Source: a virus | Lineage: Duplodnaviria; Heunggongvirae; Uroviricota; Caudoviricetes | Length of the DNA: 64,000 bases | Virus record (IMG/VR): IMGVR_UViG_3300012933_000236 | Span: 1-64,000 of that record | Direction: 5' to 3' (one strand) | In this document: in pieces, positions 1 to 64,000 of the stretch | How positions within the stretch are numbered: position 1 is the stretch's first letter | Layout of the letters: every line of letters starts with the position of its first letter | The notes under the pieces: generated by a model | Database searches by the model: none | Seen by the model: the letters and a program-made list of their open reading frames with translations, nothing else | Told to the model about the DNA's origin: nothing | Translations under genes and position numbers: made by a program

Positions 1-218
1 TTACCCAACCTGAAATATACTGAACTATAACCTCTGGTCCCTAAACCAGTATTATAGTGTCTTTTGACTATTGGACGACAATCCGCATGCTAGAAATCCT
101 GCAGTACAGCGCAACTTGTACTTGCATTTTTAGTGATAGGGCTTTCACCTACCTCGACCGAAGTATGCTGCTAACTCTAGGGATTTGAGCAACAAGCATG
201 GCGGGACTAATTTCAGGG

Positions 219-330
219 TGAAGCTGGAAGGACTTGAACCTCCGACTCGCCTAGTGCATATTTATCTAGAAAATGTAAACACTATCGACAGTAACCTGCC
301 CAATGACTCTACCAACTGAGTTACAGCTTC
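219..330 (-). tRNA. tRNA-like element: perfect 7-bp acceptor stem (GAAGCTG/CAGCTTC), canonical D-arm and T-arm, but a ~40-nt insertion where the anticodon/variable region should be (disrupted or unconventional tRNA)
   Basis: Reverse complement reads GAAGCTG-TA-ACTC-AGTTGGTA-GAGT ... GGAGG-TTCAAGT-CCTTC-CAGCTTC-A. No 5+7+5 anticodon arm could be folded. Confidence 0.3.
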
Positions 331-335
331 ATATC

Positions 336-410
336 TGGTACGGCGTAGTGGAATCGAACCACTATTGAATGCTTAGAAGGCACTTGCACTATCCATTGTA
401 CTAACGCCGT
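336..410 (-). tRNA. tRNA-Arg(TCT): tRNA-Arg (anticodon TCT)
   Basis: Reverse complement: acceptor ACGGCGT/ACGCCGT, D-arm GTAC-AATGGATA-GTGC, anticodon stem AGTGC/GCATT with loop CTTCTAA (U33, A37), T-arm AGTGG-TTCGATT-CCACT, discriminator A, encoded CCA. Confidence 0.75.
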
Positions 411-422
411 TTGTTATCTCAA

Positions 423-599
423 TTATACATCAGTTTTTAACTTTGTGTCAACACTGCGTAAAATATTTTCTTTGATGTTCAACCTAGCTAGTTCGTTAAG
501 ATCAGACTGAGGCATCGACATACTAGATCGTAGTGTACCATTTTCATCAAACTGTTGCAACGTCTGATACTCTTTATTGTACTCATACATGTAACTCAT
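423..599 (-). CDS. small hypothetical protein (58 aa) immediately downstream of the DNA polymerase
   Basis: ATG preceded by AAGGA; translation MSYMYEYNKEYQTLQQFDENG...; below the 60-aa cutoff of the ORF track. Confidence 0.3.
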   Translation of the reverse strand: MSYMYEYNKEYQTLQQFDENGTLRSSMSMPQSDLNELARLNIKENILRSVDTKLKTDV

Positions 600-611
600 T
601 TCAATCCTTTC

Positions 612-2726
612 TTAGTGAACTTCTTTCCAGTTCTTACCAACCTTACCTTCGCCAACTAGTGGCACTTTAATCTTCAGAAGTGTACCAGCCTTAGAGATAG
701 CCTTTTCAATCATGTGTGACACCTCTACAGCTACCTCTTCTTGGCACTCATACTCAAGCTCGTCATGGAAATATCCAATTCTCCGAACAATACAATCTTT
801 GTACAGGTAGTACGGTCTGCGCTTTTCATCGAATTTTAAACCACCTAGCCAAACATCCATAAAACAACCTGCATAGTCCATCGAGATACCACCGCAGCTT
901 TGAAAGATGGTATTGAGTAGTGCAGACTTCTTCCGAGTAAGCAGGATTCTACCATCAATAGCTGGTAAATACTTCTTCTTACCTACAGACTCCCAATACT
1001 TTTCTAGGCTTTTCTTCAGCTCAGCAGTGCCGGGATTAGCTGCCCAAAACGCTTCTAGGGCCTCTTTACCGTACTGTTCAGGAATTCCGAGGGTGGAGGC
1101 TACCTTTGGTGCTGCAGCGCCGTACAGAATCGCATAGAAGCCGTTCTTTGACTTGTTACGGTAGGGTTTCCATTTGGGATTCTCCTTATCAAAATCCGGT
1201 GAGTTATAAATAGCTGCAACCTCGTCATAAATGCTGCCATAGAAAGCATTAGCATTCTTTGAGTGTACATCACCTTTAAGCAATTCATCAGCAGTTGCAC
1301 CGTCATCATACTTATATGTGTAATGTCCTTGCACCCGACCTTCCAGTGCAGCGGCATCACCAGCGGCAATTAGATACCCATCTTCTGCAATCCACAGTTC
1401 ACGGAACTCATACCCAAGCAAGACTTTCGGATCAGCTTTAGGTACATTCACCACAACTTTGTGCTTTTGACGGTGTGTTGAAGCAATGCCAGTACGGCCT
1501 GCACCGATACGACCATCGTATACAATGCGCTCGTTCTGAAGCCAGCCTGTAAGTACCGATAGTCTATTACGCAGTGACAACCACTTGACTACATCTTTTA
1601 CTAAGTCACCATCAAGCCTTTCTAAATTTGGGCACAACTTTCCAGTCTCTTGAATCTTAGGTGAAGTCGGGATTAGCTGTCTTGTAACAGGGTCACGCAC
1701 AGGTTTACCGTCTGGACCTTTCTTATAATTAAACAGTGTAGGTTTCCACCCCTGTTCCAAAAACCAGTCTTTCATCTGATCCTGATTTGCCATTTCCATT
1801 GGTAGTTTAACATCTAGGATTTTATCGGACTCTACCTTAACTTCTTTGTTGTAGAATATCCATAGATCATCCCCAATGTGAATAGCTTTGTGCTTCTTTG
1901 CAAACTTCTCCCATGTAGTGGAGTATTCTCCATCTTTACGGTAGGGTTTAGCTGGCATTTTATATTCTTTCTCTTCAGTCTTCTTTAAACCTCGTGGTGG
2001 CAACTGTGGTTCTACTCGCTGACGAATATCTTCCATCATGCCCTCAATTCTAGTTTTTAGTTTACCTGCAGCATCAACATCGAACTTCCAGCCTGAAAGC
2101 TCTTGGCAACTCATAAGGTAAAAGCTCTTCTGACCAGACTTAAAGTGCCGAGGCCACTCAGAGTTATCCCAAGTTCCGTACACATCAATCCACTCAGTAA
2201 TAAGTGATTTAAACACCATCTTACCAATCAGGGTATCACGTTCGCAGTACTTATCCATGATTCCGTTGTATTGCATGAATTCTGCGCCTTCAGGAGAGTC
2301 TGCAGTAATAGCCCCCGCAGTGATCAATTCTTTTCTGAAGTCAATCTTAGGCATATCAAATTTATTGCCCCAATACTCAATCGAGTGACGCTCGCGGTCA
2401 GGGTTAAGGTACATAGACATGTAGTATGTATCTGCAAAGTTAACAGGCATACCTTCCAATGTGTCTGGACCTACAGAGTATTCAATACCCATTACGAACA
2501 TCATCACAAAGATATCATAGCCAAGACCATTGTGAAAGCACACATTAGGTGTATCGTACTTTTCAACCCATGCAGCAAACTTGGCCCTAGCATCTACATC
2601 TCTGAACGGGTGCAGCTTCAGCTTTTCATTACTGTCGAGGTCTTCAAGGCACATAACCCACACATTGTTAGCCTGAAGGATAAAACCATCTGCTTCAATG
2701 TCAATAGAAAAACCGTTATATTTCAT
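612..2726 (-). CDS. DNA polymerase, family A (Pol I/T7-like), with N-terminal 3'-5' exonuclease motif
   Basis: 704 aa. N-terminal DIEADG (Exo I DxE), motif B-like ILYGAAAPKVASTLGI, motif C-like YFHDELEYE, and O-helix-like segment. Confidence 0.9.
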   Translation of the reverse strand: MKYNGFSIDIEADGFILQANNVWVMCLEDLDSNEKLKLHPFRDVDARAKFAAWVEKYDTPNVCFHNGLGYDIFVMMFVMGIEYSVGPDTLEGMPVNFADTYYMSMYLNPDRERHSIEYWGNKFDMPKIDFRKELITAGAITADSPEGAEFMQYNGIMDKYCERDTLIGKMVFKSLITEWIDVYGTWDNSEWPRHFKSGQKSFYLMSCQELSGWKFDVDAAGKLKTRIEGMMEDIRQRVEPQLPPRGLKKTEEKEYKMPAKPYRKDGEYSTTWEKFAKKHKAIHIGDDLWIFYNKEVKVESDKILDVKLPMEMANQDQMKDWFLEQGWKPTLFNYKKGPDGKPVRDPVTRQLIPTSPKIQETGKLCPNLERLDGDLVKDVVKWLSLRNRLSVLTGWLQNERIVYDGRIGAGRTGIASTHRQKHKVVVNVPKADPKVLLGYEFRELWIAEDGYLIAAGDAAALEGRVQGHYTYKYDDGATADELLKGDVHSKNANAFYGSIYDEVAAIYNSPDFDKENPKWKPYRNKSKNGFYAILYGAAAPKVASTLGIPEQYGKEALEAFWAANPGTAELKKSLEKYWESVGKKKYLPAIDGRILLTRKKSALLNTIFQSCGGISMDYAGCFMDVWLGGLKFDEKRRPYYLYKDCIVRRIGYFHDELEYECQEEVAVEVSHMIEKAISKAGTLLKIKVPLVGEGKVGKNWKEVH

Positions 2727-2748
2727 AGTACTCCTTTTACAGTTGACG

Positions 2749-2760
2749 CATTATAGCATC
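2749..2760 (-). promoter_or_regulatory. putative extended -10 promoter (GATGCTATAAT) upstream of the DNA polymerase gene
   Basis: Reverse complement of 2748-2758 is GATGCTATAAT, about 30 nt upstream of an AAGGAG RBS and the polymerase ATG. Confidence 0.3.
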
Positions 2761-2816
2761 TTTTCTTCGCTTTTCCAAATAAATCCACGATAAGATTGGT
2801 TGTACCCAAATGTCAA

Positions 2817-2841
2817 GAGTAAAAAAGAGGGCCGAAGCCCC
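2817..2841 (-). terminator. rho-independent terminator downstream of the primase-helicase gene
   Basis: Minus-strand GGGGGCTTCGGCCCTC hairpin followed by TTTTTT. Confidence 0.5.
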
Positions 2842-2845
2842 CTTG

Positions 2846-4588
2846 TTAAAATCCCGAATTATTCTCTGCAAGCCACTCATCCAAGTTGTGTAATGTATGA
2901 GTGTCGTTATCATAGTAGACGTTACCTGCTGGTCCTGTCAATCCACAAATACGATTCTTACTTAGTACAACCTTGGTAGTGTTGCGTTCAGTTGGGTCTT
3001 CTGCATATTTATTTCTACTTAGCAAAATGTTAGCTGAAGCTGACTTAATGATAGTAGAGCTACCTTGAATTTCTTCTTCAGTGAATGAACCACCTTGTGA
3101 AGAATTCTGTACACCAGAAGCTGACTTACGAACATGATTGATAAAGATCAGTGTTACGTTGTGACTCTTGATGATACCTTTGGACCACTTCATGAATAAC
3201 GCTTGGTCTTCATTGGATAGTCCATCTAAGATATCTTGCAAAGGATCAAGCACGATAATTCTGCAACCGCATGATACAACAAGCTCTTCTACTGTATCTT
3301 GAATCTCTTCGATTGTACCATCACGGTTATCGAGTAGATAGAAACGATGTTGACCATCTTCATTATAGAAAAGCTCGTTTGCCTTCTCACGTACTTTATC
3401 AGACTCCAACAAGTCTTTCTTAGCTTCATCATCTTGAATCAACGAGATTTTACGGCTAAGGTGTCTACCTAATAGTGTTTCACCATACTGACCAGAATCT
3501 AACTCCATTGAAACAATACCGATTTTATGTGGTGAGTTAAAAATCCAATGATAAACCATTTCGTTAACAAAGGATGTTTTACCAAGACCAGTACCTGCAG
3601 CAATGTTGATGATGTGTCCCAAAGGTAAACCACCTACAAGCATTTCATTCAATGTATTCATGAAGTGCGGAAACGGTACTTTTGGTACAGTAGCTTGAGC
3701 TAGAATCTTATCATACAGTTCACCACTACCTAATACACCAACAGGAGTATATCGTTTAGCTTCATAGAAGTTACGAATAAATTCATCTTGCTTACCTTCT
3801 TCAAGATAAGTATTTGGATCTTTATACCGCATGTGCATAACTTTAACTTTACCTTTTGGTAAAGCTTTAACTACGTCTTCTGTAGCTTCTTTACCAGCTT
3901 TGTCATTGTCATAACAAACAACAATTTGATCGAAGCTATCGAAAAAGCGATATTGTGCTGCAATTTGTTTATGTGAGTTAGCACCTGTAGTTGGACTAAC
4001 AACAGCCATTTCATACTCACCACCACGAGATTTATTGTATTCAGCAAACATCTGATATGCAGACAGTGCATCAAGTTCACCTTCTGTAATTAGAACATAC
4101 TTACCACCTCGATTAAACTTAAACTGCATAAACAGTTCGCAATCAGCACCAGTGCGACCTTTAGAATAAAAGTTCTTTGGTACTTCACGGATTTTGTATC
4201 CTACGATTTGACCATCTTGTGTAGCTGGATAGTATTGCTCTTCAACATCACCATTATCATCGTAAGAATATCGCACACCAAAAGGTTTGGTAGTTTCATC
4301 TTTAAGTCCACGAAAATCTTTACCACCTACACCAGTTAAAGATTTAATCTTTGTATTTTCTTCTGCAGTTAGTGCAGGTTTACCGCTTGGTTTAACTTCC
4401 ATACTTTTTTCTTCCTTTGATGTTGATGATTTTACTTTGGATTTCTTGTTGGAATTTTGTTCCTTGAATTCATCCGAAGGTACAGTATGCTCACAGACAA
4501 AGCAGTGCGTGGACTTATCCTCATACACTGCTCTACCATCAGATGAACCACACTCGTCACAATTGATGTGTTTAATAAATGCTGCCAA
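2846..4588 (-). CDS. bifunctional DNA primase/helicase (T7 gp4-like: zinc ribbon, TOPRIM, DnaB-family helicase)
   Basis: 580 aa. N-terminal CDECGSS...CFVCEH zinc ribbon, TOPRIM-like ITEGELDALS, Walker A GTGLGKTSF, Walker B IIVLDP. Confidence 0.9.
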   Translation of the reverse strand: MAAFIKHINCDECGSSDGRAVYEDKSTHCFVCEHTVPSDEFKEQNSNKKSKVKSSTSKEEKSMEVKPSGKPALTAEENTKIKSLTGVGGKDFRGLKDETTKPFGVRYSYDDNGDVEEQYYPATQDGQIVGYKIREVPKNFYSKGRTGADCELFMQFKFNRGGKYVLITEGELDALSAYQMFAEYNKSRGGEYEMAVVSPTTGANSHKQIAAQYRFFDSFDQIVVCYDNDKAGKEATEDVVKALPKGKVKVMHMRYKDPNTYLEEGKQDEFIRNFYEAKRYTPVGVLGSGELYDKILAQATVPKVPFPHFMNTLNEMLVGGLPLGHIINIAAGTGLGKTSFVNEMVYHWIFNSPHKIGIVSMELDSGQYGETLLGRHLSRKISLIQDDEAKKDLLESDKVREKANELFYNEDGQHRFYLLDNRDGTIEEIQDTVEELVVSCGCRIIVLDPLQDILDGLSNEDQALFMKWSKGIIKSHNVTLIFINHVRKSASGVQNSSQGGSFTEEEIQGSSTIIKSASANILLSRNKYAEDPTERNTTKVVLSKNRICGLTGPAGNVYYDNDTHTLHNLDEWLAENNSGF

Positions 4589-4601
4589 TTCTACCCCTTA
4601 T

Positions 4602-4766
4602 TCATTTGTTTTCCATGCGAAGTTCGTGCCATATTTTGATAGCTTCATCATAACCTTCCCAATTATCAACACCTGCCGCTTCTAAAGCATCAAGAAACAA
4701 AGATTGTGATTGTAATTCTTCATATTCAATAGCACAAACTGTAATGTATTTTCCTTCTTCGATCAT
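4602..4766 (-). CDS. small hypothetical protein (54 aa) between the RNA-ligase-like and primase genes
   Basis: Strong RBS AAGGAGT before the ATG; stop of the upstream gene abuts the start; translation MIEEGKYITVCAIEYEELQSQ... Confidence 0.45.
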   Translation of the reverse strand: MIEEGKYITVCAIEYEELQSQSLFLDALEAAGVDNWEGYDEAIKIWHELRMENK

Positions 4767-4775
4767 TTATACTCC

Positions 4776-5807
4776 TTATTCATTTTTGAGTAACCAAGAA
4801 TTTGAAATTGACTTAAAGCTGCGGTCATGCACACTGTTGCTCTTGAACACAACACCTTCACGATTACTGCCGTTAAGTAAAGACTTACCTTCTGCGTATT
4901 CCAAAATACTTTGAATCGTTTGTTCTTTAATCTCAGTGGCTTCTACAATGATAGGCACATGCTTTAACCCAAGCTTTTCACACGCTGCTTTAAGCTGTAC
5001 AGGCAAGATGTATTCTCCTGTGTGGGTATTGTACATGTCGTAAACGTAGAAGTCAAGCTGTACTTTGTACTGATTACCTTGAATACCTTCACCGATCATT
5101 TCACCTTGAATTGCCATACGTACCATAAAATTTCTACGCATGATACCTTCAATATCAAACTTACGTGCTACTTTCCAGAATGAATTTGCTTCATCTTCTT
5201 TCAGGTCTAAGTTACGTGAGCATACGTGGAATACACCTTCGTCATCAAGATAGAAAGTACAAGATGAACCATCAAGTTTTTCTGTGATTGACCACGTATC
5301 AAGCTGATATTGCTCAAAAGATCGTGTCAAGTTCTGAATACGCTCTTGATCAGTCTTCGGTACAAGCGCAGGAAAATTACCTCGTGCCATACCAGCGAGT
5401 TGAGCATTCATTGGGCGTTCCCACTTGATGATACCAAGAATATCACTTACATCTGATCCTTCGAATTCATCAGGAGCTACCCAAACAGCAACCCTTACTT
5501 CTGTAACAACAGATAAGGGTAATAACAAACCTTGTGAGATTTGACCACGTAGTTTTACTGTACGTAGGCGTTCACCTTTTACACCTTCAAATTCACGAGG
5601 CTCTTTACCTTTAGATAGGAATGCAGCTAGTTCTGTTGGAACCCAAGAGTCAATCTCTAGGTATACAGCAAGTGAATCAACTGCAAATTCACCCTTCTTT
5701 ACTACAACTTTCCAGCCATCAACTACAGCGACTTCAATAGCGTCTGCACCTTCAATGGGTTCAATTGCTGCGATTTTACGAATAGTTGCTAATTTACGTT
5801 CTGTCAT
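4776..5807 (-). CDS. ATP-dependent RNA ligase-like protein (DRB0094/Rnl-type N-terminus, KxDG nucleotidyltransferase motif)
   Basis: 343 aa. N-terminus MTERKLATIRKIAAIEPIEGADAIEVAVVDGWKVVVKKGEF is typical of the DRB0094 RNA ligase family. Motif I is ITEKLDGSS. Confidence 0.55.
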   Translation of the reverse strand: MTERKLATIRKIAAIEPIEGADAIEVAVVDGWKVVVKKGEFAVDSLAVYLEIDSWVPTELAAFLSKGKEPREFEGVKGERLRTVKLRGQISQGLLLPLSVVTEVRVAVWVAPDEFEGSDVSDILGIIKWERPMNAQLAGMARGNFPALVPKTDQERIQNLTRSFEQYQLDTWSITEKLDGSSCTFYLDDEGVFHVCSRNLDLKEDEANSFWKVARKFDIEGIMRRNFMVRMAIQGEMIGEGIQGNQYKVQLDFYVYDMYNTHTGEYILPVQLKAACEKLGLKHVPIIVEATEIKEQTIQSILEYAEGKSLLNGSNREGVVFKSNSVHDRSFKSISNSWLLKNE

Positions 5808-5895
5808 TTGTTATCCTTTCCGCATTTATACAAAAACCACCATGCAATATAAAACATCGGTGATATAACAATTATACTTACTATGTCTTGCCAAC

Positions 5896-6798
5896 TCATA
5901 GATCATCCTTGTGTCGAATGCCAACCAGTACTGGAAAGCGTGGGACATTATATCCTGTGCCAACGTCAAAGTACTTAACCTTTGCAAGTTGACCCATCAG
6001 TGATTCTCTGCGTTCCCACAAGTCTATACGAATAGCATCAGTCATACCACTGCCACAACTGAACGTATCGCCTTTAGAGGTACGTAGAATCAACGATCCC
6101 ATTGTATCTAGGGCTACCATACCTTCTTTAGCTGTAGAGCGTTCTGTGCGTCCTAGCTCGTTGGTCTTTGCTTCATTGGTGTTGGTGTACTTAGGCTCCC
6201 AACCAATGATTTCAAATTCATTATCTACAAAGCGTTTGACCTTCTGTAGTTCTGGATTCTTAGTGCCAGATCGACCGCATTTATATTTAGCATCTGAGTC
6301 ACGAAGCATGATACCTTCAGCACCTTGAGCAAGCATGTCAACTTCAAAGTCATCAATGTCTACCATTTCTTCTACAGGAAAGTGCTGAAGTACTTCTACT
6401 CGCAATGGCAAACGATCATCACGATCTAAGTTAACTAAATAAGCATAACGCTCCAACCAAGTAGATGTAGGATGGAAGCGGTCAAACACCCAAAATGTAA
6501 AATCAGGTTCACCTTCGATACGCATAACTCCAGAAGTACTTTGGTTGAACACATCAGGTGCATTCTTATTACCAACGATAAGTTCACCATCTGTACCTTC
6601 AAGGATTTCATGATTGGTTTTTACATAAGCTTGAATAAACTTATTTGGAATTGGTTTAAGACTACGTGAGTAAGCTACACCACCAAATACAATACAGCGA
6701 ATACCGTCAAGTTTTTCTGACATGTACATGTTCGCTGGTTGTGTTTTAACTTTGGTTTGCTCAATAGCTAATTGTGGACGAAAATCAGTCGGAATCAT
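5896..6798 (-). CDS. ATP-dependent DNA ligase (small T7/Chlorella-virus type)
   Basis: 300 aa. Motif I SEKLDGIR, EGIMLRD, motif V KVKRF, OB-fold C-terminus. Confidence 0.8.
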   Translation of the reverse strand: MIPTDFRPQLAIEQTKVKTQPANMYMSEKLDGIRCIVFGGVAYSRSLKPIPNKFIQAYVKTNHEILEGTDGELIVGNKNAPDVFNQSTSGVMRIEGEPDFTFWVFDRFHPTSTWLERYAYLVNLDRDDRLPLRVEVLQHFPVEEMVDIDDFEVDMLAQGAEGIMLRDSDAKYKCGRSGTKNPELQKVKRFVDNEFEIIGWEPKYTNTNEAKTNELGRTERSTAKEGMVALDTMGSLILRTSKGDTFSCGSGMTDAIRIDLWERRESLMGQLAKVKYFDVGTGYNVPRFPVLVGIRHKDDL

Positions 6799-7406
6799 AA
6801 ATTCTCCTTATTGTAAAATGCTGAACCTTGAGCGATTAAACTCAAAATATTTTCTCTACGCCATTGTCTGGCTAATTTAAATGCGATTTCTTTTGATGCT
6901 TCATCAATTATATCGTATTTAAAATATTTTTGAACTTTACGACCATCTTTATTCCTAAATTGTGCGTGTGCGTAGTAGTAAGTTTTACCATTGATATTTC
7001 TAACATAATCTGAAATTCCAAGTAAACCTGTTGTGTTCAATTTATTCAAACCTAAACCATTATGTTGATATGTTTTGTGGTTATTTTCTTTTGTAGAAAC
7101 AACTTCAAGATTTGATATTTTATTATTTAAATAATCATTATCTATGTGATTTATAACAAGACCTTGTGGAATCTCACCATTAAACATTTCCCAAATTACT
7201 CTATGATTAAAATAAGTTTCTTGATTTAATCCGAATCTCCAATACCTTGCTACTTTTCCAAAATTAGAAACGCTTCCAGCTACGTTACCAATGTGTTTTA
7301 GACTTCCACCCCTTCCTACTGTTTGTATCCATGTAAGACAACTCGGTGAATTTTCATCATAGGAAACATATCCGTACCAAGGCTTTAAGCCTTCTGGAAT
7401 TGTCAT
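6795..7406 (-). CDS. HNH homing endonuclease (HNH_3 plus AP2-like DNA-binding region)
   Basis: 203 aa. NHIDNDYLNNKISNLEVVSTKENNHK is a classic HNH motif. Overlaps the stop of the DNA ligase gene. Confidence 0.8.
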   Translation of the reverse strand: MTIPEGLKPWYGYVSYDENSPSCLTWIQTVGRGGSLKHIGNVAGSVSNFGKVARYWRFGLNQETYFNHRVIWEMFNGEIPQGLVINHIDNDYLNNKISNLEVVSTKENNHKTYQHNGLGLNKLNTTGLLGISDYVRNINGKTYYYAHAQFRNKDGRKVQKYFKYDIIDEASKEIAFKLARQWRRENILSLIAQGSAFYNKENL

Positions 7407-7512
7407 TATGGTGCTCCTACTTTAAAAATGCGATATCGTTTGTTACCAAGCTTCAAGTATACACCAGCATAGTAAAACATCTTAGGTGATTGCCAAATAA
7501 TTTTAGGAAAGT

Positions 7513-7878
7513 TCATTTAGCTTTCTCCTTAACTTTAGTTTTAATAACATCAAGTTCTTCTGCAAGTTTAAGTTCAATCAGTTCTAATGTTTGTTTACCA
7601 ATGTTGCTTTCCATGACTTTTTCACCAGTGTAAGCACCAGCCATCATCCACATTGTGCGTTCGCTTGGTAGAAATGCTCCGATTGTACCACAAGCTAGAA
7701 TCACAGTAATAGGCCATGAATGAAATTTACCTCTTTTATGCCAGTAGTCTACATTAGAAAGTAAATAACCTACTACATATAAAGCATAAAAAATACATGT
7801 ACTGGCAAAGATAACACTTAAAAATTTTGCAATACTGGTAATAACACCAGCCAAATAAATTAAAAATACTAAACTCAT
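7513..7878 (-). CDS. hypothetical membrane protein (3 predicted TM helices)
   Basis: 121 aa. Hydrophobic N-terminal two-thirds and a charged KE-rich C-terminus. Holin-like architecture, but it lies in the early region. Confidence 0.5.
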   Translation of the reverse strand: MSLVFLIYLAGVITSIAKFLSVIFASTCIFYALYVVGYLLSNVDYWHKRGKFHSWPITVILACGTIGAFLPSERTMWMMAGAYTGEKVMESNIGKQTLELIELKLAEELDVIKTKVKEKAK

Positions 7879-8004
7879 TGTTGTACCACCTGTAAAATCA
7901 TGTTAATACCTTGGATGATCATCTGTTGTTCCATTGGATTCAACTGATACCATGTTCGATTATCACCAAACTTAGCAGCTACTGCTTGCCAAAATTTTTC
8001 TACA

Positions 8005-8208
8005 TCAGACATCTTCACGTTCTCCTTTAACTGTAATAGCCATTAAACCAATTTTGATAGCACACTCTTCATGTAGATGAATTGACATGCCTTGATTTCT
8101 GTGCGAATACCAAGTGATCATATGTTCTCCTTTTACAATAGGTTTATCACATGCTCGGCAGAATGCGTTGCGCTCTGCAGGTCTTGCTTCTGGTAGAAAA
8201 TTAGTCAC
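8005..8208 (-). CDS. small Cys/His-rich hypothetical protein
   Basis: 67 aa with CRACDKP...HLHEEC. Start overlaps the upstream stop. Confidence 0.45.
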   Translation of the reverse strand: MTNFLPEARPAERNAFCRACDKPIVKGEHMITWYSHRNQGMSIHLHEECAIKIGLMAITVKGEREDV

Positions 8209-8624
8209 TTGGTTTCCTTTCGATAAGTCAACTCTTGTTTCATCAAGTCTTCTACATAAGTACCCTTGATTTGCTTTTGAGTCTCAAGTATAGCATGAAC
8301 ATGACTTGTATCCATAGCATAGAGAAAAATATAAACACCATGTGGAATGTGTTCACCATTCTTACCATAGCTTTTCCAAACGAAAGCTTGACGAATTATC
8401 TCAAATGAATCACTTAAGTAAACAGTGCAATCTGTAGCAGGTGTTGTATTTAAGCTACGGCGCAAGTATTCGTTGCCACCATCTACAATATAAGTTTCAC
8501 CGGATACTTTATCTAAGTGTTCTTTGTAGTCGTGCCTGTGATAACTACGCAGGTAAGTACCATCAGGTGTAAGTATTGCGTTACTTATAATTTGCTCAGA
8601 TATCATCCCATACTCCTTCTTCAA
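8205..8624 (-). CDS. hypothetical protein
   Basis: 139-aa ORF, tightly packed with neighbours. Confidence 0.5.
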   Translation of the reverse strand: MKKEYGMISEQIISNAILTPDGTYLRSYHRHDYKEHLDKVSGETYIVDGGNEYLRRSLNTTPATDCTVYLSDSFEIIRQAFVWKSYGKNGEHIPHGVYIFLYAMDTSHVHAILETQKQIKGTYVEDLMKQELTYRKETK

Positions 8625-8759
8625 TCTCAGTCCATACGTCTATAATTTCAGGATCATGTGCAGTGGCATCAAAAGACAACAAAGCTTCTTTAACGGCATC
8701 ATATTCATTTTCGGCTTCAACTTCAATTTGTTCTTCAATTTGTACTGTTACGTAATATT

Positions 8760-9029
8760 TCATGTGTTATTCATTTCTCGGATAGCTGCAGCGCACTCAA
8801 AAGCCATAGCATCACGCGCATTACTGTATTCATCTGGAAAATCTAGTTCTGGACCAGCATGTGCTTCACAAATCTTTGCATCAATCTCACGCTGGTCAGC
8901 ACGTACAAGGGCTTCAAAGGCTTTGATTGCCTTATGTGTGGTCACAAAAGTGTTGGACTTTTCAATGGTCCATTCTGTGCAACCAACATAAACGCGAGCT
9001 TCTTTCGCAATTTCTATCGTGTCTCTCAT
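8760..9029 (-). CDS. hypothetical protein
   Basis: 89-aa ORF. ATGA start/stop overlap with a 48-aa Zn-ribbon-like ORF (about 9026-9172, C..C...C..C). Confidence 0.45.
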   Translation of the reverse strand: MRDTIEIAKEARVYVGCTEWTIEKSNTFVTTHKAIKAFEALVRADQREIDAKICEAHAGPELDFPDEYSNARDAMAFECAAAIREMNNT

Positions 9030-9173
9030 TTGGTTTCTCCTTTAAGTTTAACTGCTGAAATTTGTCTGCACTTTGAACACTGAAGCCAATACTCTTTGTA
9101 CTTATATCCCTTCTCGTTAAAAAACCATTTGTGCTTGCAATCAACAATTTCAACAAAACGTAAAATGCTCATA

Positions 9174-9830
9174 TTACCAACCCTCCATAGGATACTCAAG
9201 ATAAACTTGAACTTGACTACGAATTTCGTTAGTTATATTCTTCACACGATCAGTTTTACGACTAATCCTCGCAAACCAACGCCAACCGTTCTTTGCTGCT
9301 TTTACACCTTGATGAAATGTACGATCATCAAACTGATATAGAAAACCACTTGTTGCTTTGTACAAAGAAAGGTTATGTTCTCTTACAGCTTGTTCTACTT
9401 GAGGATGCCAAACTTTATAGATATTGTTCTCTGGAATGTCTAATTCAATAAAACCCAAAGCGAATTCTGTAGGTGCAACTTCTGCATTCACTAAACCCAT
9501 CAAATGCTCTGAGCGATACTCAGGGTTTATATAATTGGGTTGACCATTCGGTGTACTACGTGGTACATCGTCATGATGCCAACCGGGAATACAGGGATAC
9601 CAACCTTTCATGAGCATGTGACTGCGTGTATCAATTACTGCATCTGCGGTCCAATCTTCTGGTAAAGAATCCATGAATGCTTGAGTAATAGGACCAGAGT
9701 GATCATATGCAAAATCTAAACTGCAATTAAAGAACATTGGTTCATTTTTAATTTCTTCATCTGTGAAAACACTATTGAAGCCAGCACCACGTAACTGAAT
9801 ACTTGATTCAATATTAACGTACTTTGTCAT
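9174..9830 (-). CDS. hypothetical protein, possible 2OG-Fe(II) oxygenase-like
   Basis: 218 aa. WHHDD (HxD), a distal FHQG histidine and RWFARIS (RxS-like) have the spacing of 2OG oxygenases. Weak. Confidence 0.35.
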   Translation of the reverse strand: MTKYVNIESSIQLRGAGFNSVFTDEEIKNEPMFFNCSLDFAYDHSGPITQAFMDSLPEDWTADAVIDTRSHMLMKGWYPCIPGWHHDDVPRSTPNGQPNYINPEYRSEHLMGLVNAEVAPTEFALGFIELDIPENNIYKVWHPQVEQAVREHNLSLYKATSGFLYQFDDRTFHQGVKAAKNGWRWFARISRKTDRVKNITNEIRSQVQVYLEYPMEGW

Positions 9831-9884
9831 TTCTATCCTTTCAAATCTCCAAACAATAAAAGGAGAGCCGAAGCTCTCCGTATG

Positions 9885-10682
9885 TTACTTAACGTTAATC
9901 ATTCCCTTGAAGTCCATTGGTACAACAATCGTATTCACACGACCTGCTGCAATGCCTTCTGCAATCTTCATTTGTGCCTGTGCTTGCATATAAGCAATTG
10001 ACTGACCAGAGTTAGAACTTAGTGCAGCCATGCGCTCAGATTCTTTCTTAGCGATATCAACTTCAGTTTGCTTAATCTTTAGTTCATTTTGAGCACGAAC
10101 ATAGTTTGTAGCAGACTGCAAAATTTCAGCGTTAGGTAGAATGTTACGCACTTGCACTACCGTCAATGATACAGAATTGTCCAGCTTTTCAGCTTTGAGT
10201 TGTTCGTGTACTGTATCACGAATTTGCTCTTCAATCTTAGCACGATTGTCTGCAATTTCAAGTGATTTATACTGACGAATAACTTTGTAACTTGCATTAT
10301 TGACCAATGTTGACATGTACGAATACATCAAGAAGATATCACCTTTTTCTTCAGCGTGAAAGCTACGACTCTTAGTTGAGTACAGTTCAGCAACTGAAGT
10401 AGGATTCAAACCGTAGACAACTGTAATATCGAAGTCTGCAAGAGCACTATTGTCTGCAGTCATTGGTGTTTTATTGTCAAGAGTAACAGAGATATCTTTT
10501 GTAGGAAATGTAAGTACAGAACCAATCATTGTCTGATTCCATGAACCGGGAGGTAGCTCAGAACCTTCGATTTGCTTTGATGCGTTGACTCGTACACCAA
10601 CTTCACCAGTTTCAATGCGAGTGCAACCTACAGATGCAAGTGCAACAACTACAGCAAGAACAACACTTTTAATAAATTTCAT
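9885..10682 (-). CDS. SPFH/band-7 (stomatin/prohibitin-like) domain lipoprotein
   Basis: Real start is MKFIKSVVLAVVVALASVGC (signal peptide plus lipobox) with RBS AGGAG. TGEVGVRV opens an SPFH-like domain, followed by a C-terminal coiled coil. The upstream part of the listed ORF is not coding. Confidence 0.6.
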   Translation of the reverse strand: MKFIKSVVLAVVVALASVGCTRIETGEVGVRVNASKQIEGSELPPGSWNQTMIGSVLTFPTKDISVTLDNKTPMTADNSALADFDITVVYGLNPTSVAELYSTKSRSFHAEEKGDIFLMYSYMSTLVNNASYKVIRQYKSLEIADNRAKIEEQIRDTVHEQLKAEKLDNSVSLTVVQVRNILPNAEILQSATNYVRAQNELKIKQTEVDIAKKESERMAALSSNSGQSIAYMQAQAQMKIAEGIAAGRVNTIVVPMDFKGMINVK

Positions 10683-10696
10683 AAATACTCCTTTGA

Positions 10697-10873
10697 TTAA
10701 AACAAAATAACAATTGCAGTCAGAATTGACAATGCAATGAACCCGAAGAACAGCAAGTATAGCACAGTTTTCACCGCTTTCCACTTTGCAGATGCATCTG
10801 ACTCTTTAAAAAAGAAAAATACTCCTGCTACAATCAGTGTTACTAATGATAGCACAAAAATTAGTTTGATCAT
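10697..10873 (-). CDS. small hydrophobic membrane protein (58 aa, two TM helices)
   Basis: MIKLIFVLSLVTLIVAGVFFFFKESDASAKWKAVKTVLYLLFFGFIALSILTAIVILF. ATGA overlap with the upstream gene; not in the ORF track (<60 aa). Confidence 0.45.
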   Translation of the reverse strand: MIKLIFVLSLVTLIVAGVFFFFKESDASAKWKAVKTVLYLLFFGFIALSILTAIVILF

Positions 10874-11817
10874 GAGTTATTATCCTTGAGTTTGGCTTCT
10901 TGCATATCCAACAGTACCAGCAACTGCGCGTCAGATCGAACACGACCGCCAATCCCTTTGGCATCGCTAATTAAGTCCAGCTTCGCATCATCTGTCAGCC
11001 CAACCCATTGCCGCTGTGCTGCGGGTGGGTCGGTGTAGAGCTTCATTCCGGCAATAGGCAGCTGCGTCCAAAGCACGAATACGCCCTCTCCAGTCCGTTT
11101 TGCTTTAACCGTTCCAACAGGCTCCTGCACAGGTGCTGGCTGATAGCTAACGTGATGCTTAATTGCATGGTCTTTTCCTTTGCCCAAATACGCACCGCAG
11201 TCAAACGCATCAGGCTCCTGCACAGGTGTTGGCTGTGCTGCGGGTGGGGTGTAAATGGCGCGAAGCCCATCGCATGTTTCGTCAACTTGAGCTTTTGACG
11301 GTGCGCGAGAAAGTACGCCAAACCCTAGATGTTCCAAGACTTCGCATATGGCAACGTATGCGGCTGCTTGTTGCGTCAGCGGTTCCTGCACAGGTGCTGG
11401 CTGTGCTGCGGGTGGGGTGCTTAACTTTTCAGAATGAATGATTCCTTTATGCAAAACACCATCCCATTCCTCTTCAGTTGCCACGGGCTGCTGCTCTAAC
11501 TGCTCATCCATCGCATACAGCTTCATGTGTTTGTCACCCTCCAGCTTCATCAAAATACCTATGGGTTCCAGCATCCCCTGCATAGGTACTGTATGTTTTG
11601 CAATCGCTGCAACAAGTTCAGCTTTATCTTCTGCACTCCAATTTGCCATTTCCGATGTAATTGGTCCTGCACTGAGAACTGGTACTGCTTTTAACTCAGC
11701 TTCCAACCGATCATTACGCGCACGTAACAAACGATTCTCTTGCTCTAGTTCATCAATGGCTTCATTATAACCAGTCTGATAACCTTCATTATAACCAACT
11801 GAATATTCTTCACTCAT
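10870..11817 (-). CDS. GC-rich hypothetical protein with N-terminal coiled coil and P/Q-rich internal repeats (PPAAQPxPVQEP, four copies)
   Basis: 315 aa. Nucleotide repeat CCTGCACAGGTGCTGGCTGTGCTGCGGGTGGGG at about 11010, 11120, 11213 and 11380. GC content is far above the flanking DNA. Confidence 0.6.
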   Translation of the reverse strand: MSEEYSVGYNEGYQTGYNEAIDELEQENRLLRARNDRLEAELKAVPVLSAGPITSEMANWSAEDKAELVAAIAKHTVPMQGMLEPIGILMKLEGDKHMKLYAMDEQLEQQPVATEEEWDGVLHKGIIHSEKLSTPPAAQPAPVQEPLTQQAAAYVAICEVLEHLGFGVLSRAPSKAQVDETCDGLRAIYTPPAAQPTPVQEPDAFDCGAYLGKGKDHAIKHHVSYQPAPVQEPVGTVKAKRTGEGVFVLWTQLPIAGMKLYTDPPAAQRQWVGLTDDAKLDLISDAKGIGGRVRSDAQLLVLLDMQEAKLKDNNS

Positions 11818-11976
11818 AGCTTCTCCATCTTAATATTCTTGAGAGTAGGACTCTTACGCATTTGCATCAGATGCCAGCTTGCACTTTTATCATCACAAGC
11901 GTAAGAACGAGATGAAATTGTACCATCGTTTTTAACTTCTTGCCATGTCAGACGAATATTTTTAATGTCTGTTTTC

Positions 11977-12357
11977 TTAAAATTCTTCACGTATTCTATC
12001 CTCTGGTTTAACTGCGGTAAATCGGTTCTTGATCATGTGCCAAGCTTCATAGTTGATTTGCATTGTAGCAGACAAATCACGAAAAGCTAAATTTTTAATC
12101 TTAATTACATCATATTTTTGACCACCAGTGTTAAGTTGCCAATGCGTACTGTTTTCTGCACAATCTAATGCTTCCTCGTGTGTATACTCAGGTACTCTTT
12201 TCATTTTACACAAAGAAAACTTTGTCTGCTTGATATAGTAATGATAATAATTCTTTTTAGTTTGCTCTTTAGCTTTCTCCAGAGATATCAAATATTCATC
12301 ACAAAGCTCAAATACAATATCTGCAGGAACTTCGGTTGTAACTTCTGCTTTACTCAT
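11977..12357 (-). CDS. hypothetical protein
   Basis: 126-aa ORF. Confidence 0.5.
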   Translation of the reverse strand: MSKAEVTTEVPADIVFELCDEYLISLEKAKEQTKKNYYHYYIKQTKFSLCKMKRVPEYTHEEALDCAENSTHWQLNTGGQKYDVIKIKNLAFRDLSATMQINYEAWHMIKNRFTAVKPEDRIREEF

Positions 12358-12602
12358 GATCCCATCCCTTCAGATGCCATTGGTTTATAGATTGTGTTGC
12401 GAGTAATGATTGTACCATCATCTAGCACCTTTTGAACAACAGATGTTTGCACATCATAGCAATTACCTAATCTTGGATGACCGATGATGTATCGCAAACC
12501 AGCTACAGGATAACGCACATCATCATTCCAGTTATAGAACTGCGGTACACCGATATAGTATACTGTAGCTTTATCATTGATTGTTGTATTCATTTCATTC
12601 AT
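12354..12602 (-). CDS. hypothetical protein (first gene of the leftward transcription unit)
   Basis: 82-aa ORF, RBS GGAGTAA. Confidence 0.5.
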   Translation of the reverse strand: MNEMNTTINDKATVYYIGVPQFYNWNDDVRYPVAGLRYIIGHPRLGNCYDVQTSVVQKVLDDGTIITRNTIYKPMASEGMGS

Positions 12603-12868
12603 TTGATTACTCCTTTACCTTGTGTTTAAACTTGTGCTTAACTGCAGTTATAACTTAAGTTATACTTAAATTGAAACTGAGTTTTTGAAACTTGAGCTTG
12701 TCAACTCTCGCTTGTCCCTCTGCTGCCCCTGACCCCTGAAGCGAATTCTACACACATCAACAACTCTTGTCAAGCCCTATCTGCAAAAATAATTTTAAAA
12801 TATTTGTTGTGTTGTGCAAAAAGTTGTGCTACAGTCAAACCTTCACTCAACAACCGAAAGGAAACAAC
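12603..12868. promoter_or_regulatory. divergent intergenic switch region between the leftward replication block and the rightward early block
   Basis: 266 nt non-coding. Minus-strand TTGACA at 12701-12706, plus-strand TGTGCTACAGT extended -10 at 12825-12835, RBS GAAAGGAAAC before the ATG at 12869. Confidence 0.45.
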
Positions 12869-13294
12869 ATGCTACTCAAAACTGAATTTCATCACATGGT
12901 CAACCATCTAGGTCTAGAAGACGGTGAACTGGCACTAGCTGAAATCGTGTGGGAGAAAGCGGAGCGAGCAATGCAAGGTAAACCTGTGCAAGAAGCTAAG
13001 TTGCTAAAGAGCGATACTTTTACTCGTAGCACTGATAAGTATGCATTGACTCAAGCTGAACTGCAATCTCTCACTGTAGGTTTAGCATATGTGCTTACAC
13101 ACGAACAAGAAGTATTGCAGAACTTGAAGCATCGAATTGATAACTGCTGGCGCAAAAGTGAACCTGACAATGCAGATACAGAAGTGCATTTCACACGAAT
13201 GAATGAACTACGAAATCATCAGCGTAAGATCAAGAAAGATCACGCAAAGCTTTCAGTCATCCAATATAAACTCAAACGCCAACAAGGTAAATAA
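12869..13294 (+). CDS. hypothetical early protein
   Basis: Start moved to MLLKTEFHH after a GGAAAC RBS; 141 aa. Confidence 0.5.
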   Translation: MLLKTEFHHMVNHLGLEDGELALAEIVWEKAERAMQGKPVQEAKLLKSDTFTRSTDKYALTQAELQSLTVGLAYVLTHEQEVLQNLKHRIDNCWRKSEPDNADTEVHFTRMNELRNHQRKIKKDHAKLSVIQYKLKRQQGK

Positions 13295-13638
13295 TGACAC
13301 GTAAACGCTATGAAATCATCGCTACAGCCTTCGATAAGAAAGGTAAGGTGCTAGGTACAGGAGTTAATGATTACAACCGCAGTCATCCACTTATGAAGCA
13401 TTTTGCTGTGCAAGCTGGAGAGTCAGAGCAAAAAGATAAAGTCCACGCTGAACTATCTGCTGTACTGGCATCTGGTCGTAAAAATATTCATAGCGTTTTC
13501 GTTCAGCGGTTTCACAACGATGGTTCAATGGCTACTGCTAAACCATGCATGACTTGCCAAGCTATGCTCAAAGGCTTTGGTGTTAAACTTGTTCGTTATA
13601 CATCTGAAGAAGGAATTAAAGAATATGAAGTTTTATAA
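13294..13638 (+). CDS. small cytidine/dCMP-deaminase-fold (CDA) zinc-dependent deaminase, TadA-like motifs
   Basis: 114 aa. VHAELSAV (H[AC]E) and PCMTCQAM (PCxxC) are separated by about 30 aa. Confidence 0.6.
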   Translation: MTRKRYEIIATAFDKKGKVLGTGVNDYNRSHPLMKHFAVQAGESEQKDKVHAELSAVLASGRKNIHSVFVQRFHNDGSMATAKPCMTCQAMLKGFGVKLVRYTSEEGIKEYEVL

Positions 13639-13882
13639 TCCGTTTAAACCGCACATCGTGCAGCTTTCTAATGGTAAATATGCTGTGCGTAGATGGTCTT
13701 TGCTTGCATGGGAATACAAAGAAAGTTGGACACTTCCGGGTACTGATTATTATTGGTGGAATTCTATGGAACATGTTCAGAAATGGTGTACAGTTAAATC
13801 TCTTGAAGAAGCTAAAGCATTATGTGGTGAGTCCAAATCTAAACTTAAACCTATGAAAGTGGTAAAGGTAATTCATGGCTAA
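13625..13882 (+). CDS. hypothetical protein
   Basis: Likely start MKFYNPFKP, overlapping the upstream gene end. Confidence 0.45.
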   Translation: MKFYNPFKPHIVQLSNGKYAVRRWSLLAWEYKESWTLPGTDYYWWNSMEHVQKWCTVKSLEEAKALCGESKSKLKPMKVVKVIHG

Positions 13883-14387
13883 TCAAAAAGACCTTGATGC
13901 AACATACATGGGTACTGCCATATTGCACAGCAAGTTATCTAAGGCCATTAGAGCACAGGTAGGAGCGATTCTAGTGACTAGGCAAGGTGTCACCCTCACT
14001 GGTTACAATGGGACTGCTGTAGATCGTCCTAATGAATGCGAAGATCGTATTTATCCAAATGAATACGCTGGTGATTTTCAACAACACTATGATGAATTTG
14101 ATGCTGCATTTCCATTTGTGGATTCTCGTGGGTATTACTGTAAGTTAGTTACAAAACCAGAAGTGATTCATGCAGAACTTAACTGCATTATGAAAGCTGC
14201 TCGTGAAGGTGTAAGTTGCGTAGATGCTACTGTTTATGTTACACTAGCACCTTGTGTACAGTGCGCTGCTATGATGCTACAAGCTGGTGTCAAGCGCGTG
14301 GTATATCTGCAACAGTACAGAGATGATTCTGGTGTAAAGCTGCTGCAGGAATCAAATGTAGTGGTACAATTGTACGATCAACTTTAA
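13875..14387 (+). CDS. dCMP deaminase (deoxycytidylate deaminase)
   Basis: 170 aa. VIHAELNCI and LAPCVQCAAMMLQAGVKRVVY match the ComEB/T4 Cd pattern. Confidence 0.85.
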   Translation: MANQKDLDATYMGTAILHSKLSKAIRAQVGAILVTRQGVTLTGYNGTAVDRPNECEDRIYPNEYAGDFQQHYDEFDAAFPFVDSRGYYCKLVTKPEVIHAELNCIMKAAREGVSCVDATVYVTLAPCVQCAAMMLQAGVKRVVYLQQYRDDSGVKLLQESNVVVQLYDQL

Positions 14388-14398
14388 GGAGAACTAAC

Positions 14399-14683
14399 AT
14401 GGCATTGAAAGATCAAAAAGACGTATTGATTGCTTGGATTAACGGTGAAGATATTCAACTTAAAATTGGGGATACATGGCACAACTGTAGTAAGTTTGCT
14501 GAATGTAATTCAATTGGTATTTCTGATGGTCAATACCGCATCAAACCAAAAGAAATTGTGACTACCACGTATATTAAATTTGAATTTGATATTCACCCAA
14601 CTTATACTTGTGTTCATCCTCACAATCTTCGTCTAACATGGTCGCCAGATGGTGAAACACTATTGAAAGCAGAGGTTATCTAA
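14399..14683 (+). CDS. hypothetical protein
   Basis: 94-aa ORF, RBS AAGGAG. Confidence 0.5.
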   Translation: MALKDQKDVLIAWINGEDIQLKIGDTWHNCSKFAECNSIGISDGQYRIKPKEIVTTTYIKFEFDIHPTYTCVHPHNLRLTWSPDGETLLKAEVI

Positions 14684-14967
14684 TGAAAACATATAACGCA
14701 GCAGTAGTTGTAGAATCAGAGGTAACGATTCGCATTAACCCTAACGTAAATACGAATACACTGATCGAAGAGTTCAGCGAATGCATGTACGGCGCAGACA
14801 CTATTGGTGATCTTATACAGTATGCTTGTATGTGTATTGCAAGACATGAGCCTACGTTTCTTGAAGGTATTGGTCGTATAGAATACGATTACGGTCAAGG
14901 ATGGGGAGATGATGTTGTAATGCTTTACACTATTAGCACTGATGTATCAACAGAGATTGTAGACTAA
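14683..14967 (+). CDS. hypothetical protein
   Basis: 94-aa ORF, ATGA coupling. Confidence 0.5.
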   Translation: MKTYNAAVVVESEVTIRINPNVNTNTLIEEFSECMYGADTIGDLIQYACMCIARHEPTFLEGIGRIEYDYGQGWGDDVVMLYTISTDVSTEIVD

Positions 14968-15176
14968 TGCTGCGCTGGTCAGGTACAATCTTCTACATGA
15001 TCGGTATGCTGCTGACTGCACTAAATATTTTTCCTTTGAATCTAATATTTGGTGCAATCGGTGGTACACTCTGGTGCATCGTAGGCTTTAACTACAAAGA
15101 CAAAGCCTTGATTTTAGTGGAGGCTGCATCTGCAGCTATCTATTTGTTTGGACTTTTACATTGGTGGATAAAATGA
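14967..15176 (+). CDS. small membrane protein
   Basis: 69 aa, two hydrophobic helices. Confidence 0.45.
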   Translation: MLRWSGTIFYMIGMLLTALNIFPLNLIFGAIGGTLWCIVGFNYKDKALILVEAASAAIYLFGLLHWWIK

Positions 15177-15376
15177 ATGAAAACATTGACAGGCTTGCCA
15201 TTGAGTGCTATCAGGCTCCTGAATTTGACTACAAAAAGTTTGCACAATTAATCATCAAAGAATATGAACAATTTCTTCCAGAGTATTGTCCTTGGTCTAA
15301 TGCAGATGAAAGTGGTCCAATGAAAGGTTGGCATGCTGCATTTGTTGCACGTAAACATTTTGGAGTTGAAGAATGA
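15161..15376 (+). CDS. hypothetical protein
   Basis: 71-aa ORF. Confidence 0.45.
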   Translation: MVDKMNENIDRLAIECYQAPEFDYKKFAQLIIKEYEQFLPEYCPWSNADESGPMKGWHAAFVARKHFGVEE

Positions 15377-15549
15377 CAGTAGCAGAGTTGATTAAACAAT
15401 TAAAGAAACTACCGCAGAATATCTCGGTAAGCGTTAATGACGAATCTAACGGCATTTTTCACGAGGTTGTTGAAGCAGTATTCGACATGCCCGAATCTGC
15501 CGATGGTTTTGACAAGGCTTGTGTAATCTTAGTAGTAAATGGAGTATGA
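15373..15549 (+). CDS. small hypothetical protein (58 aa)
   Basis: ATGA overlap; MTVAELIKQLKKLPQNISVSVNDESNG...; below the ORF-track cutoff. Confidence 0.35.
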   Translation: MTVAELIKQLKKLPQNISVSVNDESNGIFHEVVEAVFDMPESADGFDKACVILVVNGV

Positions 15550-15550
15550 A

Positions 15551-15727
15551 ATGACAGCAATTGAAGCATTACACATCGTTCTTGAACGAGCGCAGTATCT
15601 ACGTAGTGAAGGTGAATCAGACATGCGAAGTATCATTTACTTAGCTAGTGCTTTAATCCGAGATATTGAAGCTGGTAAATCAACTGAAGAAATTATGCAA
15701 GATTTTAATGAAGATGAAGATGAATAA
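15551..15727 (+). CDS. small acidic hypothetical protein
   Basis: MTAIEALHIVLERAQYL..., RBS GGAG. Confidence 0.4.
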   Translation: MTAIEALHIVLERAQYLRSEGESDMRSIIYLASALIRDIEAGKSTEEIMQDFNEDEDE

Positions 15728-15944
15728 TTGTCGTGCATACCCAACACAAAATTTCGAATACGATGGTCAGGGTAATGTTCTTCATTGGCAACATGAAGGT
15801 ATGAGTTTGCTTGATCATTTTGCAGGTCTAGCAATGCAAGCTTGTCTCGCACGAGGTGATGATAGTAATCGTCCCGGTATTGCTGAATGGTCTTATACAA
15901 TGGCAGAAGCTATGTTAAAAGAAAGAGCTAAGTATGAACGATAA
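15720..15944 (+). CDS. hypothetical protein
   Basis: Start moved to MNNCRAYPTQ; 74 aa. Confidence 0.4.
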   Translation: MNNCRAYPTQNFEYDGQGNVLHWQHEGMSLLDHFAGLAMQACLARGDDSNRPGIAEWSYTMAEAMLKERAKYER

Positions 15945-16051
15945 GATTGAAGAACTTATTACACAACCAATGGAAATTAAGTTGATGTTATCTGAAATAC
16001 TAAATGAATTAAAGTTAATTAATACATACCTAAACCAAATATTGGAAATAA

Positions 16052-16453
16052 ATGAATAAACCTACTTTATACTTAATCCGTGGAGTTCCCGGCGCAGGTA
16101 AATCAACCTTTGCTTGGCAACTATTTAAAAATCATTTAGTACAACGCATGTATGAAGCTGATGACTATTTTACAAATGCAGGTGAATATCAGTTTGACCC
16201 TACTCAACTTGAGCAAGCGCATCGGCAATGCAAACGCAATACATGGCTGGCGCTGTATGAAGGTATGTCAGTTGCTGTATCAAATACATCTTGTGCTGAG
16301 TGGGAAGTTGAAACTTATGCTACAATTGCACGAGAGACTGAAGCTAACTTTGTGAGTATCATTGTTGAGAACAGGCACGAAGGTAAAAATATTCACGGTT
16401 GCCCTGATGCTAAAGTCGAACAAATGAAACGAAAGTTTAGTGTAAAATTATAA
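16052..16453 (+). CDS. P-loop kinase (AAA_33/zeta-toxin-like fold; candidate polynucleotide or nucleotide kinase)
   Basis: 133 aa with N-terminal LIRGVPGAGKSTFA Walker A. Confidence 0.6.
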   Translation: MNKPTLYLIRGVPGAGKSTFAWQLFKNHLVQRMYEADDYFTNAGEYQFDPTQLEQAHRQCKRNTWLALYEGMSVAVSNTSCAEWEVETYATIARETEANFVSIIVENRHEGKNIHGCPDAKVEQMKRKFSVKL

Positions 16454-16462
16454 AGGAATGAT

Positions 16463-16747
16463 GTGATTGAATTAATTATTTATATGGCTGGTGTGATTAT
16501 CATGATGATTGCGTTCGCTATTCGCACTTCAAATACAGATATTACATCTGCTGTTATCCTTTCTATTTTTTGGCCATTGTCCATTTTAACCATGATAATC
16601 ATTAAGAGTTTATGGACTATTAATTGGGATATTCATGTTGTTGGAGTTAATGAATACTTCGGTTATCGTAAACCAAATAATTCTGAAGTAAAAGGTTTTG
16701 CAGTTACAATATTTAAACTTGAATTTCAATTTTGGAAAAGGAATTAA
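16463..16747 (+). CDS. small membrane protein
   Basis: 94 aa, two TM segments. Confidence 0.45.
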   Translation: MIELIIYMAGVIIMMIAFAIRTSNTDITSAVILSIFWPLSILTMIIIKSLWTINWDIHVVGVNEYFGYRKPNNSEVKGFAVTIFKLEFQFWKRN

Positions 16748-16749
16748 AG

Positions 16750-17625
16750 ATGCTATTAACATATGATGAACAGATGAATTTAGTTAATCGTGGATTAGCT
16801 ACATTTAGAAACGATGGTAAATATACTACGTTTAAATACGCTCGTAAGGCAATGTATGAGTATCTTTGGAATAAAGTACCTGCATTGTGTGAATCTCGTG
16901 GTCACGTATACTGTAATAACACAAAAGAACTAGTGCAAGCTGCACCACGTAAAAGCTTTAATTATCTTGAGCGCAATTACTGGAGTGATGTACCATTGGA
17001 TACTCCAGTTGAAATGCACAAGAAAGTCAATGGTTATATGGCTTGTGCTACACTACACAATGACGAACTTCTGGTTAGTACTACAGGTACAACTACAAGC
17101 GAATACGCTCAGTGGGCCAAAGAATTAATTGTTCGTGATTACAATCTATATGACTTGGTGATTGAATCAGAGGTTACTACGTTATTCGAAGTTGTAGTAA
17201 CTCAAGACCCACACATTGTGCAAGAGCGTAAAGGTTTGCACTTGCTCGGTGTACGTGAGAAAGCTAATGGTAATTTTCATCCTATGGGTGGAAGTATGCG
17301 TTGTACTCTAGAGCAAGCACTAGAAATCGCAAAGCATGATCGTGGTGAAGGTTTTATGATGTATCTGCTTTCTGATGGTGTTTATGATTATAACAACTGC
17401 TGTAAACTAAAGACTCCATACTACGTTGGTAAAAAGAAATTGATGCGTATGACAGCAAAGAATGTTGAAATCATGTATAATAACCTACCGCACACAATCA
17501 GTACATTACCTGAGATGTGGCATGAGGTTCCTGAGCAGATTGTACAAAGCGTCCATAAAGACACATGGTTAGCTATGAACGATCAACAACGCAGGGTAAT
17601 TCTTGAAGATTTAAATGGAGTTTAA
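16750..17625 (+). CDS. putative nucleotidyltransferase of the ligase superfamily (RNA ligase-like; KxNG motif)
   Basis: Start at MLLTYDEQ after AAGGA. HKKVNGYMAC (motif I KxNG, as in tRNA ligases), TLFEVVV, GEGFMMY, and LKTPYYVGKKK (motif V KxK). Confidence 0.4.
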   Translation: MLLTYDEQMNLVNRGLATFRNDGKYTTFKYARKAMYEYLWNKVPALCESRGHVYCNNTKELVQAAPRKSFNYLERNYWSDVPLDTPVEMHKKVNGYMACATLHNDELLVSTTGTTTSEYAQWAKELIVRDYNLYDLVIESEVTTLFEVVVTQDPHIVQERKGLHLLGVREKANGNFHPMGGSMRCTLEQALEIAKHDRGEGFMMYLLSDGVYDYNNCCKLKTPYYVGKKKLMRMTAKNVEIMYNNLPHTISTLPEMWHEVPEQIVQSVHKDTWLAMNDQQRRVILEDLNGV

Positions 17626-17627
17626 TT

Positions 17628-17960
17628 ATGACTAAGAAACTTGTAAAAAATTATCTTTATGAATTAAGTTTGTATGGTACGTTTGATGGTCAAACCATTG
17701 ATGAAGTAGTTACCAACTTAAGTGCAATAAAACAAAATTATCCAGAATCTAAACTTATTTTAGATGTATCCTATGGTGGATATGATGATGGATATTCAAT
17801 TAATTTACTTGAAGAACGTCTAGAGACTGATAAAGAATACAAAGAACGCCTAGACTCTGAAGAAAAAGAAAGACAATCTAAAGCTAAAGCCAAGGCTAAA
17901 GCTGAAGAAAAAGATCGTCAAGAGTATGAACGTCTAAAGAAAAAGTTTGAAGGAGTATAA
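17628..17960 (+). CDS. hypothetical protein with KE-rich C-terminus
   Basis: 110-aa ORF. Confidence 0.5.
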   Translation: MTKKLVKNYLYELSLYGTFDGQTIDEVVTNLSAIKQNYPESKLILDVSYGGYDDGYSINLLEERLETDKEYKERLDSEEKERQSKAKAKAKAEEKDRQEYERLKKKFEGV

Positions 17961-18122
17961 TTATGCGAAAGTTCAGTGAAGTTCTAGAAGAGTATTTAGA
18001 TTTACGTGATCGTCTTAATGGTGACTATTTCGATAATCGTCCAATTTATAGCCGAGGAATTGCACGAGAGGATTTTGTGAATTTAGCTGATGAATTAGAT
18101 CAGATCGTAGCGAAAGTACAAA

Positions 18123-18311
18123 GTGCAGGGGCATAACTTTAACCGTACATTACATGCCAAAGGTATGTTTGTGTATTGTAACAACTGTGGACTTATTCGT
18201 TTGAATAATCGTGCTACTGAAAAGCAGGTTAATAAGCCTTGCGTTGGATTACGAGAGCTAGAAGACGAAGAGTATTTAAAAATCAAAGGACAAATGAAAG
18301 GTAGAAAATGA
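18123..18311 (+). CDS. small Zn-ribbon-like protein
   Basis: 62 aa with CNNCG...C. Confidence 0.35.
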   Translation: MQGHNFNRTLHAKGMFVYCNNCGLIRLNNRATEKQVNKPCVGLRELEDEEYLKIKGQMKGRK

Positions 18312-18877
18312 AAATATTTACAAGTGATCTACACCACATGCATAATCGCATTGTTGAATTTACAAATAGAGGTGCTGATACAACTCAAGAAAATCACACC
18401 GATTGGTTAACTGAAGTATGGAACAACAATGTAACTTCTGGTGATCTTGTATATCATCTAGGAGATTTCTCTTTTGCTAAAAAGTACGATGATATTGCAA
18501 AGTTTACCTTTCACTTGAACGGTCAAAAGATTTTCATCAAAGGTAATCATGATAAGCGTGAAAACTTAGATCAACTCGTGAAAGACAATCTAATTCAAGC
18601 ATGGTATGATTACAAAGAGATGAAAGTGCAAGAGATTCCTACTGTGCTATTTCACTTTCCTATCTCAAGTTGGCATCGTCAAGGTCATGGTGCATTTCAT
18701 CTACATGGTCATTGTCATGGAAATCACAAAGATAATAAAGGTAAAATGCTTGACATCGGCTTAGATTTCGCATACAATGTATTTGGAGAGCACAGATTCT
18801 TTACAGAAGATGACATTGTGCAGCTACTAAAAGACAAGGAAACTCATATTTCAGATCACCACAAAGAAAGATTATAA
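18308..18877 (+). CDS. calcineurin-like metallophosphoesterase
   Basis: 189 aa with DLHHMH, LGDFS, and GNHD motifs. Confidence 0.8.
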   Translation: MKIFTSDLHHMHNRIVEFTNRGADTTQENHTDWLTEVWNNNVTSGDLVYHLGDFSFAKKYDDIAKFTFHLNGQKIFIKGNHDKRENLDQLVKDNLIQAWYDYKEMKVQEIPTVLFHFPISSWHRQGHGAFHLHGHCHGNHKDNKGKMLDIGLDFAYNVFGEHRFFTEDDIVQLLKDKETHISDHHKERL

Positions 18878-19546
18878 ATGCAAAAGATTGAAGATTACAC
18901 CACCGCAAAGCTAATTGCTTACTCACAGGCTACAGAAGAGTTTAAAGGGCAGTTTAAGACCATTAAAGACCTTGTAGCATACTGCGCTAGGGTAAGTAAC
19001 CCAAGCAACCAACTCAACATGGAAACCTCTGATAAACTCATTAGTTATCTACTGAAGCACAAGCATTTTAGTCCATTTGAAATGGCTAGTGCAACTATTG
19101 AAGTTGAAACAACTCGTGACATTGCTCGTCAGCTATTACGTCATCGTAGTTTTACATTTCAGGAGTTTAGCCAGCGTTATGCAGACCCTACAAAGGATTT
19201 GACGTTTGTAACTCGTGAAGCACGACTGCAAGACCCTAAGAATCGTCAGAACTCTGTTATTACTGAAAATCTTGCATTGCAATCGCTATGGGAGAACTAT
19301 CAGAACAAAGTAATTCAGACTGCACAAGATGCGTATGCTTTTGCTATTGCTAACGGTATCGCCAAAGAGCAAGCTCGTGCTGTACTACCAGAAGGTTGCA
19401 CAATGTCTCGTTTATATGTTCAAGGAACTATCCGTAGTTTTATTCACTACATTGAAGTGCGTAAGACTAATGGTACACAACTAGAACACGTTGTATTGGC
19501 ACAAAAAGCTGCAGAAGCTATCTCAAAGGTTTTCAATGTTGAATGA
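18878..19546 (+). CDS. thyX: flavin-dependent thymidylate synthase ThyX
   Basis: 222 aa. RHRSFTFQEFSQRY matches the ThyX RHR-x7-S signature. Confidence 0.9.
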   Translation: MQKIEDYTTAKLIAYSQATEEFKGQFKTIKDLVAYCARVSNPSNQLNMETSDKLISYLLKHKHFSPFEMASATIEVETTRDIARQLLRHRSFTFQEFSQRYADPTKDLTFVTREARLQDPKNRQNSVITENLALQSLWENYQNKVIQTAQDAYAFAIANGIAKEQARAVLPEGCTMSRLYVQGTIRSFIHYIEVRKTNGTQLEHVVLAQKAAEAISKVFNVE

Positions 19547-19790
19547 ACATGATATAAACGATTGGCAAATGATAACAGAACCTTTGAAACTTAAAGAGTT
19601 AAAAGAAGGTGAAATGTTTAGTTTCTTTGGAGATAATAACAACCGAATCTTCAAAGTAATGTGTAAAGCTAATCAAATTGTATTCGCAGAAACAGCAGAA
19701 ATATTCAATGCTTTTGCTTTACCAGATTTTATGGAGGTATTCCCTTGGGTGATAAACAAAAACGTAAATCAAAAAGCTACAGACAACTGA
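19536..19790 (+). CDS. hypothetical protein
   Basis: Start at MLNEHDINDW, overlapping the thyX end. Confidence 0.4.
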   Translation: MLNEHDINDWQMITEPLKLKELKEGEMFSFFGDNNNRIFKVMCKANQIVFAETAEIFNAFALPDFMEVFPWVINKNVNQKATDN

Positions 19791-20074
19791 TTCAAATGGT
19801 AGCTAAGTCTTCAGGTTATCATGTATATGAAGTAGAAGATGTACTTCAGCACTTGGTAGGTAATATTCAAGTAGTACTTGCTGCTGATATGCCTGTGAAG
19901 ATTAGTGGTCTTGGTACAATGCGTGTAAAAAAGATGAAAATTAAAGGTATTCCCGGTAAACATGCAGAGAATACATGCTATACTGCGTTCAGGTTGTCAG
20001 TCACCTCTGACACAGGATTGCAAAATCACTTAAAGGAGCATCATGTCGAATCAACAGACCCCTTCAACTACTAA
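19745..20074 (+). CDS. HU/IHF-like DNA-binding protein (probable start at MVAKSSG, 19796)
   Basis: ISGLGTMRVKKMKIKGIPGKHAENTCYTAFRLS resembles the HU arm and beta-ribbon. Confidence 0.45.
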   Translation: MGDKQKRKSKSYRQLIQMVAKSSGYHVYEVEDVLQHLVGNIQVVLAADMPVKISGLGTMRVKKMKIKGIPGKHAENTCYTAFRLSVTSDTGLQNHLKEHHVESTDPFNY

Positions 20075-20191
20075 TTGGCCTTTTGCGTTTATCAATGGTG
20101 AGCGTACTAAGGAATCACAGCAGTTGCTAGATTCCAAGCATTATAAAACCAAAGAAGTACTTGATACCAATGATTATGAAGAGGCTCTATT

Positions 20192-20641
20192 TTGAACGAA
20201 GCAGTTAAAAACTTTAGATTGATCAGTATTGACAAAATCTTAACTGATAAGAAGTTACCTAATTGGGTACTCAAGGCTGCTTTTGAAGTTAAGCATTCTG
20301 GTTTTCTACCAGCAGGTGAATACTTTGAAAAACTAGATGATGTTGAAATCTATGAAATGGCAAGTGCATTGGAATATATTCACACTGCTAACTTTCAGCA
20401 GTTCAATGTACTTTCTGAACAAGCAGAGAAAGACTTAAGTAGTCTAAGCTTACTTTGCTTTATCTTGGCATTAGGTGAAGGTGAAATAGAAGTTAATCCT
20501 GATAGTCTATCTTCTATGCTACAATATTTATTCCTACTTGTGAATATTGAAAGTATGCACAGGGAAGGTAAAGTAGAAGTTATTCGTGAGCATTATTCGT
20601 TATTCGGTGGTGACAAACCTGTAGTTAAAGCAAAGGAGTAA
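20192..20641 (+). CDS. hypothetical protein
   Basis: 149-aa ORF. Confidence 0.5.
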   Translation: MNEAVKNFRLISIDKILTDKKLPNWVLKAAFEVKHSGFLPAGEYFEKLDDVEIYEMASALEYIHTANFQQFNVLSEQAEKDLSSLSLLCFILALGEGEIEVNPDSLSSMLQYLFLLVNIESMHREGKVEVIREHYSLFGGDKPVVKAKE

Positions 20642-20643
20642 TC

Positions 20644-21120
20644 ATGAAAGTAAACATTGGTCGATATCCAAAAGGTGAAACTGAACGTAAAATTAGCGTT
20701 AAGATTGACAAATGGGATACATGGAGTGCAGATCATACGCTGGCACTGATTATTGCACCTTTGTTGCAGCAAATGAAAGAACAAAAGCAAGGTGCGCCAA
20801 ATGTAGATGATGCAGATGTACCTGAGCATTTACGTAGCACTGCTGTAGCACCTAAAGAGTGGGATTGGGACACAGATGATAACTGGCACTTACGTTGGGA
20901 TTATGTGCTAGATGAAATGATCTTTGCAATGCAAGAAATTGCTTCATGTAAAGAAGGTGAAAATGCTTTTTATGATCATTCACAAGTTGATGAAGGTGCA
21001 GGAATAAACGATCAAATCAATGCTATCAAAGTCGATTGGGAAGGTTTACGAGAACATCAAGCTCGTGTACAAAAAGGTTGTGAACTGTTTGGTAAATATT
21101 TTCAAGCATTGTGGAGTTAA
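20644..21120 (+). CDS. hypothetical protein
   Basis: 158-aa ORF, RBS AAGGAG. Confidence 0.5.
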   Translation: MKVNIGRYPKGETERKISVKIDKWDTWSADHTLALIIAPLLQQMKEQKQGAPNVDDADVPEHLRSTAVAPKEWDWDTDDNWHLRWDYVLDEMIFAMQEIASCKEGENAFYDHSQVDEGAGINDQINAIKVDWEGLREHQARVQKGCELFGKYFQALWS

Positions 21121-21368
21121 CGATGAACAGAACATTTAAAGAATTAGAACAGTTGGCATACATGAGTAATCTACCTAAGATTGCTGCTCTTTATGCACAG
21201 CTAGATGACAACGAACAAGATGAATATGAAATCGAAATACTAAATGCTAAAATTATTGATTTAGAATTTGACTATGAATATTCTCAACGGAAAGTATATC
21301 ACTTAGAAAATAAAATCGAGTCACTTGAAGATAAACTTAATAAAATCGAAGATGTCATCAATGAGTGA
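21111..21368 (+). CDS. hypothetical coiled-coil protein
   Basis: 85-aa ORF. Confidence 0.45.
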   Translation: MELTMNRTFKELEQLAYMSNLPKIAALYAQLDDNEQDEYEIEILNAKIIDLEFDYEYSQRKVYHLENKIESLEDKLNKIEDVINE

Positions 21369-21632
21369 AAAAATTGATGTACAATCAAGGTTCTCTGAGG
21401 GTGATCTAGAGTATGTGACCGAAGAAGACAGTTATCAGGTGCTGCAATCGTTTGATAGCTGGCATGAATACAAACATGAAAGGAATGAAGAATGAAATAC
21501 GTAGTAAAATGGAATAACGGTTATTGGAAACTATTTGATATGCACGAATACCGTGACGTATCAATGCATGGTTTAAAGACTGATGCAGATAAAGCTTGTG
21601 CAAGGATGAACGCACAGAGTTAAGCTTTAATA

Positions 21633-21659
21633 CCCTAGTTAACGCTAGGGTTTTTCTTT
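21633..21659 (+). terminator. rho-independent terminator
   Basis: CCCTAGTTAACGCTAGGG hairpin followed by TTTTTCTTTC. Confidence 0.6.
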
Positions 21660-21681
21660 CGTTTACATTTAGGAGAATCAT

Positions 21682-21846
21682 ATGCAAAAAGATACAGAAG
21701 TTCTAATCGTTCGCAATACACTAGTCAATCGTTTGTATGATGTAGTTATGGTAAATTATTTTCAAGAAACTGTAGATTTCATCGTAAAAGGTGTACAATA
21801 CGACCATGCTGTAGCGATGATGCTAGAGCTAGAAGAAACTAACTAA
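21682..21846 (+). CDS. small hypothetical protein (54 aa)
   Basis: RBS AGGAG; MQKDTEVLIVRNTLVNRLYD... Confidence 0.35.
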   Translation: MQKDTEVLIVRNTLVNRLYDVVMVNYFQETVDFIVKGVQYDHAVAMMLELEETN

Positions 21847-22003
21847 ACTTAAGGAAGATCATGTCACAAGGTTCATTTTTGCAGAACAACAAACGTAACA
21901 AGCGCAAGTTTGATGATGGTGGTTACGAGGAAAATGTTAAGCCTACCAAAAAACCTAAGAAGGACTTTAGTAAACAACGTGAGCAAAAGCGTGGAGAGTT
22001 TGT

Positions 22004-22180
22004 ATGAAAACAAAATTTAAAGATGTACCGTGGGGTGTCTATGTTGCAGCAGTCTTTTTGGTGCTAGTATGGGTTATGCTGTGTTTTGTGTATCCTGCGT
22101 TATTGTTTGGTTTGACTGTTGGTATTGGAACAGTCTTATCACTTGCTAGAGTATTGCATTACTTGTCATATGGAAATTAA
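22004..22180 (+). CDS. small membrane protein (58 aa)
   Basis: MKTKFKDVPWGVYVAAVFLVLVWVML...; RBS GGAG. Confidence 0.35.
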   Translation: MKTKFKDVPWGVYVAAVFLVLVWVMLCFVYPALLFGLTVGIGTVLSLARVLHYLSYGN

Positions 22181-22181
22181 T

Positions 22182-22358
22182 ATGAAACAACAAACATGCC
22201 TAATGTGCGATAAACCTGCAGATTGGATTCGTGGTACTCAGTTTGCAGGTGATCATCCGTTTTGTGAAGAACACGCAAGACAAGAGAGAGGATTTGGCAT
22301 CAACGATTCATATGAATATTGGTATAAAGTTAAGAAAGAAAATGATGCAACTTCTTAA
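22182..22358 (+). CDS. small Cys-rich protein
   Basis: MKQQTCLMCDKP...CEEHARQ; start moved from the listed ORF. Confidence 0.4.
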   Translation: MKQQTCLMCDKPADWIRGTQFAGDHPFCEEHARQERGFGINDSYEYWYKVKKENDATS

Positions 22359-22899
22359 ACGCTGGTCAATGTACATCGCAATCTTTATTGTTGCTATGTT
22401 TCTTACAGATCAATATCGAGAGTATCGTCAGCTACAGGAGCTTGAAGCTGTACGTCAAGATTTGATTAGGCAAGAGAAGGAAGCTGAAAAGAACTGCCTT
22501 AAGAACGCTTTGTGGTATGAAGCAGGTAATCAATCGCTATACGGTATTGAAGCTGTAGCTGCAGTGATTCACAACCGTAAGATTCATCCTGATTACCCTA
22601 GTACATACTGTGGTGTAATTAATCAACGCAGTCAATTTAGCTATACATTGCTAGGAAAACCTGATGTTGAAATCATCAAGGCTAACTTTAGACCAATGGA
22701 AGTAAAAGCTTATGCTAAAGTTGAAGAAGTAGCTGAAAGAGTCATGTCGGAAGAATTCAAACCTGTGTTAGAATCTTCAGTGCGTTTCTATGCAACAAAG
22801 CAGATTAAAAACTACTGGACCAAAACCAAGAAAGTAGCTGCTAGAATTGGTGATCATGTGTTCTATAAAGATAAGGAGAAATCTAATGACAAACGCTAA
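22342..22899 (+). CDS. cell-wall hydrolase, SleB/Hydrolase_2 family, with N-terminal signal-anchor helix (candidate endolysin)
   Basis: Start at MMQLLKRWSMYIAIFIVAMFL (TM helix). NALWYEAGNQSLYGIEAVAAVIHNRKIHPDYPSTYCGVINQRSQFS matches the SleB core. Confidence 0.65.
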   Translation: MMQLLKRWSMYIAIFIVAMFLTDQYREYRQLQELEAVRQDLIRQEKEAEKNCLKNALWYEAGNQSLYGIEAVAAVIHNRKIHPDYPSTYCGVINQRSQFSYTLLGKPDVEIIKANFRPMEVKAYAKVEEVAERVMSEEFKPVLESSVRFYATKQIKNYWTKTKKVAARIGDHVFYKDKEKSNDKR

Positions 22900-23239
22900 T
22901 AAACCCCATGTACATGCTGAAGTTATTAAAGCTTGGGCTGATGGTGCTGAGATTGAATATCGTAATACTTCTAACGATATGTGGCGAGATATACTAGGTA
23001 ATAGTCCTGCTTGGCACTCCTATGTACAATATCGTGCAAAACCACAACCTGTATTTAAATATCACGGTATTATGAAAGGTTTTGAAAATCAAGGCTTCCA
23101 TGATTTTAATCACACGACTGGTTATCATAGCTGTGCATCATATGTTCGTTCAGCAGAATCTGACAAATGGAAAGTTATTGCAATTGTAAAAACTACATTT
23201 GTAGAAGGTGTACCAGTTGCAATTGAACTTTTAAAATAA
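22886..23239 (+). CDS. hypothetical protein
   Basis: Start at MTNANKPHVHAE with RBS GGAG. Confidence 0.5.
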   Translation: MTNANKPHVHAEVIKAWADGAEIEYRNTSNDMWRDILGNSPAWHSYVQYRAKPQPVFKYHGIMKGFENQGFHDFNHTTGYHSCASYVRSAESDKWKVIAIVKTTFVEGVPVAIELLK

Positions 23240-23250
23240 GACCTTTATTT

Positions 23251-23281
23251 CCCTGTGGGCATATCCTACAGGGATTTTTTG
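23251..23281 (+). terminator. rho-independent terminator
   Basis: CCCTGTGGGCATATCCTACAGGG hairpin followed by ATTTTTTGTTG. Confidence 0.6.
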
Positions 23282-23342
23282 TTGTATAATTCATTCCAGA
23301 CATTAACTACATAGAGGATTTCAAACATCTATAAAGTATACC

Positions 23343-23371
23343 TTGAAAATTTAGGTAAATTGTGATATAAT
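23343..23371 (+). promoter_or_regulatory. sigma70-type promoter: TTGAAA, 17-nt spacer, TATAAT (with TGATATAAT extended -10)
   Basis: ttgaaaatttaggtaaattgtgatataat, 24 nt before the HNH gene start. Confidence 0.55.
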
Positions 23372-23395
23372 AGAGTTTTAACTTTAAGGGATATC

Positions 23396-24013
23396 ATGAA
23401 AATTTGCACAAAATGTAAGATAGAACAACCATTTGAAATGTTTGCTAGAGCTAACACAAGAAAGTCTGGTTATCAACCTTCTTGTAAAGTTTGTAATGCA
23501 AAATATAGGTCAGAAAATGCAGATAAACTTAAAGTTACCAATGCAGAATATTATGATAAGAACAGAATTGAAATATTAGAACAAAAGAAAGAGTATTATT
23601 TAGATCACAGAAGTGAAATACTTAGTGATAAGGTCATGTACCATGAAACGAACAGAGAAAAAATATTAGAATATCGTCAGAAATACCGAGAAGAGAATGT
23701 TGAAAAAATTAAAGAATGGGAAATCAACAACAGACATATTATCGCTAAAAATGCAGCCAATAGGAGAGCTAGAAAATTAAAAGCAACCCCAAATTGGTTA
23801 ACAGAAGATGAGAAAATGGAAATACTTGGTTTATATTTCTTGTGTAAGATTATAACAGAAGATACAGGTATTCAACACAATGTTGACCACATCGTACCAT
23901 TAAAGGGTAAGACTGTTTGTGGTCTACATGTACCTTGGAATTTGCAAATAATCTCTGCAGAAGAAAATTTCAGAAAAAGTAACAGATTGGATTTTATTCT
24001 CTCAGAATCATGA
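23396..24013 (+). CDS. HNH endonuclease with N-terminal Cys4 zinc ribbon
   Basis: 205 aa. CTKCK...CKVCN, then DHIVPLKGKTVCGLHVPWNLQIISAEENFRKSN (HNH). Confidence 0.75.
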   Translation: MKICTKCKIEQPFEMFARANTRKSGYQPSCKVCNAKYRSENADKLKVTNAEYYDKNRIEILEQKKEYYLDHRSEILSDKVMYHETNREKILEYRQKYREENVEKIKEWEINNRHIIAKNAANRRARKLKATPNWLTEDEKMEILGLYFLCKIITEDTGIQHNVDHIVPLKGKTVCGLHVPWNLQIISAEENFRKSNRLDFILSES

Positions 24014-24045
24014 TATAATCTAAGCTTCAACAACAGGAGTATGCT

Positions 24046-24303
24046 ATGATGACAATGAAAGAGTTTAACTTGGGTGAGTTCCAAGAGGAATCCTACGGTA
24101 ACTATTTTACTTACCGTAAGACTACTAATGTATGGGCTATTGAGCATGGTTTCATGCATGAAGTTGACGTAGGAGATTGTCAGGTGCGATTTGCACGAGT
24201 GCTAAAAACTGTAGCTTATATCTGTACAGATGAAGATGCAAATTGCAAACCTGTGTATGAAATTTGGAAGATTAAGAAACACAACTTGTACAATAAGGAC
24301 TGA
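24046..24303 (+). CDS. hypothetical protein
   Basis: 85 aa, RBS AGGAG. Confidence 0.5.
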   Translation: MMTMKEFNLGEFQEESYGNYFTYRKTTNVWAIEHGFMHEVDVGDCQVRFARVLKTVAYICTDEDANCKPVYEIWKIKKHNLYNKD

Positions 24304-24489
24304 TCATGCTTACTGCAATATTTGGATTGTTTGTTTGTGCAGCATATGATGCACCTTGGTGGTTATTTCTGATTGGATTTCTTTGTGTATGCTTTGACTG
24401 ATAAACCTGAGTAAATTGTAGGGTTATTCTGAAAGCTTAAAAATCCGTGATACAATTCATACATCGACAACACAACTACTGGAGTTTAT

Positions 24490-24948
24490 ATGCTGACTTC
24501 TCGCTATATTCAACCTGCATTGCCTACACCTACTCGCACTGGTGAATCCAAGGATTGTGCAGTAAGAGCACTTGCTGTAGCTGCTGTAATGGACTATGAT
24601 GATGCTCATGAAATGCTTGCATACTATGGTCGCACTGATGGTAAAGGTACAAAGGATGATGTACTGTTTACGTCATATCAAGCTGCAGGTTTTCGCAACA
24701 TTGAAGTCTTCGGTACAACTAAAGCAGCACGTTTCTATGCTCGTAAGTACGGAAATATTGTACAAAATATCAATAAAGGTATCACGCTGAAGAATTTCTG
24801 TAAGAAGTATAACAAGGGTCGTTACATTGTAGTATATGCAGGTCATGCGCTTGCTGTAGTCAATGGTGAAGTGATTGACAACGGTTTGAATCCTGCAAAT
24901 AAACGCATAGTGCTGGCATTTAAAAAAGTTGAAAAGTTCGGTGAATAA
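24490..24948 (+). CDS. hypothetical protein with possible Cys-His-Asp papain-like triad
   Basis: 152 aa. SKDCAVRALAVAA near the N-terminus, YAGHALAVVNGEVIDN near the C-terminus. Preceded by a TGATACAAT extended -10 at 24448-24456. Confidence 0.45.
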   Translation: MLTSRYIQPALPTPTRTGESKDCAVRALAVAAVMDYDDAHEMLAYYGRTDGKGTKDDVLFTSYQAAGFRNIEVFGTTKAARFYARKYGNIVQNINKGITLKNFCKKYNKGRYIVVYAGHALAVVNGEVIDNGLNPANKRIVLAFKKVEKFGE

Positions 24949-24999
24949 TCAAAAATCTCTGGTATAATTTAATCTTCAACAAACGTAAAGGAAATCACA

Positions 25000-25263
25000 A
25001 TGTCAAGCTCTAAAGTTTTCGCCAACATGATCGACCAATCCAACGGTAAGATGGTTACTGTTACTTTCATCAAACAAGATGGAAGCACACGAATTCTCAA
25101 TGGACGTTTGGGTGTAAAGAAATATCTCAAAGGTGGTAAACTCAATGTAGATACCAATGAATACATCAGTATTTATGATGTGCAAAACAAAGGTTATCGC
25201 AGTGTAAATCGCAATACAATTGTTGCTTTGCGTATGCAAGGTATTGAAGCTGTAGCTGTTTGA
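25000..25263 (+). CDS. hypothetical protein
   Basis: 87 aa. Preceded by a TGGTATAAT extended -10 at 24970-24978. Confidence 0.5.
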   Translation: MSSSKVFANMIDQSNGKMVTVTFIKQDGSTRILNGRLGVKKYLKGGKLNVDTNEYISIYDVQNKGYRSVNRNTIVALRMQGIEAVAV

Positions 25264-25275
25264 TTGGAGTTAATC

Positions 25276-25608
25276 ATGCAATTTGTACGTAATAAAGAAC
25301 TTTCAGTTGCTGCACGTAAACGACTCATTAAGGGTCTTAGTGAAGTTGCTGAGTTGTATTTTAGCGATAAGTACTGGCAATGCAGTGGTGTACCTGATAC
25401 AGTCTACATTGGTTGTGGTATTTGCAAAGCCTTGAGTGATCTCGGATACAAATATTCTTACATGGATATGGTAAATCTATTAGATGAAATGAATGAGTAT
25501 TCATATGGTCCATATTCATGTACACCAAAACAATGGGAACCAAGAGCAAATATGTGTTTGTTTCTGGTAGAATATCTCAAGGATACGATCAAAAAGGAAA
25601 AAGTATGA
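25276..25608 (+). CDS. hypothetical protein, paralog A of a duplicated pair
   Basis: MQFVRNKELSVAARKRLIKGLSEVAELYF...EPRANMCLFLVEYLKDTIKKEKV; the 5' 35 nt are identical to those of the paralog at 25943. Confidence 0.5.
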   Translation: MQFVRNKELSVAARKRLIKGLSEVAELYFSDKYWQCSGVPDTVYIGCGICKALSDLGYKYSYMDMVNLLDEMNEYSYGPYSCTPKQWEPRANMCLFLVEYLKDTIKKEKV

Positions 25609-25940
25609 AGACATATACAATCGCTGAAATCTTGCACTACGCTGCAGATAACAAACTTGCAAATGAAGCAACTGAGTATTGGAAACATGGTGGAAACAAA
25701 GAAAAATTCTCATGCTGTGCTATGCAAGAAGCTGTGTATGATTTATATCGTAATTCACCAGAGCCAGATAAACGTGAAAAACTAATTGCCAGAATTTCTA
25801 AAGGTTTAGAAGCAATGGGTTGCCCTACAGGTTCTTCACACGCTTTCAAAGATAATCGTAAATTTGTAGAGAAAAATCAACAAGCACGATACGCATGGTT
25901 GAAATTTGCTGCTACAATGGCAGAAGAGCAAGGGGTTTAA
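25605..25940 (+). CDS. hypothetical protein
   Basis: Start at MKTYTIAEIL with RBS AAAGGAAA. Confidence 0.45.
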   Translation: MKTYTIAEILHYAADNKLANEATEYWKHGGNKEKFSCCAMQEAVYDLYRNSPEPDKREKLIARISKGLEAMGCPTGSSHAFKDNRKFVEKNQQARYAWLKFAATMAEEQGV

Positions 25941-25942
25941 TC

Positions 25943-26284
25943 ATGCAATTTGTACGTAATAAAGAACTGACATTGAAAGATCGTAAAGAACTTATCAGAG
26001 GTCTTGCTCAAGTTGCTGAAATGTATTTCAATTCACAATATAGATTTGGAAGATTTGAAGGCAATGAAGATGTAGAACATGTTAATATCACAAACGGTAT
26101 TTGCAATGCATTGTGTGACTTGGACTTAGGAATTGCAGGATATTCATTGATTGAAAAATTGCAGATTGAAATGGACAATGATTTTGACAACTATTGTGAA
26201 ATTACTTCACCAGAAGGTTGGGAACCACGAGCGAACATGTGTTTGTTTATGGTAGAATATCTCAAAGATACAATTAAAAGGTAA
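25943..26284 (+). CDS. hypothetical protein, paralog B of a duplicated pair
   Basis: MQFVRNKELTLKDRKELIRGLAQVAEMYF...EPRANMCLFMVEYLKDTIKR. Confidence 0.5.
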   Translation: MQFVRNKELTLKDRKELIRGLAQVAEMYFNSQYRFGRFEGNEDVEHVNITNGICNALCDLDLGIAGYSLIEKLQIEMDNDFDNYCEITSPEGWEPRANMCLFMVEYLKDTIKR

Positions 26285-26470
26285 AGGTATGATACAATTC
26301 ATCACAGAATACGCAATACCTGTTCTTGTTGCAGATTTACCACAGGAATATAATGACTAAAAAGCTAAAGAAACTAAAGCTTAAACAAAGAAATCACCTT
26401 GTTGCTATTGTTATGCGTAAAGCTGTACAAAAGCACAAAGATCGTAAACGTGAGGCTAAAAACAAAGGAT

Positions 26471-26611
26471 ATGATGAAAAAAGTTAATCTATTTTTGATG
26501 GTATTGTTTGGTATCAATATTGGTATTGGTATTATGTCGGGTAGTCTTGCAGCTATCTGTGGGTGGACTGCTGCATTGATTGCACAGATTCAACTTTGCA
26601 ATTTGGAGTGA
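26471..26611 (+). CDS. small membrane protein
   Basis: MMKKVNLFLMVLFGINIGIGIMSGSLAAI... Confidence 0.35.
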   Translation: MMKKVNLFLMVLFGINIGIGIMSGSLAAICGWTAALIAQIQLCNLE

Positions 26612-26616
26612 ATAAT

Positions 26617-26826
26617 ATGAAAAAATATGAAGCAAAAGACGAACTAGACTATCTGCAATTGATTGAAGAAGTTGCACTAATCGACAAAGCTGCAGCAGAC
26701 TACATGCAAGGTCCAATGCGTGAAATTACTGGTTTTGCTGCATCAGATGATCTTTGGGATGTAGTTGTTTGGGAACATACTGCACAAGGTTGTGATTACT
26801 GGTTTAATATTGCGATTCAACTATGA
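26617..26826 (+). CDS. hypothetical protein
   Basis: Start MKKYEAKDEL, RBS GGAG. Confidence 0.45.
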   Translation: MKKYEAKDELDYLQLIEEVALIDKAAADYMQGPMREITGFAASDDLWDVVVWEHTAQGCDYWFNIAIQL

Positions 26827-27032
26827 ACAGAATTACATATAACAGTTTCAATGGTAAATTCTTCTATGAAATGACAAAATCTGAGTTAGAATATTGCATG
26901 AAGGTTATCAAAGATCAAATTGATGCGTATTCTCCAAGTATTTCGGGTATTTGTATTTCAGATCAAGAAGATCAGCAGTATCGTTGGAATGCTTGGCAAA
27001 ATGCAAACTTTAATTTAAATAAATTACTTTAA
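26823..27032 (+). CDS. hypothetical protein
   Basis: 69 aa. Confidence 0.45.
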   Translation: MNRITYNSFNGKFFYEMTKSELEYCMKVIKDQIDAYSPSISGICISDQEDQQYRWNAWQNANFNLNKLL

Positions 27033-27041
27033 GGAAATATT

Positions 27042-27224
27042 ATGTTTATTGAACTTAAAACATCAGATGGCAGCACTACATTTGTATTGAATTGTTTTCA
27101 AATTGTATCTGTGCATGAAAATATTTCAGGTGCTACTGATCTTTACAGCATTCATGACGAAAAGTTTATTACTAGTGAAAAGTATAAAGATGTGATTGAA
27201 AAACTAAATGCAGTTATTAACTAA
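27042..27224 (+). CDS. hypothetical protein
   Basis: 60 aa. Confidence 0.4.
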   Translation: MFIELKTSDGSTTFVLNCFQIVSVHENISGATDLYSIHDEKFITSEKYKDVIEKLNAVIN

Positions 27225-27235
27225 GGTATAAAATC

Positions 27236-27424
27236 ATGCAACTAGTTTTAGCTAAAGAAAATGCAGATGGTAGTGCAGTATTTACTGTTGAAATGACAGC
27301 AGAAGAGAATCGTGCGTTTGTATTGCTAGGTATCAAAACAGCGATTCTAGCAGGTATTGAGAGTGCAAAGGATTGGGACGGTGAGAGTGATCTTATTGAT
27401 GTGGAAGATGCAAATAACCCTTGA
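27236..27424 (+). CDS. hypothetical protein
   Basis: 62 aa. Confidence 0.4.
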   Translation: MQLVLAKENADGSAVFTVEMTAEENRAFVLLGIKTAILAGIESAKDWDGESDLIDVEDANNP

Positions 27425-27454
27425 TTTTACTCAGATATGTTTTGAAGTAAAAAC

Positions 27455-27465
27455 TGTGCTACAAT
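27455..27465 (+). promoter_or_regulatory. extended -10 promoter TGTGCTACAAT
   Basis: Same motif as at 12825 and 28316; RBS AAGGAG follows. Confidence 0.45.
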
Positions 27466-27491
27466 AGAGTCATTGCAACAAGGAGTAAATC

Positions 27492-27743
27492 ATGAAATGC
27501 AAATTTAACGAAGGTTCTAACTTTGATCGTCAAGGTCATTGGGTAATCGCAAAATACATTGATCAAGCTTGGATTACTGGCACTGTAATGGAAACTCGTG
27601 TAAAATACGGTGGTAAAGTGCAGCATAGTATCGTAAGTGATTCACCTACATATATCGGTGAAGAACTGCGAGAAGTCGGTAGTACTTTCTTGGTTGAAGA
27701 AGGTGATGTATCTGAAGCTCAACAAATGGAGATTACATTGTGA
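27492..27743 (+). CDS. hypothetical protein
   Basis: 83 aa. Confidence 0.5.
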   Translation: MKCKFNEGSNFDRQGHWVIAKYIDQAWITGTVMETRVKYGGKVQHSIVSDSPTYIGEELREVGSTFLVEEGDVSEAQQMEITL

Positions 27744-27906
27744 ATTTATATCGTAAAATGCACAAAGAGTTCTTTCTTAATTGTGCTGGACATAGAATGG
27801 AGCATTTTCTTATGGTACTATCTGAACAACACATTCTATCTGGTAAGTGGGCAACAGAAGCTGAAATTGAAGATTTTACATTGGCATACATGCAAGGTGG
27901 CGAACT

Positions 27907-28131
27907 ATGAATATCAGAAAGCAACGAAAGTTAAAACTAAGGCATGTACCTAGATACAACCAAGGTGGTGAGGGTTTATATGCTGGACATTGTTGTAAAA
28001 CTTGCTATTTTGGTTACGGTAGGTTCTTTTCTTTACGGCATCTTTATAAGCATGAAGCTGCAGAAAATAACTATGATGGTATACTAAAGAAGTACTGGAA
28101 AGACTATGATATGTTTGGAGAAATACAATGA
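27907..28131 (+). CDS. hypothetical protein
   Basis: 74 aa. Confidence 0.4.
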   Translation: MNIRKQRKLKLRHVPRYNQGGEGLYAGHCCKTCYFGYGRFFSLRHLYKHEAAENNYDGILKKYWKDYDMFGEIQ

Positions 28132-28313
28132 TGGACAACTTTAACGACTACGTGAAGCTTGAAGCTATTTGTACGTACTTCAAAAGCTATGGTTACAAAG
28201 CTATTGTACATAATATGAGTATGTCAGTGCATGTAATGGATGAAGAAGTAATCCTTGTGTTTACTACATGGGAAGCTGCAAGAGAATTTATCAAAGAGCG
28301 TTCACAAGCTTGA
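28128..28313 (+). CDS. hypothetical protein
   Basis: 61 aa. Confidence 0.4.
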   Translation: MMDNFNDYVKLEAICTYFKSYGYKAIVHNMSMSVHVMDEEVILVFTTWEAAREFIKERSQA

Positions 28314-28315
28314 TT

Positions 28316-28326
28316 CTGTGCTATAA
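28316..28326 (+). promoter_or_regulatory. extended -10 promoter TGTGCTATAAT
   Basis: Third copy of the conserved early promoter motif. Confidence 0.45.
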
Positions 28327-28387
28327 TTCAGTCAGAGCAATCCCAACGGGGTTGTGATTTTTCATCGTAAACAAACTGGAGTTCTAA

Positions 28388-28810
28388 ATGGCTTATGTAT
28401 CTCAAGAAGTTATCACCAAAGCTCGTGCTGCACTGAAAGCACTCAATAAAGAGTATGGTGTAAAAGCTACCCTCAGTGGTAAAGGTGATAGTACATTGTA
28501 TTTGACTATTGCAGAAGGTAAGATTGATTTTATTACCAACTACTGCGAGAATGTAACTGCTAAACGCAGACAGCATGATACTGCACAAGTTATTGCTTGG
28601 GTTACAAAAGAGCAAAACATCAGTGTAAATCAGTATTATCTTGATATTTCATTCTCAGGTATTGCATTGGAGTATTTGGAGAAAGCTAAAGCTATTATGC
28701 ACGTTGATCATTGGGATAAGTCTGATATTCAATCTGACTATTTTAATTGTGCGTATTATGTGAACATTAGTGTTGGTCGTTGGAATAAACCGTATAAGTT
28801 CGTAAATTAA
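28388..28810 (+). CDS. hypothetical protein
   Basis: 140 aa. Confidence 0.5.
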   Translation: MAYVSQEVITKARAALKALNKEYGVKATLSGKGDSTLYLTIAEGKIDFITNYCENVTAKRRQHDTAQVIAWVTKEQNISVNQYYLDISFSGIALEYLEKAKAIMHVDHWDKSDIQSDYFNCAYYVNISVGRWNKPYKFVN

Positions 28811-28820
28811 GGAGAATCAA

Positions 28821-29072
28821 GTGAAAGCTAAAAACGTAATTGAAACAAAAACAGTAACTACTGGAGTACCTGAACTTCAAATTACATTATCCATTGAAGA
28901 AGCAAAAGCATTGCTTGCGTTAGGTTCTACATCCCGATTTAACCGCATTGATTTTCTTTCATATTCTGATACTGAAAGAAAATATACAGACAAGGTTGTC
29001 AATTGCTCTATAATCTTAGGTGATTTATTTCACGAAGCAAAAAATTTTTTGCATGATCAAGAATTAATTTAA
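28821..29072 (+). CDS. hypothetical protein (last gene of the early block)
   Basis: 83 aa, RBS AAGGAGAA. Confidence 0.5.
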   Translation: MKAKNVIETKTVTTGVPELQITLSIEEAKALLALGSTSRFNRIDFLSYSDTERKYTDKVVNCSIILGDLFHEAKNFLHDQELI

Positions 29073-29083
29073 AAATCCTACCA

Positions 29084-29125
29084 CCCCTTTCAGACTAAAA
29101 ATCTGCTAGGGGTTTTATTTTTATT
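29084..29125 (+). terminator. terminator-like hairpin closing the early block
   Basis: CCCCT...AGGGG stem with an inner CAGA/TCTG stem, followed by TTTTATTTTT. Confidence 0.45.
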
Positions 29126-29199
29126 TCAAAAACCCGCTTGCCTATTTTTTTTGAAAAGCCGCCTTGGGTATTGGTTGCATAAAAACCTAAACTTTATTA

Positions 29200-29345
29200 G
29201 GTGCGACTGAGCAGTCAGCGACTAGACCGTTCAGTCAGAAACTATACTGTTTAGTCACAAATATACCATTCAGTAATAAAATGAACAGTACAGTTATAGA
29301 CTAGACCGTTTAGTATAATTATGACGAAATAGTCAGAAAAATACC
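29200..29345. repeat. iteron-like direct repeats ((C/T)AGTCA(G/C) heptamers; AGACTAGACCGTTYAGT, 2 copies)
   Basis: cagtcag appears three times, plus tagtcac, cagtcac, tagtcag. A 17-nt repeat occurs at about 29218 and 29296. Confidence 0.5.
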
Positions 29346-29381
29346 GCACAGTCACAATTTAAACGCAATAGTTGCAAATAA

Positions 29382-29511
29382 GTTATGCACAGGATATTCA
29401 CAGGTTATACATTATCCACAGATCAGCAAGTATCATGCCAGAGTTATCCACAGGTTATCAGTCTTATATAAGAGTCAAAATGTGGATAACATGCACTACT
29501 GGTGTGGATAA
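29382..29511. promoter_or_regulatory. cluster of four perfect DnaA boxes (TTATCCACA), two on each strand, plus one 8/9 box; origin-like region
   Basis: Boxes at 29412-29420, 29444-29452, 29481-29489 (reverse) and 29503-29511 (reverse); TTATgCACA at 29382-29390. Confidence 0.6.
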
Positions 29512-29620
29512 CTTTTTCTAAGGGGATAGGCGCTTGAAAGGTCAAAACGGCTAAAAAGTGCCTTAAAACCCGTTTAAAAGGCATGTATAAAATTACAGTA
29601 TGGCATGAATTTTGCTCTTC

Positions 29621-29639
29621 GCGTGCGCGTGTGCGCGTT
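29621..29639. repeat. alternating purine-pyrimidine GC tract (CGCGTGCGCGTGTGCGCG), potentially Z-DNA-forming
   Basis: 19-nt GC-only alternating tract inside DNA that is more than 70% AT. Confidence 0.4.
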
Positions 29640-29658
29640 ATTTATAATGCACATAAAT

Positions 29659-29794
29659 GAGAAACAAAAGTTTACATAGGGTTTTCACTGTAAAAATAAT
29701 TCTCCAACATGAAACAAACCCTAAAATATCTGTATAATCAATTACATGGTGAAGCGATAGGGCGCACCTAGTAAACGAGAAACAAAAGTTTACA
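29659..29794. repeat. 18-bp direct repeat GAGAAACAAAAGTTTACA (two copies, 118 bp apart)
   Basis: Copies at 29659-29676 and 29777-29794, in non-coding AT-rich DNA. Confidence 0.45.
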
Positions 29795-30029
29795 GTTCTT
29801 TAACAATTGAGAGTTTTCCATTATTAGTGCAAATAAAAGTACTAATAACCCCAAAACTCACAAATGAAAGTATTAAATGAATATCAAATTACAATCAGAG
29901 AATGCCCTTATTGAAGCAATTCAAAAACGTTTAGATTTTTCATGCTTGGGTTTCTCAGATAATGGCAAGATTTCCCGATTTTGCCGCATTAGAAACGAAT
30001 GGATTATTTATTAAACTGGAATTTATATT

Positions 30030-30191
30030 ATGACAAAATCAAATGTTTTAAATGTTTTCACGATTATCTTTTTATTTATTGTAGCGTTATCTTGTATTTT
30101 CTCAGCCTTAATTTTTAATATCTGGCCATTATGTTTTTTGAGTATCTTATGTTCATTATGTGCATTTGTTTTAATGTTCAACGGTGAATAA
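30030..30191 (+). CDS. small membrane protein (53 aa)
   Basis: MTKSNVLNVFTIIFLFIVALSCIFSALIF... Confidence 0.3.
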   Translation: MTKSNVLNVFTIIFLFIVALSCIFSALIFNIWPLCFLSILCSLCAFVLMFNGE

Positions 30192-30269
30192 TGTTATCTG
30201 ATAATATATTAGAATAACCTAGTATATTATCGGGCTAATATTGGCCGATTCTCAAATGAGATAATCAAA
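30192..30269. repeat. intergenic inverted-repeat element (GATAATATAT, 13 nt, ATATATTATC; ATTATCGGG), copy 1
   Basis: tctgataatatattagaataacctagtatattatcgggc; related copies lie before each of the next three genes. Confidence 0.5.
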
Positions 30270-30527
30270 ATGAAATATACAAAGACTGTATTTATTAAAT
30301 CAGATAATCAATATGATCAATTTAAAGCCCTTAAAATCGGACAATGGGTAAATGGATTATTCCTTGATAATAAATCGGTATTATATCGGGGTCAATTTAT
30401 GGGTTTTGATAATAATGAAAAACCGATTATTAATTTTCGAATTGATAATGCAAAGCATAATCTAGATTGGAAGAATCAATTTATATCTAATAAATATCTC
30501 CGGCAGTTTGCTAAAGTGAAAGCCTGA
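30270..30527 (+). CDS. small hypothetical protein P1 (85 aa) of the repeat-flanked cassette
   Basis: Leader gagataatcaaaatgaaatat is shared with P3. AT-rich codon usage distinct from the rest of the phage. Confidence 0.5.
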   Translation: MKYTKTVFIKSDNQYDQFKALKIGQWVNGLFLDNKSVLYRGQFMGFDNNEKPIINFRIDNAKHNLDWKNQFISNKYLRQFAKVKA

Positions 30528-30601
30528 TAATGTCAGATATAATACCTTAATAATATAGGGTATTATGTCGGATAATATTGTCCGAAATGAAAGTTAATAT
30601 C
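30528..30601. repeat. intergenic repeat element copy 2 (CTGATAATGT...TATTATGTCGGATAATATTGTCCG)
   Basis: Imperfect palindrome TATTATgtcgGATAATA. Confidence 0.45.
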
Positions 30602-30817
30602 ATGAAATTGATTTCCACTATTAATAAGTCAATCGGTTTTCAAGCTAAAGTTTATTATAATGCAGATTATAATGAATATGTCGTTAAATATTATGATGAA
30701 AACAAACGGATTATGTCAGAATCAACTTTTTATTACACAGATGATAAAGAGGATGCAATTAATACTGCATATAAAGAATTAGAATATATGGCAAATAATA
30801 AAGTATTATCGGATTAA
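30578..30817 (+). CDS. small hypothetical protein P2 (start uncertain: 30578, 30590 or 30602)
   Basis: Y-rich core FQAKVYYNADYNEYVVKYYDENKRIM...FYYTDDKEDAINTAYKELEYM. Confidence 0.45.
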   Translation: MSEMKVNIMKLISTINKSIGFQAKVYYNADYNEYVVKYYDENKRIMSESTFYYTDDKEDAINTAYKELEYMANNKVLSD

Positions 30818-30831
30818 ATGGAGATAATCAA

Positions 30832-31056
30832 ATGAAATACATTAAGGCATTTAATATCTGGAATATACCGCAGGAATTAATTAAATATATTCAACCCGGT
30901 CAATATATCTATGCTGGAGATAAAGATAATAAAGGAATTTATCAGGGGATTAAAAAATCGGGTATTATTGTAGTCGCTTGGCAGGGAAATATTAATAATC
31001 AAAAGGATAAAAAACAATACATTAAAACATTAAGGGATTATGCAAAATCAAATTAA
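30832..31056 (+). CDS. small hypothetical protein P3 (74 aa), distant paralog of P1
   Basis: Leader ggagataatcaaatgaaatac nearly identical to that of P1; MKYIKAF... versus MKYTKTVF... Confidence 0.5.
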   Translation: MKYIKAFNIWNIPQELIKYIQPGQYIYAGDKDNKGIYQGIKKSGIIVVAWQGNINNQKDKKQYIKTLRDYAKSN

Positions 31057-31138
31057 ATAGTGTTTTCTGATAATATATCGGTTTAATTATCGGTATATTA
31101 TCGGGATGATATTATCCGAATCAAAATGAGTCTATATT
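31057..31138. repeat. intergenic repeat element copy 3 (CTGATAATATATCGG...ATTATCGGTATATTATCGGGATGATATTATCCG)
   Basis: Several overlapping GATAAT/ATTATCGG half-sites. Confidence 0.5.
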
Positions 31139-31897
31139 ATGACATGCACAAAATCAAGCGCACAATATAATGGTTTTAAATCAGATAATCTATTGAGTAT
31201 TTCAAGCGATGCAAAAACATCAAAAGGGGAAAAACTAGGGTTTCTCACTGGCATTCTATATCTCGCACCATATAAAACAATATCAATTTATAATACTTGC
31301 GCAATGGCTGAAATAGCGGGTTGTGCTGAAGCTTGCTTATATAGTGCAGGGCGTGGGGCTTATTCTAGCGTACAAAATGCCCGTATTAACAAAACAAATT
31401 GGTTTTATCAGGATAGAGAATCATTTATTCATCAATTGATTAAGAATATATATTCTCTTATTTATAAGGCCAATAAGCTAGGATTAACCCCATTGATTCG
31501 ACTCAATGGAACCTCAGATATTAAATGGGAGAATATCGGGTTTGATTATCAGGGAAAGCATTATAATAACATTATGGAATTATTCCCCGATATTCAATTC
31601 TACGATTATACAAAGATTATTAATCGAGATAATCTACCTGCTAATTATGACCTTACATTTTCATATTCAGGTAAACCAGAGTTTACTAAATATGTTAATC
31701 AAGCCATTGATAAAAATATGAGGATCGCAGTAGTATTTAAAGATAAATATAATCTACCTAATGAATTTATGGGTTTAACTGTAGTTAATGGCGATAATTC
31801 AGATATCAGGCACTTAGATGATAATGGGGTCATTGTTGCATTATATGCAAAGGGTAAAGCTAAAAAAGATAATACGGGTTTCGTAGTTAATAATTAA
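31139..31897 (+). CDS. hypothetical protein with Cys cluster (C-x7-C-x3-C)
   Basis: 252 aa with NTCAMAEIAGCAEACLYSAGRG. No family could be assigned. Confidence 0.55.
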   Translation: MTCTKSSAQYNGFKSDNLLSISSDAKTSKGEKLGFLTGILYLAPYKTISIYNTCAMAEIAGCAEACLYSAGRGAYSSVQNARINKTNWFYQDRESFIHQLIKNIYSLIYKANKLGLTPLIRLNGTSDIKWENIGFDYQGKHYNNIMELFPDIQFYDYTKIINRDNLPANYDLTFSYSGKPEFTKYVNQAIDKNMRIAVVFKDKYNLPNEFMGLTVVNGDNSDIRHLDDNGVIVALYAKGKAKKDNTGFVVNN

Positions 31898-32629
31898 TAA
31901 AGGATAATATAATGATTAAAACATTCTTTTATATCATCGGATTATCTTATATAGGTATCTGGTGCATTATTGGTTCAATCTTAATTTGTGCAGTAATTAA
32001 GCATGAGCTAAGGGGTTTTGCAGGGGTTTAAGCGCATAGAATCGTCGGGTTATATCTTAGGGTGTAATCCGGCTTTTTTACGTTATAGCGCATTTAAATG
32101 ATTATAGCTTTATTTAATGCATAGCTTAAACCGATAGCCGTTGACGGTATGCAACAAAAAGAGATTGTCGTTATAGCGCATAAAAAGCGACAATGTAACT
32201 ACTGTATAAAACCACAGCAGTACTACAGAAAAAATTTTCGTCACTGCCCAATATTATATTATCAGTCAAATACATAATACAGTGAAACCGAAATACAATC
32301 ATATGATGCTTCGCATAGTATAAACAAAAGAATAGCAGATATTTTAAAATCCTAGTATTATCACACCGTAAGAAACGTTGTCCCATCAAGCACCCAAGAC
32401 TTACAGCAAATAATAATCCGTATATCTATCCCGTAGGTTTTACCCTAAACAATCACCTAACAATTGCTTCCAAAGCTGTTATCAGCGTATTTACACCCTC
32501 AACAAGCTGATTAAAACCGCTTTAGACAGCCTTAAATTACACTCTACATAGCATCTATGCAGTTAAACCTTATAGTGCCTTCTAGAGCGTTTAAACCCTT
32601 GTACGTGCTCGACACTTGCTTTGATATTT

Positions 32630-32672
32630 ACCCAAAGAAAAAACCCCAAGGCTGTTAAACCAAGGGGTTGTA
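32630..32672 (-). terminator. terminator downstream of the ClpP-like gene
   Basis: Minus strand AACCCCTTGG...CCTTGGGGTT hairpin followed by TTTTTTCTTTGGG. Confidence 0.4.
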
Positions 32673-32687
32673 AATTTTAATTTTTAT

Positions 32688-33401
32688 TTATTTAGAATTA
32701 TCTTCTTTGAGCAGTTGCTTTAGACTTTTAGCTTCAGCTTTAGCTCTTTTCTCTTGCATTTGACTTCTGATCTCTAACCTTCGAATAATCTCTTCAGCAT
32801 CAAACCACATCTCTTTACCCATAATGACTTCTTCAAGTTCTTTATCGGTTAAAAAGTCCCTGTATACACTGTGCATCAATACTCTGACTTGCTTATCTAC
32901 GAATGAAGCGTGAGAAATAACATCAGACTGCTTACCAAAAGCTCCAAACGTAGCAGAGTGAACCATCATTGTAGCGTAAGGCGATACACTAATACTTGGT
33001 GATGCTAGTGCAATAAGAGAAGCCGCTGATGCAGCTACACCATCAATCTCAGCATGTACGTCAGCATCTGTATTCTCAATAGCGTTAATAATTGCGATTG
33101 CACCATCAAGTTGACCACCGTAGCTATTAATCTTCATGAGTACAACATCACCTTCACCCAAGGATTCGATACCTTGTAGCACTGTGCGATAATATTTAGC
33201 TTCTCTGATATTTTCATCTAAAGGAATCTTAATGCAGCGATTAGTCTTTGTACTTTCAAAATAAGGTAAGTATTGTGGATTGCTTCTGATATTTACTTCA
33301 CCTTCGTCATCATCGTCATCATTACGAGCTACTTTGATCTTAAAATTCTTGTAATTACTTACGTTTTGCTGAAAAATCTTTTTATGATTTTGATTTTGCA
33401 T
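32688..33401 (-). CDS. ClpP-like serine protease (S14 family)
   Basis: 237 aa. INSYGGQLDGAIAIINAI, GVAASAASLIALA (Ser nucleophile region) and MVHSATFG (His). Confidence 0.75.
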   Translation of the reverse strand: MQNQNHKKIFQQNVSNYKNFKIKVARNDDDDDEGEVNIRSNPQYLPYFESTKTNRCIKIPLDENIREAKYYRTVLQGIESLGEGDVVLMKINSYGGQLDGAIAIINAIENTDADVHAEIDGVAASAASLIALASPSISVSPYATMMVHSATFGAFGKQSDVISHASFVDKQVRVLMHSVYRDFLTDKELEEVIMGKEMWFDAEEIIRRLEIRSQMQEKRAKAEAKSLKQLLKEDNSK

Positions 33402-34164
33402 TGGTTACTCCTTTAGTATTAAATTGATCAGTTACACTAGACTTAGTAAATTCAGCTTCAATCTCGTCTTCAAAAGCAATTACGAACTCTTTAGTCAAAC
33501 CACTACGAACTACGTGCTCTCTACTGAAGGTAGTAAAGCTACAATCATTGATATTGTACTTCTGGCAAATCTTCTCTAAGTACGTTAGTCCATCCATACC
33601 TTTTTTAACATCAGTTTGTGGACCTGTGTTATCACCACAAAAGATAATTTGAGAGTCATTACCTACACGAGTAGTTAGTGCTTGAATCTCCGGTACAAAT
33701 AAATTCTGACTTTCATCTACAATAATGATGCTGTCATTCCAGCTTCTACCTCTAATAGTTTCCAAGCTACAAATCTCAATTGTTTTATTCTTAAGGTGAA
33801 TCTCTGTAGTTGCTTTACCTAGATAATCCTCAAAGTAGTCAATCATTTGCTGATAAAACGGAAGTAACTTCTCTTCTGCAGTACCCGGAAGAAAACCAAT
33901 ACTTCTACCAGCTAAAGGTTGGTACGCACGAATCAATACAACTTTCTTGATGTCACCGTAATGCAATTTCTTAGCTGCATGATGAATAGCTAACAAAGTT
34001 TTACCAGTACCTGCACTACCACGAGCTACAACTAAAGTATTATACTTTAAAGCTTCCAGTAATTCACTCTGTTTGTCATTCATTGCATGTAATACAGGAA
34101 ACTGACTACGTTGGAACTTCTCTTTTTGTACACGTTGTGATTGCACTTTTTGATTTCTTTTCAT
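33382..34164 (-). CDS. phoH: PhoH-like ATPase
   Basis: 260 aa. ARGSAGTGKTLLAIHHA Walker A, IIVDESQN Walker B. Confidence 0.85.
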   Translation of the reverse strand: MKRNQKVQSQRVQKEKFQRSQFPVLHAMNDKQSELLEALKYNTLVVARGSAGTGKTLLAIHHAAKKLHYGDIKKVVLIRAYQPLAGRSIGFLPGTAEEKLLPFYQQMIDYFEDYLGKATTEIHLKNKTIEICSLETIRGRSWNDSIIIVDESQNLFVPEIQALTTRVGNDSQIIFCGDNTGPQTDVKKGMDGLTYLEKICQKYNINDCSFTTFSREHVVRSGLTKEFVIAFEDEIEAEFTKSSVTDQFNTKGVTNAKSKS

Positions 34165-34238
34165 AAATCCCCTTTTACTACTTAGGATAAATTAATAATA
34201 TACCTTAATTATTATCTTAAGGTATTATGACGATAATA

Positions 34239-34484
34239 TCAAATATTATCTTTTGGTTTACGACCACGTTTAACTTCAGTATTATCTTGCACAATAACTT
34301 CAGTAACTAATTCATTTGTGTCTTCAATTTCAGGTTTAACCATACCTGCAACTAGCATCGAACCAAATGCAGTTGGGAATAATTCATTACTATTGAAGTC
34401 AAATCTCCAACCTTCAATGATACTTTGCTCTATCACTTGACAAAACTCATATAAGCTATAAGTTTCAATTTTCTTAATTTCCAT
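34239..34484 (-). CDS. hypothetical protein
   Basis: 81 aa, first gene of the leftward unit. Confidence 0.45.
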   Translation of the reverse strand: MEIKKIETYSLYEFCQVIEQSIIEGWRFDFNSNELFPTAFGSMLVAGMVKPEIEDTNELVTEVIVQDNTEVKRGRKPKDNI

Positions 34485-34630
34485 AAGTACTCCTTATTAA
34501 GTTGATCAACACTCACTATGTGTTAAATGAATTATAGCATAGGTGTCAGTGTAAGTCAACTAAATTATTTTGTAAAAGTACTTGACAAATACTATTTCGT
34601 GTGATACCCTAAGAAATACATAAGATATAA

Positions 34631-34856
34631 CATAGGTTATAACATTAGTTAGTACATAGAATATTACATAGGTTATAATATAGATTAACCTTATATTTAG
34701 TACTTATATAAGTATATCTAATAGTAACATCTACTGTTAACATTAAATGTACTAATAGTTTAATTGATTTATAAATAAGATATAAATAAACTAAAGATTA
34801 ATATAGGTTATAACATAGGATAAACTTCAGTTGATACTTTAAGTTATAACCTATAT
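34631..34856. promoter_or_regulatory. operator-like repeats built on the 14-bp palindrome TAGGTTATAACCTA (three direct half-site copies ATAGGTTATAAYAT, one inverted GTTATAACCTATAT)
   Basis: Copies at 34631-34645, 34667-34680, 34803-34818 and inverted at 34843-34856, in a roughly 440-nt AT-rich divergent intergenic region. Confidence 0.5.
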
Positions 34857-35152
34857 TAATATTCTATAATAGTCGCAGTGCTATTTATTTTAAATTATTA
34901 ATTTCTTATTTTTAGTTATGCAGCATGGACGCTCAAGGCGCTTTGCCTGTCCTACGGACGGTTAGATGCAACTTCAACTGTTCTTGCTCGACTACAAGCT
35001 TCACTAAAGCACCTATAAGCCTCTACAAGCTGTCAATTTCAGTTAGTCTAGGGCTTGGTAGCCTGAAGGTACGAAACGAGCATATAGAGCGTTTAAACAA
35101 ATTGATAATTGTGCAAAAAAAAAGATTAGATGTCAACTTTAAGAAAGTAAGC

Positions 35153-35635
35153 ATGAAAATAAAAGAATTAATTGATTATGATTTGCTTGAAGGTAGTTTC
35201 TTTATTTTAAAGAATAATATCAGATACCGAAAGATATTTCCAAATGAAGATGGTTATTTAGTATTTTATAAACAAAGCAATAGAATAAAACTAAAAGCTA
35301 ATAAAGTAGCAATTGAGTTGGTGCAAAATATAATTGTGCAAAGAGATAAAGTAGTATTGCATAAAAACTTAAATGAAAAAGATTATAGATATTGCAATTT
35401 AAAACTAATATCCAAGAAAACATATAATGCTATAAAAGAATCTTATAGAAATTTGAATGGATATTTAAAACTGCAGCCTCACCCTAAAGATATGTTTTCA
35501 TATGTACTTATCTGGAAAGAAAATGGAAAAGATAAAATATTAGTTGTGCAAGATATAGTAGTTGCGAAACGAATGCTAAATAAGTTGCAGTTGAAGTATG
35601 CCAAGATTCTCAACAGACATTGTATATTTGACTAA
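35153..35635 (+). CDS. hypothetical protein, possible HNH-like homing endonuclease
   Basis: Start moved to MKIKELIDYDLLEG. VVLHKNLNEKDYRYCNLKLISKKTYN is HNH-like (weak). The upstream 228 nt of the listed ORF are GC-rich non-coding. Confidence 0.35.
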   Translation: MKIKELIDYDLLEGSFFILKNNIRYRKIFPNEDGYLVFYKQSNRIKLKANKVAIELVQNIIVQRDKVVLHKNLNEKDYRYCNLKLISKKTYNAIKESYRNLNGYLKLQPHPKDMFSYVLIWKENGKDKILVVQDIVVAKRMLNKLQLKYAKILNRHCIFD

Positions 35636-35650
35636 TGATTGATATTACGC

Positions 35651-35679
35651 TTGAAATTACTGATTTTATATGATATAAT
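35651..35679 (+). promoter_or_regulatory. sigma70-type promoter: TTGAAA, 17 nt, TATAAT (TGATATAAT)
   Basis: ttgaaattactgattttatatgatataat. Drives a roughly 250-nt leader before the 35931 ORF and the tRNA cluster. Confidence 0.5.
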
Positions 35680-35930
35680 CAAGCATCTATGTAAATTAAA
35701 CTTTCAATCTTTAGTAAATCATGGTATTAAGCGCCTTGAACCTGCGTAAGATACAATTTGGTTTAACCCTGCTAGATATAAATCTTTGTATGTTCGACTA
35801 TGTATCTTTAAACTCCTTTCAGTCATAGTTACTTCAGTACAAGCTGGATAAGTAACCAGCAACTATTTTTTCATTGTAGACAATTTCTACAGTGTTTGTA
35901 CATAATGGCTAACAAAAAGAATAATACAAT

Positions 35931-36143
35931 ATGAACTGCATTACATGCAATCGTTACTTTAAGCAAAACGCTTTCAACAAAACAGTAGAGTGTGAAGACT
36001 GCTTAGATAGTGCTTTTTTGAACTTGGATTCAGAAGTACAAGTAGACTTCGAATTGCTTAAGAATCCTTCTGGTAAAACAAGTCCTGTATTTTATGATGA
36101 CGAGTACAACGATCCAGAAATTGACAGTAGAGATTCAATCTGA
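35931..36143 (+). CDS. small Cys-rich (zinc-ribbon-like) protein
   Basis: 70 aa with CITCN...CEDC. Confidence 0.45.
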   Translation: MNCITCNRYFKQNAFNKTVECEDCLDSAFLNLDSEVQVDFELLKNPSGKTSPVFYDDEYNDPEIDSRDSI

Positions 36144-36186
36144 AGTATTGACAGAAGCTAAAACTGCTGTTACAATAACTTTATAA

Positions 36187-36261
36187 GCTGGAATAGCTCA
36201 TCTGGTAGAGCAACGGTTTTGTACTCCGTAGAGGTGGGTTCGAGTCCTACTTCTAGCACCA
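36187..36261 (+). tRNA. tRNA-Thr(TGT): tRNA-Thr (anticodon TGT)
   Basis: GCTGGAA acceptor, TAGCTCATCTGGTAGAGC D-arm, anticodon loop TTTGTAC, T-arm GTGGG-TTCGAGT-CCTAC, encoded CCA. Confidence 0.75.
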
Positions 36262-36268
36262 AATTTAA

Positions 36269-36343
36269 GCTACTATCGTCTATCGGTTAGGACATCTGGT
36301 TTTCATCCAGACAAGCGGAGTTCGATTCTCCGTAGTAGCTCCA
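36269..36343 (+). tRNA. tRNA-Glu(TTC): tRNA-Glu (anticodon TTC)
   Basis: GCTACTA/TAGTAGC acceptor, anticodon arm TCTGG-TTTTCAT-CCAGA, T-arm CGGAG-TTCGATT-CTCCG, CCA. Confidence 0.75.
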
Positions 36344-36512
36344 GTATTTACTAAAGTCCAGTGGGTCAAATCCCCGTCCTCTGAGTATTGCCCAATGCTT
36401 GGCGGTGGTGTAGAGAAACACATTAGTATTTACGTGTAATCCGCAACTACGTTAAAAGTTCGGCTGCTCAATCGCCAACGGAAAGAGCATAAGGTTACAG
36501 TTGGATAAATTT

Positions 36513-36587
36513 TGGCATATAGCTCAGAGGTAGAGCAAACGGCTGTTAACCGTTCGGTCTGTGGTTCGATCCCACATTTGCCAGCCA
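36513..36587 (+). tRNA. tRNA-Asn(GTT): tRNA-Asn (anticodon GTT)
   Basis: D-arm GCTCAGAGGTAGAGC, anticodon arm AACGG-CTGTTAA-CCGTT, T-arm TGTGG-TTCGATC-CCACA, CCA. One T-T mismatch in the acceptor stem. Confidence 0.65.
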
Positions 36588-36593
36588 ATCAAT

Positions 36594-36671
36594 CTATATA
36601 TAGGCTAGTCTGGTTAAGTCACCTGATTTGGGGTCAGGAAGTCGGTGGTTCGAATCCATCTATATAGACCA
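36594..36671 (+). tRNA. tRNA-Pro(TGG): tRNA-Pro (anticodon TGG)
   Basis: CTATATA/TATATAG acceptor, anticodon arm CCTGA-TTTGGGG-TCAGG, T-arm GGTGG-TTCGAAT-CCATC, CCA. Confidence 0.7.
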
Positions 36672-36678
36672 TATATTT

Positions 36679-36754
36679 ATATCTCTAGCTCAACTGGCAG
36701 AGCAACGGATTCCAAATCCGTAGGTTGTAGGTTCGATTCCTACGGGGTATGCCA
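36679..36754 (+). tRNA. tRNA-Trp(CCA): tRNA-Trp (anticodon CCA)
   Basis: D-arm GCTCAACTGGCAGAGC, anticodon arm ACGGA-TTCCAAA-TCCGT, T-arm GTAGG-TTCGATT-CCTAC, CCA. Acceptor has two G-U pairs. Confidence 0.7.
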
Positions 36755-36763
36755 AAGATAAAT

Positions 36764-36836
36764 AGCGGGTATTCAGGGCATCCGTAAGTCTCATAAGCTC
36801 TACGCAGAAGTTTCGAGTACTTCACCCGCTTCCAAT
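36764..36836 (+). tRNA. tRNA-like element with perfect acceptor stem (AGCGGGT/ACCCGCT), T-arm GAAGT-TTCGAGT-ACTTC and CCA, but no recognisable D or anticodon arm (possible pseudo-tRNA)
   Basis: Only 66 nt before the CCA; no canonical cloverleaf could be built for the central 36 nt. Confidence 0.3.
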
Positions 36837-36873
36837 TAGGTGTTCCGCTACCTTAAGTGCGGGATCAAAATTA

Positions 36874-36960
36874 GGGTACGTATACCGTTAAGGAGGCGGT
36901 CTGGTCTGTAAAACCAGTGCTACTATAGCTCGTCTGGATCGTTACCAGAAGTGCCCACCA
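36874..36960 (+). tRNA. tRNA-Tyr(GTA): tRNA-Tyr-like (anticodon GTA, type II with long variable arm)
   Basis: Anticodon arm CTGGT-CTGTAAA-ACCAG is identical in its loop to E. coli tRNA-Tyr. Variable arm GCTA-cta-TAGC, T-arm TCTGG-ATCGTTA-CCAGA, acceptor GGGTACG/AGTGCCC (one mismatch), CCA. The D-arm spacing is irregular. Confidence 0.5.
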
Positions 36961-37215
36961 AACATGACCTGAAATAACGGTCCGACAGGTGAAATGCCTG
37001 TACCTAACATTACCTATCCCCTTAGGATCGTTGTCGCCAACGGTTATCTACTCATGTAGAAGGCGTCCCTCGAATCTGTTGCGAGGTAACATAGAGGGTG
37101 ATACCTCTAGATAAGCATTGCCAAGTGCTTATGCAAAGAATACAGCGTTCCATCTGCGGTAGATACGAAAAGGCTACTCTGGAGTCGTAACCAGAACTAA
37201 TTTATAAGGAATAAT

Positions 37216-37560
37216 ATGTCATTCGTAAAAGGTAAATCCGGTAATCCAAACGGTCGCCCTAAAAGCGTAAACCTACTTGAAAAGCCAACTAACCGTGAAC
37301 TAAAAGAGCGTGAACTTGTGATGCTTCTACGCAAGATTAAACCTCACGTAGCTGAAGCAATTATGCAAGCTGCTGCAATCATGAAGAATGAAGAAGCTAG
37401 TCATCAAAACCAACTAAAAGCTGCAACTATCCTTTTGGATAACTATCGCAGACTAACTTTAGATATGTATGATGGTGAAGAGCAAGCTGATGAAGCTGGT
37501 ACAGAAGTACAACAACACAATGCTCCAATTTTCAGCTTGAAGGTTGTAAACGAAGAATAA
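37216..37560 (+). CDS. putative terminase small subunit
   Basis: 114 aa. N-terminal GKSGNPNGRPK motif is common in phage TerS-like proteins. Sits immediately upstream of TerL. Confidence 0.5.
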   Translation: MSFVKGKSGNPNGRPKSVNLLEKPTNRELKERELVMLLRKIKPHVAEAIMQAAAIMKNEEASHQNQLKAATILLDNYRRLTLDMYDGEEQADEAGTEVQQHNAPIFSLKVVNEE

Positions 37561-37569
37561 TAGGATAAT

Positions 37570-39039
37570 ATGTCAGAACAAATAACGATTGCACCAGCTT
37601 CTAAAAAGCAAGAGATGTTTTTAAATAGTCCAGCAACTATTACATTAGCAGGTGGTGCTGCAGGTTCTGGTAAAACATACACATCATTACTCATTGCATT
37701 GAAGTTCATGCAGCACCCTAGAGCAACGGGTGTAATCTTTCGTAGAACTTCTAAGATGCTTACTGCTCCCGGTTCAATCTGGCATGAAGCAGTGCATTTA
37801 TACACAAGTCTTTATCCAAACCTAAGAATCCGAAGTAGAGAACTTGAGTTAGTGTTCCCAAATGGAGCATTACTTAAATTCAGTCATATGCAACACGCAA
37901 CTAACATGTATGATCACAAAGGTGGTCAGTACTCATTGGTTATTTTCGATGAAGCAACTGATTTTGAAGAAGAAATGGTAGTATACCTTCTTTCTCGCAT
38001 GCGTAACGCTTATGTTGATTATAAACCACAGATGTTTATGATGACTAACCCTGATTACAATTCCTTCTTACGATCATGGATTGAAGATTACTATCTTGAT
38101 GCAAATACAGGTATTCCTTTACCAGAAAAAACTGGTCATCAGCGTTATTTCTTTCGTCAAGGTAACACAATGCTTTGGTACGATAGTTTAGAGCAAGCCG
38201 AAGCTGCTCATGGTGCTGGTAACGAATCAGGTATTTCATCTTTTACCTTTATTGGTGCTACTTGTCGAGATAACCCTCCGCTACTCAAAGCACAACCAGA
38301 TTATATCAGTAGATTGATGTCTTTACCAAGAGTAGAGAAAGAAAGATTACTTGATGGTTCATGGTTTGCTCGTCAGGAGTCTGCTGGTTTATTTAAGCGC
38401 GAATGGGTCGGTTTAGTTGATCACGCAAACGGTAGAGCAAGAAAAAGAATCAGAGCTTGGGACTTTGCTTTCAGTAAACCTTCTGAACAATATCCAAATC
38501 CTGACTGGTCAAGAGGTGTTCTAATCTCTAAAGACCCACATAATTTATATACAGTAGAAGATGTAGTATCCATTAGAGATAGAGTGCATGAAGTAGAAAA
38601 GCTAGTATTCGATACTGCTTTACAAGATGGTCAAGACGTAACAATTAGCATTCCGCTAGACCCCGCTGCAGCCGCTGGCGCTTATGCCAAAGACTTACAG
38701 CGCAAGTTAGCTGAAATGGGTTTCAACGTAAGATTAACAAAGCCTGTTAAATCAAAGATTACTCGCTTTGCACCTTTTTCAAGTATAGCACAAGCTGGTT
38801 TCGTAAACGTAGTAAAAGCTAATTGGAATAAAGATTTCTTTGACGAATTAGAAGTCTTCGATGGTGATCCAAAGAAAAAAGACGACCAAGTTGACTGCTG
38901 CTCAGATGCAATGCTTTTATTAAATAAAGATACACAATTGCCGCAATTTACTCTACCAGATTTTACAGGTACTAGTCCATTTGATGGAAGTGTATCAGGT
39001 TTTAATATCCCTACTTTTAATAGTTCATTAGTTTCATAA
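37570..39039 (+). CDS. terminase large subunit
   Basis: 489 aa. Walker A LAGGAAGSGKTY, Walker B LVIFDEATDF, and a C-terminal nuclease-domain acidic residue pattern. Confidence 0.9.
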   Translation: MSEQITIAPASKKQEMFLNSPATITLAGGAAGSGKTYTSLLIALKFMQHPRATGVIFRRTSKMLTAPGSIWHEAVHLYTSLYPNLRIRSRELELVFPNGALLKFSHMQHATNMYDHKGGQYSLVIFDEATDFEEEMVVYLLSRMRNAYVDYKPQMFMMTNPDYNSFLRSWIEDYYLDANTGIPLPEKTGHQRYFFRQGNTMLWYDSLEQAEAAHGAGNESGISSFTFIGATCRDNPPLLKAQPDYISRLMSLPRVEKERLLDGSWFARQESAGLFKREWVGLVDHANGRARKRIRAWDFAFSKPSEQYPNPDWSRGVLISKDPHNLYTVEDVVSIRDRVHEVEKLVFDTALQDGQDVTISIPLDPAAAAGAYAKDLQRKLAEMGFNVRLTKPVKSKITRFAPFSSIAQAGFVNVVKANWNKDFFDELEVFDGDPKKKDDQVDCCSDAMLLLNKDTQLPQFTLPDFTGTSPFDGSVSGFNIPTFNSSLVS

Positions 39040-39051
39040 TCAAAGGAGCCG

Positions 39052-40530
39052 TTGATGGCACGTAAATCACAAAATAACTCAGTACAAAAAGCAGTGGATG
39101 ATACACCAGATCGCTTCAAATTAAGTGAATCAGGATATCTTGGTTTAAATGTCTTTAATGGTGTTTCTAGTGATGAATTAAAACGCGAATTAAATTTCCC
39201 AAATAGCATTAATACTTATAAGCAAATGTCTTATCATGGTAGTATTAATTCTGCATTGACTTTATACGAAAACTTAATCGGAAAAGTAGATTGGGTATTT
39301 AAACCAATTAAAGATGCTTCTGCTGAAGAATTAAGACAAGCTCAAATCATCAATGAAATGATGCAAGACCTTACTGATCAAACTTGGTCTGAGTTTATTT
39401 CAGAAGCACTATCCTCTAATATGTATGGTTTCTCAGTACAAGAGAAAGTATATCGTAGACGTTTAAAATCAAATGGTTCGAAATATAACGATGGTTTGGT
39501 TGGTTGGAAAAAGCTACCAATTCGTAATCAGGAAACAATTGAAAAGTTTATCTTCAGTGAAGATGGTAATGAAGTAAAGGGTGTAAAGCAAAACCTTTCT
39601 GCCATTTCTGATGTTTATAATCGTTATTCAAGTCGAACAAATAACGAAGTAATTTTACCTCGTAGCAAAATCATGCTGTTTCGTGCAGGTAAGCACAAGG
39701 GTGATCCGTTTGGTAAATCCATGCTTCGTGATGCCTACTTAGCTTGGAGATTCTTGAGTGTAATCGAAGAGATTGAAGCAAATGGTGTAGCTAAGGATTT
39801 AGCAGGTCTACCAGTACTAAAGCTTCCTCCACAGTATCTATCGTCAGATGCTTCTCCTGATCAAAAGGCAATTCGTGCTTACTATGAAAATGTAATGCGT
39901 AATTTGCAGCTAAATCAGCAGTCAGCTTTGATTTTACCACAAGCGCATGATCCTGACTCCAAACAACCTATGTTTGAATTAGAATTACTATCTCTAAATG
40001 GTAGTAAGGCAATGGACACATCCAAGATTAAAGAATACTATAAAAACCTAATCTTGACATCCTTATTTGCTGATATTCTAGTACTAGGTCAATCAGGTGG
40101 TGGTTCCAATGCTCTAGGTCAAGTAAAAAATTCTCTTTCCGCTTCTGCTGCTGAAGCAATGCTGAGAAAGATTCGTGATGTTATCAATGAAGAGTTAATT
40201 AAACAGACATATGAACTCAATGGTTGGGATACTTCCAGAATGGGTCACATGGATTTTGATAACTTAGAATCAGAAGATTTAGAATCATTCTCTAAAGCTG
40301 TTCAGCGTTTTGCAAGTACTTCTGTTATTGAAGTTGACCGCGCAGTTCTCAATAGAGTTCGTGAGAGCATTGGTGTTGATGCTTTACCAGAGGATATGGA
40401 ACCTGATAAAGAAAAGCTACCAGCTATGACTTCTCGTAGTGGTGATGGTTTTAAAACTGCAGGTGAAGGTACTGCAACATCACCATCTGGTAATGACACA
40501 AGTTCTGGTAACTTAGAGAATGCAGCATAA
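39052..40530 (+). CDS. portal protein (putative)
   Basis: 492 aa, directly after TerL. Size and acidic C-terminus are typical of lambda gpB-like portals. Confidence 0.55.
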   Translation: MMARKSQNNSVQKAVDDTPDRFKLSESGYLGLNVFNGVSSDELKRELNFPNSINTYKQMSYHGSINSALTLYENLIGKVDWVFKPIKDASAEELRQAQIINEMMQDLTDQTWSEFISEALSSNMYGFSVQEKVYRRRLKSNGSKYNDGLVGWKKLPIRNQETIEKFIFSEDGNEVKGVKQNLSAISDVYNRYSSRTNNEVILPRSKIMLFRAGKHKGDPFGKSMLRDAYLAWRFLSVIEEIEANGVAKDLAGLPVLKLPPQYLSSDASPDQKAIRAYYENVMRNLQLNQQSALILPQAHDPDSKQPMFELELLSLNGSKAMDTSKIKEYYKNLILTSLFADILVLGQSGGGSNALGQVKNSLSASAAEAMLRKIRDVINEELIKQTYELNGWDTSRMGHMDFDNLESEDLESFSKAVQRFASTSVIEVDRAVLNRVRESIGVDALPEDMEPDKEKLPAMTSRSGDGFKTAGEGTATSPSGNDTSSGNLENAA

Positions 40531-40879
40531 AATTGCAGTTCTATATTGGTTGCATCTAAAAGAACACACTGACGTATTCACACAAGGATATGTTGGTGTT
40601 ACTACTCGTTTAATTGAAACCAGATTCAAAGAGCATTGTGGTAAATTTAATAATTCTTATAATCCTTATAATCCTTTGCATCTGGCATTTAAAGAATACG
40701 GAATTGAAAATATTATTAAAACCAGACTCTGTGTTTGTGAAGAAAAACAAACATATGAATTAGAGAAGATTTTCAGACCATTTGAATACATGGGTTGGAA
40801 TACTGTACAAGGTGGTAAGTTCTCACCACAAGCAAGACAACTTATAATTAGGAATAAAAATGCCATATTCAACCGATAA
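40520..40879 (+). CDS. GIY-YIG homing endonuclease (small)
   Basis: 119 aa. IAVLYWLHL (GIY-like), GYVGVTTRLIETRFKEH (YIG plus Arg/Glu), and a conserved N near the C-terminus. Confidence 0.65.
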   Translation: MQHKIAVLYWLHLKEHTDVFTQGYVGVTTRLIETRFKEHCGKFNNSYNPYNPLHLAFKEYGIENIIKTRLCVCEEKQTYELEKIFRPFEYMGWNTVQGGKFSPQARQLIIRNKNAIFNR

Positions 40880-41084
40880 TATCCCACAGTGGGCTAATAA
40901 AAAGTCTAAGTCAGTTCAAGAAGTAGCCATTAGAGTATTTAATCAGACTTTGAAAGATACAGGTTCTGAAGAAAAAGCCAGAATTGCTTCACTTGCTGCC
41001 ATGAAAAATGCAGAAGAAGCTAACAAGAAAGATAAAGTTAAGAAATCCGTAGAGGATATTATTAAAAGTAAGTATCTCAAATAA
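40860..41084 (+). CDS. hypothetical protein
   Basis: 74 aa. Confidence 0.45.
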   Translation: MPYSTDNIPQWANKKSKSVQEVAIRVFNQTLKDTGSEEKARIASLAAMKNAEEANKKDKVKKSVEDIIKSKYLK

Positions 41085-41092
41085 GGAACAAC

Positions 41093-44041
41093 ATGCAATG
41101 GACTGCAGATAACACACCGTCTACTATACAAAGTAAATCTTTAAAATTAAGAGAATTATTTGCAAAAGTAGCTAATGCTTCCTTAGATAAAGGTTTCTCA
41201 AAAGAAGAATCTATTTTTGCAGGTACTAATGCTGTAAAAATTGAAGAGCGTAAAAATCAACCCGCTAAAGTTAAGGCTCCTAAATTACCATCACACGTAG
41301 AAGCACTTAGAAGTTATACGAATCCTTTTGAAGTTGTTTCAAAAGCTGAAGAAATTATAGAAGTTCAAAGTACTGTAAAATCTGCTGAATTTGATGCAGA
41401 TGGACATTTGATATTGTCAATGTCAGATGGTAAGAAGATTAAAACTAAAAATAAAGCTGCAGAACAAAATATTGAACAGAATATTGCCATTGCTCCAAAT
41501 GTTCAGTTATTTTCATCAAATGATAGTGTAAATATTACTCAAGATGGTCAAGCTTTTGATTTGACTACAGTTGGTTCAAATGTAGATGTAATTTCATCTG
41601 ATGGTACTATAACAGTTTCACAAACTGGTGATGTATTTGATTTAAGTGCATCATCTGGAAGTGGAACTGTAAATTTGACATCCTTGGATGGTAGTATTGT
41701 TATCACAGAAAATACTGGTAGTTATGATTTAGCAGTATCAGCAGCTTCCCCTGCTTCCACTTTAGTTGTTCAGGTAAGAAATCAAACGGGTTCTACATTA
41801 ACAAAAGGAACTGTTGTTTATATCAACGGTGCTTCTGGAAATAAACCACTGGTTAGTAAAGCTCTTGCAACTTCGGATGCAACTTCTGCACAAACACTTG
41901 GTTTGATAACTGCAGATATTAATACAAATCAAAATGGTTACGTAACAATCATTGGTGTGGTTGCAGGTTTAAATACATCAGCATTCGCAGAAGGTGTTCA
42001 GTTATATCTAAGCCCTACTGTTGCAGGTACATATACGGCAACAAAACCACATGCTCCTAGTCATCTCGTATATGTTGGTGTTGTAACTAGAAGTCATCAA
42101 AATCAAGGTTCCATCGAAGTTAAAGTTCAAAACGGTTATGAACTCGATGAAATTCATGATGTACAAATTGTTAATCCTACTGATGGTCAGATAATTGCAT
42201 ATGATTCTGATACACAACTTTGGAAAAATATTGATGCACCTGCAAATTCTGTAACATCAGTAACAGCAACTGCTCCAATTAATAGTACTGGTGGATTAAC
42301 TCCTATAATTTCTATCACTGAAGCTACCACAACTTCTTCTGGTAGTATGAGTGCTGGTGATAAATTAAAGCTTGATGGTATTAGCGTTGGCGCACAAGTT
42401 AACAGTATAACTTCTGTAGCTGGTAAAACTGGTGATGTAACTTTAGATAAATCAGATGTTGGTTTATCTAATGTAGATAATACCGCTGATTCTGCTAAAA
42501 GTGTAGCCAGTGCATCTACTCTAACTACAGCACGTTTAATTAACGGTGTATCTTTTAATGGTTCTGCAGATATTACTATTGCAGATTCAACCAAGCAACC
42601 TCTGGATAGTGATTTAACAGCAATTGCAGCTTTAACAGGAACCTCTGGTTTACTTAAGAAAACCGCAACAAATACTTGGACTCTAGATACAAATAATTAT
42701 GTTACCAGTTCAGGAGTAACATCTGTAAATGCTACAGGTACTGTAAGTGGTTTAACATTCAGTGGTACAGTTACATCAACTGGTGACTTAACATTATCGG
42801 GTCAACTAGAAGTTTTACCTTCAGATTTTCAAAGTCAAGCTGCTAATTTAGTTTTAGCATCTCCAAATTCTACAACTGGTAAACCTACTTTCAGAGCTTT
42901 GGTGACTTCTGATATTCCAAACTTAGATGCTTCTAAGATTACAAGTGGTACTATTGACGCTGCACGTTTACCTAGTTATATAGACGATGTTCTAGAGTTT
43001 TCTAATTTAGCAAGCTTTCCATCTACAGGTGAAACTGGAAAATTATATGTAGCACTAGATACTAATAAAGTTTATCGTTGGAGTGGTAGTACTTATATTT
43101 TTATTACAAGTGGAGCCGTTGATAGTGTAGCTGGTAAAACTGGTGTTGTTACATTAAATAGTTCTGATGTAGGATTAAGCAATGTAGAAAATAAAAGTTC
43201 ATCTACAATCCGTAGTGAAATTACTAGCACCAATGTAACTACAGCATTAGGTTTCACACCATATAATGCCACAAATCCTAACGGATATATTACTACTGAT
43301 AGTAATATCACTGGTACAGCTTCTAATGTTACTGGTACTATTTCTACATCAAATGGTGGTACTGGATTAACAAGTTATACAGCAGGTGACATATTATATG
43401 CATCTGATTCAAATACATTGACTAAATTACCAATTGGTTCAGTAGGAGATGTGTTACAGGTTGATAGCGATGGTAAACCAAGCTGGTTGGCATCAAGCTC
43501 AGGTTCAACTTTAACAGTTGCTGATTCTGCTCCTAGTGATCCATCATCAGGAGATGAATGGTTAAACACAACCGATGGTATTAAATACACCTATGTATCT
43601 GATGGTACTTCTGATCAATGGGTAGAACTTGAGAGTTTACTATCTATAAATAATAATGTAAGTATTTACTCAAATGAATATGTTTTAACAGGCACAACAA
43701 ATGATGACGTTGAAAAAGAAATATTTGTAAACGGAATAGCTGACAATAGAATTGGTATAGCTACTAATACTTTTATTTATTATACTTTAGATATTGCTTG
43801 TAAGAGTACTGATTCTAGTACTGATTTTGCTGCCTTCTATGTAAAAGGTGCTGCCACTAATAATGCAGATGTTGTATCAGATGCTGGTTCTTTATATGAA
43901 ATTGTTGTAACTAGAAGTAATCCCAATATATTAATTGACGTTAGAGTAAATTCTACAACGAAAACATTGAATGTATATGTAACTGGTCTTCCCGGAAAAA
44001 CATTTTCTTGGAAAACAGCATTAAAAATAGTAGAGGTTTAA
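41093..44041 (+). CDS. large fibre protein with Phage_fiber_2-type repeats (tail or head fibre)
   Basis: 982 aa, S/T/G-rich. TTARLINGVSFNGSADITIA matches the phage tail-fibre repeat. Many beta-rich repeats. Confidence 0.6.
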   Translation: MQWTADNTPSTIQSKSLKLRELFAKVANASLDKGFSKEESIFAGTNAVKIEERKNQPAKVKAPKLPSHVEALRSYTNPFEVVSKAEEIIEVQSTVKSAEFDADGHLILSMSDGKKIKTKNKAAEQNIEQNIAIAPNVQLFSSNDSVNITQDGQAFDLTTVGSNVDVISSDGTITVSQTGDVFDLSASSGSGTVNLTSLDGSIVITENTGSYDLAVSAASPASTLVVQVRNQTGSTLTKGTVVYINGASGNKPLVSKALATSDATSAQTLGLITADINTNQNGYVTIIGVVAGLNTSAFAEGVQLYLSPTVAGTYTATKPHAPSHLVYVGVVTRSHQNQGSIEVKVQNGYELDEIHDVQIVNPTDGQIIAYDSDTQLWKNIDAPANSVTSVTATAPINSTGGLTPIISITEATTTSSGSMSAGDKLKLDGISVGAQVNSITSVAGKTGDVTLDKSDVGLSNVDNTADSAKSVASASTLTTARLINGVSFNGSADITIADSTKQPLDSDLTAIAALTGTSGLLKKTATNTWTLDTNNYVTSSGVTSVNATGTVSGLTFSGTVTSTGDLTLSGQLEVLPSDFQSQAANLVLASPNSTTGKPTFRALVTSDIPNLDASKITSGTIDAARLPSYIDDVLEFSNLASFPSTGETGKLYVALDTNKVYRWSGSTYIFITSGAVDSVAGKTGVVTLNSSDVGLSNVENKSSSTIRSEITSTNVTTALGFTPYNATNPNGYITTDSNITGTASNVTGTISTSNGGTGLTSYTAGDILYASDSNTLTKLPIGSVGDVLQVDSDGKPSWLASSSGSTLTVADSAPSDPSSGDEWLNTTDGIKYTYVSDGTSDQWVELESLLSINNNVSIYSNEYVLTGTTNDDVEKEIFVNGIADNRIGIATNTFIYYTLDIACKSTDSSTDFAAFYVKGAATNNADVVSDAGSLYEIVVTRSNPNILIDVRVNSTTKTLNVYVTGLPGKTFSWKTALKIVEV

Positions 44042-44042
44042 A

Positions 44043-44510
44043 ATGACTAGAAGAACAAGAAGTTTACTTATTGATAATACATTCGGTAAAATATTTACAG
44101 GTATTAGTAAAACATCAGAAGGTGCTGCTGATAAATTAATTGCAGGAACAAAACTATTAACAAAATCAATTACACAAAATCAGAGATTTGTTGTTGTTCC
44201 TGTTAACAATTTAGGAAATGGTCAAGGACTTATTTTATCTGCGAGTGAATCTCTTTTGACCCAAATAAGAATTAGTGTATTTGTTGCATCATCAGGTCAA
44301 CCTGTTAGTATTTTATTATTAAAAGGCACAAGTTACGCTACTTCTACACAATTAGGTACATACAGTCTTGCTGCAGGATCAAAAGTAGCTTCATTCAATG
44401 TTTCACATCAGATATTATCAGGTGAGAAACTATTTGTAAATATCATACAATCAGGATCAACACGTAGAGCTACTGGTTTATCTTTAAGTTTCATTTATTA
44501 CGGAGCATAA
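44043..44510 (+). CDS. hypothetical structural protein
   Basis: 155 aa. Confidence 0.5.
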   Translation: MTRRTRSLLIDNTFGKIFTGISKTSEGAADKLIAGTKLLTKSITQNQRFVVVPVNNLGNGQGLILSASESLLTQIRISVFVASSGQPVSILLLKGTSYATSTQLGTYSLAAGSKVASFNVSHQILSGEKLFVNIIQSGSTRRATGLSLSFIYYGA

Positions 44511-44511
44511 T

Positions 44512-44718
44512 ATGAACGATCAACAAATTCTCGATTATTTTGGTAATCATATTATTTATAATTTTAACGGAAACCAAGATGAGTTTCTTTCAGTTTTAGC
44601 TGATAAGAATGTTAATTATATTATTACATCATATTCAATTTATTTTATTAGCAGTGAAGTTTTAGTAACAGATGACCGAATTACGGTTTTCGCAGATAAT
44701 ACTCAAGGGGTAGCTTAA
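44512..44718 (+). CDS. hypothetical protein
   Basis: 68 aa. Confidence 0.45.
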   Translation: MNDQQILDYFGNHIIYNFNGNQDEFLSVLADKNVNYIITSYSIYFISSEVLVTDDRITVFADNTQGVA

Positions 44719-45764
44719 TGTACGCAAAATTAGTAGTAGGTCCATCAAATATTAGCGCAGTTCGTGCAATGCGCGATATTGGCAGATTAATTACATCAGA
44801 AAATCCAAGTCTAGCTTTAGTTACAGCATTTAATAAAACATCTTCTGTTATAGTTGATCCTACTCCTGCGGGTTGGACTTATGTTGGTGGACTTAATGCA
44901 AGTGATCAACCATCTATTGCAGCAGTTAATTCAGCAGCAGATACTACTTCTCCTTATGGTTATACAACTGATGTAAATTATAATTTAGGATTTTCAGCAC
45001 CTTGTTTAAATAGAGAATCACGATTAAAATATGCTGTTCTTAGTCTTGTGTGGAGAGGCGCACCTGCCGCAGCATATACATTTTCACTTACAGCGGCAGC
45101 AAGTATTGCTACAAACGGTGGAACTACCAATGAAGGACCAAGAGTTGGTGCTGGTTCCATTGAAGGTATTGGTGAAACCAATCCTTTGGCAATTTGGAGC
45201 GCAGCAAATCAAATTCTCCATGTAATTGCGACTCCTCGTCATATTACAATTATTCAAGAAGGTAGAGGTTTATCTGCTGTTTGGGAATCAACCAATACTG
45301 AAGTACACGATTTTTATAATAAACCAGCAGTCGTTCAATATAATCATACTCAATGGTCAACTACTAGACATCCTATTCTTGTACCCACTGGTTATACAAC
45401 AACTCAACTTCCCGGATGGATGGCAATTGCTATCGGTGTAACTAATGTTAATAATGGAACTTTCTACGGTACTTATGACATATCAGAAAATGCAACTGCA
45501 AATCTTGGTATTTTAGCTCAGGCATCTGCAAGTTATAGAAATAATTCTATTGATTCTGCAGGTAATCCGAAATATCAAATCTCACCAATATATTATCAGA
45601 TTGGAGAGTTGGGTTATCCTACACAGTTTGTAACGGGAGTTGTGCCGATATATTGGACTCGTGGTAATATTGGTACAACAGGTGATACAGTTGATGTAAG
45701 TGGTGATACCTATACTTTCTTTAATTGTGGTACTGGTTTTGGTGTAATTATGAAGACTACTTAA
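44718..45764 (+). CDS. hypothetical structural protein
   Basis: 348 aa, T/G/N-rich and beta-rich. Confidence 0.5.
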   Translation: MYAKLVVGPSNISAVRAMRDIGRLITSENPSLALVTAFNKTSSVIVDPTPAGWTYVGGLNASDQPSIAAVNSAADTTSPYGYTTDVNYNLGFSAPCLNRESRLKYAVLSLVWRGAPAAAYTFSLTAAASIATNGGTTNEGPRVGAGSIEGIGETNPLAIWSAANQILHVIATPRHITIIQEGRGLSAVWESTNTEVHDFYNKPAVVQYNHTQWSTTRHPILVPTGYTTTQLPGWMAIAIGVTNVNNGTFYGTYDISENATANLGILAQASASYRNNSIDSAGNPKYQISPIYYQIGELGYPTQFVTGVVPIYWTRGNIGTTGDTVDVSGDTYTFFNCGTGFGVIMKTT

Positions 45765-45766
45765 TA

Positions 45767-45937
45767 TGGCAGCACTATCATTAACTATTCAAACAATAGA
45801 TCAAACTAGATGGGCAACTTTAGAATCAATTCAGGAATATCTAAAAGCTGAAGCAACAAAAAGGTTGTCAATCTCACTGGACCCTTTGATTGATCCAAAT
45901 ATTATTAATCCAGAAGAAGCTTATTCTTTTGACTAAG
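45767..45937 (+). CDS. small hypothetical protein (56 aa)
   Basis: MAALSLTIQTIDQTRWATLESIQEYLKAEA... Confidence 0.3.
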
Positions 45938-45951
45938 GATTTAAGAATTTT

Positions 45952-46365
45952 ATGACAACTTTAAATTTTCCTTCAAGTCCTAGTGTAGATGATGAATATA
46001 CTTTCGGATCAAAAACATGGGTTTGGAATGGTTCAGCATGGTATTTAAAACAGAATCAACCCCTGCTAATTCTTGATCTAATAAAAACAGTAGATGGTCA
46101 TAACAGTGGTTTAGACGCAGATTTGTTAGATGGTAATCACGCTAGTAATTATTTAACTACTACAGGCAATGCAGCAAGTGCTACTGTGTTGCAAACTGCA
46201 AGAACAATTAACGGTGTGTCTTTCGATGGTTCCGCAAATATTAATATAGCAACAAAACTGACTATTTTAAATAGAGCTAGTGCATCTGTGGATATAAGTA
46301 TAACAAATGGATTATTATCTATTTTAAATAGAGTAGGTTCAACAATTAACGTAGCTGTGAGCTAA
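45952..46365 (+). CDS. fibre protein with Phage_fiber_2 repeat
   Basis: 137 aa with LQTARTINGVSFDGSANINIA. Confidence 0.55.
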   Translation: MTTLNFPSSPSVDDEYTFGSKTWVWNGSAWYLKQNQPLLILDLIKTVDGHNSGLDADLLDGNHASNYLTTTGNAASATVLQTARTINGVSFDGSANINIATKLTILNRASASVDISITNGLLSILNRVGSTINVAVS

Positions 46366-46374
46366 AGGAGAAAT

Positions 46375-46761
46375 ATGGCAATACGATATCCGTTAGTCTT
46401 AAACGGTACAACAATTCAAGAAATTCAAGCAACAGATGTTTTATTATCAACAAGTGTAGACATAAAGACAGCTATACCTGCAAGTAATATTGACCTAAAT
46501 ACTGGTAATTTTTTTACTAGAACAATATCAGGTGCAACTACACTTACTGTTTCTAATGTTGTATCTTCTGGTAATACAAATAGTTTTATATTAGAATTGA
46601 CAAATGCAGGTTCTGCTGCAATTACTTGGTTCTCTGGTGTAAAGTGGACAGGTGGCACAGCACCCGCTTTGACTTCATCTGGTGTAGATATTTTAGCATT
46701 TTATACACATGATGGTGGAACAAATTGGCGCGGTATGCTTTTATCTAAGGATAATAAGTAA
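46375..46761 (+). CDS. fibre-associated protein sharing its C-terminal domain with the 60728 gene
   Basis: 128 aa. NIDLNTGNFFTRTISGATTLTVSNV...AGSAAITWFSGVKWTGGTAPALTSSG is nearly identical to the C-terminus of the 245-aa tail protein. Confidence 0.55.
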   Translation: MAIRYPLVLNGTTIQEIQATDVLLSTSVDIKTAIPASNIDLNTGNFFTRTISGATTLTVSNVVSSGNTNSFILELTNAGSAAITWFSGVKWTGGTAPALTSSGVDILAFYTHDGGTNWRGMLLSKDNK

Positions 46762-46853
46762 TATTGAGTATGAGATTTAATCCTTAAGATATATTTCTCT
46801 TGATTTTACTATAAAATTATGGTATAATTATGTTTATACATTTACAATAAGAG

Positions 46854-47657
46854 GTGAGCATGGAAACAGTAAATAAAGCTAAAAGTTTTGCTCCCACAGA
46901 TGCAATGCGAAATAATGCTAGACGAGGTTTGGCATTACGTGAAAAATGGAATCGTGGTGGACTAGACGCTTCTCAAGCTAGTGCAGAGGGAGTAGGTTCT
47001 GGAGTAGCTAGAGCAAGAGACATTATTAACGGTAATCTTAGTTTAGATACAGTTAAACGCATGTACGCTTTCTTTAGCAGACACGAAAAGAATTATGCAC
47101 CAAAGAAGAAAATGCCTGATGGTGGACCAACTGCTGGTACTATCGCTTGGTTACTTTGGGGTGGTTCTGCTGGTTTAGCATTTGCTAGACGAGTATTAAA
47201 AGAAGAAGAAATTCTAAAAAGTTATATCAAAGATATTACAGATGAAGAAGTAAATTCTGAAGATAGTTTACTGGGAGTAAAACTTCCAATTACAAAAGCA
47301 GTTGACGAAGAATTAAAACAAGCTACATTTATTGTAATGACACCTGAAGAAACTGATCTACATGGTGACATTACCAGTGAAGCAGAAGTTCGTAAGGCTT
47401 GTCACAATTTCAATAAATACAGTATGAAAGCTAATTTGTTTCACTTAGTTGAAACTGATACTTTCGAATTCTGTGAAAGCTATTGCTGCCCTAGTGATTT
47501 TGTCTTAGGTGATAAATTTGTAAAAAAAGGTACTTGGTTAGCAACTATTCAATCCTTAGATGACAATCTTTGGGAATTAATCAAGTCTGGTGAAATCAAT
47601 GGTTTGAGTATTGGTGCTTTAGCATCTGTTGAATCAATCGAAGAGGATGATGAATAA
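46854..47657 (+). CDS. putative prohead protease / head maturation protein (XkdF-like)
   Basis: 267 aa. N-terminal ARRGLALREKWNRGG...GVARARDIINGNLSLDTVKRMYAFFSRHE domain and C-terminal ETDLHGD region. Sits upstream of scaffold, as gpC does in lambda. Confidence 0.4.
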   Translation: MSMETVNKAKSFAPTDAMRNNARRGLALREKWNRGGLDASQASAEGVGSGVARARDIINGNLSLDTVKRMYAFFSRHEKNYAPKKKMPDGGPTAGTIAWLLWGGSAGLAFARRVLKEEEILKSYIKDITDEEVNSEDSLLGVKLPITKAVDEELKQATFIVMTPEETDLHGDITSEAEVRKACHNFNKYSMKANLFHLVETDTFEFCESYCCPSDFVLGDKFVKKGTWLATIQSLDDNLWELIKSGEINGLSIGALASVESIEEDDE

Positions 47658-48634
47658 TGGCAACACAACGAAAAGCTAAAAGAAAACTATCAGATATTAG
47701 TTTTGAAAAAGAAGGCGCTCACGTAGCACTTACCAGTAAGCAACAAGGTGGACCTGCTAATGGTCACGATTATGCACTAGTACTAAAAGCTAATAAATTT
47801 AGCGAAGAGTTTGTACAAAAGATGCAACAGGTTCGTGTAACTATGGAACTACCTGATTTCTTACGCAAGTTCTTTTCCGTATATTACGAAGATGCCGAAG
47901 TTTTAGCTCGTATGATGGGTTACGAAAAACCGGAAATGACTGAAGAAGTCAAAACACAAGATTATGAAGATTATATTCAATCAAAATTAGAAGCATTTGA
48001 AATTCTGAAATCTGCTAATGATTCAGAGAGTTTATCACAAGTGTTATCTGATTTAGATGAAAATGAATATTTGGCGATGCTCAATGATCAAGAACGAATT
48101 GAAAAAGCTCTTTTTGATATTGAGAAATCTGCAAAAGAATCTGCACCTACTGCTTCTGCAGACGGTAATGATACCTCAACAAACGCTGGCGTTGAGAATA
48201 TTGAAGGGGTGTCTACCTCTGTTAACAAAGAAGAATTGGAGAAATCTAAGATGGAAGACGAAGTAAAAGTCGAAACCGTTGAAAAAGCTCAATTTGAACT
48301 TGTACAAAAAGCTTTAGAAGAGCAAAAAGTACAACTACAAAAAGCTATGGAAACAATCGCTCAATTTGAAGCTGAGAAAAAAGAAGCTATCAATAAAGCG
48401 AAAACTGAAAAAGTTAAAGCTATCGTTAAAGACGAAAGCAAAGTAGAAGCAATCGCTAAGGCTGTAGAATCCGAAGATGATTTTACAGCATTCCTCGCCG
48501 CAATGGAAGCGATGATGACTACTGTTGAAACATCTGAGATGTTCGTAGAAAAAGGTGCTTCAACTCAAGAAGAAACCGTTGTTAAAGAATCTGCTGTGGC
48601 AAAATTACTTAAAGCCAAGCAAGTAACTAAGTAA
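47657..48634 (+). CDS. scaffolding protein (putative)
   Basis: 325 aa, acidic, E/K-rich coiled coil, immediately upstream of the decoration and capsid genes. Confidence 0.5.
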   Translation: MATQRKAKRKLSDISFEKEGAHVALTSKQQGGPANGHDYALVLKANKFSEEFVQKMQQVRVTMELPDFLRKFFSVYYEDAEVLARMMGYEKPEMTEEVKTQDYEDYIQSKLEAFEILKSANDSESLSQVLSDLDENEYLAMLNDQERIEKALFDIEKSAKESAPTASADGNDTSTNAGVENIEGVSTSVNKEELEKSKMEDEVKVETVEKAQFELVQKALEEQKVQLQKAMETIAQFEAEKKEAINKAKTEKVKAIVKDESKVEAIAKAVESEDDFTAFLAAMEAMMTTVETSEMFVEKGASTQEETVVKESAVAKLLKAKQVTK

Positions 48635-48649
48635 TAAAAGGAAAATAAA

Positions 48650-49045
48650 ATGCCATTAATCGCAACAGAAGCTAAACGTCTTTCTAACGTTGTCAAACAA
48701 GAACTATTCCCTGAATCTGCCTACTGCCGTGTAGCTGTAACCTATAATGGTACTGCTGCTGCTCTAGTTCCCGGTACTGTTCTCGGTAAAGTCACTACTG
48801 GTGGTAAGTACAAAATTGCTGTGCAAACTGCTACCGATGGTTCAGAAGTTGCTGACGCTATCGTGATGGTTGAACAAACCGTTGCTGCTACCACTGACAC
48901 AAAGGTTCTATGCCTAGTTCGTGGTCCTGCTATCGTATCCAAGGCTGGTCTAGTTCTAGATGCAACCTACAATACTGATGCTGAATTAGCCGCTGTATAC
49001 GCTGCTCTAGAAGCCAAGGGTATTCTCTGCAACGATGCAGTTTAA
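48650..49045 (+). CDS. head decoration protein (gpD-like, putative)
   Basis: 131 aa, A/V/T-rich, directly upstream of the capsid gene. Confidence 0.45.
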   Translation: MPLIATEAKRLSNVVKQELFPESAYCRVAVTYNGTAAALVPGTVLGKVTTGGKYKIAVQTATDGSEVADAIVMVEQTVAATTDTKVLCLVRGPAIVSKAGLVLDATYNTDAELAAVYAALEAKGILCNDAV

Positions 49046-49082
49046 TATCTAAATTACCGAACAATAAAACAAGGAAATTATA

Positions 49083-50096
49083 ATGCAAACTCGTAGTTTT
49101 GAAAAACCATTTGAACTAGTCGATTACACAGAAGAACTACTCTTAGTTCCTAATAAGTGGGGCTTGATCAATGAATTAGGTCTATTCGGTGAAGAAGGCG
49201 TAGCTCAACACAGCGTTACCGTTGAATCCAGCGAAGGTACTCTCGGTCTAGTTACCGACAAAATCCGTGGTGAGCGTAACAACGTAGCTAAGAGCGACAC
49301 ACGCGCTTTACGTTCATTCGCCATTCCACACTTTCCAATGGATGATGCAGTTAAGCCTGAAGATGTCCAAGGTAAACGTGCTTATGGTTCTGCTGATCAA
49401 GCTGAAACCGAAGCTGCTGTTATCGCTCGTAAACTAGAGCGTATCCGCATGAACCACTCAGTAACTCTAGAAGCTGCTCGTGCCTATGCAATTACTGTTG
49501 GTGCTATCTACGCTCCTAACGGTACTGTAGCTGGTAACTTCTACACTGATTTCGGTATCACACGTAAGTCTATTGACTTCGTACTCGGTACTTCCACTAC
49601 TGACCTAAACGCTAAGTCAGAAGAAGGTATTGCTCACATTCAGGACACAATCCAGAGTGGTGAAGTTGTTAGCAACATTATCGTACTATGCTCTCCAGCA
49701 TTCTTCGCTAAGTTGATTAACCACGCTACCGTCAAAGAAGCTTACAAGTACTACACAAGCACTCAAGAGCCTCTACGTAACCGTCTAGGTTCTGGTGTAT
49801 ATCGCCGTTTCGTACACGGTGGTGTTGAGTACATCGAATACCGTGGTTCTTACAATGGTACTGCTCTAATCCCTGCTGGTGAAGCTTACATGCTACCACA
49901 AGGTACTTCTGACATGTTCAAGACTTACTTTAGCCCTGCTAACAAGTTCTCACATGTTAACACCATTGGTGAGCAAGCTTATGTATTCACTTACAAAGAC
50001 CCTAAAGACAGCGAAATTCAGATTCAATCAGAAGCTAACTTCTTGAACTTGATTCGCCGCCCACAAGCTGTTGTTCAATTGACAACTTCTAACTGA
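49083..50096 (+). CDS. major capsid protein (lambda gpE-like family)
   Basis: 337 aa, high-expression codon usage, followed by tandem terminator hairpins. Confidence 0.75.
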   Translation: MQTRSFEKPFELVDYTEELLLVPNKWGLINELGLFGEEGVAQHSVTVESSEGTLGLVTDKIRGERNNVAKSDTRALRSFAIPHFPMDDAVKPEDVQGKRAYGSADQAETEAAVIARKLERIRMNHSVTLEAARAYAITVGAIYAPNGTVAGNFYTDFGITRKSIDFVLGTSTTDLNAKSEEGIAHIQDTIQSGEVVSNIIVLCSPAFFAKLINHATVKEAYKYYTSTQEPLRNRLGSGVYRRFVHGGVEYIEYRGSYNGTALIPAGEAYMLPQGTSDMFKTYFSPANKFSHVNTIGEQAYVFTYKDPKDSEIQIQSEANFLNLIRRPQAVVQLTTSN

Positions 50097-50101
50097 TGAT
50101 T

Positions 50102-50155
50102 GCCCTTCGGGGCTTTCTAAAGTAAACTTAGATTCCCTCTTCGGAGGGGTCTAAT
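50102..50155 (+). terminator. tandem rho-independent terminators after the capsid gene
   Basis: GCCCTTCGGGGC followed by TTTCT, then CCCTCTTCGGAGGGG followed by TCTAAT. Confidence 0.6.
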
Positions 50156-50229
50156 ATAAAAACTATGTGTAACATTACTAGTGTTGTATTTAGTTTTTAT
50201 ATTAGATATATTTATATAAGGAATAATAA

Positions 50230-50637
50230 ATGGCTACAATCCAAGACCTTCGCTATGAACTAGGTGATACTTCAGCCGAATTCCCGATTATGAGTGATGC
50301 TGAGTACACTTATTTTTTGACTAAGAATTCAGGTGTTCTTTACCGATCTGCAATGGATGCTGCAAAAAGCATTATGCTTAAGCTTTCAATGCGTACTGAT
50401 GAAACAGTAGATATCTTTAGTATTAAAGGTGCTTCTGCTGCTAAGAACTACATGCAAGCTTTGCAAATGTATATTAAGAATCCTGACCTAAATGCAATGT
50501 ATGATAAAGTACAAGGTTATGCTGGTGGTATCTCAAAAGCAGATATGCAAGCTAACGATTCTAACTTAGATAATAACATTGTTGTGCAACCTACTGACGA
50601 AACATTTACATACCGCCCAAGTTCATTCGGTATTTAA
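50230..50637 (+). CDS. head-tail connector protein (putative)
   Basis: 135 aa, by position. Confidence 0.4.
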   Translation: MATIQDLRYELGDTSAEFPIMSDAEYTYFLTKNSGVLYRSAMDAAKSIMLKLSMRTDETVDIFSIKGASAAKNYMQALQMYIKNPDLNAMYDKVQGYAGGISKADMQANDSNLDNNIVVQPTDETFTYRPSSFGI

Positions 50638-50651
50638 GCCAAGGAAATACT

Positions 50652-51008
50652 ATGGATAAATACTTAGCGATAGCACTCAAAGCAATTAGTACTCACGGTA
50701 AAACTTGCAGCTACACCATAGTAACTGAAGGTTCTTATGATATTGAGACAGGTAGTACAACCAACACAGAAACATCATATTCTGTTAAAATGTATAAGAA
50801 GCACGTTAGAGCAAGTCAATATAACTTTCCAAATATGATCGGCAGAGATTCTGCTCTATTCTATTTACCCAATAATAACTTGGGTTTTGTACCTGCACCT
50901 ACAGATAAGATCACAATTGATTCTATTACTTATACAGTAGATTCTGTTACAGAACATGCTGCTGATGGTCTTGTAATTTTATACAAAATATTAACTGTAA
51001 AAGGTTAA
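50652..51008 (+). CDS. head-tail joining protein (putative)
   Basis: 118 aa, by position. Confidence 0.4.
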   Translation: MDKYLAIALKAISTHGKTCSYTIVTEGSYDIETGSTTNTETSYSVKMYKKHVRASQYNFPNMIGRDSALFYLPNNNLGFVPAPTDKITIDSITYTVDSVTEHAADGLVILYKILTVKG

Positions 51009-51010
51009 CC

Positions 51011-51502
51011 ATGCAAGTTACATGTGATACTTCAAAACTAGAACAAAGCTTAAAGAAGTTCCATGAAGAAGCTGTTCGTAAAATGCAAGGTATGGTTCAA
51101 AAGTTTTCATATATTGTTGCATGGACTGCTATTGATAATACACCTCTTGGTGATTCTATAAAATGGGAATCATTATATTTGAAGCGTGAAAAATCTATTG
51201 GTTTAGAGCCAATTGAAGGTTTTGCTAAAGGTTCTTGGCGAGTATCAATGGATGGTACATTAGAAATGCAAACTCTATATGGTCAAGATTCTGATGAAAT
51301 GGCTGCTTCTCTAATTAGACAAGACTTGAATCAGTATAAACTTGGTGAGACTGTAATGATCAGTAACTTTGGTCCTTATATTGTAGAGTTAGAGAAAAAC
51401 TTTACGAGATACAATAAACAACAACCAATTGTACAACCAACTATGGAATCTGTTTACAGAACATATCAGTTGAGTTTAGATGATTATTATAAGGCAAGTT
51501 AA
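51011..51502 (+). CDS. neck/tail completion protein (putative)
   Basis: 163 aa, by position. Confidence 0.4.
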   Translation: MQVTCDTSKLEQSLKKFHEEAVRKMQGMVQKFSYIVAWTAIDNTPLGDSIKWESLYLKREKSIGLEPIEGFAKGSWRVSMDGTLEMQTLYGQDSDEMAASLIRQDLNQYKLGETVMISNFGPYIVELEKNFTRYNKQQPIVQPTMESVYRTYQLSLDDYYKAS

Positions 51503-51909
51503 TGGCAATACTAGAAATTAAAAGAGCAGCCGAAAGAAAACTGAACACATTAAGTCCTGTATTACCTACAGCTTATGAAGGTGTTACTTTTAATCCTCCT
51601 AATGGATTATATCAAAGAGTGCAGTTTACTATTCAAACTCCAGATGATCCTGTGCTTGGTACAGGCTTTCACAGAGAAAGAGTAACAATGCAGATATTCA
51701 TAGTCGGTGCTGCAAACAAAGGAACCTCAGAAGTAATTACTCGTGCTGAATTGATTAGAAATCATTTTGCAAAAGGTTTGGTGCTTCAAGAAGGTAATGT
51801 AAAAATACACGTATTAAAAACTCCGCAAGTTGCTGGAAATACAGTTGTATCTGAAAGAGTAATTTGTCCTGTGCTAATTGAATTAGTTGCAGAAATCTAT
51901 TCTTATTGA
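51502..51909 (+). CDS. tail terminator protein (putative)
   Basis: 135 aa, by position, immediately before the major tail gene. Confidence 0.4.
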   Translation: MAILEIKRAAERKLNTLSPVLPTAYEGVTFNPPNGLYQRVQFTIQTPDDPVLGTGFHRERVTMQIFIVGAANKGTSEVITRAELIRNHFAKGLVLQEGNVKIHVLKTPQVAGNTVVSERVICPVLIELVAEIYSY

Positions 51910-51973
51910 AAACAAGGTTGCTGAACCTAAACCAGCGCATTTGCAAATGCTAAATTTAAATTAAGGAAATAAT

Positions 51974-53179
51974 ATGACAATTTCAAAAGGTACAGCCAAG
52001 CAGGTTGCTTACAAAAAGGAAACTACATTTGGTACTCTAGCAGGTAATACTTCTGGTAAACTATTGCGTAGAGTTACAGCTAACTTTAACTTGGTAAAAG
52101 AAGCTTATGAATCAGCCGAAATTCGTGTTGATCGTCAGGTAGCTGATTTCCGTCACGGTGTTCGTTCTGCTGAAGGTACTCTAAATGGTGAACTCTCTTC
52201 AGCTTCATATGCTGACTTTATGGGTTCTATCGTAGGTAAAGATTTTGCTGCTGTTACACTCGGTTCTGCTGTTCAAACTACAGTTACTGCTGTTGGTACA
52301 ACATACACTCTAGTTCGTTCAACTGGTTCATGGTTAACTGATGGTATTCGTGTTGGTATGGTTATTCGTGCCAGTGGTTTGACTGCTACTGCTGATAACG
52401 GTAAAAACTTACTAGTTGCATCCTTGACTGCAACAAATGCTGTTGTAGTGCCTCTAAATGGTTCTACCATCACTGCACAAGCTGTAGCAAGTTCAGTTAC
52501 ACTAACTACTCCCGGTAAACAAACCTTTGTACCTGCAACTGGTCACACTGACGATTCTTACACTGTAGAAGAGTTTTATTCTGACATCGCTCAGTCTGAA
52601 GTATACACAGGTATGAAAGTTAACAACCTATCTGTTCAGTTACCTGCAACTGGTTTAACAACTGTAGATATCGGTTTTGCTGGTAAAGACTTAACTCAAG
52701 TTGGTACTAGTCAGTATTTCACATCTCCTACTGCTCAGAATTCAAACGGTATCTTTGCTGCTGTAAACGGTGTGATGCTTGTTGATGGTGCTGCCGTAGC
52801 TCTAGTTACTTCTGCAGATTTTGCAATCGAACGCGCTACTGAAAATGCTGCTGTTGTTGGTTCCAACTCTGTTGCTGATATTTTCACTGGTCGTATCCGT
52901 GTAACTGGTAACTTAAGTGTTTACTTCCAAGATGCTGCTTTCCGTGATTACTTCGATGACGAAACTCCTGTTTCAATCGTATTGACAGTAACTGCTGATA
53001 GTTCTGATGCTGCAAACTTCGTAGCGTTTACCTTACCTAAAGTTAAGCTCGGTAGTTTCACAAAAGATGACGGTGAACTTGGTCTAATCGCTTCAGCAAG
53101 CTTTCAAGCTCTATTGAACGATGTTACTAGTGCAGGTCTAGCTGCTACTACAATTCAAATTCAAGATTCTGCAGCATAA
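51974..53179 (+). CDS. major tail protein (putative)
   Basis: 401 aa, strong RBS AAGGAAA. Followed by a terminator, then the chaperone and tape-measure genes. Confidence 0.5.
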   Translation: MTISKGTAKQVAYKKETTFGTLAGNTSGKLLRRVTANFNLVKEAYESAEIRVDRQVADFRHGVRSAEGTLNGELSSASYADFMGSIVGKDFAAVTLGSAVQTTVTAVGTTYTLVRSTGSWLTDGIRVGMVIRASGLTATADNGKNLLVASLTATNAVVVPLNGSTITAQAVASSVTLTTPGKQTFVPATGHTDDSYTVEEFYSDIAQSEVYTGMKVNNLSVQLPATGLTTVDIGFAGKDLTQVGTSQYFTSPTAQNSNGIFAAVNGVMLVDGAAVALVTSADFAIERATENAAVVGSNSVADIFTGRIRVTGNLSVYFQDAAFRDYFDDETPVSIVLTVTADSSDAANFVAFTLPKVKLGSFTKDDGELGLIASASFQALLNDVTSAGLAATTIQIQDSAA

Positions 53180-53201
53180 TATTGCTAGTGTAACTTGATA
53201 A

Positions 53202-53230
53202 GCCCCGGTTAATAGCCGGGGTTTTTTTTT
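53202..53230 (+). terminator. rho-independent terminator
   Basis: AGCCCCGG-TTAATAG-CCGGGGT hairpin followed by TTTTTTTT. Confidence 0.7.
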
Positions 53231-53241
53231 GCTTACATCAC

Positions 53242-53270
53242 TTGATTTATCATAAAAAATATGCTATAAT
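53242..53270 (+). promoter_or_regulatory. sigma70-type promoter: TTGATT, 17 nt, TATAAT (TGCTATAAT extended -10)
   Basis: ttgatttatcataaaaaatatgctataat, upstream of the chaperone gene. Confidence 0.5.
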
Positions 53271-53305
53271 CAGTACTTCATTAACAATAACAGAAAGGAA
53301 CTATT

Positions 53306-53719
53306 ATGACTTTTGATCTAGCAAAACATAATTACACAGAGATTGCCGAAGTAGGCTACAAATTTGAATTGAAACTTCCCGGTACTGGTGAAGCAACTGG
53401 AGTATTCATCACAGTGCGTGGTGATCAATCTAAAACAGTTAAAGCTTTTGCTCGTAAGAAGTATGCTGAATTCAAACTACGTGAACAACAAGCTAAACGC
53501 AGAGGTAAAGATGTTGAAGACATGACCTTGGAAGAAGCTGAAGAACTTAGTATTGAATCTGCTGTTGTACGAGTCATTGGTTGGGAGAACATTACTGAAA
53601 ACGGTAAGGTCGTTACTTTCACTAAAGAAAATGCAGAAAGAATCTTTAAGGATTATCCTTGGATTAAAGAAGCGGTGATGGAGGAATCAGGTCAAATCCT
53701 GAACTTTCGATCAGAGTGA
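53306..53719 (+). CDS. tail assembly chaperone (gpG-like)
   Basis: 137 aa, immediately upstream of the tape-measure gene. RBS AAAGGAA. Confidence 0.6.
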   Translation: MTFDLAKHNYTEIAEVGYKFELKLPGTGEATGVFITVRGDQSKTVKAFARKKYAEFKLREQQAKRRGKDVEDMTLEEAEELSIESAVVRVIGWENITENGKVVTFTKENAERIFKDYPWIKEAVMEESGQILNFRSE

Positions 53720-54098
53720 AATTCAAGAAGCTATAACTTTTTCTAAACAAGAGTTTGGCTTCGGTAAGCGTTCTAAAGATGGCTCTACCTTAAGAGATCA
53801 ACTCAATTCCGTATGGAGACAAACAGGTATAAAACCTAAAGAGCTTGAAGATATTGTTGAGCTACCTGATGGTTGTATTCATGTATGGAAATGGTTTATT
53901 GATCTGCATAATGCACGAAGCTCTAACGGCTTTGGTGTCAACCCAATAGCTTATACAGAAATTAAAGCTTATTTTGATTTAATAGAGTTGCAGCCTGAAG
54001 AATGGGAAATTAACTTGATTAAGTTATTTGACAATGAAGCATTACAAGCTTACGCGAAAGAAGCTGAAGCTGAACGCAAGAAAAGTAATAAGAAATAA
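53703..54098 (+). CDS. C-terminal extension of the tail assembly chaperone (gpGT-like), expressed by a putative +1 programmed frameshift at UUU-CGA near 53705
   Basis: A 132-codon open frame (+1 relative to G) opens 5 codons before the G stop and contains no ATG/GTG/TTG start. The -1 frame is closed. Slippery TTT followed by the rare CGA codon. Confidence 0.45.
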   Translation, partial: TFDQSEIQEAITFSKQEFGFGKRSKDGSTLRDQLNSVWRQTGIKPKELEDIVELPDGCIHVWKWFIDLHNARSSNGFGVNPIAYTEIKAYFDLIELQPEEWEINLIKLFDNEALQAYAKEAEAERKKSNKK

Positions 54099-54187
54099 AG
54101 TAGTAGCCTTCTAACGAGGGCTTCTATGTGTATGGATTAATGTAGTTTATACACATAGGAATTTACATCCACAACGGGAGAAATGCT

Positions 54188-57100
54188 ATGGATTTAGCAG
54201 AATTAAAGTTCGTAGTTAATACGAAAGAATTGGAAGCTGCCGCTATTAAAGTTGCAGAGTTAGGTACTGCTGTATCTAAGTTAAATAAACCAATGCAGAA
54301 CTTAAGTAAAGAATCTGCAAAAACAAATAAAGAATTAGCTAAAGCTGAAGAAGCTGCTGCTAAGGCTGCACTTGCTCAAACAAAATTAGAACAGGCACAA
54401 GCCAAAAGTGCTCAAACTGCTGCTAAGTCAAGCAGTGTATTAGAGCGTCAGAATCTTATCCTAGAGTACATGGCCCAAGGTAACTCTAAGGGTCAAGCAT
54501 CTATCTTAGCTACAGCTAAAGCTGCTGGTGCATTAGATGATGAAATGCTGCAGTTAAATAAGACTCTTGTTACTCAGCGTACTCTAATCGGTGGTGATCC
54601 ATTCGATAAGAGTATTGGTTTGATGCAGAAGCTACAAAACGAATATAAGACCACAACAGAAGTCACAAATCTATTCAATAAAAACTTAGGTCTTACTCAG
54701 AAACAAATGACTGATCTAGCCCGTGAAAAGGAAAGATTGGTTGCGTTATATGGTATTGAAGGTAAAAGCTTAAATGGATTGTCTGCTGAATATGACAAGT
54801 TGATTCAAAAGAGCGTAAAAATTAACCAAGCTAATTCTGAGCGCACTAATAGTATGAAAGCTCAGATTAAGGCACAAGATGACGCTGTAAGAGCAAGTAC
54901 TTATCTTTCTGCTGAAATGGAAAGAGTTAATAGATTAACACAATCTGGTGGTGATGTTACAAGTTCTGTTAACAATAAATTAATTAAATTTGAACAAGCA
55001 TTAAAGCAATCAGGTCAAAGTGCCAATGAACAAGTCTTAGCCTTAGAAAGATATAAGACAGCTTTAATGTCGATTCAGAAGGCAGCAGGTAATCGTCAGG
55101 TTGATTATCTATCAAGAGCGTTAGGTCCACAGATTACCGACATTGCGGTAGGTTTAGCTACGGGTCAAGCACCTCTAACTATTCTATTGCAACAGGGTGG
55201 TCAGTTACGAGATCAATTTGCTTTAGCTGGTGTAGCTGGTAAAGATATGGGTGACATGCTTACAAAAGCTGCAATAGGAATGGTCAGCAGTGTTAAGGAT
55301 GTTGCTTTAGCCATTGGTGGTGCATTAGGTGGCGCATTCGTTGCTGCTGGTAAATCCGTTAAGAATTTCATTATGGATATTACAGGTACAAGTTCTGCAC
55401 TAGAATATATACGATATCAAATTGCTCTTCTTGATGGTTCCAATGGTATTCTAATGAAAAGCTTCTTGGCAATGGGTGGTCTGTTAACAGGTGTTATTGC
55501 TACAGGTATTTTTGCTGCTGTCGCTGCCTTTATTGCATATGGTGTTGCTCTAAAAGAAGTTATCTCTCAAGAATCTGCTTTATCAAAAGCAATTAATCTA
55601 ACAGGTGGTTCTCTTGGTCTTACTACAGATTCGGCTCTAGGTTTATCAGAAACTCTTGCGGGTTCTAAAGGTAATGTAGGAGCATATCTTACTGCTATTA
55701 CAGACATTGCAAAAGCAGGTAATGTTACATCAGATAATTTAAAAACTGTAGCTAAAACTATTGTTGAAGTCAGTAGAGTAACAGGACTTAGTTCAGAAAC
55801 TCTTGCTAAGAATTTCAGTAAGATATCAGAAAAGCCACTAGAAGGTTTGATTCCCTTTGCTAAAGAATTAGGTACAATTAATGTTGAAATTCTTAAGCAC
55901 ATTCAACGATTAGAAAAAGCAGGTAAATATACAGAAGCTGCTAAGATTGCAACAGATGCATACGCTGGTGCTTTAAGAAACGCTGGTAAGGCAATAAAGG
56001 AAGACATGGGATTCTTAGAGGATTTCTTCTTTCATATTGCTAGAGGCGCTAACATGGTGTGGAATGAAATCCTTAATATTGGTCGTGCTACACCTCTTGT
56101 TAAACAATTAGCAAAGGCTCAAGAAGAACTTACATCATTGCAAAATGGTGATGGTTTCATGACAGACCAATATCGTAAGAACTCAATTCAAGTTGCAGAA
56201 GCGGTTATTAAAGGTATTGAAAATCAAATTACTGCACAGAAAAAACTAGGTGAAGTAAAGGCTAACAATGTAAAAGAAGTTGTTGCTTTAGAAAGAAGTT
56301 TAAAAACTAAGGATGAAAAAGCAATTGTAGTACCAATGAGTAGAGATATTTCTATTATTCAGAAAGATTACAATGAACAGTTGAGACTTGCTGAAGGTTT
56401 CGCTAGAGATGAACGAAGTGTATTGAAAGCTCGTTTTGATGCAGGTTTAATTGAACGTGCTGAATTCATTACAAAAGATACTGACTTACTTGTTAGATCA
56501 GAAGAAAAGCAGTTGTCTGTTATTGAATCATTTAGAGGTAAGTATAAGAAAGCTTATGAAGAACAAACTGCAGCTTTAAATAAAGCTTTGGGTTCTACTA
56601 AAGATGAAGAAAATAGAAAAGTATTGAAGTTATCTATTGAAAACTTAACTAAAGACTTTAATGAATTTAATGCAACATTGGATGATACCAAAACAAAAAT
56701 TGGTTCAGCATTTGGTGCAAGAGAACAGGTGGCATTGTTAGAGTTTGAGAAAGCTGCTTTTGCAAGTACTAAAACTTTCCAAGAATATGCTAGAACACAG
56801 GAAGATGTCGCTGCCAATAAGAAAGTTGATCTACAATTACAAGACAGATTAACAAATGCTTATGGTGCTGAAGCTTCTCAAATTAAAGCAGTAGCTGAAG
56901 AAACAAAAAAACAAACTGCAGAAATTTCTAAGTTTACTAAAGCACAAGAAGAAGCTTACAAACAGTATTTAATCGTACTAAGTAATCCGGCATCATCCTT
57001 AGCTCAATTAGAAGCTGCTGGTGGTGCTTATACTACTGCAATGATCAATGCTAATAAAGCAATTGCGATCTCTAGAGTGAGTATTGAAAATGCAGGTACA

Positions 57101-59725
57101 GACGCTGTTGTAGCTTACTACAAGCAAGAATACGATAGAATCAGTAATGGTGTAACTGACAGTATTGTAACCGCTTTATTTGAAGGTGGTAAAGCTGGAA
57201 GTAAAAAATTTAGAGACTTAATTACTGCTGAACTTAAGAAGCCAATTACAATCATGGTCAAAGCCTTGGTTGATGCTACATTGGGTAGCTCTATTCAAAG
57301 TTTCATGGGTGGTTCAACAGGTAGTGCTGTTGGTTCTGCTGGTGGTAGTATGCTTGGTTCTATGGCTGCATCGGGCGGTTTTGTCGGTTCAGTTGCTAGT
57401 GCTGGTCAATATTTTAGCACAGGATTTATGAATACAGTTGCTGGAACTGGTGCAAGTGCTGGTGCAACGGCTGGAGCCAGTATTGGTGGAGCAAACGGTT
57501 TTGCAATGCAAGCAGGTGCTTACGCTCCCTATATTTTAGCTGCAGTTGCCCTTGTCTCTCTGATTAAATCCTTGGATGATTCAGGTACATATCATACAGG
57601 TGGTGGATCAAAATACAGTGCTGCAGGTGGTTTAACCACTGGTAATACTGGTGGAGAGTTCTTTGATGTTCAATATGGTAAACAAGCGATTGATCTAACA
57701 ACAAATATCACCAAAGCAGTTGTTGGAATTTTAGACTCAACTGCTGTAGCATTTGGTAAAACTGCAGGTTATGAAGCTGCAACTAGTTTTGCTGATGATA
57801 CTAGTAAAGATGGTGCATGGGGTGCTTTACTCATTAATAAAATGGGTGAGAAGCTAATTGATTGGAATGATACTCGTGAAAACAAATGGGCTCCTCGTAA
57901 TTTCTCTGATGGACAACAAGGTATTACTGAATACCTGAATCTTGTAGCTTCAGATGTTCGTAAGTTGTTAATTCAGGAAACACCGGGTTGGGCAGATACA
58001 ATGCTTAATGCCTTGGGTGATGCTCCTACTCTTGAAAATCTAGCTGCTGTTGTAAATCAGATTGGAATGATTCAACAAGCATTCGTTAAATTTGGAAAAG
58101 TATTACCGGGATTCGCTAATATTTCGGATACAAGCATTGAAAGTTTATTGACTTTATTCGGTGGAATTGATAATCTTAATAACTCTTTGAGTTTCTTCTA
58201 TGAGAATTATTTCAGTGAACAGGAGAAAGCTGCAAATCTTACAACAGAGTTAACTGCTCAGTTTAGAGAATTAGGTTTAGAATTACCAACTACTCGTGAA
58301 GCTTTCAGAGCATTGGTTACTGCTGCTAGAGAAGCTGGTGATGATAAACAAGTTAAAAATCTACTTGATTTACAACAATCATTTGCACAGTTAGTACCTG
58401 TTACAGAAATGCTTGTGGGTACAGTTGATGTTCTTACAGAAACCATGCAGGATCTCTTGAAAGAAAGAGCAAATCTTGAAGTGGAATTATTACAGGTACA
58501 AGGTAGAACAGATGAAGCCAATGCTGCATTACGTAGAATTGCTACTGAAGGTTTTACTGAAGCTGAAATAGCTGCTTATGATTACAATCAGAGTTTAAGA
58601 GATCAGATTCAGTCTTATAAAGATGCAGATGAAGCTATTAAATTGCAAAAAGAAAACGCTGAGAAACTACTTCAAACTAGAAAACAGGAAACTGATATAG
58701 CTCTTGATAGTGTAAGACGAGCAATTGACGCTGAAAAAGAATTAGTTCAGGTTCGTTTAGATGCTGCTGAAAAAGAAGAACGGTCTATTAAAGCTGTCTT
58801 TGATTTACTATCTTCTACTATCTCAGATATTAGAGGGCAGTCAAATGCAGCAGGTAGCCTAAGTTCAGCGAGAGATTTAATCTCTAATGCTATCAACACT
58901 GGTGTATTACCTGATGCTGATAAGTTATCAGATGCATTGAATGTTGTTAGACGCAGTATTGAATCTACAGCATACGCTACAAAGACTGAGCAAATCAAAG
59001 CAGGTTTAAAACTTGCTAATGAACTTCAGTCATTACAAGATATTGCTGAACCTCAGTTATCTGCAGCGGAACGAGCCGTTATTTTGGCACAAGACCAATT
59101 AGTGATATTAGATAATCAACTCAAACAAGCTCAATTACAAGTTGATGCATTGAGAGGTGTTGATACTTCAATCGTTAGCTTGAGTACTGCAATGAGTAAT
59201 TTAGCTATTGCTATCTCAGCAGAAGCTGCTGCTAAAGCTGCTGTTGCTACTTCTAATAAGACTTCCACAACTACAGGATCACAGACTTCTGCAGGTGGTT
59301 ATAATCTTGTAAGAACTGCAACTGGTGCTACTTTGAACTTCCCCGGTGGTGGTTCTCACTCTGTTGCTGGACCAGACGCTGTTAAATTGCTGACAGACAC
59401 TTATGGTTTAGTATCTGGTCCCGGTGGTAGTTTAGTAAGAACTAGAGCCGATGGTGGTTATACACCTCCCGGTATGACTTTGGTTGGTGAAGATGGTCCA
59501 GAATTGGTTAACTTTAGTCGCCCAAGTATGGTTTACACTGCTGCACAAACTAGCTCTTTGATGGGTGGTTCTTCTTCTGAAGAGCTTGCTGCTATTAGAC
59601 AAGAGTTAATAATGCTTCGTGCAGAAACTCGTGCAGTTGTTAGCAACACATCTAAGACAGCTAAAATTCTTGACAGGTCTAGTCCAGATGGACAAAGCTT
59701 GCAAGTTACTGTTGTTACACCTTAA
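54188..59725 (+). CDS. tape measure protein
   Basis: 1845 aa, extended coiled coil, A/G-rich central region with GG motifs, directly after the chaperone genes. Confidence 0.9.
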   Translation: MDLAELKFVVNTKELEAAAIKVAELGTAVSKLNKPMQNLSKESAKTNKELAKAEEAAAKAALAQTKLEQAQAKSAQTAAKSSSVLERQNLILEYMAQGNSKGQASILATAKAAGALDDEMLQLNKTLVTQRTLIGGDPFDKSIGLMQKLQNEYKTTTEVTNLFNKNLGLTQKQMTDLAREKERLVALYGIEGKSLNGLSAEYDKLIQKSVKINQANSERTNSMKAQIKAQDDAVRASTYLSAEMERVNRLTQSGGDVTSSVNNKLIKFEQALKQSGQSANEQVLALERYKTALMSIQKAAGNRQVDYLSRALGPQITDIAVGLATGQAPLTILLQQGGQLRDQFALAGVAGKDMGDMLTKAAIGMVSSVKDVALAIGGALGGAFVAAGKSVKNFIMDITGTSSALEYIRYQIALLDGSNGILMKSFLAMGGLLTGVIATGIFAAVAAFIAYGVALKEVISQESALSKAINLTGGSLGLTTDSALGLSETLAGSKGNVGAYLTAITDIAKAGNVTSDNLKTVAKTIVEVSRVTGLSSETLAKNFSKISEKPLEGLIPFAKELGTINVEILKHIQRLEKAGKYTEAAKIATDAYAGALRNAGKAIKEDMGFLEDFFFHIARGANMVWNEILNIGRATPLVKQLAKAQEELTSLQNGDGFMTDQYRKNSIQVAEAVIKGIENQITAQKKLGEVKANNVKEVVALERSLKTKDEKAIVVPMSRDISIIQKDYNEQLRLAEGFARDERSVLKARFDAGLIERAEFITKDTDLLVRSEEKQLSVIESFRGKYKKAYEEQTAALNKALGSTKDEENRKVLKLSIENLTKDFNEFNATLDDTKTKIGSAFGAREQVALLEFEKAAFASTKTFQEYARTQEDVAANKKVDLQLQDRLTNAYGAEASQIKAVAEETKKQTAEISKFTKAQEEAYKQYLIVLSNPASSLAQLEAAGGAYTTAMINANKAIAISRVSIENAGTDAVVAYYKQEYDRISNGVTDSIVTALFEGGKAGSKKFRDLITAELKKPITIMVKALVDATLGSSIQSFMGGSTGSAVGSAGGSMLGSMAASGGFVGSVASAGQYFSTGFMNTVAGTGASAGATAGASIGGANGFAMQAGAYAPYILAAVALVSLIKSLDDSGTYHTGGGSKYSAAGGLTTGNTGGEFFDVQYGKQAIDLTTNITKAVVGILDSTAVAFGKTAGYEAATSFADDTSKDGAWGALLINKMGEKLIDWNDTRENKWAPRNFSDGQQGITEYLNLVASDVRKLLIQETPGWADTMLNALGDAPTLENLAAVVNQIGMIQQAFVKFGKVLPGFANISDTSIESLLTLFGGIDNLNNSLSFFYENYFSEQEKAANLTTELTAQFRELGLELPTTREAFRALVTAAREAGDDKQVKNLLDLQQSFAQLVPVTEMLVGTVDVLTETMQDLLKERANLEVELLQVQGRTDEANAALRRIATEGFTEAEIAAYDYNQSLRDQIQSYKDADEAIKLQKENAEKLLQTRKQETDIALDSVRRAIDAEKELVQVRLDAAEKEERSIKAVFDLLSSTISDIRGQSNAAGSLSSARDLISNAINTGVLPDADKLSDALNVVRRSIESTAYATKTEQIKAGLKLANELQSLQDIAEPQLSAAERAVILAQDQLVILDNQLKQAQLQVDALRGVDTSIVSLSTAMSNLAIAISAEAAAKAAVATSNKTSTTTGSQTSAGGYNLVRTATGATLNFPGGGSHSVAGPDAVKLLTDTYGLVSGPGGSLVRTRADGGYTPPGMTLVGEDGPELVNFSRPSMVYTAAQTSSLMGGSSSEELAAIRQELIMLRAETRAVVSNTSKTAKILDRSSPDGQSLQVTVVTP

Positions 59726-59736
59726 TGCAATAAACA

Positions 59737-59762
59737 GAGGGAGTTAATTCTCCCTTTGTTTT
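59737..59762 (+). terminator. rho-independent terminator after the tape-measure gene
   Basis: GAGGGAG-TTAATT-CTCCCTT hairpin followed by TGTTTTA. Confidence 0.5.
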
Positions 59763-59831
59763 ATATTCGAAGGAATAAAATGAAGTTACTTAAATTCAAA
59801 GATAACTTAGATATAAATCAAGAGAGTTGTT

Positions 59832-60731
59832 ATGCAAGTTCTTAAGCCTCTAGTATTTCAAAACTCTCAACTGATTAGTACTACTGCAGTTAATGCAGAT
59901 GCTAATTATAATTCAGGTACAACATATGCATTAGGTGCAAAAGTATCTTATCAAGGTATTCGTTATGAATCTTTGCAAAACACTAACTTAAATAAAACAC
60001 CCGATGTTTCACCTACTTGGTGGCTTAACATAGGTGCAACTAATCAGTTTGCAATGTTCGATCAGTTTGTAAGTACTAGTACCACAGCAACTACAAGTTT
60101 AACTGTAGTATATGCTCCGGGTGCAGTATTTAATAGCATCGCACTCATTAACTTAGAAGCTGCTGTTGTTACTATAACAATTAGAGATGGTTTAGCTGGT
60201 CCTATTGTATATGAAAATTCTGCAGGTCTTTCAGGTGCTAACGTAACAAATTGGTATGATTATTTCTTTCTTGATCCTCTATTAAAAAGAACACAAGTCG
60301 TATTCTCTGGATTACCTGCTTATGTAAATTCGTACATTACAATTGAATTAACAAATAGTACAGGTCAACCAGTAAGCGTAGGTCAAGTTGTAGCGGGTGA
60401 TCTTGCTTCTCTTGGTCAGACTCAATATGGTGTATCTGCAGGTATTGTAGATTACAGTGTTAAAGAAACTGATGAATTTGGTAATACAACATTTGTTAAA
60501 AGAGCATTTAGTAAAAGAATGCAATCTGATTTCTTCTTGGAGAATAATCAATTAAATAGAGTACATGCTTATCTAGCTTCAGTGAGAGCTACACCTGCTG
60601 TATGGATTGGTTCTAGTGATCCTCAGTTTGAAGAAGCATTAATTATCTATGGTTTCTATAGAGAATTTTCATTGCAAATTGCATACCCAAATAATAGTTT
60701 ATATAATATTGAGATAGAAGGATTAACATGA
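59832..60731 (+). CDS. tail tip protein (distal tail protein-like position) with N-terminal CBM5/12-like carbohydrate-binding motif
   Basis: 299 aa. YNSGTTYALGAKVSYQGIRYESLQNTNLNKTPDVSPTWW resembles the CBM5/12 W...Y.G..V.Y.G..Y....W pattern. Confidence 0.45.
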   Translation: MQVLKPLVFQNSQLISTTAVNADANYNSGTTYALGAKVSYQGIRYESLQNTNLNKTPDVSPTWWLNIGATNQFAMFDQFVSTSTTATTSLTVVYAPGAVFNSIALINLEAAVVTITIRDGLAGPIVYENSAGLSGANVTNWYDYFFLDPLLKRTQVVFSGLPAYVNSYITIELTNSTGQPVSVGQVVAGDLASLGQTQYGVSAGIVDYSVKETDEFGNTTFVKRAFSKRMQSDFFLENNQLNRVHAYLASVRATPAVWIGSSDPQFEEALIIYGFYREFSLQIAYPNNSLYNIEIEGLT

Positions 60732-61465
60732 CAACAATTACAACTTTACCTACAGCACCAAGTAGAAGTGATCCTATTAACTTTGCAGATAGAGCAGACG
60801 AATTTCTTGGTGCTTTACCTACTTTCGGTGATCAAGCAAATGCTGTAGCTAGTGAAGTAAACGGTTACGCGAGCAATGCACAAACTGCTAAAACACAAGC
60901 TGAAGCTGCCGCTGCTGCTGCACTAGCAACTGCTAACACAAGTCTTTGGGTCAGTGGTACAACTTATGCTGTAGGTGTAGTTACGTATAGTCCTATTACC
61001 TTTTTGAGTTATCGTAGAAAAACATCAGGTGCAGGAACTACCGATCCTTCTGCTGATGCAACAAATTGGCAACTAGTTGCTGGTTCAGGTGATGTTACTT
61101 TAACGGGTACACAAACACTGACTAATAAAACATTAATTTCTGTTATTTCAACTGCTACTAAAGAGACTAAGGTTTCTATGCCAGCTAATAACTTTGATTT
61201 GAATACAGCTAATTATTTTACTAAGACAATCAGCACAACAACTACTTTTACAGTAAGTAATGTACCATCAAGTGGAACAAGTATTGCTTTTATTTTAGAT
61301 GCTACAAATGCAGGTTCTGCTGCAATTACTTGGTTTTCTGGTGTGAAATGGGCTGGTGGTACAGCACCTGCTTTGACAGCAAGTGGTAGAGATATCTTAG
61401 GATTCTTTACACATGATGCAGGTACTACTTGGAATGGCTTACTTTTAGCTAAAGATATTAAATAA
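60728..61465 (+). CDS. tail fibre protein (conserved TTLPTAPSRSDPINF N-terminus; C-terminal domain shared with the 46375 gene)
   Basis: 245 aa. C-terminal ...AGSAAITWFSGVKWAGGTAPALTASG... is paralogous to the 128-aa protein. Confidence 0.55.
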   Translation: MTTITTLPTAPSRSDPINFADRADEFLGALPTFGDQANAVASEVNGYASNAQTAKTQAEAAAAAALATANTSLWVSGTTYAVGVVTYSPITFLSYRRKTSGAGTTDPSADATNWQLVAGSGDVTLTGTQTLTNKTLISVISTATKETKVSMPANNFDLNTANYFTKTISTTTTFTVSNVPSSGTSIAFILDATNAGSAAITWFSGVKWAGGTAPALTASGRDILGFFTHDAGTTWNGLLLAKDIK

Positions 61466-61474
61466 AGGAGTATT

Positions 61475-63454
61475 ATGACAGCAAGAAATATATTAATGGC
61501 TGCAGCGGGGGGTTCTACTGACGCTAATTATATTGAGGATGTGTTCTCGACTTGGCTTTACACAGGCAACGGCTCTACACAGACAATCACCAACGGGATT
61601 GATCTGGCAGGTAAGGGTGGGTTGGTATGGTTGAAAGATCGATCAGGTGCGAGTATTAATCAGCATACGTGGGTTGACACGAATCGTGGCGTAAATAACT
61701 GGATTAATTCAGCAAGCACATTTGAGCAATCACCTAGTAACATTCTGTCTTCTTACAACGCAACTGGTTTTACTCTTTCGGATAGTGTACGCAGCAACCA
61801 ATCAGGTGCTTCCTATGTGGGATGGACATTCCGCAAGCAGCCAAAGTTCTTTGATGTTGTGACGTATACGGGGAATGGGACAGCAGGGCGTCAAATTGCG
61901 CATAACTTAGGATCAGAACCCGGTTGCATCATTTTCAAACGAACCGACAGCACAAGCGATTGGGCTGTGTATCACCGAGGTTTAAATGGTGGATCAGGGC
62001 CAGAGGACTACAAGATATTCCTAAACACGACCGCTGCACAAGCAAGCGGTGCACCATACGTTATCAGCACACTTGACTCAACAACCTTCACTCTTGGTAG
62101 CGATGGTTCTGGTGGTGGCTCTACGCTCACCAACGTGAACGGAGCAACTTACGTAGCCTACCTATTCGCCCACAACGCAGGAGGCTTTGGCCTGACGGGT
62201 ACGGACAATGTGATTTCGTGTGGGTCGTTTATGACTGATGGGTCTGGTAATGCTACGGTTGATCTTGGGTATGAACCACAGTGGTTAATGATGAAAGGTA
62301 CTACAGCGGGGCAACCGTGGTGGCAAGTTAACAATATGGCTGGTTTTGTTGCTGCTCCCGGCACAACAACCAGATATTTGGCTGCAAATTCAACAGATGC
62401 TGAAAATAGCTGGGGAAGTGTTATGGCCCCAACAGCAACAGGTTTTGTAACAACAGGCCTTGCAAGTTCCACCATCTACATCTACATCGCCATACGCCGT
62501 GGCCCGATGAAAGTGCCTACTGATGGGACTAAGGTGTTTAATGTTGTGTCCCAGACACCAAGCGGCACAACCACAGTTACCAATTCTTTTGCGTCTGACA
62601 TGGTGCTTTCTTGTCAGCGGTCTAACGGCGGTGGTTGGGGTTTTAACGTAGCGGACAAGCTGCGGGGCTCTTCTATCCCCAGCGGGTCACCTTATCTGAC
62701 AACGCCAACAACAGCAGCAGAGGGCAACTTCTCTGGCTACGGCTTTAATTTAACTAACACAGACATCCAAGAAAACTTCTGGAACGTGGCGCTAGGTGTT
62801 TCAACACCCGTTGTATACGACGTATTCCAACGTGCTCCCGGCTTTTTTGATGAGGTTTGCTATACGGCCACAGGAGCAAACCTAAACGTGGCACACAACC
62901 TGCAAGCCGTGCCTGAGTTGATGATTGTAAAAGCTAGGAGTTCTGCTGGCTGGAATTGGACTGTGTACGCTGCTCCGCAAGGCGCAACAAAACGTGGGTA
63001 TCTTAATAGTACTAATAATTTTGGTACGTCAGCTTTGATGTGGAATAACACAGCACCAACATCTACTGTATTTACGGTGGGCGCAGGTGATGATACAAAC
63101 CCGTCTGCGGGCGTAACAATGGTGGCCTACCTCTTTGCCACATGCCCCGGCGTGAGCAAGGTCGGTAGCTACACAGGCACAGGCACAACTCAGACCATCA
63201 ACTGTGGCTTTACGGGTGGGGCGAGATTTGTACTCATCAAAGCTGCCAGCACCACAGGTAATTGGTATGTATGGGACAGCGCACGGGGCATCGTAGTGGG
63301 TAATGATCCATACCTAGTGCTCAACAGCACTGCTGCCGAAGTCACAACAACCGATTGGGTTGACACTGCCGCAACAGGATTTGAACTCAGCAACGCTGGT
63401 GGCAATTTGGCTAACAGTACTGGTGTCACATACCTCTTTTTAGCTATCGCATAA
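61475..63454 (+). CDS. tail fibre / receptor-binding protein with three internal repeat modules; GC-rich relative to the genome
   Basis: 659 aa. Repeats ...IIFKRTDSTSDWAVYHRGL / ...MIVKARSSAGWNWTVYAAPQG / ...VLIKAASTTGNWYVWDSARG. GC content visibly higher than neighbours. Confidence 0.6.
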   Translation: MTARNILMAAAGGSTDANYIEDVFSTWLYTGNGSTQTITNGIDLAGKGGLVWLKDRSGASINQHTWVDTNRGVNNWINSASTFEQSPSNILSSYNATGFTLSDSVRSNQSGASYVGWTFRKQPKFFDVVTYTGNGTAGRQIAHNLGSEPGCIIFKRTDSTSDWAVYHRGLNGGSGPEDYKIFLNTTAAQASGAPYVISTLDSTTFTLGSDGSGGGSTLTNVNGATYVAYLFAHNAGGFGLTGTDNVISCGSFMTDGSGNATVDLGYEPQWLMMKGTTAGQPWWQVNNMAGFVAAPGTTTRYLAANSTDAENSWGSVMAPTATGFVTTGLASSTIYIYIAIRRGPMKVPTDGTKVFNVVSQTPSGTTTVTNSFASDMVLSCQRSNGGGWGFNVADKLRGSSIPSGSPYLTTPTTAAEGNFSGYGFNLTNTDIQENFWNVALGVSTPVVYDVFQRAPGFFDEVCYTATGANLNVAHNLQAVPELMIVKARSSAGWNWTVYAAPQGATKRGYLNSTNNFGTSALMWNNTAPTSTVFTVGAGDDTNPSAGVTMVAYLFATCPGVSKVGSYTGTGTTQTINCGFTGGARFVLIKAASTTGNWYVWDSARGIVVGNDPYLVLNSTAAEVTTTDWVDTAATGFELSNAGGNLANSTGVTYLFLAIA

Positions 63455-63465
63455 GGAAAATAATC

Positions 63466-63948
63466 ATGCAAATTAGAATTAAATCAACAGGTGATGTTGT
63501 ATCAGAACAAAGTTTTCGTACTTTAAATTCCAATACTTCATTACCTGTGCAACTTACTGAAGAAGTCATCAATGCTCTTGGTGGCGATATAATCTTTGAA
63601 GGTCCACAGGCAACAGCAGATAATGCATATCAATATAGTCAGTACGCTGGTTTAGAAGAAGTTAATGGTAAGTGGTACACAAAATATGTACTTGGTCCAA
63701 TCTTTACTGATAATGATGACGCTACTGCTGCTGAACAAGAAGAAGCTTATAAATTAATTAAAGATAATGAACAAGCTAATTCTGTGCGTAGTACTCGTGG
63801 TCAAAAACTCAAGGATTGTGACTGGACTCAAGTAATTGATGCACCAGTAGATCAAGTATCTTGGGCTAAGTATCGTCAAGAACTTCGGGATTTGACAAGT
63901 CAGAAAGGTTTTCCTTGGAATATCGAATGGCCTGTACAACCGGAATAA
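63466..63948 (+). CDS. tail fibre assembly protein (Tfa-like chaperone)
   Basis: 160 aa. C-terminal LKDCDWTQVIDAPVDQVSWAKYRQELRDLTSQKGFPWNIEWPVQP matches the Tfa family pattern (DW...W..YRQ.LRD...WP). Confidence 0.65.
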   Translation: MQIRIKSTGDVVSEQSFRTLNSNTSLPVQLTEEVINALGGDIIFEGPQATADNAYQYSQYAGLEEVNGKWYTKYVLGPIFTDNDDATAAEQEEAYKLIKDNEQANSVRSTRGQKLKDCDWTQVIDAPVDQVSWAKYRQELRDLTSQKGFPWNIEWPVQPE

Positions 63949-64000
63949 TCAATATTAAACCTTGATTATTATCAATATCAATGATATAATAGTATCATTA

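Follow-up and report, generated by a model that had tools for sequence, protein, structure and literature searches.

An SPFH lipoprotein and its putative hairpin partner, next to a linker-built mosaic gene, in a tailed phage from fresh water

SPFH proteins are membrane scaffolds of universal occurrence whose functions in bacteria are still poorly defined. Genome papers have reported SPFH genes in phages from 2006 on, with no explanation offered. The ORFs were repeatedly recorded without a function (PMC1524935, PMC3220722, PMC10269572), and in 2026 authors stated that the reason for SPFH in a phage genome "remains unclear" (PMC13239085). Our literature search for phage SPFH proteins with a tested function returned annotations and speculation only, and the small hairpin partner described below went without mention in the literature examined on phage SPFH ORFs.

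The locus and its operon

The window, i.e., the whole 64,000-nt stretch of viral DNA analyzed, encodes a terminase, a portal, a major capsid protein, a DNA polymerase, and a primase/helicase, which agrees with the phage origin given in a preliminary description made from the sequence. We consider the source to be a tailed, virulent-looking phage of ~77 kb from freshwater Burkholderiales. The three co-directional ORFs named in that description were confirmed in position and direction, all on the minus strand (Table 1), where they terminate an early-looking operon. They do not form a single three-gene module. The interval is instead made up of two independent accessory elements, namely element A (9885-10873), with the SPFH and hairpin genes, and element B (10870-11817), a mosaic gene. 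We hold the anatomy and the identity of these parts with high confidence; the two-element reading as a whole, which includes an early envelope-remodeling cassette, is put forward tentatively.

Table 1. Features of the SPFH locus and its surroundings, in window coordinates
Feature	Position	Strand	Evidence or remarks
Terminator-like hairpin GGAGAGC-UUCG-GCUCUCC, then T tract	9853..9879	-	Immediately 3' of SPFH stop codon
SPFH/Band-7 lipoprotein, 265 aa	9885..10682	-	Pfam, PHROG, alignment, AlphaFold model
Ribosome-binding site AAAGGAG	10688..10694	-	5 nt 5' of SPFH ATG; from sequence
Two-TM hairpin protein, 58 aa	10697..10873	-	ORF list, family alignment, family HMM
T5-C-T6 homopolymer tract (codons FFFFK)	10808..10819	-	Inside hairpin gene, TM1/loop junction; DNA alignment
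Mosaic "beads-on-a-string" protein, 315 aa	10870..11817	-	Segment-wise matches, structure model
Four GC-rich linker copies, region	10993..11415	-	Repeat and motif searches
Linker copies	11380-11415, 11212-11247, 11119-11142, 10993-11028	-	Encode PPAAQPAPVQEP, PPAAQPTPVQEP, QPAPVQEP, PPAAQRQWVGLT
Three small operon genes (82, 126, 58 aa), no family	11814..12602	-	ORF list; no Pfam match
Sigma-70-like promoter candidate	12745..12773	-	TTGACA-17-TAGAAT, 11/12 matches; consensus match only

The promoter candidate lies within the divergent intergenic region 12603-12766 and heads the leftward operon, of which the SPFH gene is the last member. The terminator-like hairpin at the other end appears in the minimum-free-energy fold, with a z-score of just -1.5 for the whole 56-nt piece. 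The SPFH and hairpin genes close the first operon that runs leftward, and a sigma-70-like promoter precedes that operon, so their products are probably made early. When positions 9000-13000 were compared by megablast with 50,697 phage records, Limnohabitans phage DC31 alone matched, and only at the small upstream genes (81.7% nucleotide identity over query bases 2815-3997, approximately window 11814-12996); the interval thus does not correspond to any phage region already known. The SPFH and hairpin genes are missing from DC31, which is the nearest isolate, and are patchy among phages.

The SPFH lipoprotein and its hairpin partner

The mechanical ORF of the SPFH gene begins with a GTG and spans 299 aa. 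The actual start is the ATG at 10682, just behind an AAAGGAG, and it yields a protein of 265 aa. This protein consists of a signal peptide (residues 1-19), a lipobox cysteine (Cys20), an SPFH domain (~20-182), a long helix (185-224), a second helix (230-245), and a conserved NTIVVPMDF stretch (251-259). Its assignment as an SPFH-domain lipoprotein, already proposed in the preliminary description, was upheld by matches to Pfam Band_7 (PF01145; E=7e-18; score 65.7 bits, cut-off 23.6; residues 22-214 aligned with positions 2-175 of the 176 in the profile) and to PHROG 200 "lipoprotein" (E=2.9e-34). The signal region, MKFIKSVVLAVVVALASVG-C20, ends in the lipobox A-S-V-G-C20. A lipobox, scored by regular expression rather than by SignalP or LipoP, was found in 59 of 61 viral homologs and in most genome homologs. 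The SPFH domain starts straight after the cysteine (C-T-R-I-E), so that residues +2 to +4 are T-R-I, with no Asp at +2. Only one ORF of the window matches Band_7.

The AlphaFold model of the protein (pLDDT 77) includes both helices. Foldseek searches with this model returned full-length prohibitin, HflK/C, erlin, stomatin, and QmcA (E 1e-12 to 6e-8), with alignments extending over 250-290 columns. By sequence profile, the best match of the family among solved structures was QmcA (8z5g; E=1e-4). Near the C terminus, RVNTIVVPMDF (249-259) contains three residues, V254, P255, and F258, that are invariant or nearly so in 38 homologs. Compared as a sequence pattern, this N-T-I-V-V-P-x-D-F end parallels the ORA motif of stomatin, KNSTIVFPL, which is required for oligomerization (PMC5456319). 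By sequence and model, the lipoprotein has the full architecture of a cage-former: SPFH1/2 leads into a long coiled-coil helix and then a second helix, and there is a C-terminal oligomerization motif of the stomatin type. Because this architecture is complete, assembly into a ring or dome is most probable. A phmmer search found only 308 clusters among 1.84 billion, from which it follows that the phage-type SPFH protein forms a separate, narrow clade. No named system could be assigned, as had been anticipated: searches of PADLOC defense models, NCBIfam, and PDB sequences with the 315-, 58-, and 265-aa proteins all came back empty.

The small protein encoded upstream is hydrophobic over two segments, 1-25 and 32-58, and has an N-terminal M-x-K, a basic loop (K23/K30/K32/K35), and a C-terminal ...ILF. 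Its family aligns without gaps over 58 aa as two TM helices joined by a loop of 10-13 residues, and the family HMM has a sole match in the window, at the gene itself (E=2.3e-20). The loop averages 3.5 K/R and position 3 is likewise a conserved K/R, which leaves the topology ambiguous. Neither the hairpin nor eight homologs and analogs matched anything significant in Pfam, even at E<=10, and thus no Imm, NfeD, or holin domain was found; the nine small partner proteins also lacked significant PHROG matches at permissive E-values, with the best holin PHROG at E=0.2. The profile check against NfeD suggested in the preliminary description was accordingly negative. Given the lack of a Pfam match and a length of 58 aa, too short to hold an OB domain, the protein is not an NfeD.

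The small membrane partner, already noted in the earlier account, proved to be conserved across phages. Directly 5' of the SPFH gene, a two-TM ORF of 53-92 aa was present in all seven annotated phages, which come from unrelated lineages, and a strict script found one in 44 of 61 viral loci, with exactly 58 aa in 31 of the 44. Of 64 viral loci, 55 contained a match to the hairpin HMM, which in every case lay upstream of the SPFH gene and shared its strand. In 49 of these 55 the match ended no more than ~70 nt from the SPFH match; in the other six (L150, L151, L162, L168, L185, L186) it lay further upstream. The HMM matched in just five of 68 bacterial-genome loci (L205-L208, L262), all of which sit in phage-like clades. 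Acinetobacter phages carry a longer two-TM analog (83-93 aa) that escapes the HMM of the 58-aa family, and their SPFH proteins are only ~30% identical to that of the window. A tblastn search with the SPFH protein matched 32 phage records, T4-like and N4-like carriers among them. PHROG 200 and the SPFH ORFs of T4-like phages (44RR, Aeh1, RB43), the Vi01-like PhiSH19, Schitoviridae (GIB1, XC38), and Acinetobacter phages share the same family or architecture, and the PhiSH19 protein also carries a lipobox (LSGC). These gene arrangements argue that hairpin and SPFH lipoprotein make up a conserved, widespread two-gene phage cassette. We slightly favor the view that the two proteins are physically associated. 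The evidence for pairing them is of one kind, namely gene adjacency.

The T5-C-T6 tract within the hairpin gene appears variable. When the window was aligned with L137, L142, L144, and L140, relatives were found to have T5 or T7 in the second run, with the frame shifted, and in five close relatives a frameshifted or truncated hairpin gene stands beside an intact SPFH gene. If these frameshifts are real, the SPFH protein can persist without its partner. The tract might also serve to switch the hairpin on and off.

A related SPFH lipoprotein is encoded on the chromosomes of Comamonadaceae and Oxalobacteraceae (Polaromonas, Rhodoferax, Aquabacterium, Massilia, Undibacterium). It is 51-55% identical to the phage protein, equal in length, and has the same C-T-R-I-E junction. 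Between genera it is 84-98% identical despite differing neighbors. Unlike the phage cassette, the chromosomal gene stands alone, and the hairpin HMM found nothing in the chromosomal Comamonadaceae clade. To our knowledge, this chromosomal protein is likewise uncharacterized. We considered whether the bacterial homologs are prophage copies and rejected this for the main clade, whose neighbors are housekeeping genes (LldD-like, PBP1C, GspE/F, ABC transporter). An NJ tree with midpoint rooting placed this tight clade within the phage diversity.

The mosaic linker gene

In the product of element B, an N-terminal coiled coil is followed by five or more small modules linked by P/Q-rich segments and then by a C-terminal ...WVGLTDD...EAKLK module. 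Its ATG overlaps the stop codon of the 58-aa ORF upstream (ATGA), and its own stop codon overlaps the ATG of the hairpin gene in the same way (10870-10873). Translational coupling had been proposed for all three genes of the interval. The junction from the hairpin to the SPFH gene, however, does not overlap and consists of a 14-nt spacer carrying its own ribosome-binding site. As first described, the GC content of the mosaic gene is far above background, at 49.3%, where the window has 37.1% +/- 4.1%. Within the gene, a core of 480 nt (10940-11419) reaches 55.6% and is essentially the GC-richest 480 nt in the 64 kb, where the sliding-window maximum is 55.8% at 10941.

The linker pattern CCNGCNCCNGTNCARGARCC occurs three times versus 0.00 expected. 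The linkers are unequal in length; of four PPAAQPxPVQEP repeats described earlier, two are full copies and the others read QPAPVQEP and PPAAQRQW. Perfect nucleotide repeats of about 33 nt had also been reported and were not recovered, the best pair (11213-11251 and 11381-11419) being 39 nt long at 95% identity and the longest exact repeat 22 nt. The linker core is conserved over ~35 nt, beyond which identity drops to background, and an exact 20-mer from it, CAGCCAGCACCTGTGCAGGA, was present in at least 119 IMG/VR viral contigs, counted regardless of whether SPFH is present. Segment by segment, the protein matches a family of 227 proteins at E<=1e-3, its different segments matching different metagenomic proteins with up to 86-94% identity over short stretches. 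It has the family's (YT)PPAAQPAPVQEP(VAW) linkers, its C-terminal PPAAQRQWVGLTD...EAKLKEKN module, and the conservation of the linker in nucleotides; it lacks the WDGH domain (PF25311) of some members. The structure model shows confident helices at 11-44 and 276-314 and linkers with pLDDT <50. Since its global confidence (pLDDT 64, pTM 0.28) is too low for a fold search, the model was used solely to show the disordered linkers. A tblastn search against isolated phages gave two weak partial matches, and a full-text literature search for PAPVQEP, WVGLTD, and AKLKEKN returned no relevant result.

The mosaic matches and the spread of the linker 20-mer favor the horizontal acquisition proposed earlier for this gene. 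We suggest that it would have been built from small modules through recombination at a ~35-nt GC-rich linker common to many higher-GC phages. In the "His boxes" of T-even tail-fiber genes, recombination at conserved motifs exchanges domains of phage genes. Like the mosaic gene, they present a short conserved nucleotide motif amid unrelated sequence that recurs within and between genes; the motif in the window differs in that it encodes a P/Q-rich inter-domain linker of a non-structural accessory family.

The three genes might nevertheless act together, the coiled-coil repeat protein working with the hairpin and the SPFH protein in one membrane module, as the preliminary description had it. The ATGA overlap joins the mosaic gene to the hairpin gene, and the closest relatives (L015/L136, L144, L146, L149) have a family member in the same place. 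Against this, the family occurs near SPFH in just six of 64 viral loci, other close relatives have different content at this position (an unrelated 81-aa gene in between in L010, a different gene in L014), the family is found in at least 119 viral contigs, and its GC content and shared modules indicate a separate origin. We regard a three-gene module as highly improbable. The mosaic gene appears, from these comparisons, to be horizontally shuffled and unrelated to the cassette rather than a conserved member of it.

Possible roles of the cassette

In the mechanism that we propose, the 265-aa protein would be exported by Sec and lipidated on Cys20, which would hold its SPFH domain directly at the membrane surface, facing the periplasm. 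The 58-aa hairpin would act as the integral-membrane partner and supply the TM helices absent from the lipoprotein, both proteins residing in the inner membrane. The likeliest benefit would be that the envelope of the infected cell is remodeled or shielded, which would exclude superinfecting phage genomes and/or protect the integrity of the membrane from membrane-targeting abortive-infection effectors. It is possible, and we hold it loosely, that an SPFH assembly facing the periplasm modifies the envelope at an early stage for either of these ends; exclusion or protection as the role of the cassette, taken by itself, is doubtful. Rather unlikely is the fuller picture of a two-component membrane organizer in several unrelated phage lineages, with a lipid-anchored, periplasm-facing SPFH cage and a hairpin TM "fence" walling off patches of inner membrane early, so as to block the entry of competitor genomes or blunt membrane-depolarizing abortive-infection effectors. 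In E. coli, a lipoprotein without Asp at +2 goes to the outer membrane. By this rule the phage lipoprotein would end up out of reach of a hairpin in the inner membrane; the rule is that of E. coli, and the probable hosts are Burkholderiales. The chromosomal homologs operate without any hairpin, which counts against the cassette model.

Among known systems, the SPFH-NfeD operons (E. coli QmcA-YbbJ, PDB 8z5g; the Pyrococcus stomatin PH1511 and its NfeD, PH1510) likewise place an SPFH gene beside a small co-directional gene for a membrane protein, and QmcA matches the phage protein in structure as well as in profile. The phage pair differs in that its partner is a bare 58-aa hairpin with no NfeD (PF01957) or OB domain detectable in Pfam, its SPFH protein is periplasmic with a lipid anchor, where those of the operons are cytoplasmic with a TM anchor, and the pair is phage-specific. 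Established early accessory envelope proteins of phages include T4 Imm, a small two-TM inner-membrane protein, and T5 Llp, a lipoprotein. The cassette resembles T4 Imm/Spackle, T5 Llp, and P22 SieA in location and timing only, with no sequence or profile similarity, and neither of its proteins matched the superinfection-exclusion families of Pfam and PHROG (T4 Imm, PF14373, and others in PHROGs). We know of no characterized exclusion protein with an SPFH domain. In PhiSH19, the SPFH gene lies downstream of a gene annotated "superinfection exclusion protein" (PMC3220722). A T4 Imm-like partner was considered on this account and rejected; the protein so annotated is soluble and encoded 205 nt from the SPFH gene.

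The chromosomal lipoprotein suggests another role, in which the phage copy supplements, replaces, or poisons its host counterpart and thereby favors inner-membrane organization, respiration, or proton-motive force, with no part in conflicts between phages or with host defense. Its close identity, shared lipobox junction, and housekeeping neighborhood would fit such mimicry. So would the hetero-oligomers that SPFH complexes are reported to form (PMC12624060) and the reported regulation of aerobic respiration by HflK/C (PMC12005517). However, absence from the nearest isolate and patchy occurrence are what one expects of conflict genes and not of metabolic helpers, the phage-specific hairpin means that the phage version is no simple copy of the host gene, and nesting of the chromosomal clade within phage diversity makes the direction of transfer ambiguous. 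Overall, we consider host mimicry unlikely. The HflK/HflC-FtsH system, which has a historical tie to phage lambda lysogeny, offers a further model, since its SPFH assembly, too, faces the periplasm from the inner membrane and is a top structural match. An assembly of this kind made by the phage could enclose or gate host FtsH or another membrane protease and so stabilize phage proteins. JGI calls the homologs "regulator of protease activity HflC", and a report on Burkholderia phage CSP3 has put the idea forward (PMC10269572). Yet the phage has a single SPFH gene instead of a K/C pair and a lipid anchor instead of a TM helix, no NCBIfam HflK or HflC model matched, QmcA rather than HflK/C is the closest profile match, and the phmmer result places the protein in a narrow clade of its own. 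Moreover, no lysogeny module was noticed in an unsystematic look through the window, so the classical target, CII, is missing. Mimicry of HflK/C is, in our judgment, quite improbable.

Finally, the cassette could set the timing of lysis if the hairpin were a class-II-like holin or antiholin that the SPFH lipoprotein corrals to delay or sharpen lysis. Small holins have a similar size and two-TM topology, SPFH cages are able to sequester membrane proteins, and one family member gave weak, non-significant PHROG holin matches (E=0.2-0.6). The cassette is situated, however, in an early replication-side operon, 11 kb from the endolysin gene (22231-22899, plus strand; PF07486, E=4e-18) and on the opposite strand, and T4-like and N4-like carriers have lysis systems of their own. 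Given the distance from the endolysin and the lack of a significant holin family match, a lysis role is less likely, and we rate it as very improbable. An early envelope-modifying cassette is still the reading that we prefer, at the strength given above.

The analysis shows that the phage version of SPFH is a lipoprotein whose cage-forming architecture is complete, and that it travels with a conserved, phage-specific 58-aa hairpin, while the chromosomal homolog has no such partner. A vague annotation thereby becomes a defined two-protein system that is directly testable, for which culturable Acinetobacter phages and their hosts are suitable material. The mosaic gene adds an example of domain shuffling via a conserved linker that is common to more than 100 viral contigs. 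The membrane organizer, if true, would mark the first time that a virus is seen to use an SPFH microdomain scaffold, and the first mechanism of exclusion or anti-defense based on SPFH. If the cassette does act in exclusion or counter-defense, it would represent a new mechanistic class in phage-host conflict and would help to explain the role of minimal SPFH assemblies.

The SPFH lipoprotein gene and its apparent operon

The three co-directional ORFs that the preliminary description had grouped as a membrane module were all found on the minus strand. The start of the repeat gene (11817..10870) overlaps the end of a preceding 58-aa ORF through an ATGA, and its end overlaps the start of the 58-aa two-TM (hairpin) gene (10873..10697) in the same manner. 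The SPFH gene starts at an ATG at 10682, 5 nt past AAAGGAG, and encodes 265 aa, compared with 299 aa for a GTG-extended ORF. Judging from promoter and terminator consensus matches, the hairpin-SPFH cassette looks like the distal end of a seemingly first leftward operon that would be read by host polymerase.

Features of the locus and of the surrounding phage genome
Feature	Position	Strand	Remarks
SPFH lipoprotein gene	9885-10682	-	265 aa
Hairpin gene	10697-10873	-	58 aa, two TM segments
Repeat (mosaic) gene	10870-11817	-	315 aa
GC-rich hairpin and T tract	9879-9853	-	directly 3' of SPFH stop
Sigma-70-like promoter	12773-12745	-	near consensus, TTGACA-17-TAGAAT; heads leftward gene string
T5-C-T6 tract	10808-10819	-	within hairpin gene, TM1/loop junction
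tRNA-Arg (TCT)	336-410		alone
tRNA cluster	36187-36754		Thr, Glu, Asn, Pro, Trp
Endolysin candidate	22231-22899	+	Hydrolase_2/SleB-type, PF07486 E=4e-18
Large terminase	37570-39039		PHROG profile
Major head protein	49083-50096		PHROG profile
Tail-fibre gene	61475-63454	+	PHROG tail fiber / virion structural protein

The SPFH assignment was borne out by a Pfam Band_7 match (E=7e-18); the protein also matched PHROG 200 ('lipoprotein', E=2.9e-34), and no match to it was obtained with HflK, HflC or other NCBIfam models. The lipobox proposed earlier is present in an N-terminal lipoprotein signal peptide, at Cys20, and since the SPFH domain begins right behind this residue (C-T-R-I-E-T-G-E-V-G-V), it would lie flat on the membrane. 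SPFH1 sits in this manner in cages of known structure. With 38 homologues as input, AlphaFold gave a model (pLDDT 77) made up of an SPFH domain (residues ~20-182), a 40-residue helix (185-224), a further helix (230-245) and a C-terminal tail. Foldseek aligned this model with full-length prohibitin, HflK/C, erlin, stomatin and QmcA over 250-290 columns (E 1e-12 to 6e-8), and QmcA was the sole meaningful sequence relative of the family profile among solved structures (E=1e-4). The tail, N-T-I-V-V-P-M-D-F, in which V254, P255 and F258 are invariant or nearly so, resembles in sequence pattern the ORA motif of stomatin (KNSTIVFPL), needed for homo-oligomerisation (PMC5456319). Taken together, the domain, helices, Foldseek matches and ORA-like tail give the modelled protein all the sequence and structure features of cage-forming SPFH proteins. 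Only 308 of 1.84 billion cluster representatives were matched by phmmer at E<=1e-3, indicating by sequence a narrow and divergent clade.

The hairpin partner in phages and bacteria

An ORF of 53-92 aa with a pair of hydrophobic segments was found directly upstream of the SPFH homologue, on the same strand, in 7/7 annotated phages, namely Acinetobacter Obolenskvirus, T4-like, Schitoviridae, At2, phiAB441, BUCT-ZZ01 and S-CREM1, the last two from records annotated as Synechococcus phages. A set of 64 viral SPFH loci was drawn from IMG/VR with the family alignment. A strict script identified a two-TM upstream ORF in 44 of 61 IMG/VR loci; 31 of these ORFs were exactly 58 aa long and 40 terminated in LF, IF or VF. 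The alignment of the 58-aa hairpins was nearly gap-free, with a conserved N-terminal M-x-K/R, basic loop residues and a C-terminal L-F. The small partner postulated earlier was thus kept across phages: a hairpin HMM matched 55 of the 64 viral loci, only some of these matches being independent because many of the loci are in its training set. The hairpin was on the same strand and upstream of SPFH in every case, set apart by one gene or >1 kb in six. Acinetobacter-type partners are longer, with a basic C-terminal tail, and did not match the 58-aa hairpin HMM; they are analogous to it in position and topology. Nothing significant was found for the partner proteins in Pfam and PHROG, including NfeD, the profile put forward previously, T4 Imm and holin.

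In several close relatives the SPFH gene is intact and the hairpin gene next to it is frameshifted. In four loci with SPFH genes 93-95% identical, the second T run of the hairpin tract was T5 (L137, L138) or T7 (L141, L142), breaking the reading frame; these length differences could be homopolymer assembly errors or true slip-strand on/off variation. In another viral locus, L140 (IMGVR_UViG_3300048573_000091, ~2470-2985), an ORF of the repeat-protein family was joined in frame to the hairpin loop and TM2 directly behind a PVQEPVAW linker, replacing TM1, which looks like recombination at the linker reaching into the adjoining hairpin gene.

Among isolates, the SPFH protein was matched best (47% identity) by a homologue in 'Synechococcus phage BUCT-ZZ01' (L001; ON615601), a 156-kb phage with a 58-aa hairpin upstream of SPFH and a GC content of 38.7% in the region compared. 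As this phage is annotated as a cyanophage, the cassette spans very different phage and host groups. In the Vi01-like Salmonella phage PhiSH19 (L016, 641-1432), the SPFH protein has the lipobox LLSGC and no hairpin gene directly precedes its gene; the product of the upstream gene annotated 'superinfection exclusion protein' is soluble and acidic and has 106 aa.

A one-genome-per-species scan yielded 68 bacterial SPFH loci, nearly all from Burkholderiales, of which only five matched the hairpin HMM. A tight clade (84-98% mutual identity, 51-55% to the window protein) occupies chromosomes of Polaromonas, Rhodoferax, Aquabacterium, Massilia, Undibacterium and others, beside housekeeping genes that differ from genus to genus, and its C-T-R-I-E junction is identical to that of the window protein. 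Such conservation without synteny, seen across Comamonadaceae and Oxalobacteraceae (L209-L265; e.g., L214, Polaromonas aquatica chromosome, 5941-6747), is unusual. No hairpin was found in the tight-clade loci by HMM scan, so the pairing, present in phages, is a phage feature. In a midpoint-rooted NJ tree the chromosomal clade was nested inside far more diverse phage sequences; midpoint rooting being unreliable, no direction of transfer is drawn from it. A 68%-identical copy in Giesbergeria anulus (L202, 5965-6804), flanked by the non-phage genes for a methyl-accepting chemotaxis protein and a GntR-type regulator, has a TM anchor (…FGFHSF-TRIKTGEVGV) instead of a lipobox, implying that lipid and helix anchors are interchangeable in this family. 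The bacterial homologues are consistent with infection of Burkholderiales by the phage.

The repeat gene and the surrounding phage genome

The GC excess noted earlier for the repeat gene was confirmed (49.3%, ~3 SD over the window mean; 37.1% overall), and with 55.6% GC its 480-nt core is in essence the window's richest stretch of that length. Its repeats, described as perfect over ~33 nt, proved near-perfect only (39 nt at 95% identity, longest exact stretch 22 nt). The 227 homologues of the protein (E<=1e-3) matched piece by piece: the coiled-coil N-terminus to DC31 gp78 and the metagenomic homologue P0122, residues 78-150 to P0125 and P0129 at differing positions within those proteins, and the C-terminus to P0123 and P0131. 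A segment covering 20% of the query and 86% identical to P0127, placed by eye from the match listing, is probably the 148-190 module, and a short one covering 10% and 94% identical to P0134 probably lies within residues 203-225. Family members (170-460 aa) have variable module sets linked by (YT)PPAAQPAPVQEP(VAW); some contain a WDGH domain and many a C-terminal PPAAQRQWVGLTDEE...EAKLKEKN. In the AlphaFold model, confidence was high only in an N-terminal helix (11-44) and in a helical module at the C-terminus (276-314), and the linkers were disordered. The linker is conserved as DNA, with an exact 20-mer in at least 119 IMG/VR contigs against an estimated chance expectation of ~0.1 matches; identity exceeds ~70% from ~5 nt before the 20-mer to 8 nt after (~35 nt) and then falls to background. 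Among the matches listed, median contig GC was 53%, which accounts for the island of high GC in this 37% genome and favours the horizontal acquisition suggested previously. The proposed three-gene module did not hold: a family member occurred near SPFH in only 6 of 64 viral loci, another gene intervening in L010 where it would adjoin and an unrelated gene taking its place in L014. The repeat protein thus adjoins the cassette without being part of it.

The window comes from a tailed dsDNA phage: PHROG profiles also identified portal and tail-fibre proteins and, on the left arm, a DNA polymerase, a primase/helicase and both an RNA and a DNA ligase. An identical repeat protein (P0121) occurs in one JGI metagenome contig of 77,197 bp. 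The sole isolate with nucleotide similarity near the locus, Limnohabitans phage DC31, has three small upstream genes in common with the window (81.7% identity); the cassette and repeat gene were absent from DC31 in this comparison, and the distribution of the cassette is accessory. The tail-fibre gene, the window's other GC-rich island (47-51% vs. 37% background), suggests a separately acquired host-range module. Five of the six tRNA genes sit just upstream of the terminase region. Two deaminase-like genes lie in tandem at 13294-14387 (+), and their counterparts in relatives bear dCMP_cyt_deam_1; the 222-aa ORF at 18878-19546 (+) is probably the counterpart of the relatives' ThyX/Thy1 gene. 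With the DNA and RNA ligases, these genes point to an elaborate set for nucleotide metabolism or DNA modification. The endolysin candidate has a hydrophobic segment near its N-terminus (…WSMYIAIFIVAMFL…) and may be of the signal-anchor-release type.

Possible role of the cassette

We propose that the SPFH protein would be exported and acylated, would oligomerise on the periplasmic side into a ring or dome and, in the inner membrane, would be physically associated with the hairpin, with the cassette probably expressed early. The main weak points of this proposal are a possible sorting of the lipoprotein to the outer membrane and the frameshifted hairpin genes of several close relatives. The pay-off that we favour, speculatively, is envelope shielding, which would exclude superinfecting phages and/or protect against abortive-infection effectors that target the membrane, because the cassette is an accessory one located at the envelope, apparently expressed early and found across virulent phage lineages. 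The conflict genes imm/sp of T4 and llp of T5 share this accessory, envelope and early profile. The cassette might instead mimic the host in membrane homeostasis or exert an HflK/C-like control of FtsH. It might also time lysis, but the endolysin gene is distant from it.

SPFH ORFs have been annotated in T4-like phages in 2006 (PMC1524935), PhiSH19 (PMC3220722), Burkholderia phage CSP3 (PMC10269572) and Gibbsiella phage GIB1 (PMC13239085), reports that give no tested function for them, and an HflK/C-like protein of a Pasteurella multocida prophage has been studied solely as an outer-membrane-vesicle-borne immunostimulatory virulence factor (PMC9872710). Our literature search found neither a conserved hairpin partner nor the phage-versus-chromosome difference described. 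The cassette belongs with the known pattern of an SPFH protein and a small membrane partner.

Follow-up and report, generated by a model that had tools for sequence, protein, structure and literature searches.

A probable split RNA end-healing and end-sealing gene set in a freshwater relative of Limnohabitans phage DC31

Genes for a P-loop kinase, a ligase-type nucleotidyltransferase and a metallophosphoesterase stand close together in a freshwater phage that also carries a second RNA ligase and tRNA genes, and the question is whether these genes act jointly in RNA repair, as a preliminary description of the sequence had proposed. The window analyzed here is a stretch of 64,000 nucleotides (IMGVR_UViG_3300012933_000236:1-64000) from a phage contig of 77,197 bp. 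The phage had been taken for a lambda-like siphovirus, a label contradicted by the size of the contig, by a family-A DNA polymerase and a primase-helicase, and by its closest isolate, the long-tailed Limnohabitans phage DC31 (PMC12195039); it is a 77-kb long-tailed freshwater relative of DC31, and the paper on that phage makes no mention of an RNA ligase. HMM and profile matches placed all four enzymes where they had been described, at 16052, 16750, 18308 and 4776, and in the families to which they had been assigned. The features concerned are as follows.

4776-5807, minus strand: Rnl5 (DRB0094/NgrRnl-type) nick-sealing RNA ligase, predicted, 343 aa
16052-16453, plus strand: P-loop kinase, predicted RNA/polynucleotide 5'-OH kinase, 133 aa
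16750-17625, plus strand: predicted Rnl1-family ATP-dependent RNA ligase, 291 aa, with an alternative TTG start at 16732
18123-18311, plus strand: 62-aa ORF between ligase and phosphoesterase (PHROG 7020, E 6e-6)
18308-18877, plus strand: binuclear metallophosphoesterase of the aq_1665 clade, 189 aa, predicted to heal 2',3'-cyclic-phosphate or 3'-phosphate ends

The kinase matched Pfam AAA_33 (E 8.8e-10), PHROG 2071 (E 9e-36) and PHROG 505, annotated 'polynucleotide kinase' (E 2.9e-8). Source databases label its homologues 'uridine kinase' and similar. Searched against the PDB, its family profile matched 9drz, 9d8a, T4 Pnk (1ly1/1ltq), Pnkp1 (4xrp), PNKP and the kinase domain of CthPnkp (4jst), along with weaker matches to unrelated P-loop proteins; by this profile comparison, the closest kinases of known structure are ones acting on polynucleotides or on RNA 5'-OH ends. 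One of them, 9d8a, is the tRNA-splicing RNA 5'-OH kinase of Mucorales (PMC11571804); the top match, 9drz, appears similar to 9d8a but could not be linked to that paper. The P-loops also align in an hhalign comparison with T4 Pnkp (96.4%, E 1.3e-9), and the P-loop residues G11-x-x-G14-x-G16-K17-S18 as well as D37 are invariant in the family. D37 aligns with the T4 Pnk general base, D35, and its equivalent in the Mucorales kinase, Asp36, is essential (PMC11571804). Arg38 of T4 Pnk, which contacts the substrate phosphate, is not conserved in the hhalign and family alignments, where the kinase has a nearly invariant Phe40. On these alignments we place the kinase in the polynucleotide 5'-OH kinase clade and predict 5'-OH RNA kinase activity, a prediction that gains indirect support because homologues are fused to RNA ligases.

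The 16750 protein exceeded the cut-off for Pfam RNA_lig_T4_1 (PF09511; 34.3 bits, cut-off 28.3), matched PHROG 562 (E 2.7e-37) and showed an Rnl1-type fold, with Trl1 ligase domains as its second-best structural match. It had been recognized by an HKKVNGYM motif I and a KxK motif V, and both readings held: the motif I lysine (K92) aligns with the T4 Rnl1 nucleophile K99, and motif V is K219/K221. Across 47 sequences, K92-V-N-G95, E147, E200-G201, K219/K221, R50, K68 and F70 are invariant or nearly so, and the aligned residues of T4 Rnl1 are K99, G102, E159, E227, G228, K240, K242, R54, K75 and F77. The essential K119 of T4 Rnl1 is not conserved, its position being taken by Thr112 of the family's invariant T-T-G. 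The protein has 291 aa against 374 in T4 Rnl1, the hhalign alignment spans T4 residues 30-249 only, and residues 223-288 make up a short helical C-terminal region. Judging from fold and active site, we predict an Rnl1-family ligase that would be adenylylated and would seal RNA.

Pfam families had been named by which the assignments could be checked, and AAA_33, RNA_lig_T4_1 and, for the protein at 4776, RNA_ligase were indeed matched; the phosphoesterase had no Pfam match and was recognized instead by PHROG 547, 'phosphoesterase' (E 2e-40). It has the five metal-binding motifs (D7-x-H9, G52-D53, G79-N80-H81, H116 and G134-H135-x-H137, invariant in 25 relatives) and the binuclear metallophosphoesterase fold of the aq_1665 clade, which so far lacks an assigned substrate. 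Its nearest folds are generic phosphodiesterases and nucleases, including MPE nuclease and Mre11/SbcD, and it is genomic linkage that suggests a role at RNA ends. A specific kinship with the Metallophos domain of Pnkp-like fusions was considered, and none was found.

The gene at 4776 had been described as a DRB0094-type RNA ligase, and its product scored 198.8 bits against NCBIfam TIGR02306 (RNA_lig_DRB0094; cut-off 151.15), with an N-terminal OB domain (PHA02142, PF21189, E 1.8e-30) followed by the RNA_ligase domain (PF09414, E 4.6e-29). It stands in the replication block, between primase-helicase and DNA ligase. Elsewhere, its homologues adjoin the phosphoesterase and the Rnl1-like ligase (loci L034, L062, L066-L069, L073 and L075), and they are contiguous with the other genes in the order kinase, ligase, phosphoesterase, Rnl5 (K-L-M-R5) in L034 and R5-M-L in L066-L069 and L075. 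In the window, the kinase, ligase and phosphoesterase genes are surrounded by nucleotide-metabolism genes, with a dCMP deaminase at 13875 upstream of the kinase and ThyX at 18878 abutting the phosphoesterase, and a promoter and terminator scan of 12.4-20.2 kb returned sites no more numerous than in shuffles. Of the 26 close-clade loci with a homologue of the 62-aa ORF, most have it behind the ligase, and none was found in distant ligase lineages, so its membership of the module is uncertain.

The proposal that kinase, phosphoesterase and ligase act jointly is supported by gene fusions and by a conserved yet shuffled neighborhood. The kinase subfamily occurs fused to ligase homologues in both domain orders (kinase-ligase in P0450, ligase-kinase in P0433), and the fused kinase matches that of the window with 39-40% identity (hhalign 99.9%, E 5e-31). 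In more distant homologues, the ligase stands at the C-terminus of proteins of 726-767 aa that contain AAA_33, Metallophos and RNA_lig_T4_1 domains; a genome-collection scan with the Pnkp-like fusion P0474 gave one marginal match. From an IMG/VR search seeded with a 16-sequence ligase alignment, we assembled 80 loci (ligase homologue at 28-87% identity, partners within 8 kb), of which 59 contained the kinase type and 67 the phosphoesterase: both partners were present in 50, the kinase alone in 9 and the phosphoesterase alone in 17. The median gap to the ligase was 4 bp for the kinase and 397 bp for the phosphoesterase, and a second, Pnkp-like AAA_33 kinase was found in 8 loci without the window's kinase type. 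When the ligases were dereplicated into 18 clusters at 60% identity, both partners occurred in 15, arranged as K-L-M, M-L-K or M-K|L; the grouping of these genes is far beyond chance. Among cultured phages, the ligase is found in 614 records and the kinase in 622, with near-identical genus counts.

Our preferred reading, which we regard as probable but well short of certain, is that the kinase, ligase and phosphoesterase, together with Rnl5, constitute a split system that heals and seals the ends of broken RNA, probably tRNA. The phosphoesterase would open or remove the 2',3'-cyclic phosphate, and the kinase, as its family and catalytic residues suggest, would phosphorylate the 5'-OH of what is presumably an RNA. 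The ligase, adenylylated on K92, would then join 3'-OH to 5'-phosphate in a single-stranded loop, a step modelled on T4 Rnl1 and fungal Trl1, and the Rnl5 enzyme, because this is the known specificity of its family, probably seals 3'-OH/5'-phosphate nicks in duplex RNA, for example in stems. The likeliest substrates would be tRNAs, of host or phage, that anticodon nucleases of the host cleave during infection. Such a counter-defence is suggested by analogy with T4 Pnkp/Rnl1 and PrrC, and we counted against it that the window phage has no known host anticodon nuclease. Against repair itself we counted the replacement of T4 Rnl1 K119 by Thr and of T4 Pnk R38 by Phe in the aligned window proteins, the nucleotide-metabolism surroundings, the generic fold neighbors of the phosphoesterase, the lack of an assigned substrate in its clade and its frequent occurrence in phages without ligase or kinase, and seven close relatives without the phosphoesterase. 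A literature search found no biochemical studies of the kinase, ligase or phosphoesterase subfamilies.

Those seven relatives, which keep kinase and ligase and have no phosphoesterase in their fetched flanks, bear on an alternative that we consider unlikely though not negligible, in which kinase and ligase do repair RNA as a pair and the phosphoesterase is an independent gene merely sharing the early-gene region, perhaps a cyclic-nucleotide or Ap4A phosphodiesterase, an anti-signalling enzyme or a processor of ADP-ribose-cyclic-phosphate by-products. In six of the seven, a Poa1p-like Macro-domain gene occupies the same position, after the ligase and before ThyX, and Iyer et al. suggest that calcineurin-like enzymes may process ADPr>P (PMC9503650). 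The phosphoesterase family is also spread 2.4 times more widely than the ligase (1476 versus 614 records), with many records, from Staphylococcus, Enterococcus and Listeria phages and including Herelleviridae, that lack ligase or kinase. A strict replacement of the phosphoesterase by the Macro domain was rejected, as both co-occur in 13 IMG/VR loci and in phage EM. Against independence, 56 of the 67 phosphoesterase-containing loci place this gene within 1 kb of the ligase, 16 of 18 ligase lineages carry it, and the two ORFs overlap in L066-L069 and L075, where the kinase is undetectable. Moreover, in bacterial Pnkp it is proven that a metallophosphoesterase heals RNA 2',3'-phosphate ends (PMC2190708, PMC3675462), and no other 3'-healing candidate (HAD, 2H or HD) was found among the approximately 50 window ORFs scanned against Pfam and PHROGs.

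It is improbable that the genes are instead a nucleotide-metabolism or DNA-end-processing block, with a kinase for nucleosides, nucleotides or DNA 5' ends, a phosphoesterase acting as nucleotidase or DNA 3'-phosphatase/nuclease, and ligases serving DNA replication or repair, for example at RNA-primed or host-nuclease nicks. The nearby dCMP deaminase and ThyX, the location of Rnl5 in the replication block, the MPE nuclease and Mre11/SbcD among the fold neighbors of the phosphoesterase, and the 'uridine kinase' names of kinase homologues would all agree with such a block, and DNA is also a substrate of T4 Pnkp. Yet two architectures join the kinase to Rnl1-type RNA ligases, its 133 aa appear, judged from length, too few for the nucleotide-binding and lid domains of nucleotide kinases, and the Rnl1 fold is that of an RNA-specific ligase clade; ThyX is present in only 15 of the 80 loci, all from the window's clade, whereas the links of the ligase to phosphoesterase and kinase extend over 15 to 16 of the 18 lineages. 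There is very little chance that the ligase serves virion assembly, like T4 gp63 in tail-fibre attachment, without repairing RNA in vivo: PHROG 562 and many GenBank records are named 'RNA ligase and tail fiber protein attachment catalyst', but this name goes back to T4, the gene belongs to an early, non-structural block at a distance of 20 kb from the structural genes, the tail genes of the phage are of siphovirus type, the catalytic residues are all invariant, and the ligase is coupled or fused to the kinase.

The preliminary description had also counted seven tRNA genes, of which six were found by both ARAGORN and Rfam and the seventh is an aberrant tRNA-like gene detected by Rfam only.

219-330, minus strand: aberrant tRNA-like gene, 112 nt (Rfam tRNA, 41.7 bits; ARAGORN negative)
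336-410, minus strand: tRNA-Arg(UCU)
36187-36754, plus strand: cluster of five tRNA genes, Thr(UGU), Glu(UUC), Asn(GUU), Pro(UGG) and Trp(CCA)

The tRNA genes may be linked to the repair enzymes, and codon compensation explains them equally well, since the window is 37% GC. In the aberrant gene, the acceptor, D and T arms are intact, and two conserved, covarying hairpins of approximately 58 nt replace the anticodon arm, adding approximately 40 nucleotides at this position; the second hairpin covaries among orthologues. Other phages have similar genes within their tRNA clusters, and an Rnl5 ligase is often a few kb away. A simple anticodon-loop intron was rejected because the ARAGORN intron mode gave contradictory results between orthologues, and a class-II long-variable-arm tRNA was rejected for group A because the second hairpin is 8-9 nt away from the T stem. 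The enzymes could conceivably mature this transcript as well, in which case proteins of a bacteriophage would cut and rejoin a tRNA-like RNA much as a kinase, a phosphodiesterase and a Trl1-type ligase splice eukaryal tRNAs, but we consider this highly doubtful; another possibility is that the RNA serves as a decoy for nucleases directed against the anticodon arm.

If the biochemistry holds, a compact split system for healing and sealing RNA ends would have a far wider distribution among phages than the textbook T4 Pnkp/Rnl1 pair. Its parts would be a mini 5'-kinase, a ligase resembling Rnl1 and a phosphoesterase of aq_1665 type, in many cases accompanied by Rnl5, and it would reach abundant freshwater phages of Limnohabitans-type hosts, where these genes are now annotated as hypothetical. 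It would give aq_1665, a metallophosphoesterase clade of solved structure, its first function, and would point to tRNA or RNA cleavage as a defence common among freshwater Betaproteobacteria. The gain is incremental, because phage RNA repair as counter-defence is an established concept and this type of neighborhood has already been predicted computationally.

Compared with known systems, the chemistries proposed for the window are those of bacterial Pnkp/Hen1 and of T4, as had been suggested, but membership of the Pnkp/Hen1 type was rejected: the three genes are separate ORFs with others between them, none matches TIGR04075, the ligase is of Rnl1 rather than Rnl4 type, and the phosphoesterase is of aq_1665 rather than lambda-phosphatase type. 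A scan of approximately 50 window ORFs against Pfam or PHROGs gave no match resembling the Hen1 2'-O-methyltransferase. Clostridium thermocellum Pnkp combines the same three chemistries, with a metallophosphoesterase as 2',3'-phosphate healer, in one polypeptide. The Mucorales have a stand-alone tRNA-splicing RNA ligase and RNA 5'-OH kinase (PMC10946426, PMC11571804), and the window resembles them and Trl1 in its separate small 5'-OH-type kinase and Rnl1/Trl1-clade ligase; fungal 3' healing, in contrast, uses a 2H cyclic phosphodiesterase, with Tpt1 removing the junction 2'-phosphate, and neither was found among the window ORFs scanned. The likeness to T4 extends to an Rnl1-family ligase (rnlA) with the same fold and active-site residues, a P-loop 5' kinase (pseT) with the same general-base Asp, and gene context, cd, pseT and rnlA lying within 5 kb in T4 and dCMP deaminase, kinase and ligase following one another in the window. 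In T4, however, 3' healing is done by a HAD-type DxDxT phosphatase fused to the kinase instead of a separate binuclear metallophosphoesterase, Rnl1 is 83 aa longer than the window ligase, and the second ligase is Rnl2 rather than an Rnl5 type.

RNA repair had been called unexpected in such a phage, a view that does not stand, since more than 600 genomes of cultured phages contain ligase and kinase orthologues, and in view of the earlier prediction of RNA repair for the rV5 neighborhood of gp076 (phosphoesterase), gp077 ('ATPase') and gp078 (RNA ligase 1) by Iyer et al. 2022 (PMC9503650). The kinase, ligase and phosphoesterase of rV5 are orthologous to those of the window (local HMM E 1e-33, 6e-88 and 3e-29), and the orthologous module recurs in rV5-, Pakpuna- and Otagovirus-like phages, with the genes adjacent in rV5, in Pakpunavirus EM (gp28-34) and in Otagovirus M5.1 (gp29-33). 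Neighborhoods of this type include Sir2, cREC, MazG and Macro, which the window lacks; rV5 Sir2, MazG and gp079 (phmmer against window ORFs of at least 50 aa, nothing at E < 0.01), M5.1 gp30, gp32 and gp34, and the EM Macro protein have no window homologues. The rV5-type phages are myoviruses of 90-150 kb, whereas the window belongs to a 77-kb long-tailed freshwater phage with an additional Rnl5, and its RNA-repair gene set is an unannotated case of a kit that is common in other phages.

The preliminary description had listed a kinase, an RNA ligase, a phosphoesterase and a second RNA ligase in this phage, and family matches and conserved motifs confirmed all four; their folds and catalytic residues are intact.

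RNA-end-processing genes in the window
16052-16453 (+): kinase, 133 aa; matches Pfam AAA_33 and PHROG "polynucleotide kinase"
16750-17625 (+), alternative TTG start at 16732: ligase, 291 aa; above the Pfam RNA_lig_T4_1 threshold
18308-18877 (+): phosphoesterase, 189 aa; all binuclear metallophosphoesterase motifs present and invariant
4776-5807 (-): second ligase; above the TIGR02306 cut-off, with OB and RNA_ligase domains

By its sequence, the second ligase is a bona fide DRB0094/Rnl5-type enzyme (Rnl5 below). The first aligned with T4 Rnl1 (hhalign 98.6%, E 7.5e-16), its conserved residues R50, K68, F70, K92, and G95 falling opposite R54, K75, F77, K99, and G102, and E147, E200, G201, K219, and K221 opposite E159, E227, G228, K240, and K242; the sole unconserved residue in the comparison is T4 Rnl1 K119, a Thr in the window family. 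The Trl1 ligase, for its part, needs a 2'-phosphate. When a kinase profile built from 26 relatives was compared with the PDB, polynucleotide kinases were among the best matches (Mucorales RNA 5'-OH kinase 9d8a, T4 Pnk, Pnkp1, mammalian PNKP, and the CthPnkp kinase domain), 9d8a being a stand-alone tRNA-splicing enzyme (PMC11571804); for 9drz, which ranked first, the deposition says no more than P-loop NTPase. In the alignment with T4 Pnkp (hhalign 96.4%, E 1.3e-9), the P-loops coincided and the invariant D37 matched the general base D35, and T4 R38 is replaced by Phe in the window kinase family. A 94-aa hydrophobic ORF (16463-16747, +) sits between the kinase and ligase genes, which overlap in most relatives; homologues of this insert were seen only in three of the compared loci (L011, L013, and L020).

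An exhaustive search with the window ligase returned 1086 relatives, including two metagenomic fusion proteins, P0450 (420 aa, kinase-ligase) and P0433 (477 aa, ligase-kinase), whose kinase domains belong to the window kinase subfamily (hhalign 99.9%, E 5e-31, 39-40% identity across the entire domain). Remoter homologues supply the C-terminal part of 726-767-aa proteins that combine AAA_33, Metallophos, and RNA_lig_T4_1 domains; the architecture is Pnkp-like, but the kinase and phosphoesterase parts belong to subfamilies other than the window's. The kinase/phosphatase parts of metagenomic P0474, P0477, P0484, P0497, and P0503 resemble bacterial Pnkp (TIGR04075 positions 1-323), and the ligase domain of this class is Rnl1-like, not the usual Pnkp ligase. 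No close relative of the metagenomic fusions was found among GTDB representative genomes.

We scanned 80 IMG/VR loci carrying a ligase homologue (28-87% identity) with local HMMs. Within 8 kb of the ligase, both kinase and phosphoesterase were present in 50 of the 80, the kinase alone in 9, the phosphoesterase alone in 17, and neither in 4; the kinase lay a median of 4 bp and the phosphoesterase a median of 397 bp from the ligase. Eight loci without the window kinase type have a different, Pnkp-like AAA_33 kinase. After dereplication to 18 ligase clusters, a phosphoesterase was retained in 16, a kinase in 16, and both in 15. Gene order varies across the clusters (K-L-M, M-L-K, M-K|L, and L..K..M, for kinase, ligase, and phosphoesterase), a pattern that marks selection for linkage, not inherited synteny; linkage of ThyX, the gene adjoining the window phosphoesterase, is confined to the window's own clade (15 loci). 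Rnl5 (R5) lies 11 kb from the other genes in the window and is contiguous with them in uncultured-phage loci L034 (K-L-M-R5) and L066-L069 and L075 (R5-M-L), and close by in L062 and L073. In cultured phages (INPHARED, tblastn), the ligase was found in 614 records and the kinase in 622, with near-identical counts by genus (ligase/kinase: Escherichia, 199/198; Pseudomonas, 175/173; Klebsiella, 36/36; Acinetobacter, 24/24; Campylobacter, 23/23), and the three genes are neighbours in rV5 (gp076-078), Otagovirus M5.1 (gp29-33), and Pakpunavirus EM (gp28-34). Fusions, uncultured-phage neighbourhoods, and cultured-phage distribution are three independent lines indicating that kinase and ligase are functionally linked; the phosphoesterase and Rnl5 probably belong with them. 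The phosphoesterase family is broader than either partner (1476 INPHARED records); in Staphylococcus, Enterococcus, Listeria, and Bacillus phages it turns up with neither ligase nor kinase. In an uncultured phage (L067), the Rnl5-phosphoesterase-Rnl1 cluster is followed about 850 bp downstream by a gene for an Rv2179c-like 3'-5' exoribonuclease (9792-10391), and an annotated 3'-5' exoribonuclease adjoins two phosphoesterase paralogues in Enterococcus phage 113 (L006, 3878-4408); such an enzyme is a possible further RNA-end-processing partner of the window phosphoesterase clade.

The surrounding genome was described at first as that of a lambda-like phage, an assignment that its layout and nearest isolate contradict. 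The source record is a 77,197-bp phage contig from a freshwater metagenome, and the window comprises three blocks.

Blocks of the window
Minus strand: replication block, with family-A DNA polymerase, primase-helicase, Rnl5 ligase, ATP-dependent DNA ligase, and HNH endonuclease
From about 12.8 kb, plus strand: long block of small early-type genes
From 37.5 kb: siphovirus-type structural genes, with large terminase, portal, major capsid protein, and an 1845-aa ORF

From its size and position, the 1845-aa ORF is taken to be the tape-measure protein. An SPFH/Band-7 protein is encoded inside the replication block (9885-10784, -), and a ClpP/NfeD-like protease and a PhoH-like ATPase (32688-33401 and 33382-34164, both -) just before the tRNA cluster. 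Among isolates, Limnohabitans phage DC31 (76 kb) is the closest, with 83% nucleotide identity across this region; it is a long-tailed phage with 37.6% GC, 6 tRNAs, a 203-nm tail, and intergenomic similarity to any phage below 35% (PMC12195039). In GenBank, DC31 (L001; PQ492658) is assigned to Pakpunavirus, whose members are Pseudomonas phages of about 90 kb; no tail sheath match was obtained among the DC31 ORFs scanned, and the label probably reflects common early genes, such as the kinase-ligase-phosphoesterase module. In T4 (L101, 131000-139500), cd (dCMP deaminase), pseT, and rnlA lie on one strand within 5 kb, and the window genes for dCMP deaminase, kinase, and ligase repeat this order within 4 kb (13875-17625); a dCMP deaminase is also near the module in M5.1 and in the relatives L022 and L029. 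About 240 bp upstream of the window's 170-aa dCMP deaminase is a 114-aa ORF of cytidine/deoxycytidylate-deaminase fold (13294-13638, +).

The phosphoesterase would turn 2',3'-cyclic-phosphate ends into ligatable 3'-OH ends, the healing step that the metallophosphoesterase domain of bacterial Pnkp performs (PMC2190708, PMC3675462). The kinase would supply the 5'-phosphate, and the Rnl1-like ligase would seal breaks in single-stranded loops. Rnl5 would act in duplex regions, joining 3'-OH/5'-phosphate nicks; breaks of this kind, among them those that Toprim nucleases make in tRNA stems, need no healing (PMC12445682). By analogy with T4 against PrrC, the biological role may be counter-defence against tRNA-cleaving nucleases, as had been suggested.

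ARAGORN called tRNA-Arg(UCU), Thr(UGU), Glu(UUC), Asn(GUU), Pro(UGG), and Trp(CCA) in the window. These could replace cleaved tRNAs, but codon compensation accounts for them equally well, since the phage has 37% GC and Limnohabitans-type hosts are more GC-rich. The most unusual feature near the module is an aberrant tRNA-like gene, together with its relatives.

219-330 (-): tRNA-like gene, 112 nt, 5 nt downstream of tRNA-Arg(UCU); Rfam tRNA score 41.7 bits

ARAGORN did not call this gene, whose acceptor, D, and T arms are perfect; the anticodon arm and the variable loop's first position, 18 model positions in all, give way to 58 nt folded into two hairpins, the first of them invariant (GGCAG-GUUA-CUGUC). 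A pattern scan of other phage contigs found similar genes whose anticodon arm is oversized or replaced, falling into two groups (A, in L087, L090, L093, L095, and L100; B, in L088 and L096-L099), with canonical tRNA genes (ARAGORN) nearby, often directly adjacent, and a Rnl5-type ligase 2.4-6 kb away in both. Members of group A differ in the length of the second hairpin, and there is covariation in its stem. Group B shows covariation at 3 acceptor-stem pairs and has, in place of the anticodon arm, a long bulged stem that is conserved at its base and variable at its tip. In intron mode, ARAGORN calls were inconsistent among orthologues.

A Poa1p-like Macro-domain gene recurs by the ligase in several loci (L022, 9259-9753; L025, L026, and L028-L030; also L004, 8151-8627, and L042-L054). 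Six of seven close relatives lacking the phosphoesterase in the fetched flanks have it after the ligase and ahead of ThyX, the phosphoesterase's slot in the window; Pakpuna- and Otago-like loci carry both genes close to the ligase. In EM and M5.1 the module has NAD-salvage genes (nicotinate phosphoribosyltransferase and PRPP synthetase) on its flanks. The Macro genes hint that end processing is linked to NAD/ADP-ribose in some lineages, an idea put forward by Iyer et al. (PMC9503650). Scanning of window ORFs gave no KptA/Tpt1, Sir2, 2H, or Hen1.

The names RNA ligase, polynucleotide kinase, and phosphoesterase already stand on many GenBank records of module homologues; in the DC31 lineage the genes are annotated as hypothetical (the DC31 orthologues are ORFs 59, 62, and 63 of PQ492658), and the DC31 paper does not mention RNA ligase (PMC12195039). 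Our literature search found no biochemical work on the window kinase, ligase, or phosphoesterase subfamilies. The RNA-repair interpretation in the preliminary description is partly supported: the linked kit is backed by the fusions and neighbourhoods, and Pnkp/Hen1 membership fell along with the lambda-like phage. The window system is alike in its working to T4 Pnkp/Rnl1 and to bacterial Pnkp and at the system level is a member of neither: in T4 a HAD domain is the 3' healing enzyme, unlike in the window, and the module differs from Pnkp/Hen1 in its polypeptide architecture, in the types of its ligase and phosphoesterase, and as to the Hen1 partner. [quoted passage not shown] The window module is an unannotated case of this known, already predicted phage RNA-repair module, and its interest lies in its breadth and its orphan phosphoesterase clade more than in surprise.

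Follow-up and report, generated by a model that had tools for sequence, protein, structure and literature searches.

For most environmental lytic phages, neither origins nor control regions are known, and the systems closest to the locus considered here come from plasmids, from other phages and from E. coli. The origins P1 oriR, RK2 oriV, pSC101 ori and F oriS contain phased repeats about two helical turns apart, and iteron plasmid and prophage origins also hold consensus DnaA boxes, clustered and pointing both ways, together with a GC-rich tract; at RK2, whether the boxes are needed varies with the host. Transcriptional activation or priming is known at lambda ori, at the T7 primary origin (phi1.1A/B) and at the ori of the lactococcal phage c2, with a promoter that fires across or beside non-coding repeats. 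Sigma-54 (RpoN) promoters, in which the GG and GC of the −24 and −12 elements are conserved and the spacer is variable, require an ATPase activator. In lambda, host DnaA is tied to the activating transcription, according to the passage of PMC8477408 that cites the work of Wegrzyn, and in E. coli datA, a piece of non-origin DnaA-regulatory DNA, contains an essential box2-IBS-box3 core (PMC4585315).

We have analysed a 64,000-nt stretch of a phage genome (the window), using the complete genome of phage DC31 as a proxy for the 13 kb of the genome that lie outside it. Positions 29073–29876 of the window comprise about 800 nt of non-coding DNA with no ORF of 50 aa or more inside. The first-pass annotation had put the length of this DNA at about 330 nt and described it as AT-rich; at 35.3% GC in the region against 37.1% for the window, it is not notably so. 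The segment from 29.08 to 29.64 kb is, tentatively, best explained as the principal non-coding locus through which a DC31-like siphovirus infecting freshwater Comamonadaceae is controlled, and would consist of a lineage-specific iteron array joined to a widely shared cassette that, judged by its motifs, binds host factors.

The locus shares with the iteron origins the phased repeats, the consensus DnaA boxes in both orientations, the GC-rich tract and a likely involvement of a bending protein. Unlike them, it has no Rep gene, no clear 13-mer unwinding element and no plasmid match; it belongs to lytic-type phages with a T7-type replisome, and a sigma-54-type promoter lies among its boxes. The likeness to the lambda, T7 and c2 origins is in a promoter directed across or beside non-coding repeats and, for T7, in a replisome of gp4 and polymerase type. 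Here, however, the promoter is of the sigma-54 type rather than the sigma-70 or phage-polymerase type, the DnaA boxes flank the promoter core, which suggests gating rather than downstream stimulation, and no lambda O-type initiator is encoded; with regard to the T7 primary origin, the replisome genes are matched and the phage RNA polymerase promoter is not. As in datA and DARS, the cluster is non-coding and its DnaA boxes keep a conserved spacing about a candidate architectural site at the centre, the differences being that the cluster is phage-borne, that a promoter-like motif lies inside it and that its 12-bp AT-rich palindrome fits the IHF consensus poorly.

The iteron array (29202–29381, + strand) is made up of nine direct repeats (family D1) in a 19–20 bp phase, with a consensus of about ACYAGACCGTTYAGTCAsAAA and AGT cores at 29213, 29233, 29253, 29272, 29292, 29312, 29331, 29350 and 29370. 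Five of the nine units carry an exact YAGTCAS and the other four are degenerate. The first-pass annotation had counted at least six exact copies of (C/T)AGTCA(G/C), but only five are present, all on the + strand between 29212 and 29355. The second repeat that it described, GACTAGACCGTTYAGT, does occur twice, as a 16-mer at 29220 and 29299, against 0.02 occurrences expected. The same array is present in DC31, and podovirus contigs have iterons with a related core, CAGTCACAA.

Five DnaA boxes follow, all within 130 bp of the last iteron. Box 0 (29383–29391, +) is the 8/9 variant TTATGCACA, which matches the degenerate consensus TTATNCACA and whose counterpart in DC31 is a perfect box. The other four are perfect copies of TTATCCACA, boxes 1 (29412–29420) and 2 (29444–29452) being on the + strand and boxes 3 (29481–29489) and 4 (29503–29511) on the − strand. 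The convergent set of two boxes per strand plus one variant is thus as originally annotated, and the four perfect copies are the only ones on either strand of the 64 kb; similarly, all perfect boxes of the whole 76.2-kb DC31 genome lie in the counterpart locus, where the cassette is at 20.1–20.5 kb. At the centre of the convergent boxes is the AT-rich palindrome TCTTATATAAGA (29462–29473), a candidate bend, dimer-binding or melting site. It fits the IHF consensus WATCAANNNNTTR only partially, the A of ATCA being variable among cassettes.

Comparison of 49 distinct cassettes shows which parts of this arrangement are maintained. Box 2 reads TTATNCACA, with eight positions kept in 46–49 of the 49 and the fifth free (C24 G11 A9 T5), and boxes 3 and 4 read TGTGGAYAA. 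The 13-bp spacer between boxes 3 and 4 and the box-palindrome-box spacing are conserved. Compensatory changes in the inverted boxes are almost absent (0–1 of 49–105), so that the behaviour of the boxes is that of sites bound by protein; an RNA-stem reading is rejected, there being no RNA-type covariation across cassettes. The first-pass annotation is supported in that these are genuine DnaA-type sites beside genuine iterons, and the sites are selectively maintained. At the position of box 1, a DnaA box is found in ~28 cassette loci, and its place is taken by a LexA box in 8–9 podovirus loci. LexA operators are typical of gene regulation and, to our knowledge, absent from known origins.

Between boxes 1 and 2 is a leftward sigma-54-type promoter, TGGCATGATACTTGCT (29425–29440, − strand), with a −24 GG and a −12 GC. 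Its predicted start, near 29414, is overlapped by box 1 and its −24 element abuts box 2; from there it reads into the nine iterons and faces no ORF, so its predicted product is non-coding. A second, rightward promoter, TGGCATGAATTTTGCT (29601–29616, + strand), is a perfect −24/−12 match with a predicted start near 29627 and faces the gene block 29877–31897. These two (29601–29616 + and 29440–29425 −) are the only perfect matches to TGGCAY-N5-TTGCW in the window, and DC31 has perfect matches, over its entire genome, only at their counterparts; the motifs are therefore not middle or late promoters of general use to the phage. Sigma-54-type motif matches lying no more than 400 bp from the cassette number 53, against 6 expected, and of 53 distinct cassette loci 33 keep the GG..GC pair in a fixed register while their N5 spacers come in 16 versions. 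Purifying selection thus acts on the −24 and −12 elements and spares the spacer, just as GG and GC are conserved and the spacer is variable in RpoN promoters.

The rightward promoter is found in all 14 DC31-like loci with enough sequence, again with variable spacers, and is kept even in those without the DnaA cassette. At its predicted transcript start is an alternating pyrimidine-purine GC tract, CGCGTGCGCGTGTGCGCG (29620–29637); its sequence shifts between CG and TG, yet in 12 of 14 relatives pyrimidines and purines still alternate. Between the DnaA boxes and this promoter are six A3–5 tracts (29537–29592), the last four spaced 11–13 bp apart, and the DNA here may be intrinsically bent, a feature shared with RpoN promoters. 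Unlike these, the locus has DnaA boxes in the usual position of the activator, and no enhancer-binding activator was found: six-frame translation of the window contains neither GAFTGA nor an EBP-type Walker A, none of the scanned ORFs matches Sigma54_activat, a motif search gave no phage RpoN, and no recognisable upstream activating sequence was identified at the sigma-54-type promoters. An activator could still be supplied by the host. In a sigma-70 promoter scan, the count for the region was below that of shuffled sequences, with nothing convincing within the boxes.

With the 16-mer TCAGTCTTATATAAGA (29458–29473) as the query, the cassette was retrieved from viral contigs. It spans ~90–130 bp and is present in about 50 distinct viral contigs, being abundant in those of lytic-type phages, and in two cultured Comamonadaceae phages. 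The replication proteins of these phages are only 24–31% identical to those of the phage studied here, and the cassette DNA is ~80–87% identical between phages in which the primase-helicase is ~30% and the polymerase ~24% identical. Conservation of the cassette despite such divergence of the replication proteins points to its recognition by conserved host proteins. In the phage collection, the only matches are DC31 and a decayed copy, which is inverted, in P26059A, a phage of Curvibacter with a family B polymerase. An exact-pattern scan for a cassette 25-mer in one genome for each of 185,579 bacterial species gave a single match, on a 7.5-kb phage-like (mis-binned) MAG contig, and this exact pattern thus gives no sign of the cassette in bacterial chromosomes. 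The literature searched, which covered DnaA boxes and sigma-54 promoters in phages as well as DC31 and P26059A, does not describe the element, nor does it describe the use of sigma-54 promoters by lytic phages.

The two modules are separable. Two close relatives (L006 and L007) are without the whole DnaA cassette, their iterons directly adjoining the rightward promoter, and three others (L004, L082 and L171) are without iterons. Neither iterons nor DnaA cassette can therefore be indispensable; at least one of the two is kept in every DC31-like relative examined. That the cassette is optional recalls the host-dependent need for DnaA boxes in RK2. In the podovirus contigs the locus is in a ~1-kb non-coding gap between packaging/structural genes and early/replication genes.

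The replication genes of the window are of T7 type. They include a family A DNA polymerase (612–2726, − strand; Pfam DNA_pol_A, PHROG 17) and a T7 gp4-type primase-helicase (2846–4588, − strand; Pfam Toprim_2 and DnaB_C, PHROG 239, E = 1e-173), the presumed user of any origin. The phage also encodes an HU/IHF-like DNA-binding protein (19745–20074, + strand; Pfam Bac_DNA_binding, E = 7e-7, PHROG 379), a possible architectural factor acting in trans; ORF56 of DC31 bears the same annotation (PMC12195039). Pfam and PHROG searches of ~50 ORFs bear out the first-pass annotation in that no Rep gene is found, the flanking ORFs have no match to a replication initiator, and no phage RNA polymerase is present among the scanned ORFs. 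A conserved 140-aa neighbour gives a confident structural model (pLDDT 87) and no fold match in the PDB.

Conventional origin signals are not seen at the locus. The cumulative GC-skew minimum falls on the strand switch (~13 kb in the window, 35 kb in DC31), and since the extremes of the skew coincide with strand switches it is uninformative as an indicator of the origin here. The divergent region at 12.6 kb was considered as an alternative origin and rejected, having short palindromes only and no boxes or iterons. No 40-bp stretch of the region is among the 15 least stable of the window; the least stable 40-mer in the region (−42.8 kcal/mol, ~1.8 SD from the mean) is inside iterons 3–5, and no distinct AT-rich or 13-mer-type unwinding element was found beside the boxes. 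The DnaA-dependent origin architecture claimed in the first-pass annotation is borne out for the iterons, which are phased, and for the consensus boxes, but not for AT-rich DNA, and it comes with no recognisable Rep gene. Given the position of the skew minimum, the missing unwinding element and the module losses in relatives, origin function is not established.

The reading that we favour, though tentatively, is that the locus serves DnaA-assisted, transcription-activated initiation and control for a T7-type replisome with no dedicated Rep. The cassette, with two rightward boxes, an AT-rich palindrome and two leftward boxes in a fixed geometry around a sigma-54-type promoter, probably recruits DnaA, the host replication initiator. 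From the observed sites, their conservation and spacing, and the modular way in which they are present or absent, we infer DnaA binding, promoter activity and origin function as follows. Host DnaA would occupy the boxes, probably aided by a bending protein, and would remodel the local DNA and gate the embedded promoter, whose predicted start is covered by box 1 and whose −24 element directly adjoins box 2. On firing of the promoter, host RNA polymerase would transcribe leftward over the gene-less iterons, and this transcription would open or prime the DNA for the self-loading gp4-type primase-helicase and the family A polymerase. We count in favour of this reading the confinement of all perfect boxes to this one locus, the conservation of the boxes in the manner of protein-binding sites, the similarity of the cassette between phages with divergent replication proteins, the fixed register and local excess of the sigma-54-type motif, the leftward promoter that faces iterons and no ORF, the T7-type replisome without a recognisable initiator or phage RNA polymerase, the phage-encoded HU/IHF-like protein, the position of the podovirus locus and the retention of at least one module in each DC31-like relative. 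Against it we count the lack of a GC-skew signal and of an unwinding element, the module losses, the decayed and inverted copy in P26059A, the lack of a sigma-54 activator encoded in the window and the LexA operator that replaces box 1 in one lineage.

If DnaA-assisted initiation is correct, many phages of the abundant freshwater Comamonadaceae share one compact DNA device, in which recruitment of host DnaA and a sigma-54-type promoter replace a phage-encoded initiator. It would be the first case found in which lytic phages make systematic use of DnaA boxes together with sigma-54-type promoters, and an example of non-coding DNA whose conservation far exceeds that of the replication proteins of the phages; the cassette would be a sequence marker for host prediction in viromes. 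As phage DC31 and the Limnohabitans that it infects can both be cultured, the system is directly testable.

Chief among the rival readings is a switch that acts on transcription only, in which two divergent sigma-54-type promoters would be gated by DnaA here and by LexA in the podovirus lineage, the rightward promoter would drive 29877–31897, the iterons would be enhancer or operator sites for a phage regulator and replication would start elsewhere. We consider this a real possibility but somewhat doubtful. It accounts well for the rightward promoter with its GC tract being the sole element in 14/14 DC31-like loci while cassette and iterons are optional, for the enhancer-like position of the iterons against that promoter in L006 and L007, for the LexA box exactly at the position of box 1 and for a Fur-like palindrome near the locus in about 10 podovirus loci, and it is in keeping with the absence of an origin signal from GC skew or DNA stability. 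It sits less easily with the leftward promoter embedded in the cassette, which has no downstream gene in this phage, with the lack of a bEBP activator in the window and of sigma-54-type motifs anywhere else in the window or the DC31 genome, and with nine repeats two helical turns apart plus convergent boxes, which are more typical of initiator assemblies than of operators. The proviso of the first-pass annotation, that the boxes might belong to a promoter with a role in transcriptional control only, is therefore half answered: the boxes do flank a conserved sigma-54-type promoter, but since no gene lies in its path to be expressed, the evidence does not show that gene control is its only role either. 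Also doubtful, in our view, is that a horizontally spread cassette relying on host factors only allows lytic freshwater phages to read the replication state of the host through a DnaA- or LexA-clamped sigma-54-type promoter. The promoter would then fire only on release of DnaA (LexA in the sister version), coupling a priming or activating non-coding transcript, or the next transcription phase, to initiation potential or DNA damage, and this DNA may, in the manner of datA, additionally tie up or inactivate DnaA, stopping host initiation.

Manipulation of host DnaA as the sole function, with the locus as a titrating decoy or a datA-/DARS-like site that stops or resets host initiation and starts no phage replication, is unlikely. 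The AT-rich centre between boxes at fixed spacing recalls the datA core, arrays of 8 to >12 boxes are present in the amplified loci of three contigs (L116, L099 and L114), the phage has its HU/IHF-like protein, and a cassette that is dispensable in close relatives is what an accessory host-takeover device would look like. Simple titration, however, requires no fixed orientation, spacing or embedded promoter; the central site is a poor IHF match with its key A variable, there are only four to six boxes per genome copy, and a phage precedent was not found in the literature. It is very unlikely that the locus is a packaging or terminus region (pac, cos or terminal-repeat boundary) with iterons bound by the terminase small subunit and incidental DnaA boxes. 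In podovirus contigs the terS-terL operon does begin only a few hundred bp downstream of it, and a conserved motif, CCCCTCCCCCC, occurs at −290 to −450 relative to the core of the cassette, with two short contigs beginning ~20 nt from this motif; the end of a contig is, however, a weak guide to where a genome physically ends, in the window TerL (37570–39039) is at a distance of 8 kb, and the conserved boxes and sigma-54 motifs across unrelated structural modules would be left unexplained. The capture of a plasmid-type theta origin or a host oriC fragment, the former suggested in the first-pass annotation, is the most improbable of all. The iterons, inverted pairs of DnaA boxes and GC-rich tract do resemble RK2 oriV and P1 oriR, but a search of 72,556 plasmids gave no match, no Rep gene was found, the one bacterial match to the 25-mer is on a phage-like contig and the cassette is abundant in contigs of lytic-type phages.

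That the leftward promoter drives the podovirus terS operon was also considered and is weakened by several contigs ending between the two. An Rfam scan of 28900–30100 at a permissive threshold gave matches at chance level only. At the left edge of the locus, a terminator-like hairpin and T-run (29083–29123, + strand), not called by a consensus terminator scan, closes the upstream + strand gene block; its arms form the inverted repeat I14 (29083–29094 and 29102–29113), followed by TTTTATTTTT, and it is kept in DC31-like relatives. Between this hairpin and the iterons, the motif AAAAASCCGCYTGSSTAWWW is seen in two or three copies (29124–29190, + strand), and it is found at the same position, in two to four copies, in all DC31-like loci read.

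The first-pass annotation had described four perfect DnaA boxes in an origin-like region at 29190–29520, and all four TTATCCACA copies are present, at 29412 and 29444 on the plus strand and at 29481 and 29503 on the minus strand. The whole-window count that it called for gives no other perfect copy on either strand of the 64 kb. Copies with one mismatch show no excess (23 in the window compared with 22.0 in shuffled sequences), so it is the clustering that carries the signal. The 8/9 variant also reported, TTATGCACA at 29383, is a fifth site (box 0, the perfect copies being boxes 1–4) and matches the degenerate consensus TTATNCACA. The direct repeats are arranged in phase, as nine units spaced by 19–20 bp, with AGT cores at 29213, 29233, 29253, 29272, 29292, 29312, 29331, 29350 and 29370. 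The (C/T)AGTCA(G/C) family is real but had been put at six or more copies, and exact YAGTCAS occurs five times, all on the plus strand within 144 bp; GACTAGACCGTTYAGT occurs twice as claimed (0.02 expected). The description of the surroundings does not hold: the non-coding stretch is ~800 nt (29073–29876, without any ORF of at least 50 aa) rather than ~330 nt and is the largest non-coding region of the phage, and with a GC content of 35.3% against 37.1% for the window the locus is not notably AT-rich. A motif AAAAASCCGCYTGSSTAWWW (29124–29190), placed after the early-operon terminator and before the iterons, is found in 2–4 copies in every locus from relatives of Limnohabitans phage DC31 (L001, L002, L004–L009; L numbers denote retrieved viral-contig loci).

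The source of the window is a siphovirus-type phage with a genome of ~77 kb, and its nearest cultured relative is DC31 (PQ492658, 76.2 kb). The minus strand encodes a family A polymerase, a T7 gp4-type primase-helicase and DNA and RNA ligases at 1–12.4 kb, and Clp protease and PhoH at 32.7–34.2 kb. The plus strand carries small genes including dCMP deaminase, ThyX and an HU/IHF-like DNA-binding protein (19745–20074; Pfam Bac_DNA_binding, E = 7e-7) at 12.8–29.07 kb, small genes and a GP88-family protein at 29.88–31.9 kb, and tRNAs, TerL (37570–39039), portal, capsid and tail genes from 37.2 kb. The HU/IHF-like gene is the same as DC31 ORF56 (PMC12195039). Six tRNA genes lie at 336–410 and 36187–36754. 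The 140-aa gene directly upstream of the locus (28388–28810) is conserved, with 369 homologues; it belongs to no Pfam family, and the confidently predicted structure of its product (pLDDT 87) matched no PDB fold. The GC content reported for the host is 59% (PMC12195039) and that of the phage is ~37%. The GenBank placement of DC31 in Pakpunavirus seems questionable, since the phage is 76 kb in size, has a long tail (203 nm; PMC12195039) and uses a T7-type replisome.

The syntenic site of DC31 has the same layout, iterons and then five perfect boxes, and in this complete genome the five boxes and the two perfect matches to the sigma-54 consensus are confined to a single 230-bp interval. Scanning a viral contig collection with the 16-mer TCAGTCTTATATAAGA (29458–29473), at the centre of the convergent boxes, returned 97 stretches, and the same DnaA-box arrangement flanks it in 53–54 distinct loci. 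The consensus of 49 distinct cassettes is AGTTATNCACAGGTTNTCAGTCTTATATAAGA-N8-TGTGGAYAA-N13-TGTGGAYAAC-TnTTT...AAGGGG. Eight positions of box 2 are kept in 46–49 of the 49, and the fifth is free (C24, G11, A9, T5), as in TTATNCACA; boxes 3 and 4 read TGTGGAYAA. Compensatory changes in the inverted boxes amount to 0 of 70, 1 of 49 and 1 of 105 changed cells; the boxes thus act like separate protein-binding sites rather than arms of an RNA or cruciform stem. Many carriers are podovirus-like contigs of 36–41 kb, in which the cassette lies in a ~1-kb non-coding region between a leftward terS–terL–portal operon and rightward early/replication genes. Their primase-helicase and polymerase are only ~30% and ~24% identical to those of the window, whereas the cassette DNA is ~80–87% identical between these phages, which argues that it is read by conserved host proteins. 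The only two cultured carriers, DC31 and Curvibacter phage P26059A, both have hosts in the Comamonadaceae; the P26059A copy is decayed and inverted, in a phage with a family B polymerase.

Perfect matches to the sigma-54-type promoter motif TGGCAY-N5-TTGCW number two in the window, both at this locus and divergent: the leftward TGGCATGATACTTGCT (29440–29425, minus strand), between boxes 1 and 2, and the rightward TGGCATGAATTTTGCT (29601–29616, plus strand). In loci that carry the cassette, 53 GG/GC-intact motifs are found no more than 400 bp from its centre, against ~6 expected from their density in those loci. Of 53 distinct loci, 33 retain GG..GC at one fixed register, and their five-base spacers take 16 different sequences; a working sigma-54 promoter is expected to show conserved −24/−12 elements and a free spacer. 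The predicted start of the leftward motif, ~29414, falls inside box 1, and its −24 element is abutted by box 2. Immediately downstream of the −12 element, ~28 loci have a DnaA box, and 8–9 podovirus loci of one lineage (L113, L118, L121, L124, L129, L156, L168, L088 and also L112) have at the same place a canonical SOS (LexA) box, TACTGTA-N6-TACAGTA, which replaces box 1 and lies 54 nt left of the centre, at a distance of three nt from the −12 element. The placement of a host operator there suggests that the leftward promoter is gated; the DnaA-ATP level and LexA are both reporters of host DNA state.

The rightward motif is accompanied by a GC tract in all 14 DC31-like loci with enough sequence. 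The tract, CGCGTGCGCGTGTGCGCG (29620–29637), is 18 nt of alternating pyrimidine and purine at the predicted transcript start and may form Z-DNA or a hairpin; a scan called it terminator-like, and relatives show CG to TG changes that keep the alternation. A-tracts spaced by 11–13 bp precede the motif (29553–29592). The leader of the downstream gene block contains two direct copies of the 23-nt sequence TAAAYGAGAAACAAAAGTTTACA, at 29654–29676 and 29772–29794, 118 bp apart; the first copy overlaps a sigma-70-like match (TTTACA-18-AATAAT), and the second is kept with its flank in DC31, L005 and L008. Two ~90-kb contigs (L092, L146) are arranged differently, with three GTCTTATAYAAGAG copies followed after 77 nt by a rightward perfect match to the sigma-54 consensus, TGGCACnnnnnTTGCA, and with a further leftward copy 326 nt upstream.

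Comparison shows the locus to be a conserved site for the putative nucleoprotein assembly of host factors, in which DnaA-type boxes of fixed geometry surround an AT-rich palindrome and the core of a sigma-54-type promoter; an iteron array specific to the lineage is coupled to this site. The two modules vary separately. L006 and L007 lack the DnaA cassette (equivalent to 29364–29600) and keep iterons, the last abutting the rightward promoter; L005 has decayed boxes and 20-bp iterons; L004, L082 and L171 have the cassette and no 20-bp iterons, L004 with a tandem (CATATAAG)n array instead. None of 14 loci lacks both, a number too small for statistical meaning. Several podovirus lineages combine the cassette with iterons of a related core, CAGTCACAA. 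Repeats of CATATAAG or TTATATAAGC, tandem or dispersed (L004 4830–4915, L001 7920–7995, L008 4780–4890, and right of the centre in L134), echo the central palindrome.

We tentatively favour a DnaA-assisted, transcription-activated locus of initiation and control, because the conserved leftward promoter faces the iterons and no gene, because a self-loading gp4-type helicase-primase is present while an initiator and a phage RNA polymerase were not found, because iterons with convergent DnaA boxes are a hallmark of initiator assemblies, and because transcription-dependent phage origins are well known, as in lambda, T7 and lactococcal phage c2. The link between lambda and DnaA is cited in PMC8477408. 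Pfam and PHROG scans of ~50 window ORFs found no Rep-type initiator, and ORF scans and a motif search of the window gave no hit to an RNA polymerase of the phage's own, to a sigma factor or to an activator of sigma-54. The main rival, a purely transcriptional switch, is somewhat unlikely; it would account for the rightward promoter being the sole universal element, for the LexA substitution, which is typical of gene regulation, and for a base composition that marks no origin. The cumulative GC skew, proposed as a check, is lowest where the coding strand switches divergently (~13 kb in the window, 35 kb in DC31) and shows no signal at the locus; since skew here tracks transcription direction, it is weak evidence both for and against an origin. 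Only short palindromes were found in the divergent region at 12.6 kb that separates the replication and early blocks; the adjacent TAACTGCAGTTA and TAACTTAAGTTA (12624–12677) are likely to be operators or promoters of this main strand switch. Beside the boxes there is no distinct unwinding element, and none of the 40-bp stretches of the locus ranks with the 15 least stable ones of the window.

A DnaA decoy or datA-like role is unlikely. The box–centre–box geometry resembles the essential box2–IBS–box3 core of datA (PMC4585315) and some contigs have amplified arrays of 8 to >12 boxes (L116, L099, L114), but the central palindrome is a poor fit to the IHF consensus. In L116 eight perfect boxes lie at 11–12 bp from −60 to +60 about the centre, and in L099 and L114 overlapping tandem TGTGGACAA units of 9-bp period lie on both sides of the cassette. 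A packaging role is very unlikely, and a captured plasmid or oriC fragment less likely still. Of the defining features of a plasmid-type DnaA/iteron origin, the locus has phased iterons and DnaA boxes but shows neither a recognisable Rep gene nor an AT-rich element. The cassette was absent from the plasmid collection. In an exact-pattern search of 185,579 bacterial and archaeal species, each represented by one genome, its 25-mer core had a single match, in a 7.5-kb MAG contig labelled Ignavibacteriaceae (L176, CAZLJI010000109.1). This contig also carries a homologue of the 140-aa phage gene, with 70% identity, and probably represents DNA of a DC31-like phage that was binned into a bacterial MAG. 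On both counts, a captured plasmid origin or oriC copy is not supported. The element is mentioned in neither the DC31 (PMC12195039) nor the P26059A paper (PMC5964084), and full-text searches for phage DnaA-box clusters and phage sigma-54 promoters gave nothing comparable; it is a new combination and setting of known parts. With DC31 and its host in culture, the question is directly approachable.

Other features lie near the cassette in relatives. A perfect 15-bp palindrome TGAGAATCATTCTCA, Fur-box-like in its 7-1-7 layout and absent from the window's locus, is found 130–240 nt left of the centre in the podovirus non-coding region (L088, L110, L118, L121, L123, L129, L156, L168). A conserved CCCCTCCCCCC motif lies 290–450 nt left of the centre in ~20 loci (e.g. 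L095, L113, L118, L121, L138, L158). The short contigs L129 and L156 start ~20 nt from it, and L125, L141, L160 and L175 all start ~660 nt left of the centre; these shared starts may point to a physical end of the genome or to a break in the assembly. A conserved HNH endonuclease gene (141–156 aa, minus strand, 38–525 nt left of the centre) begins just downstream of the leftward sigma-54-type motif in L102, L115, L125, L137, L141, L147, L160, L163 and L175. L003, L005 and L006 have other endonuclease-like insertions, located after the 140-aa gene and before the terminator, and the locus is a hot spot for homing endonucleases.
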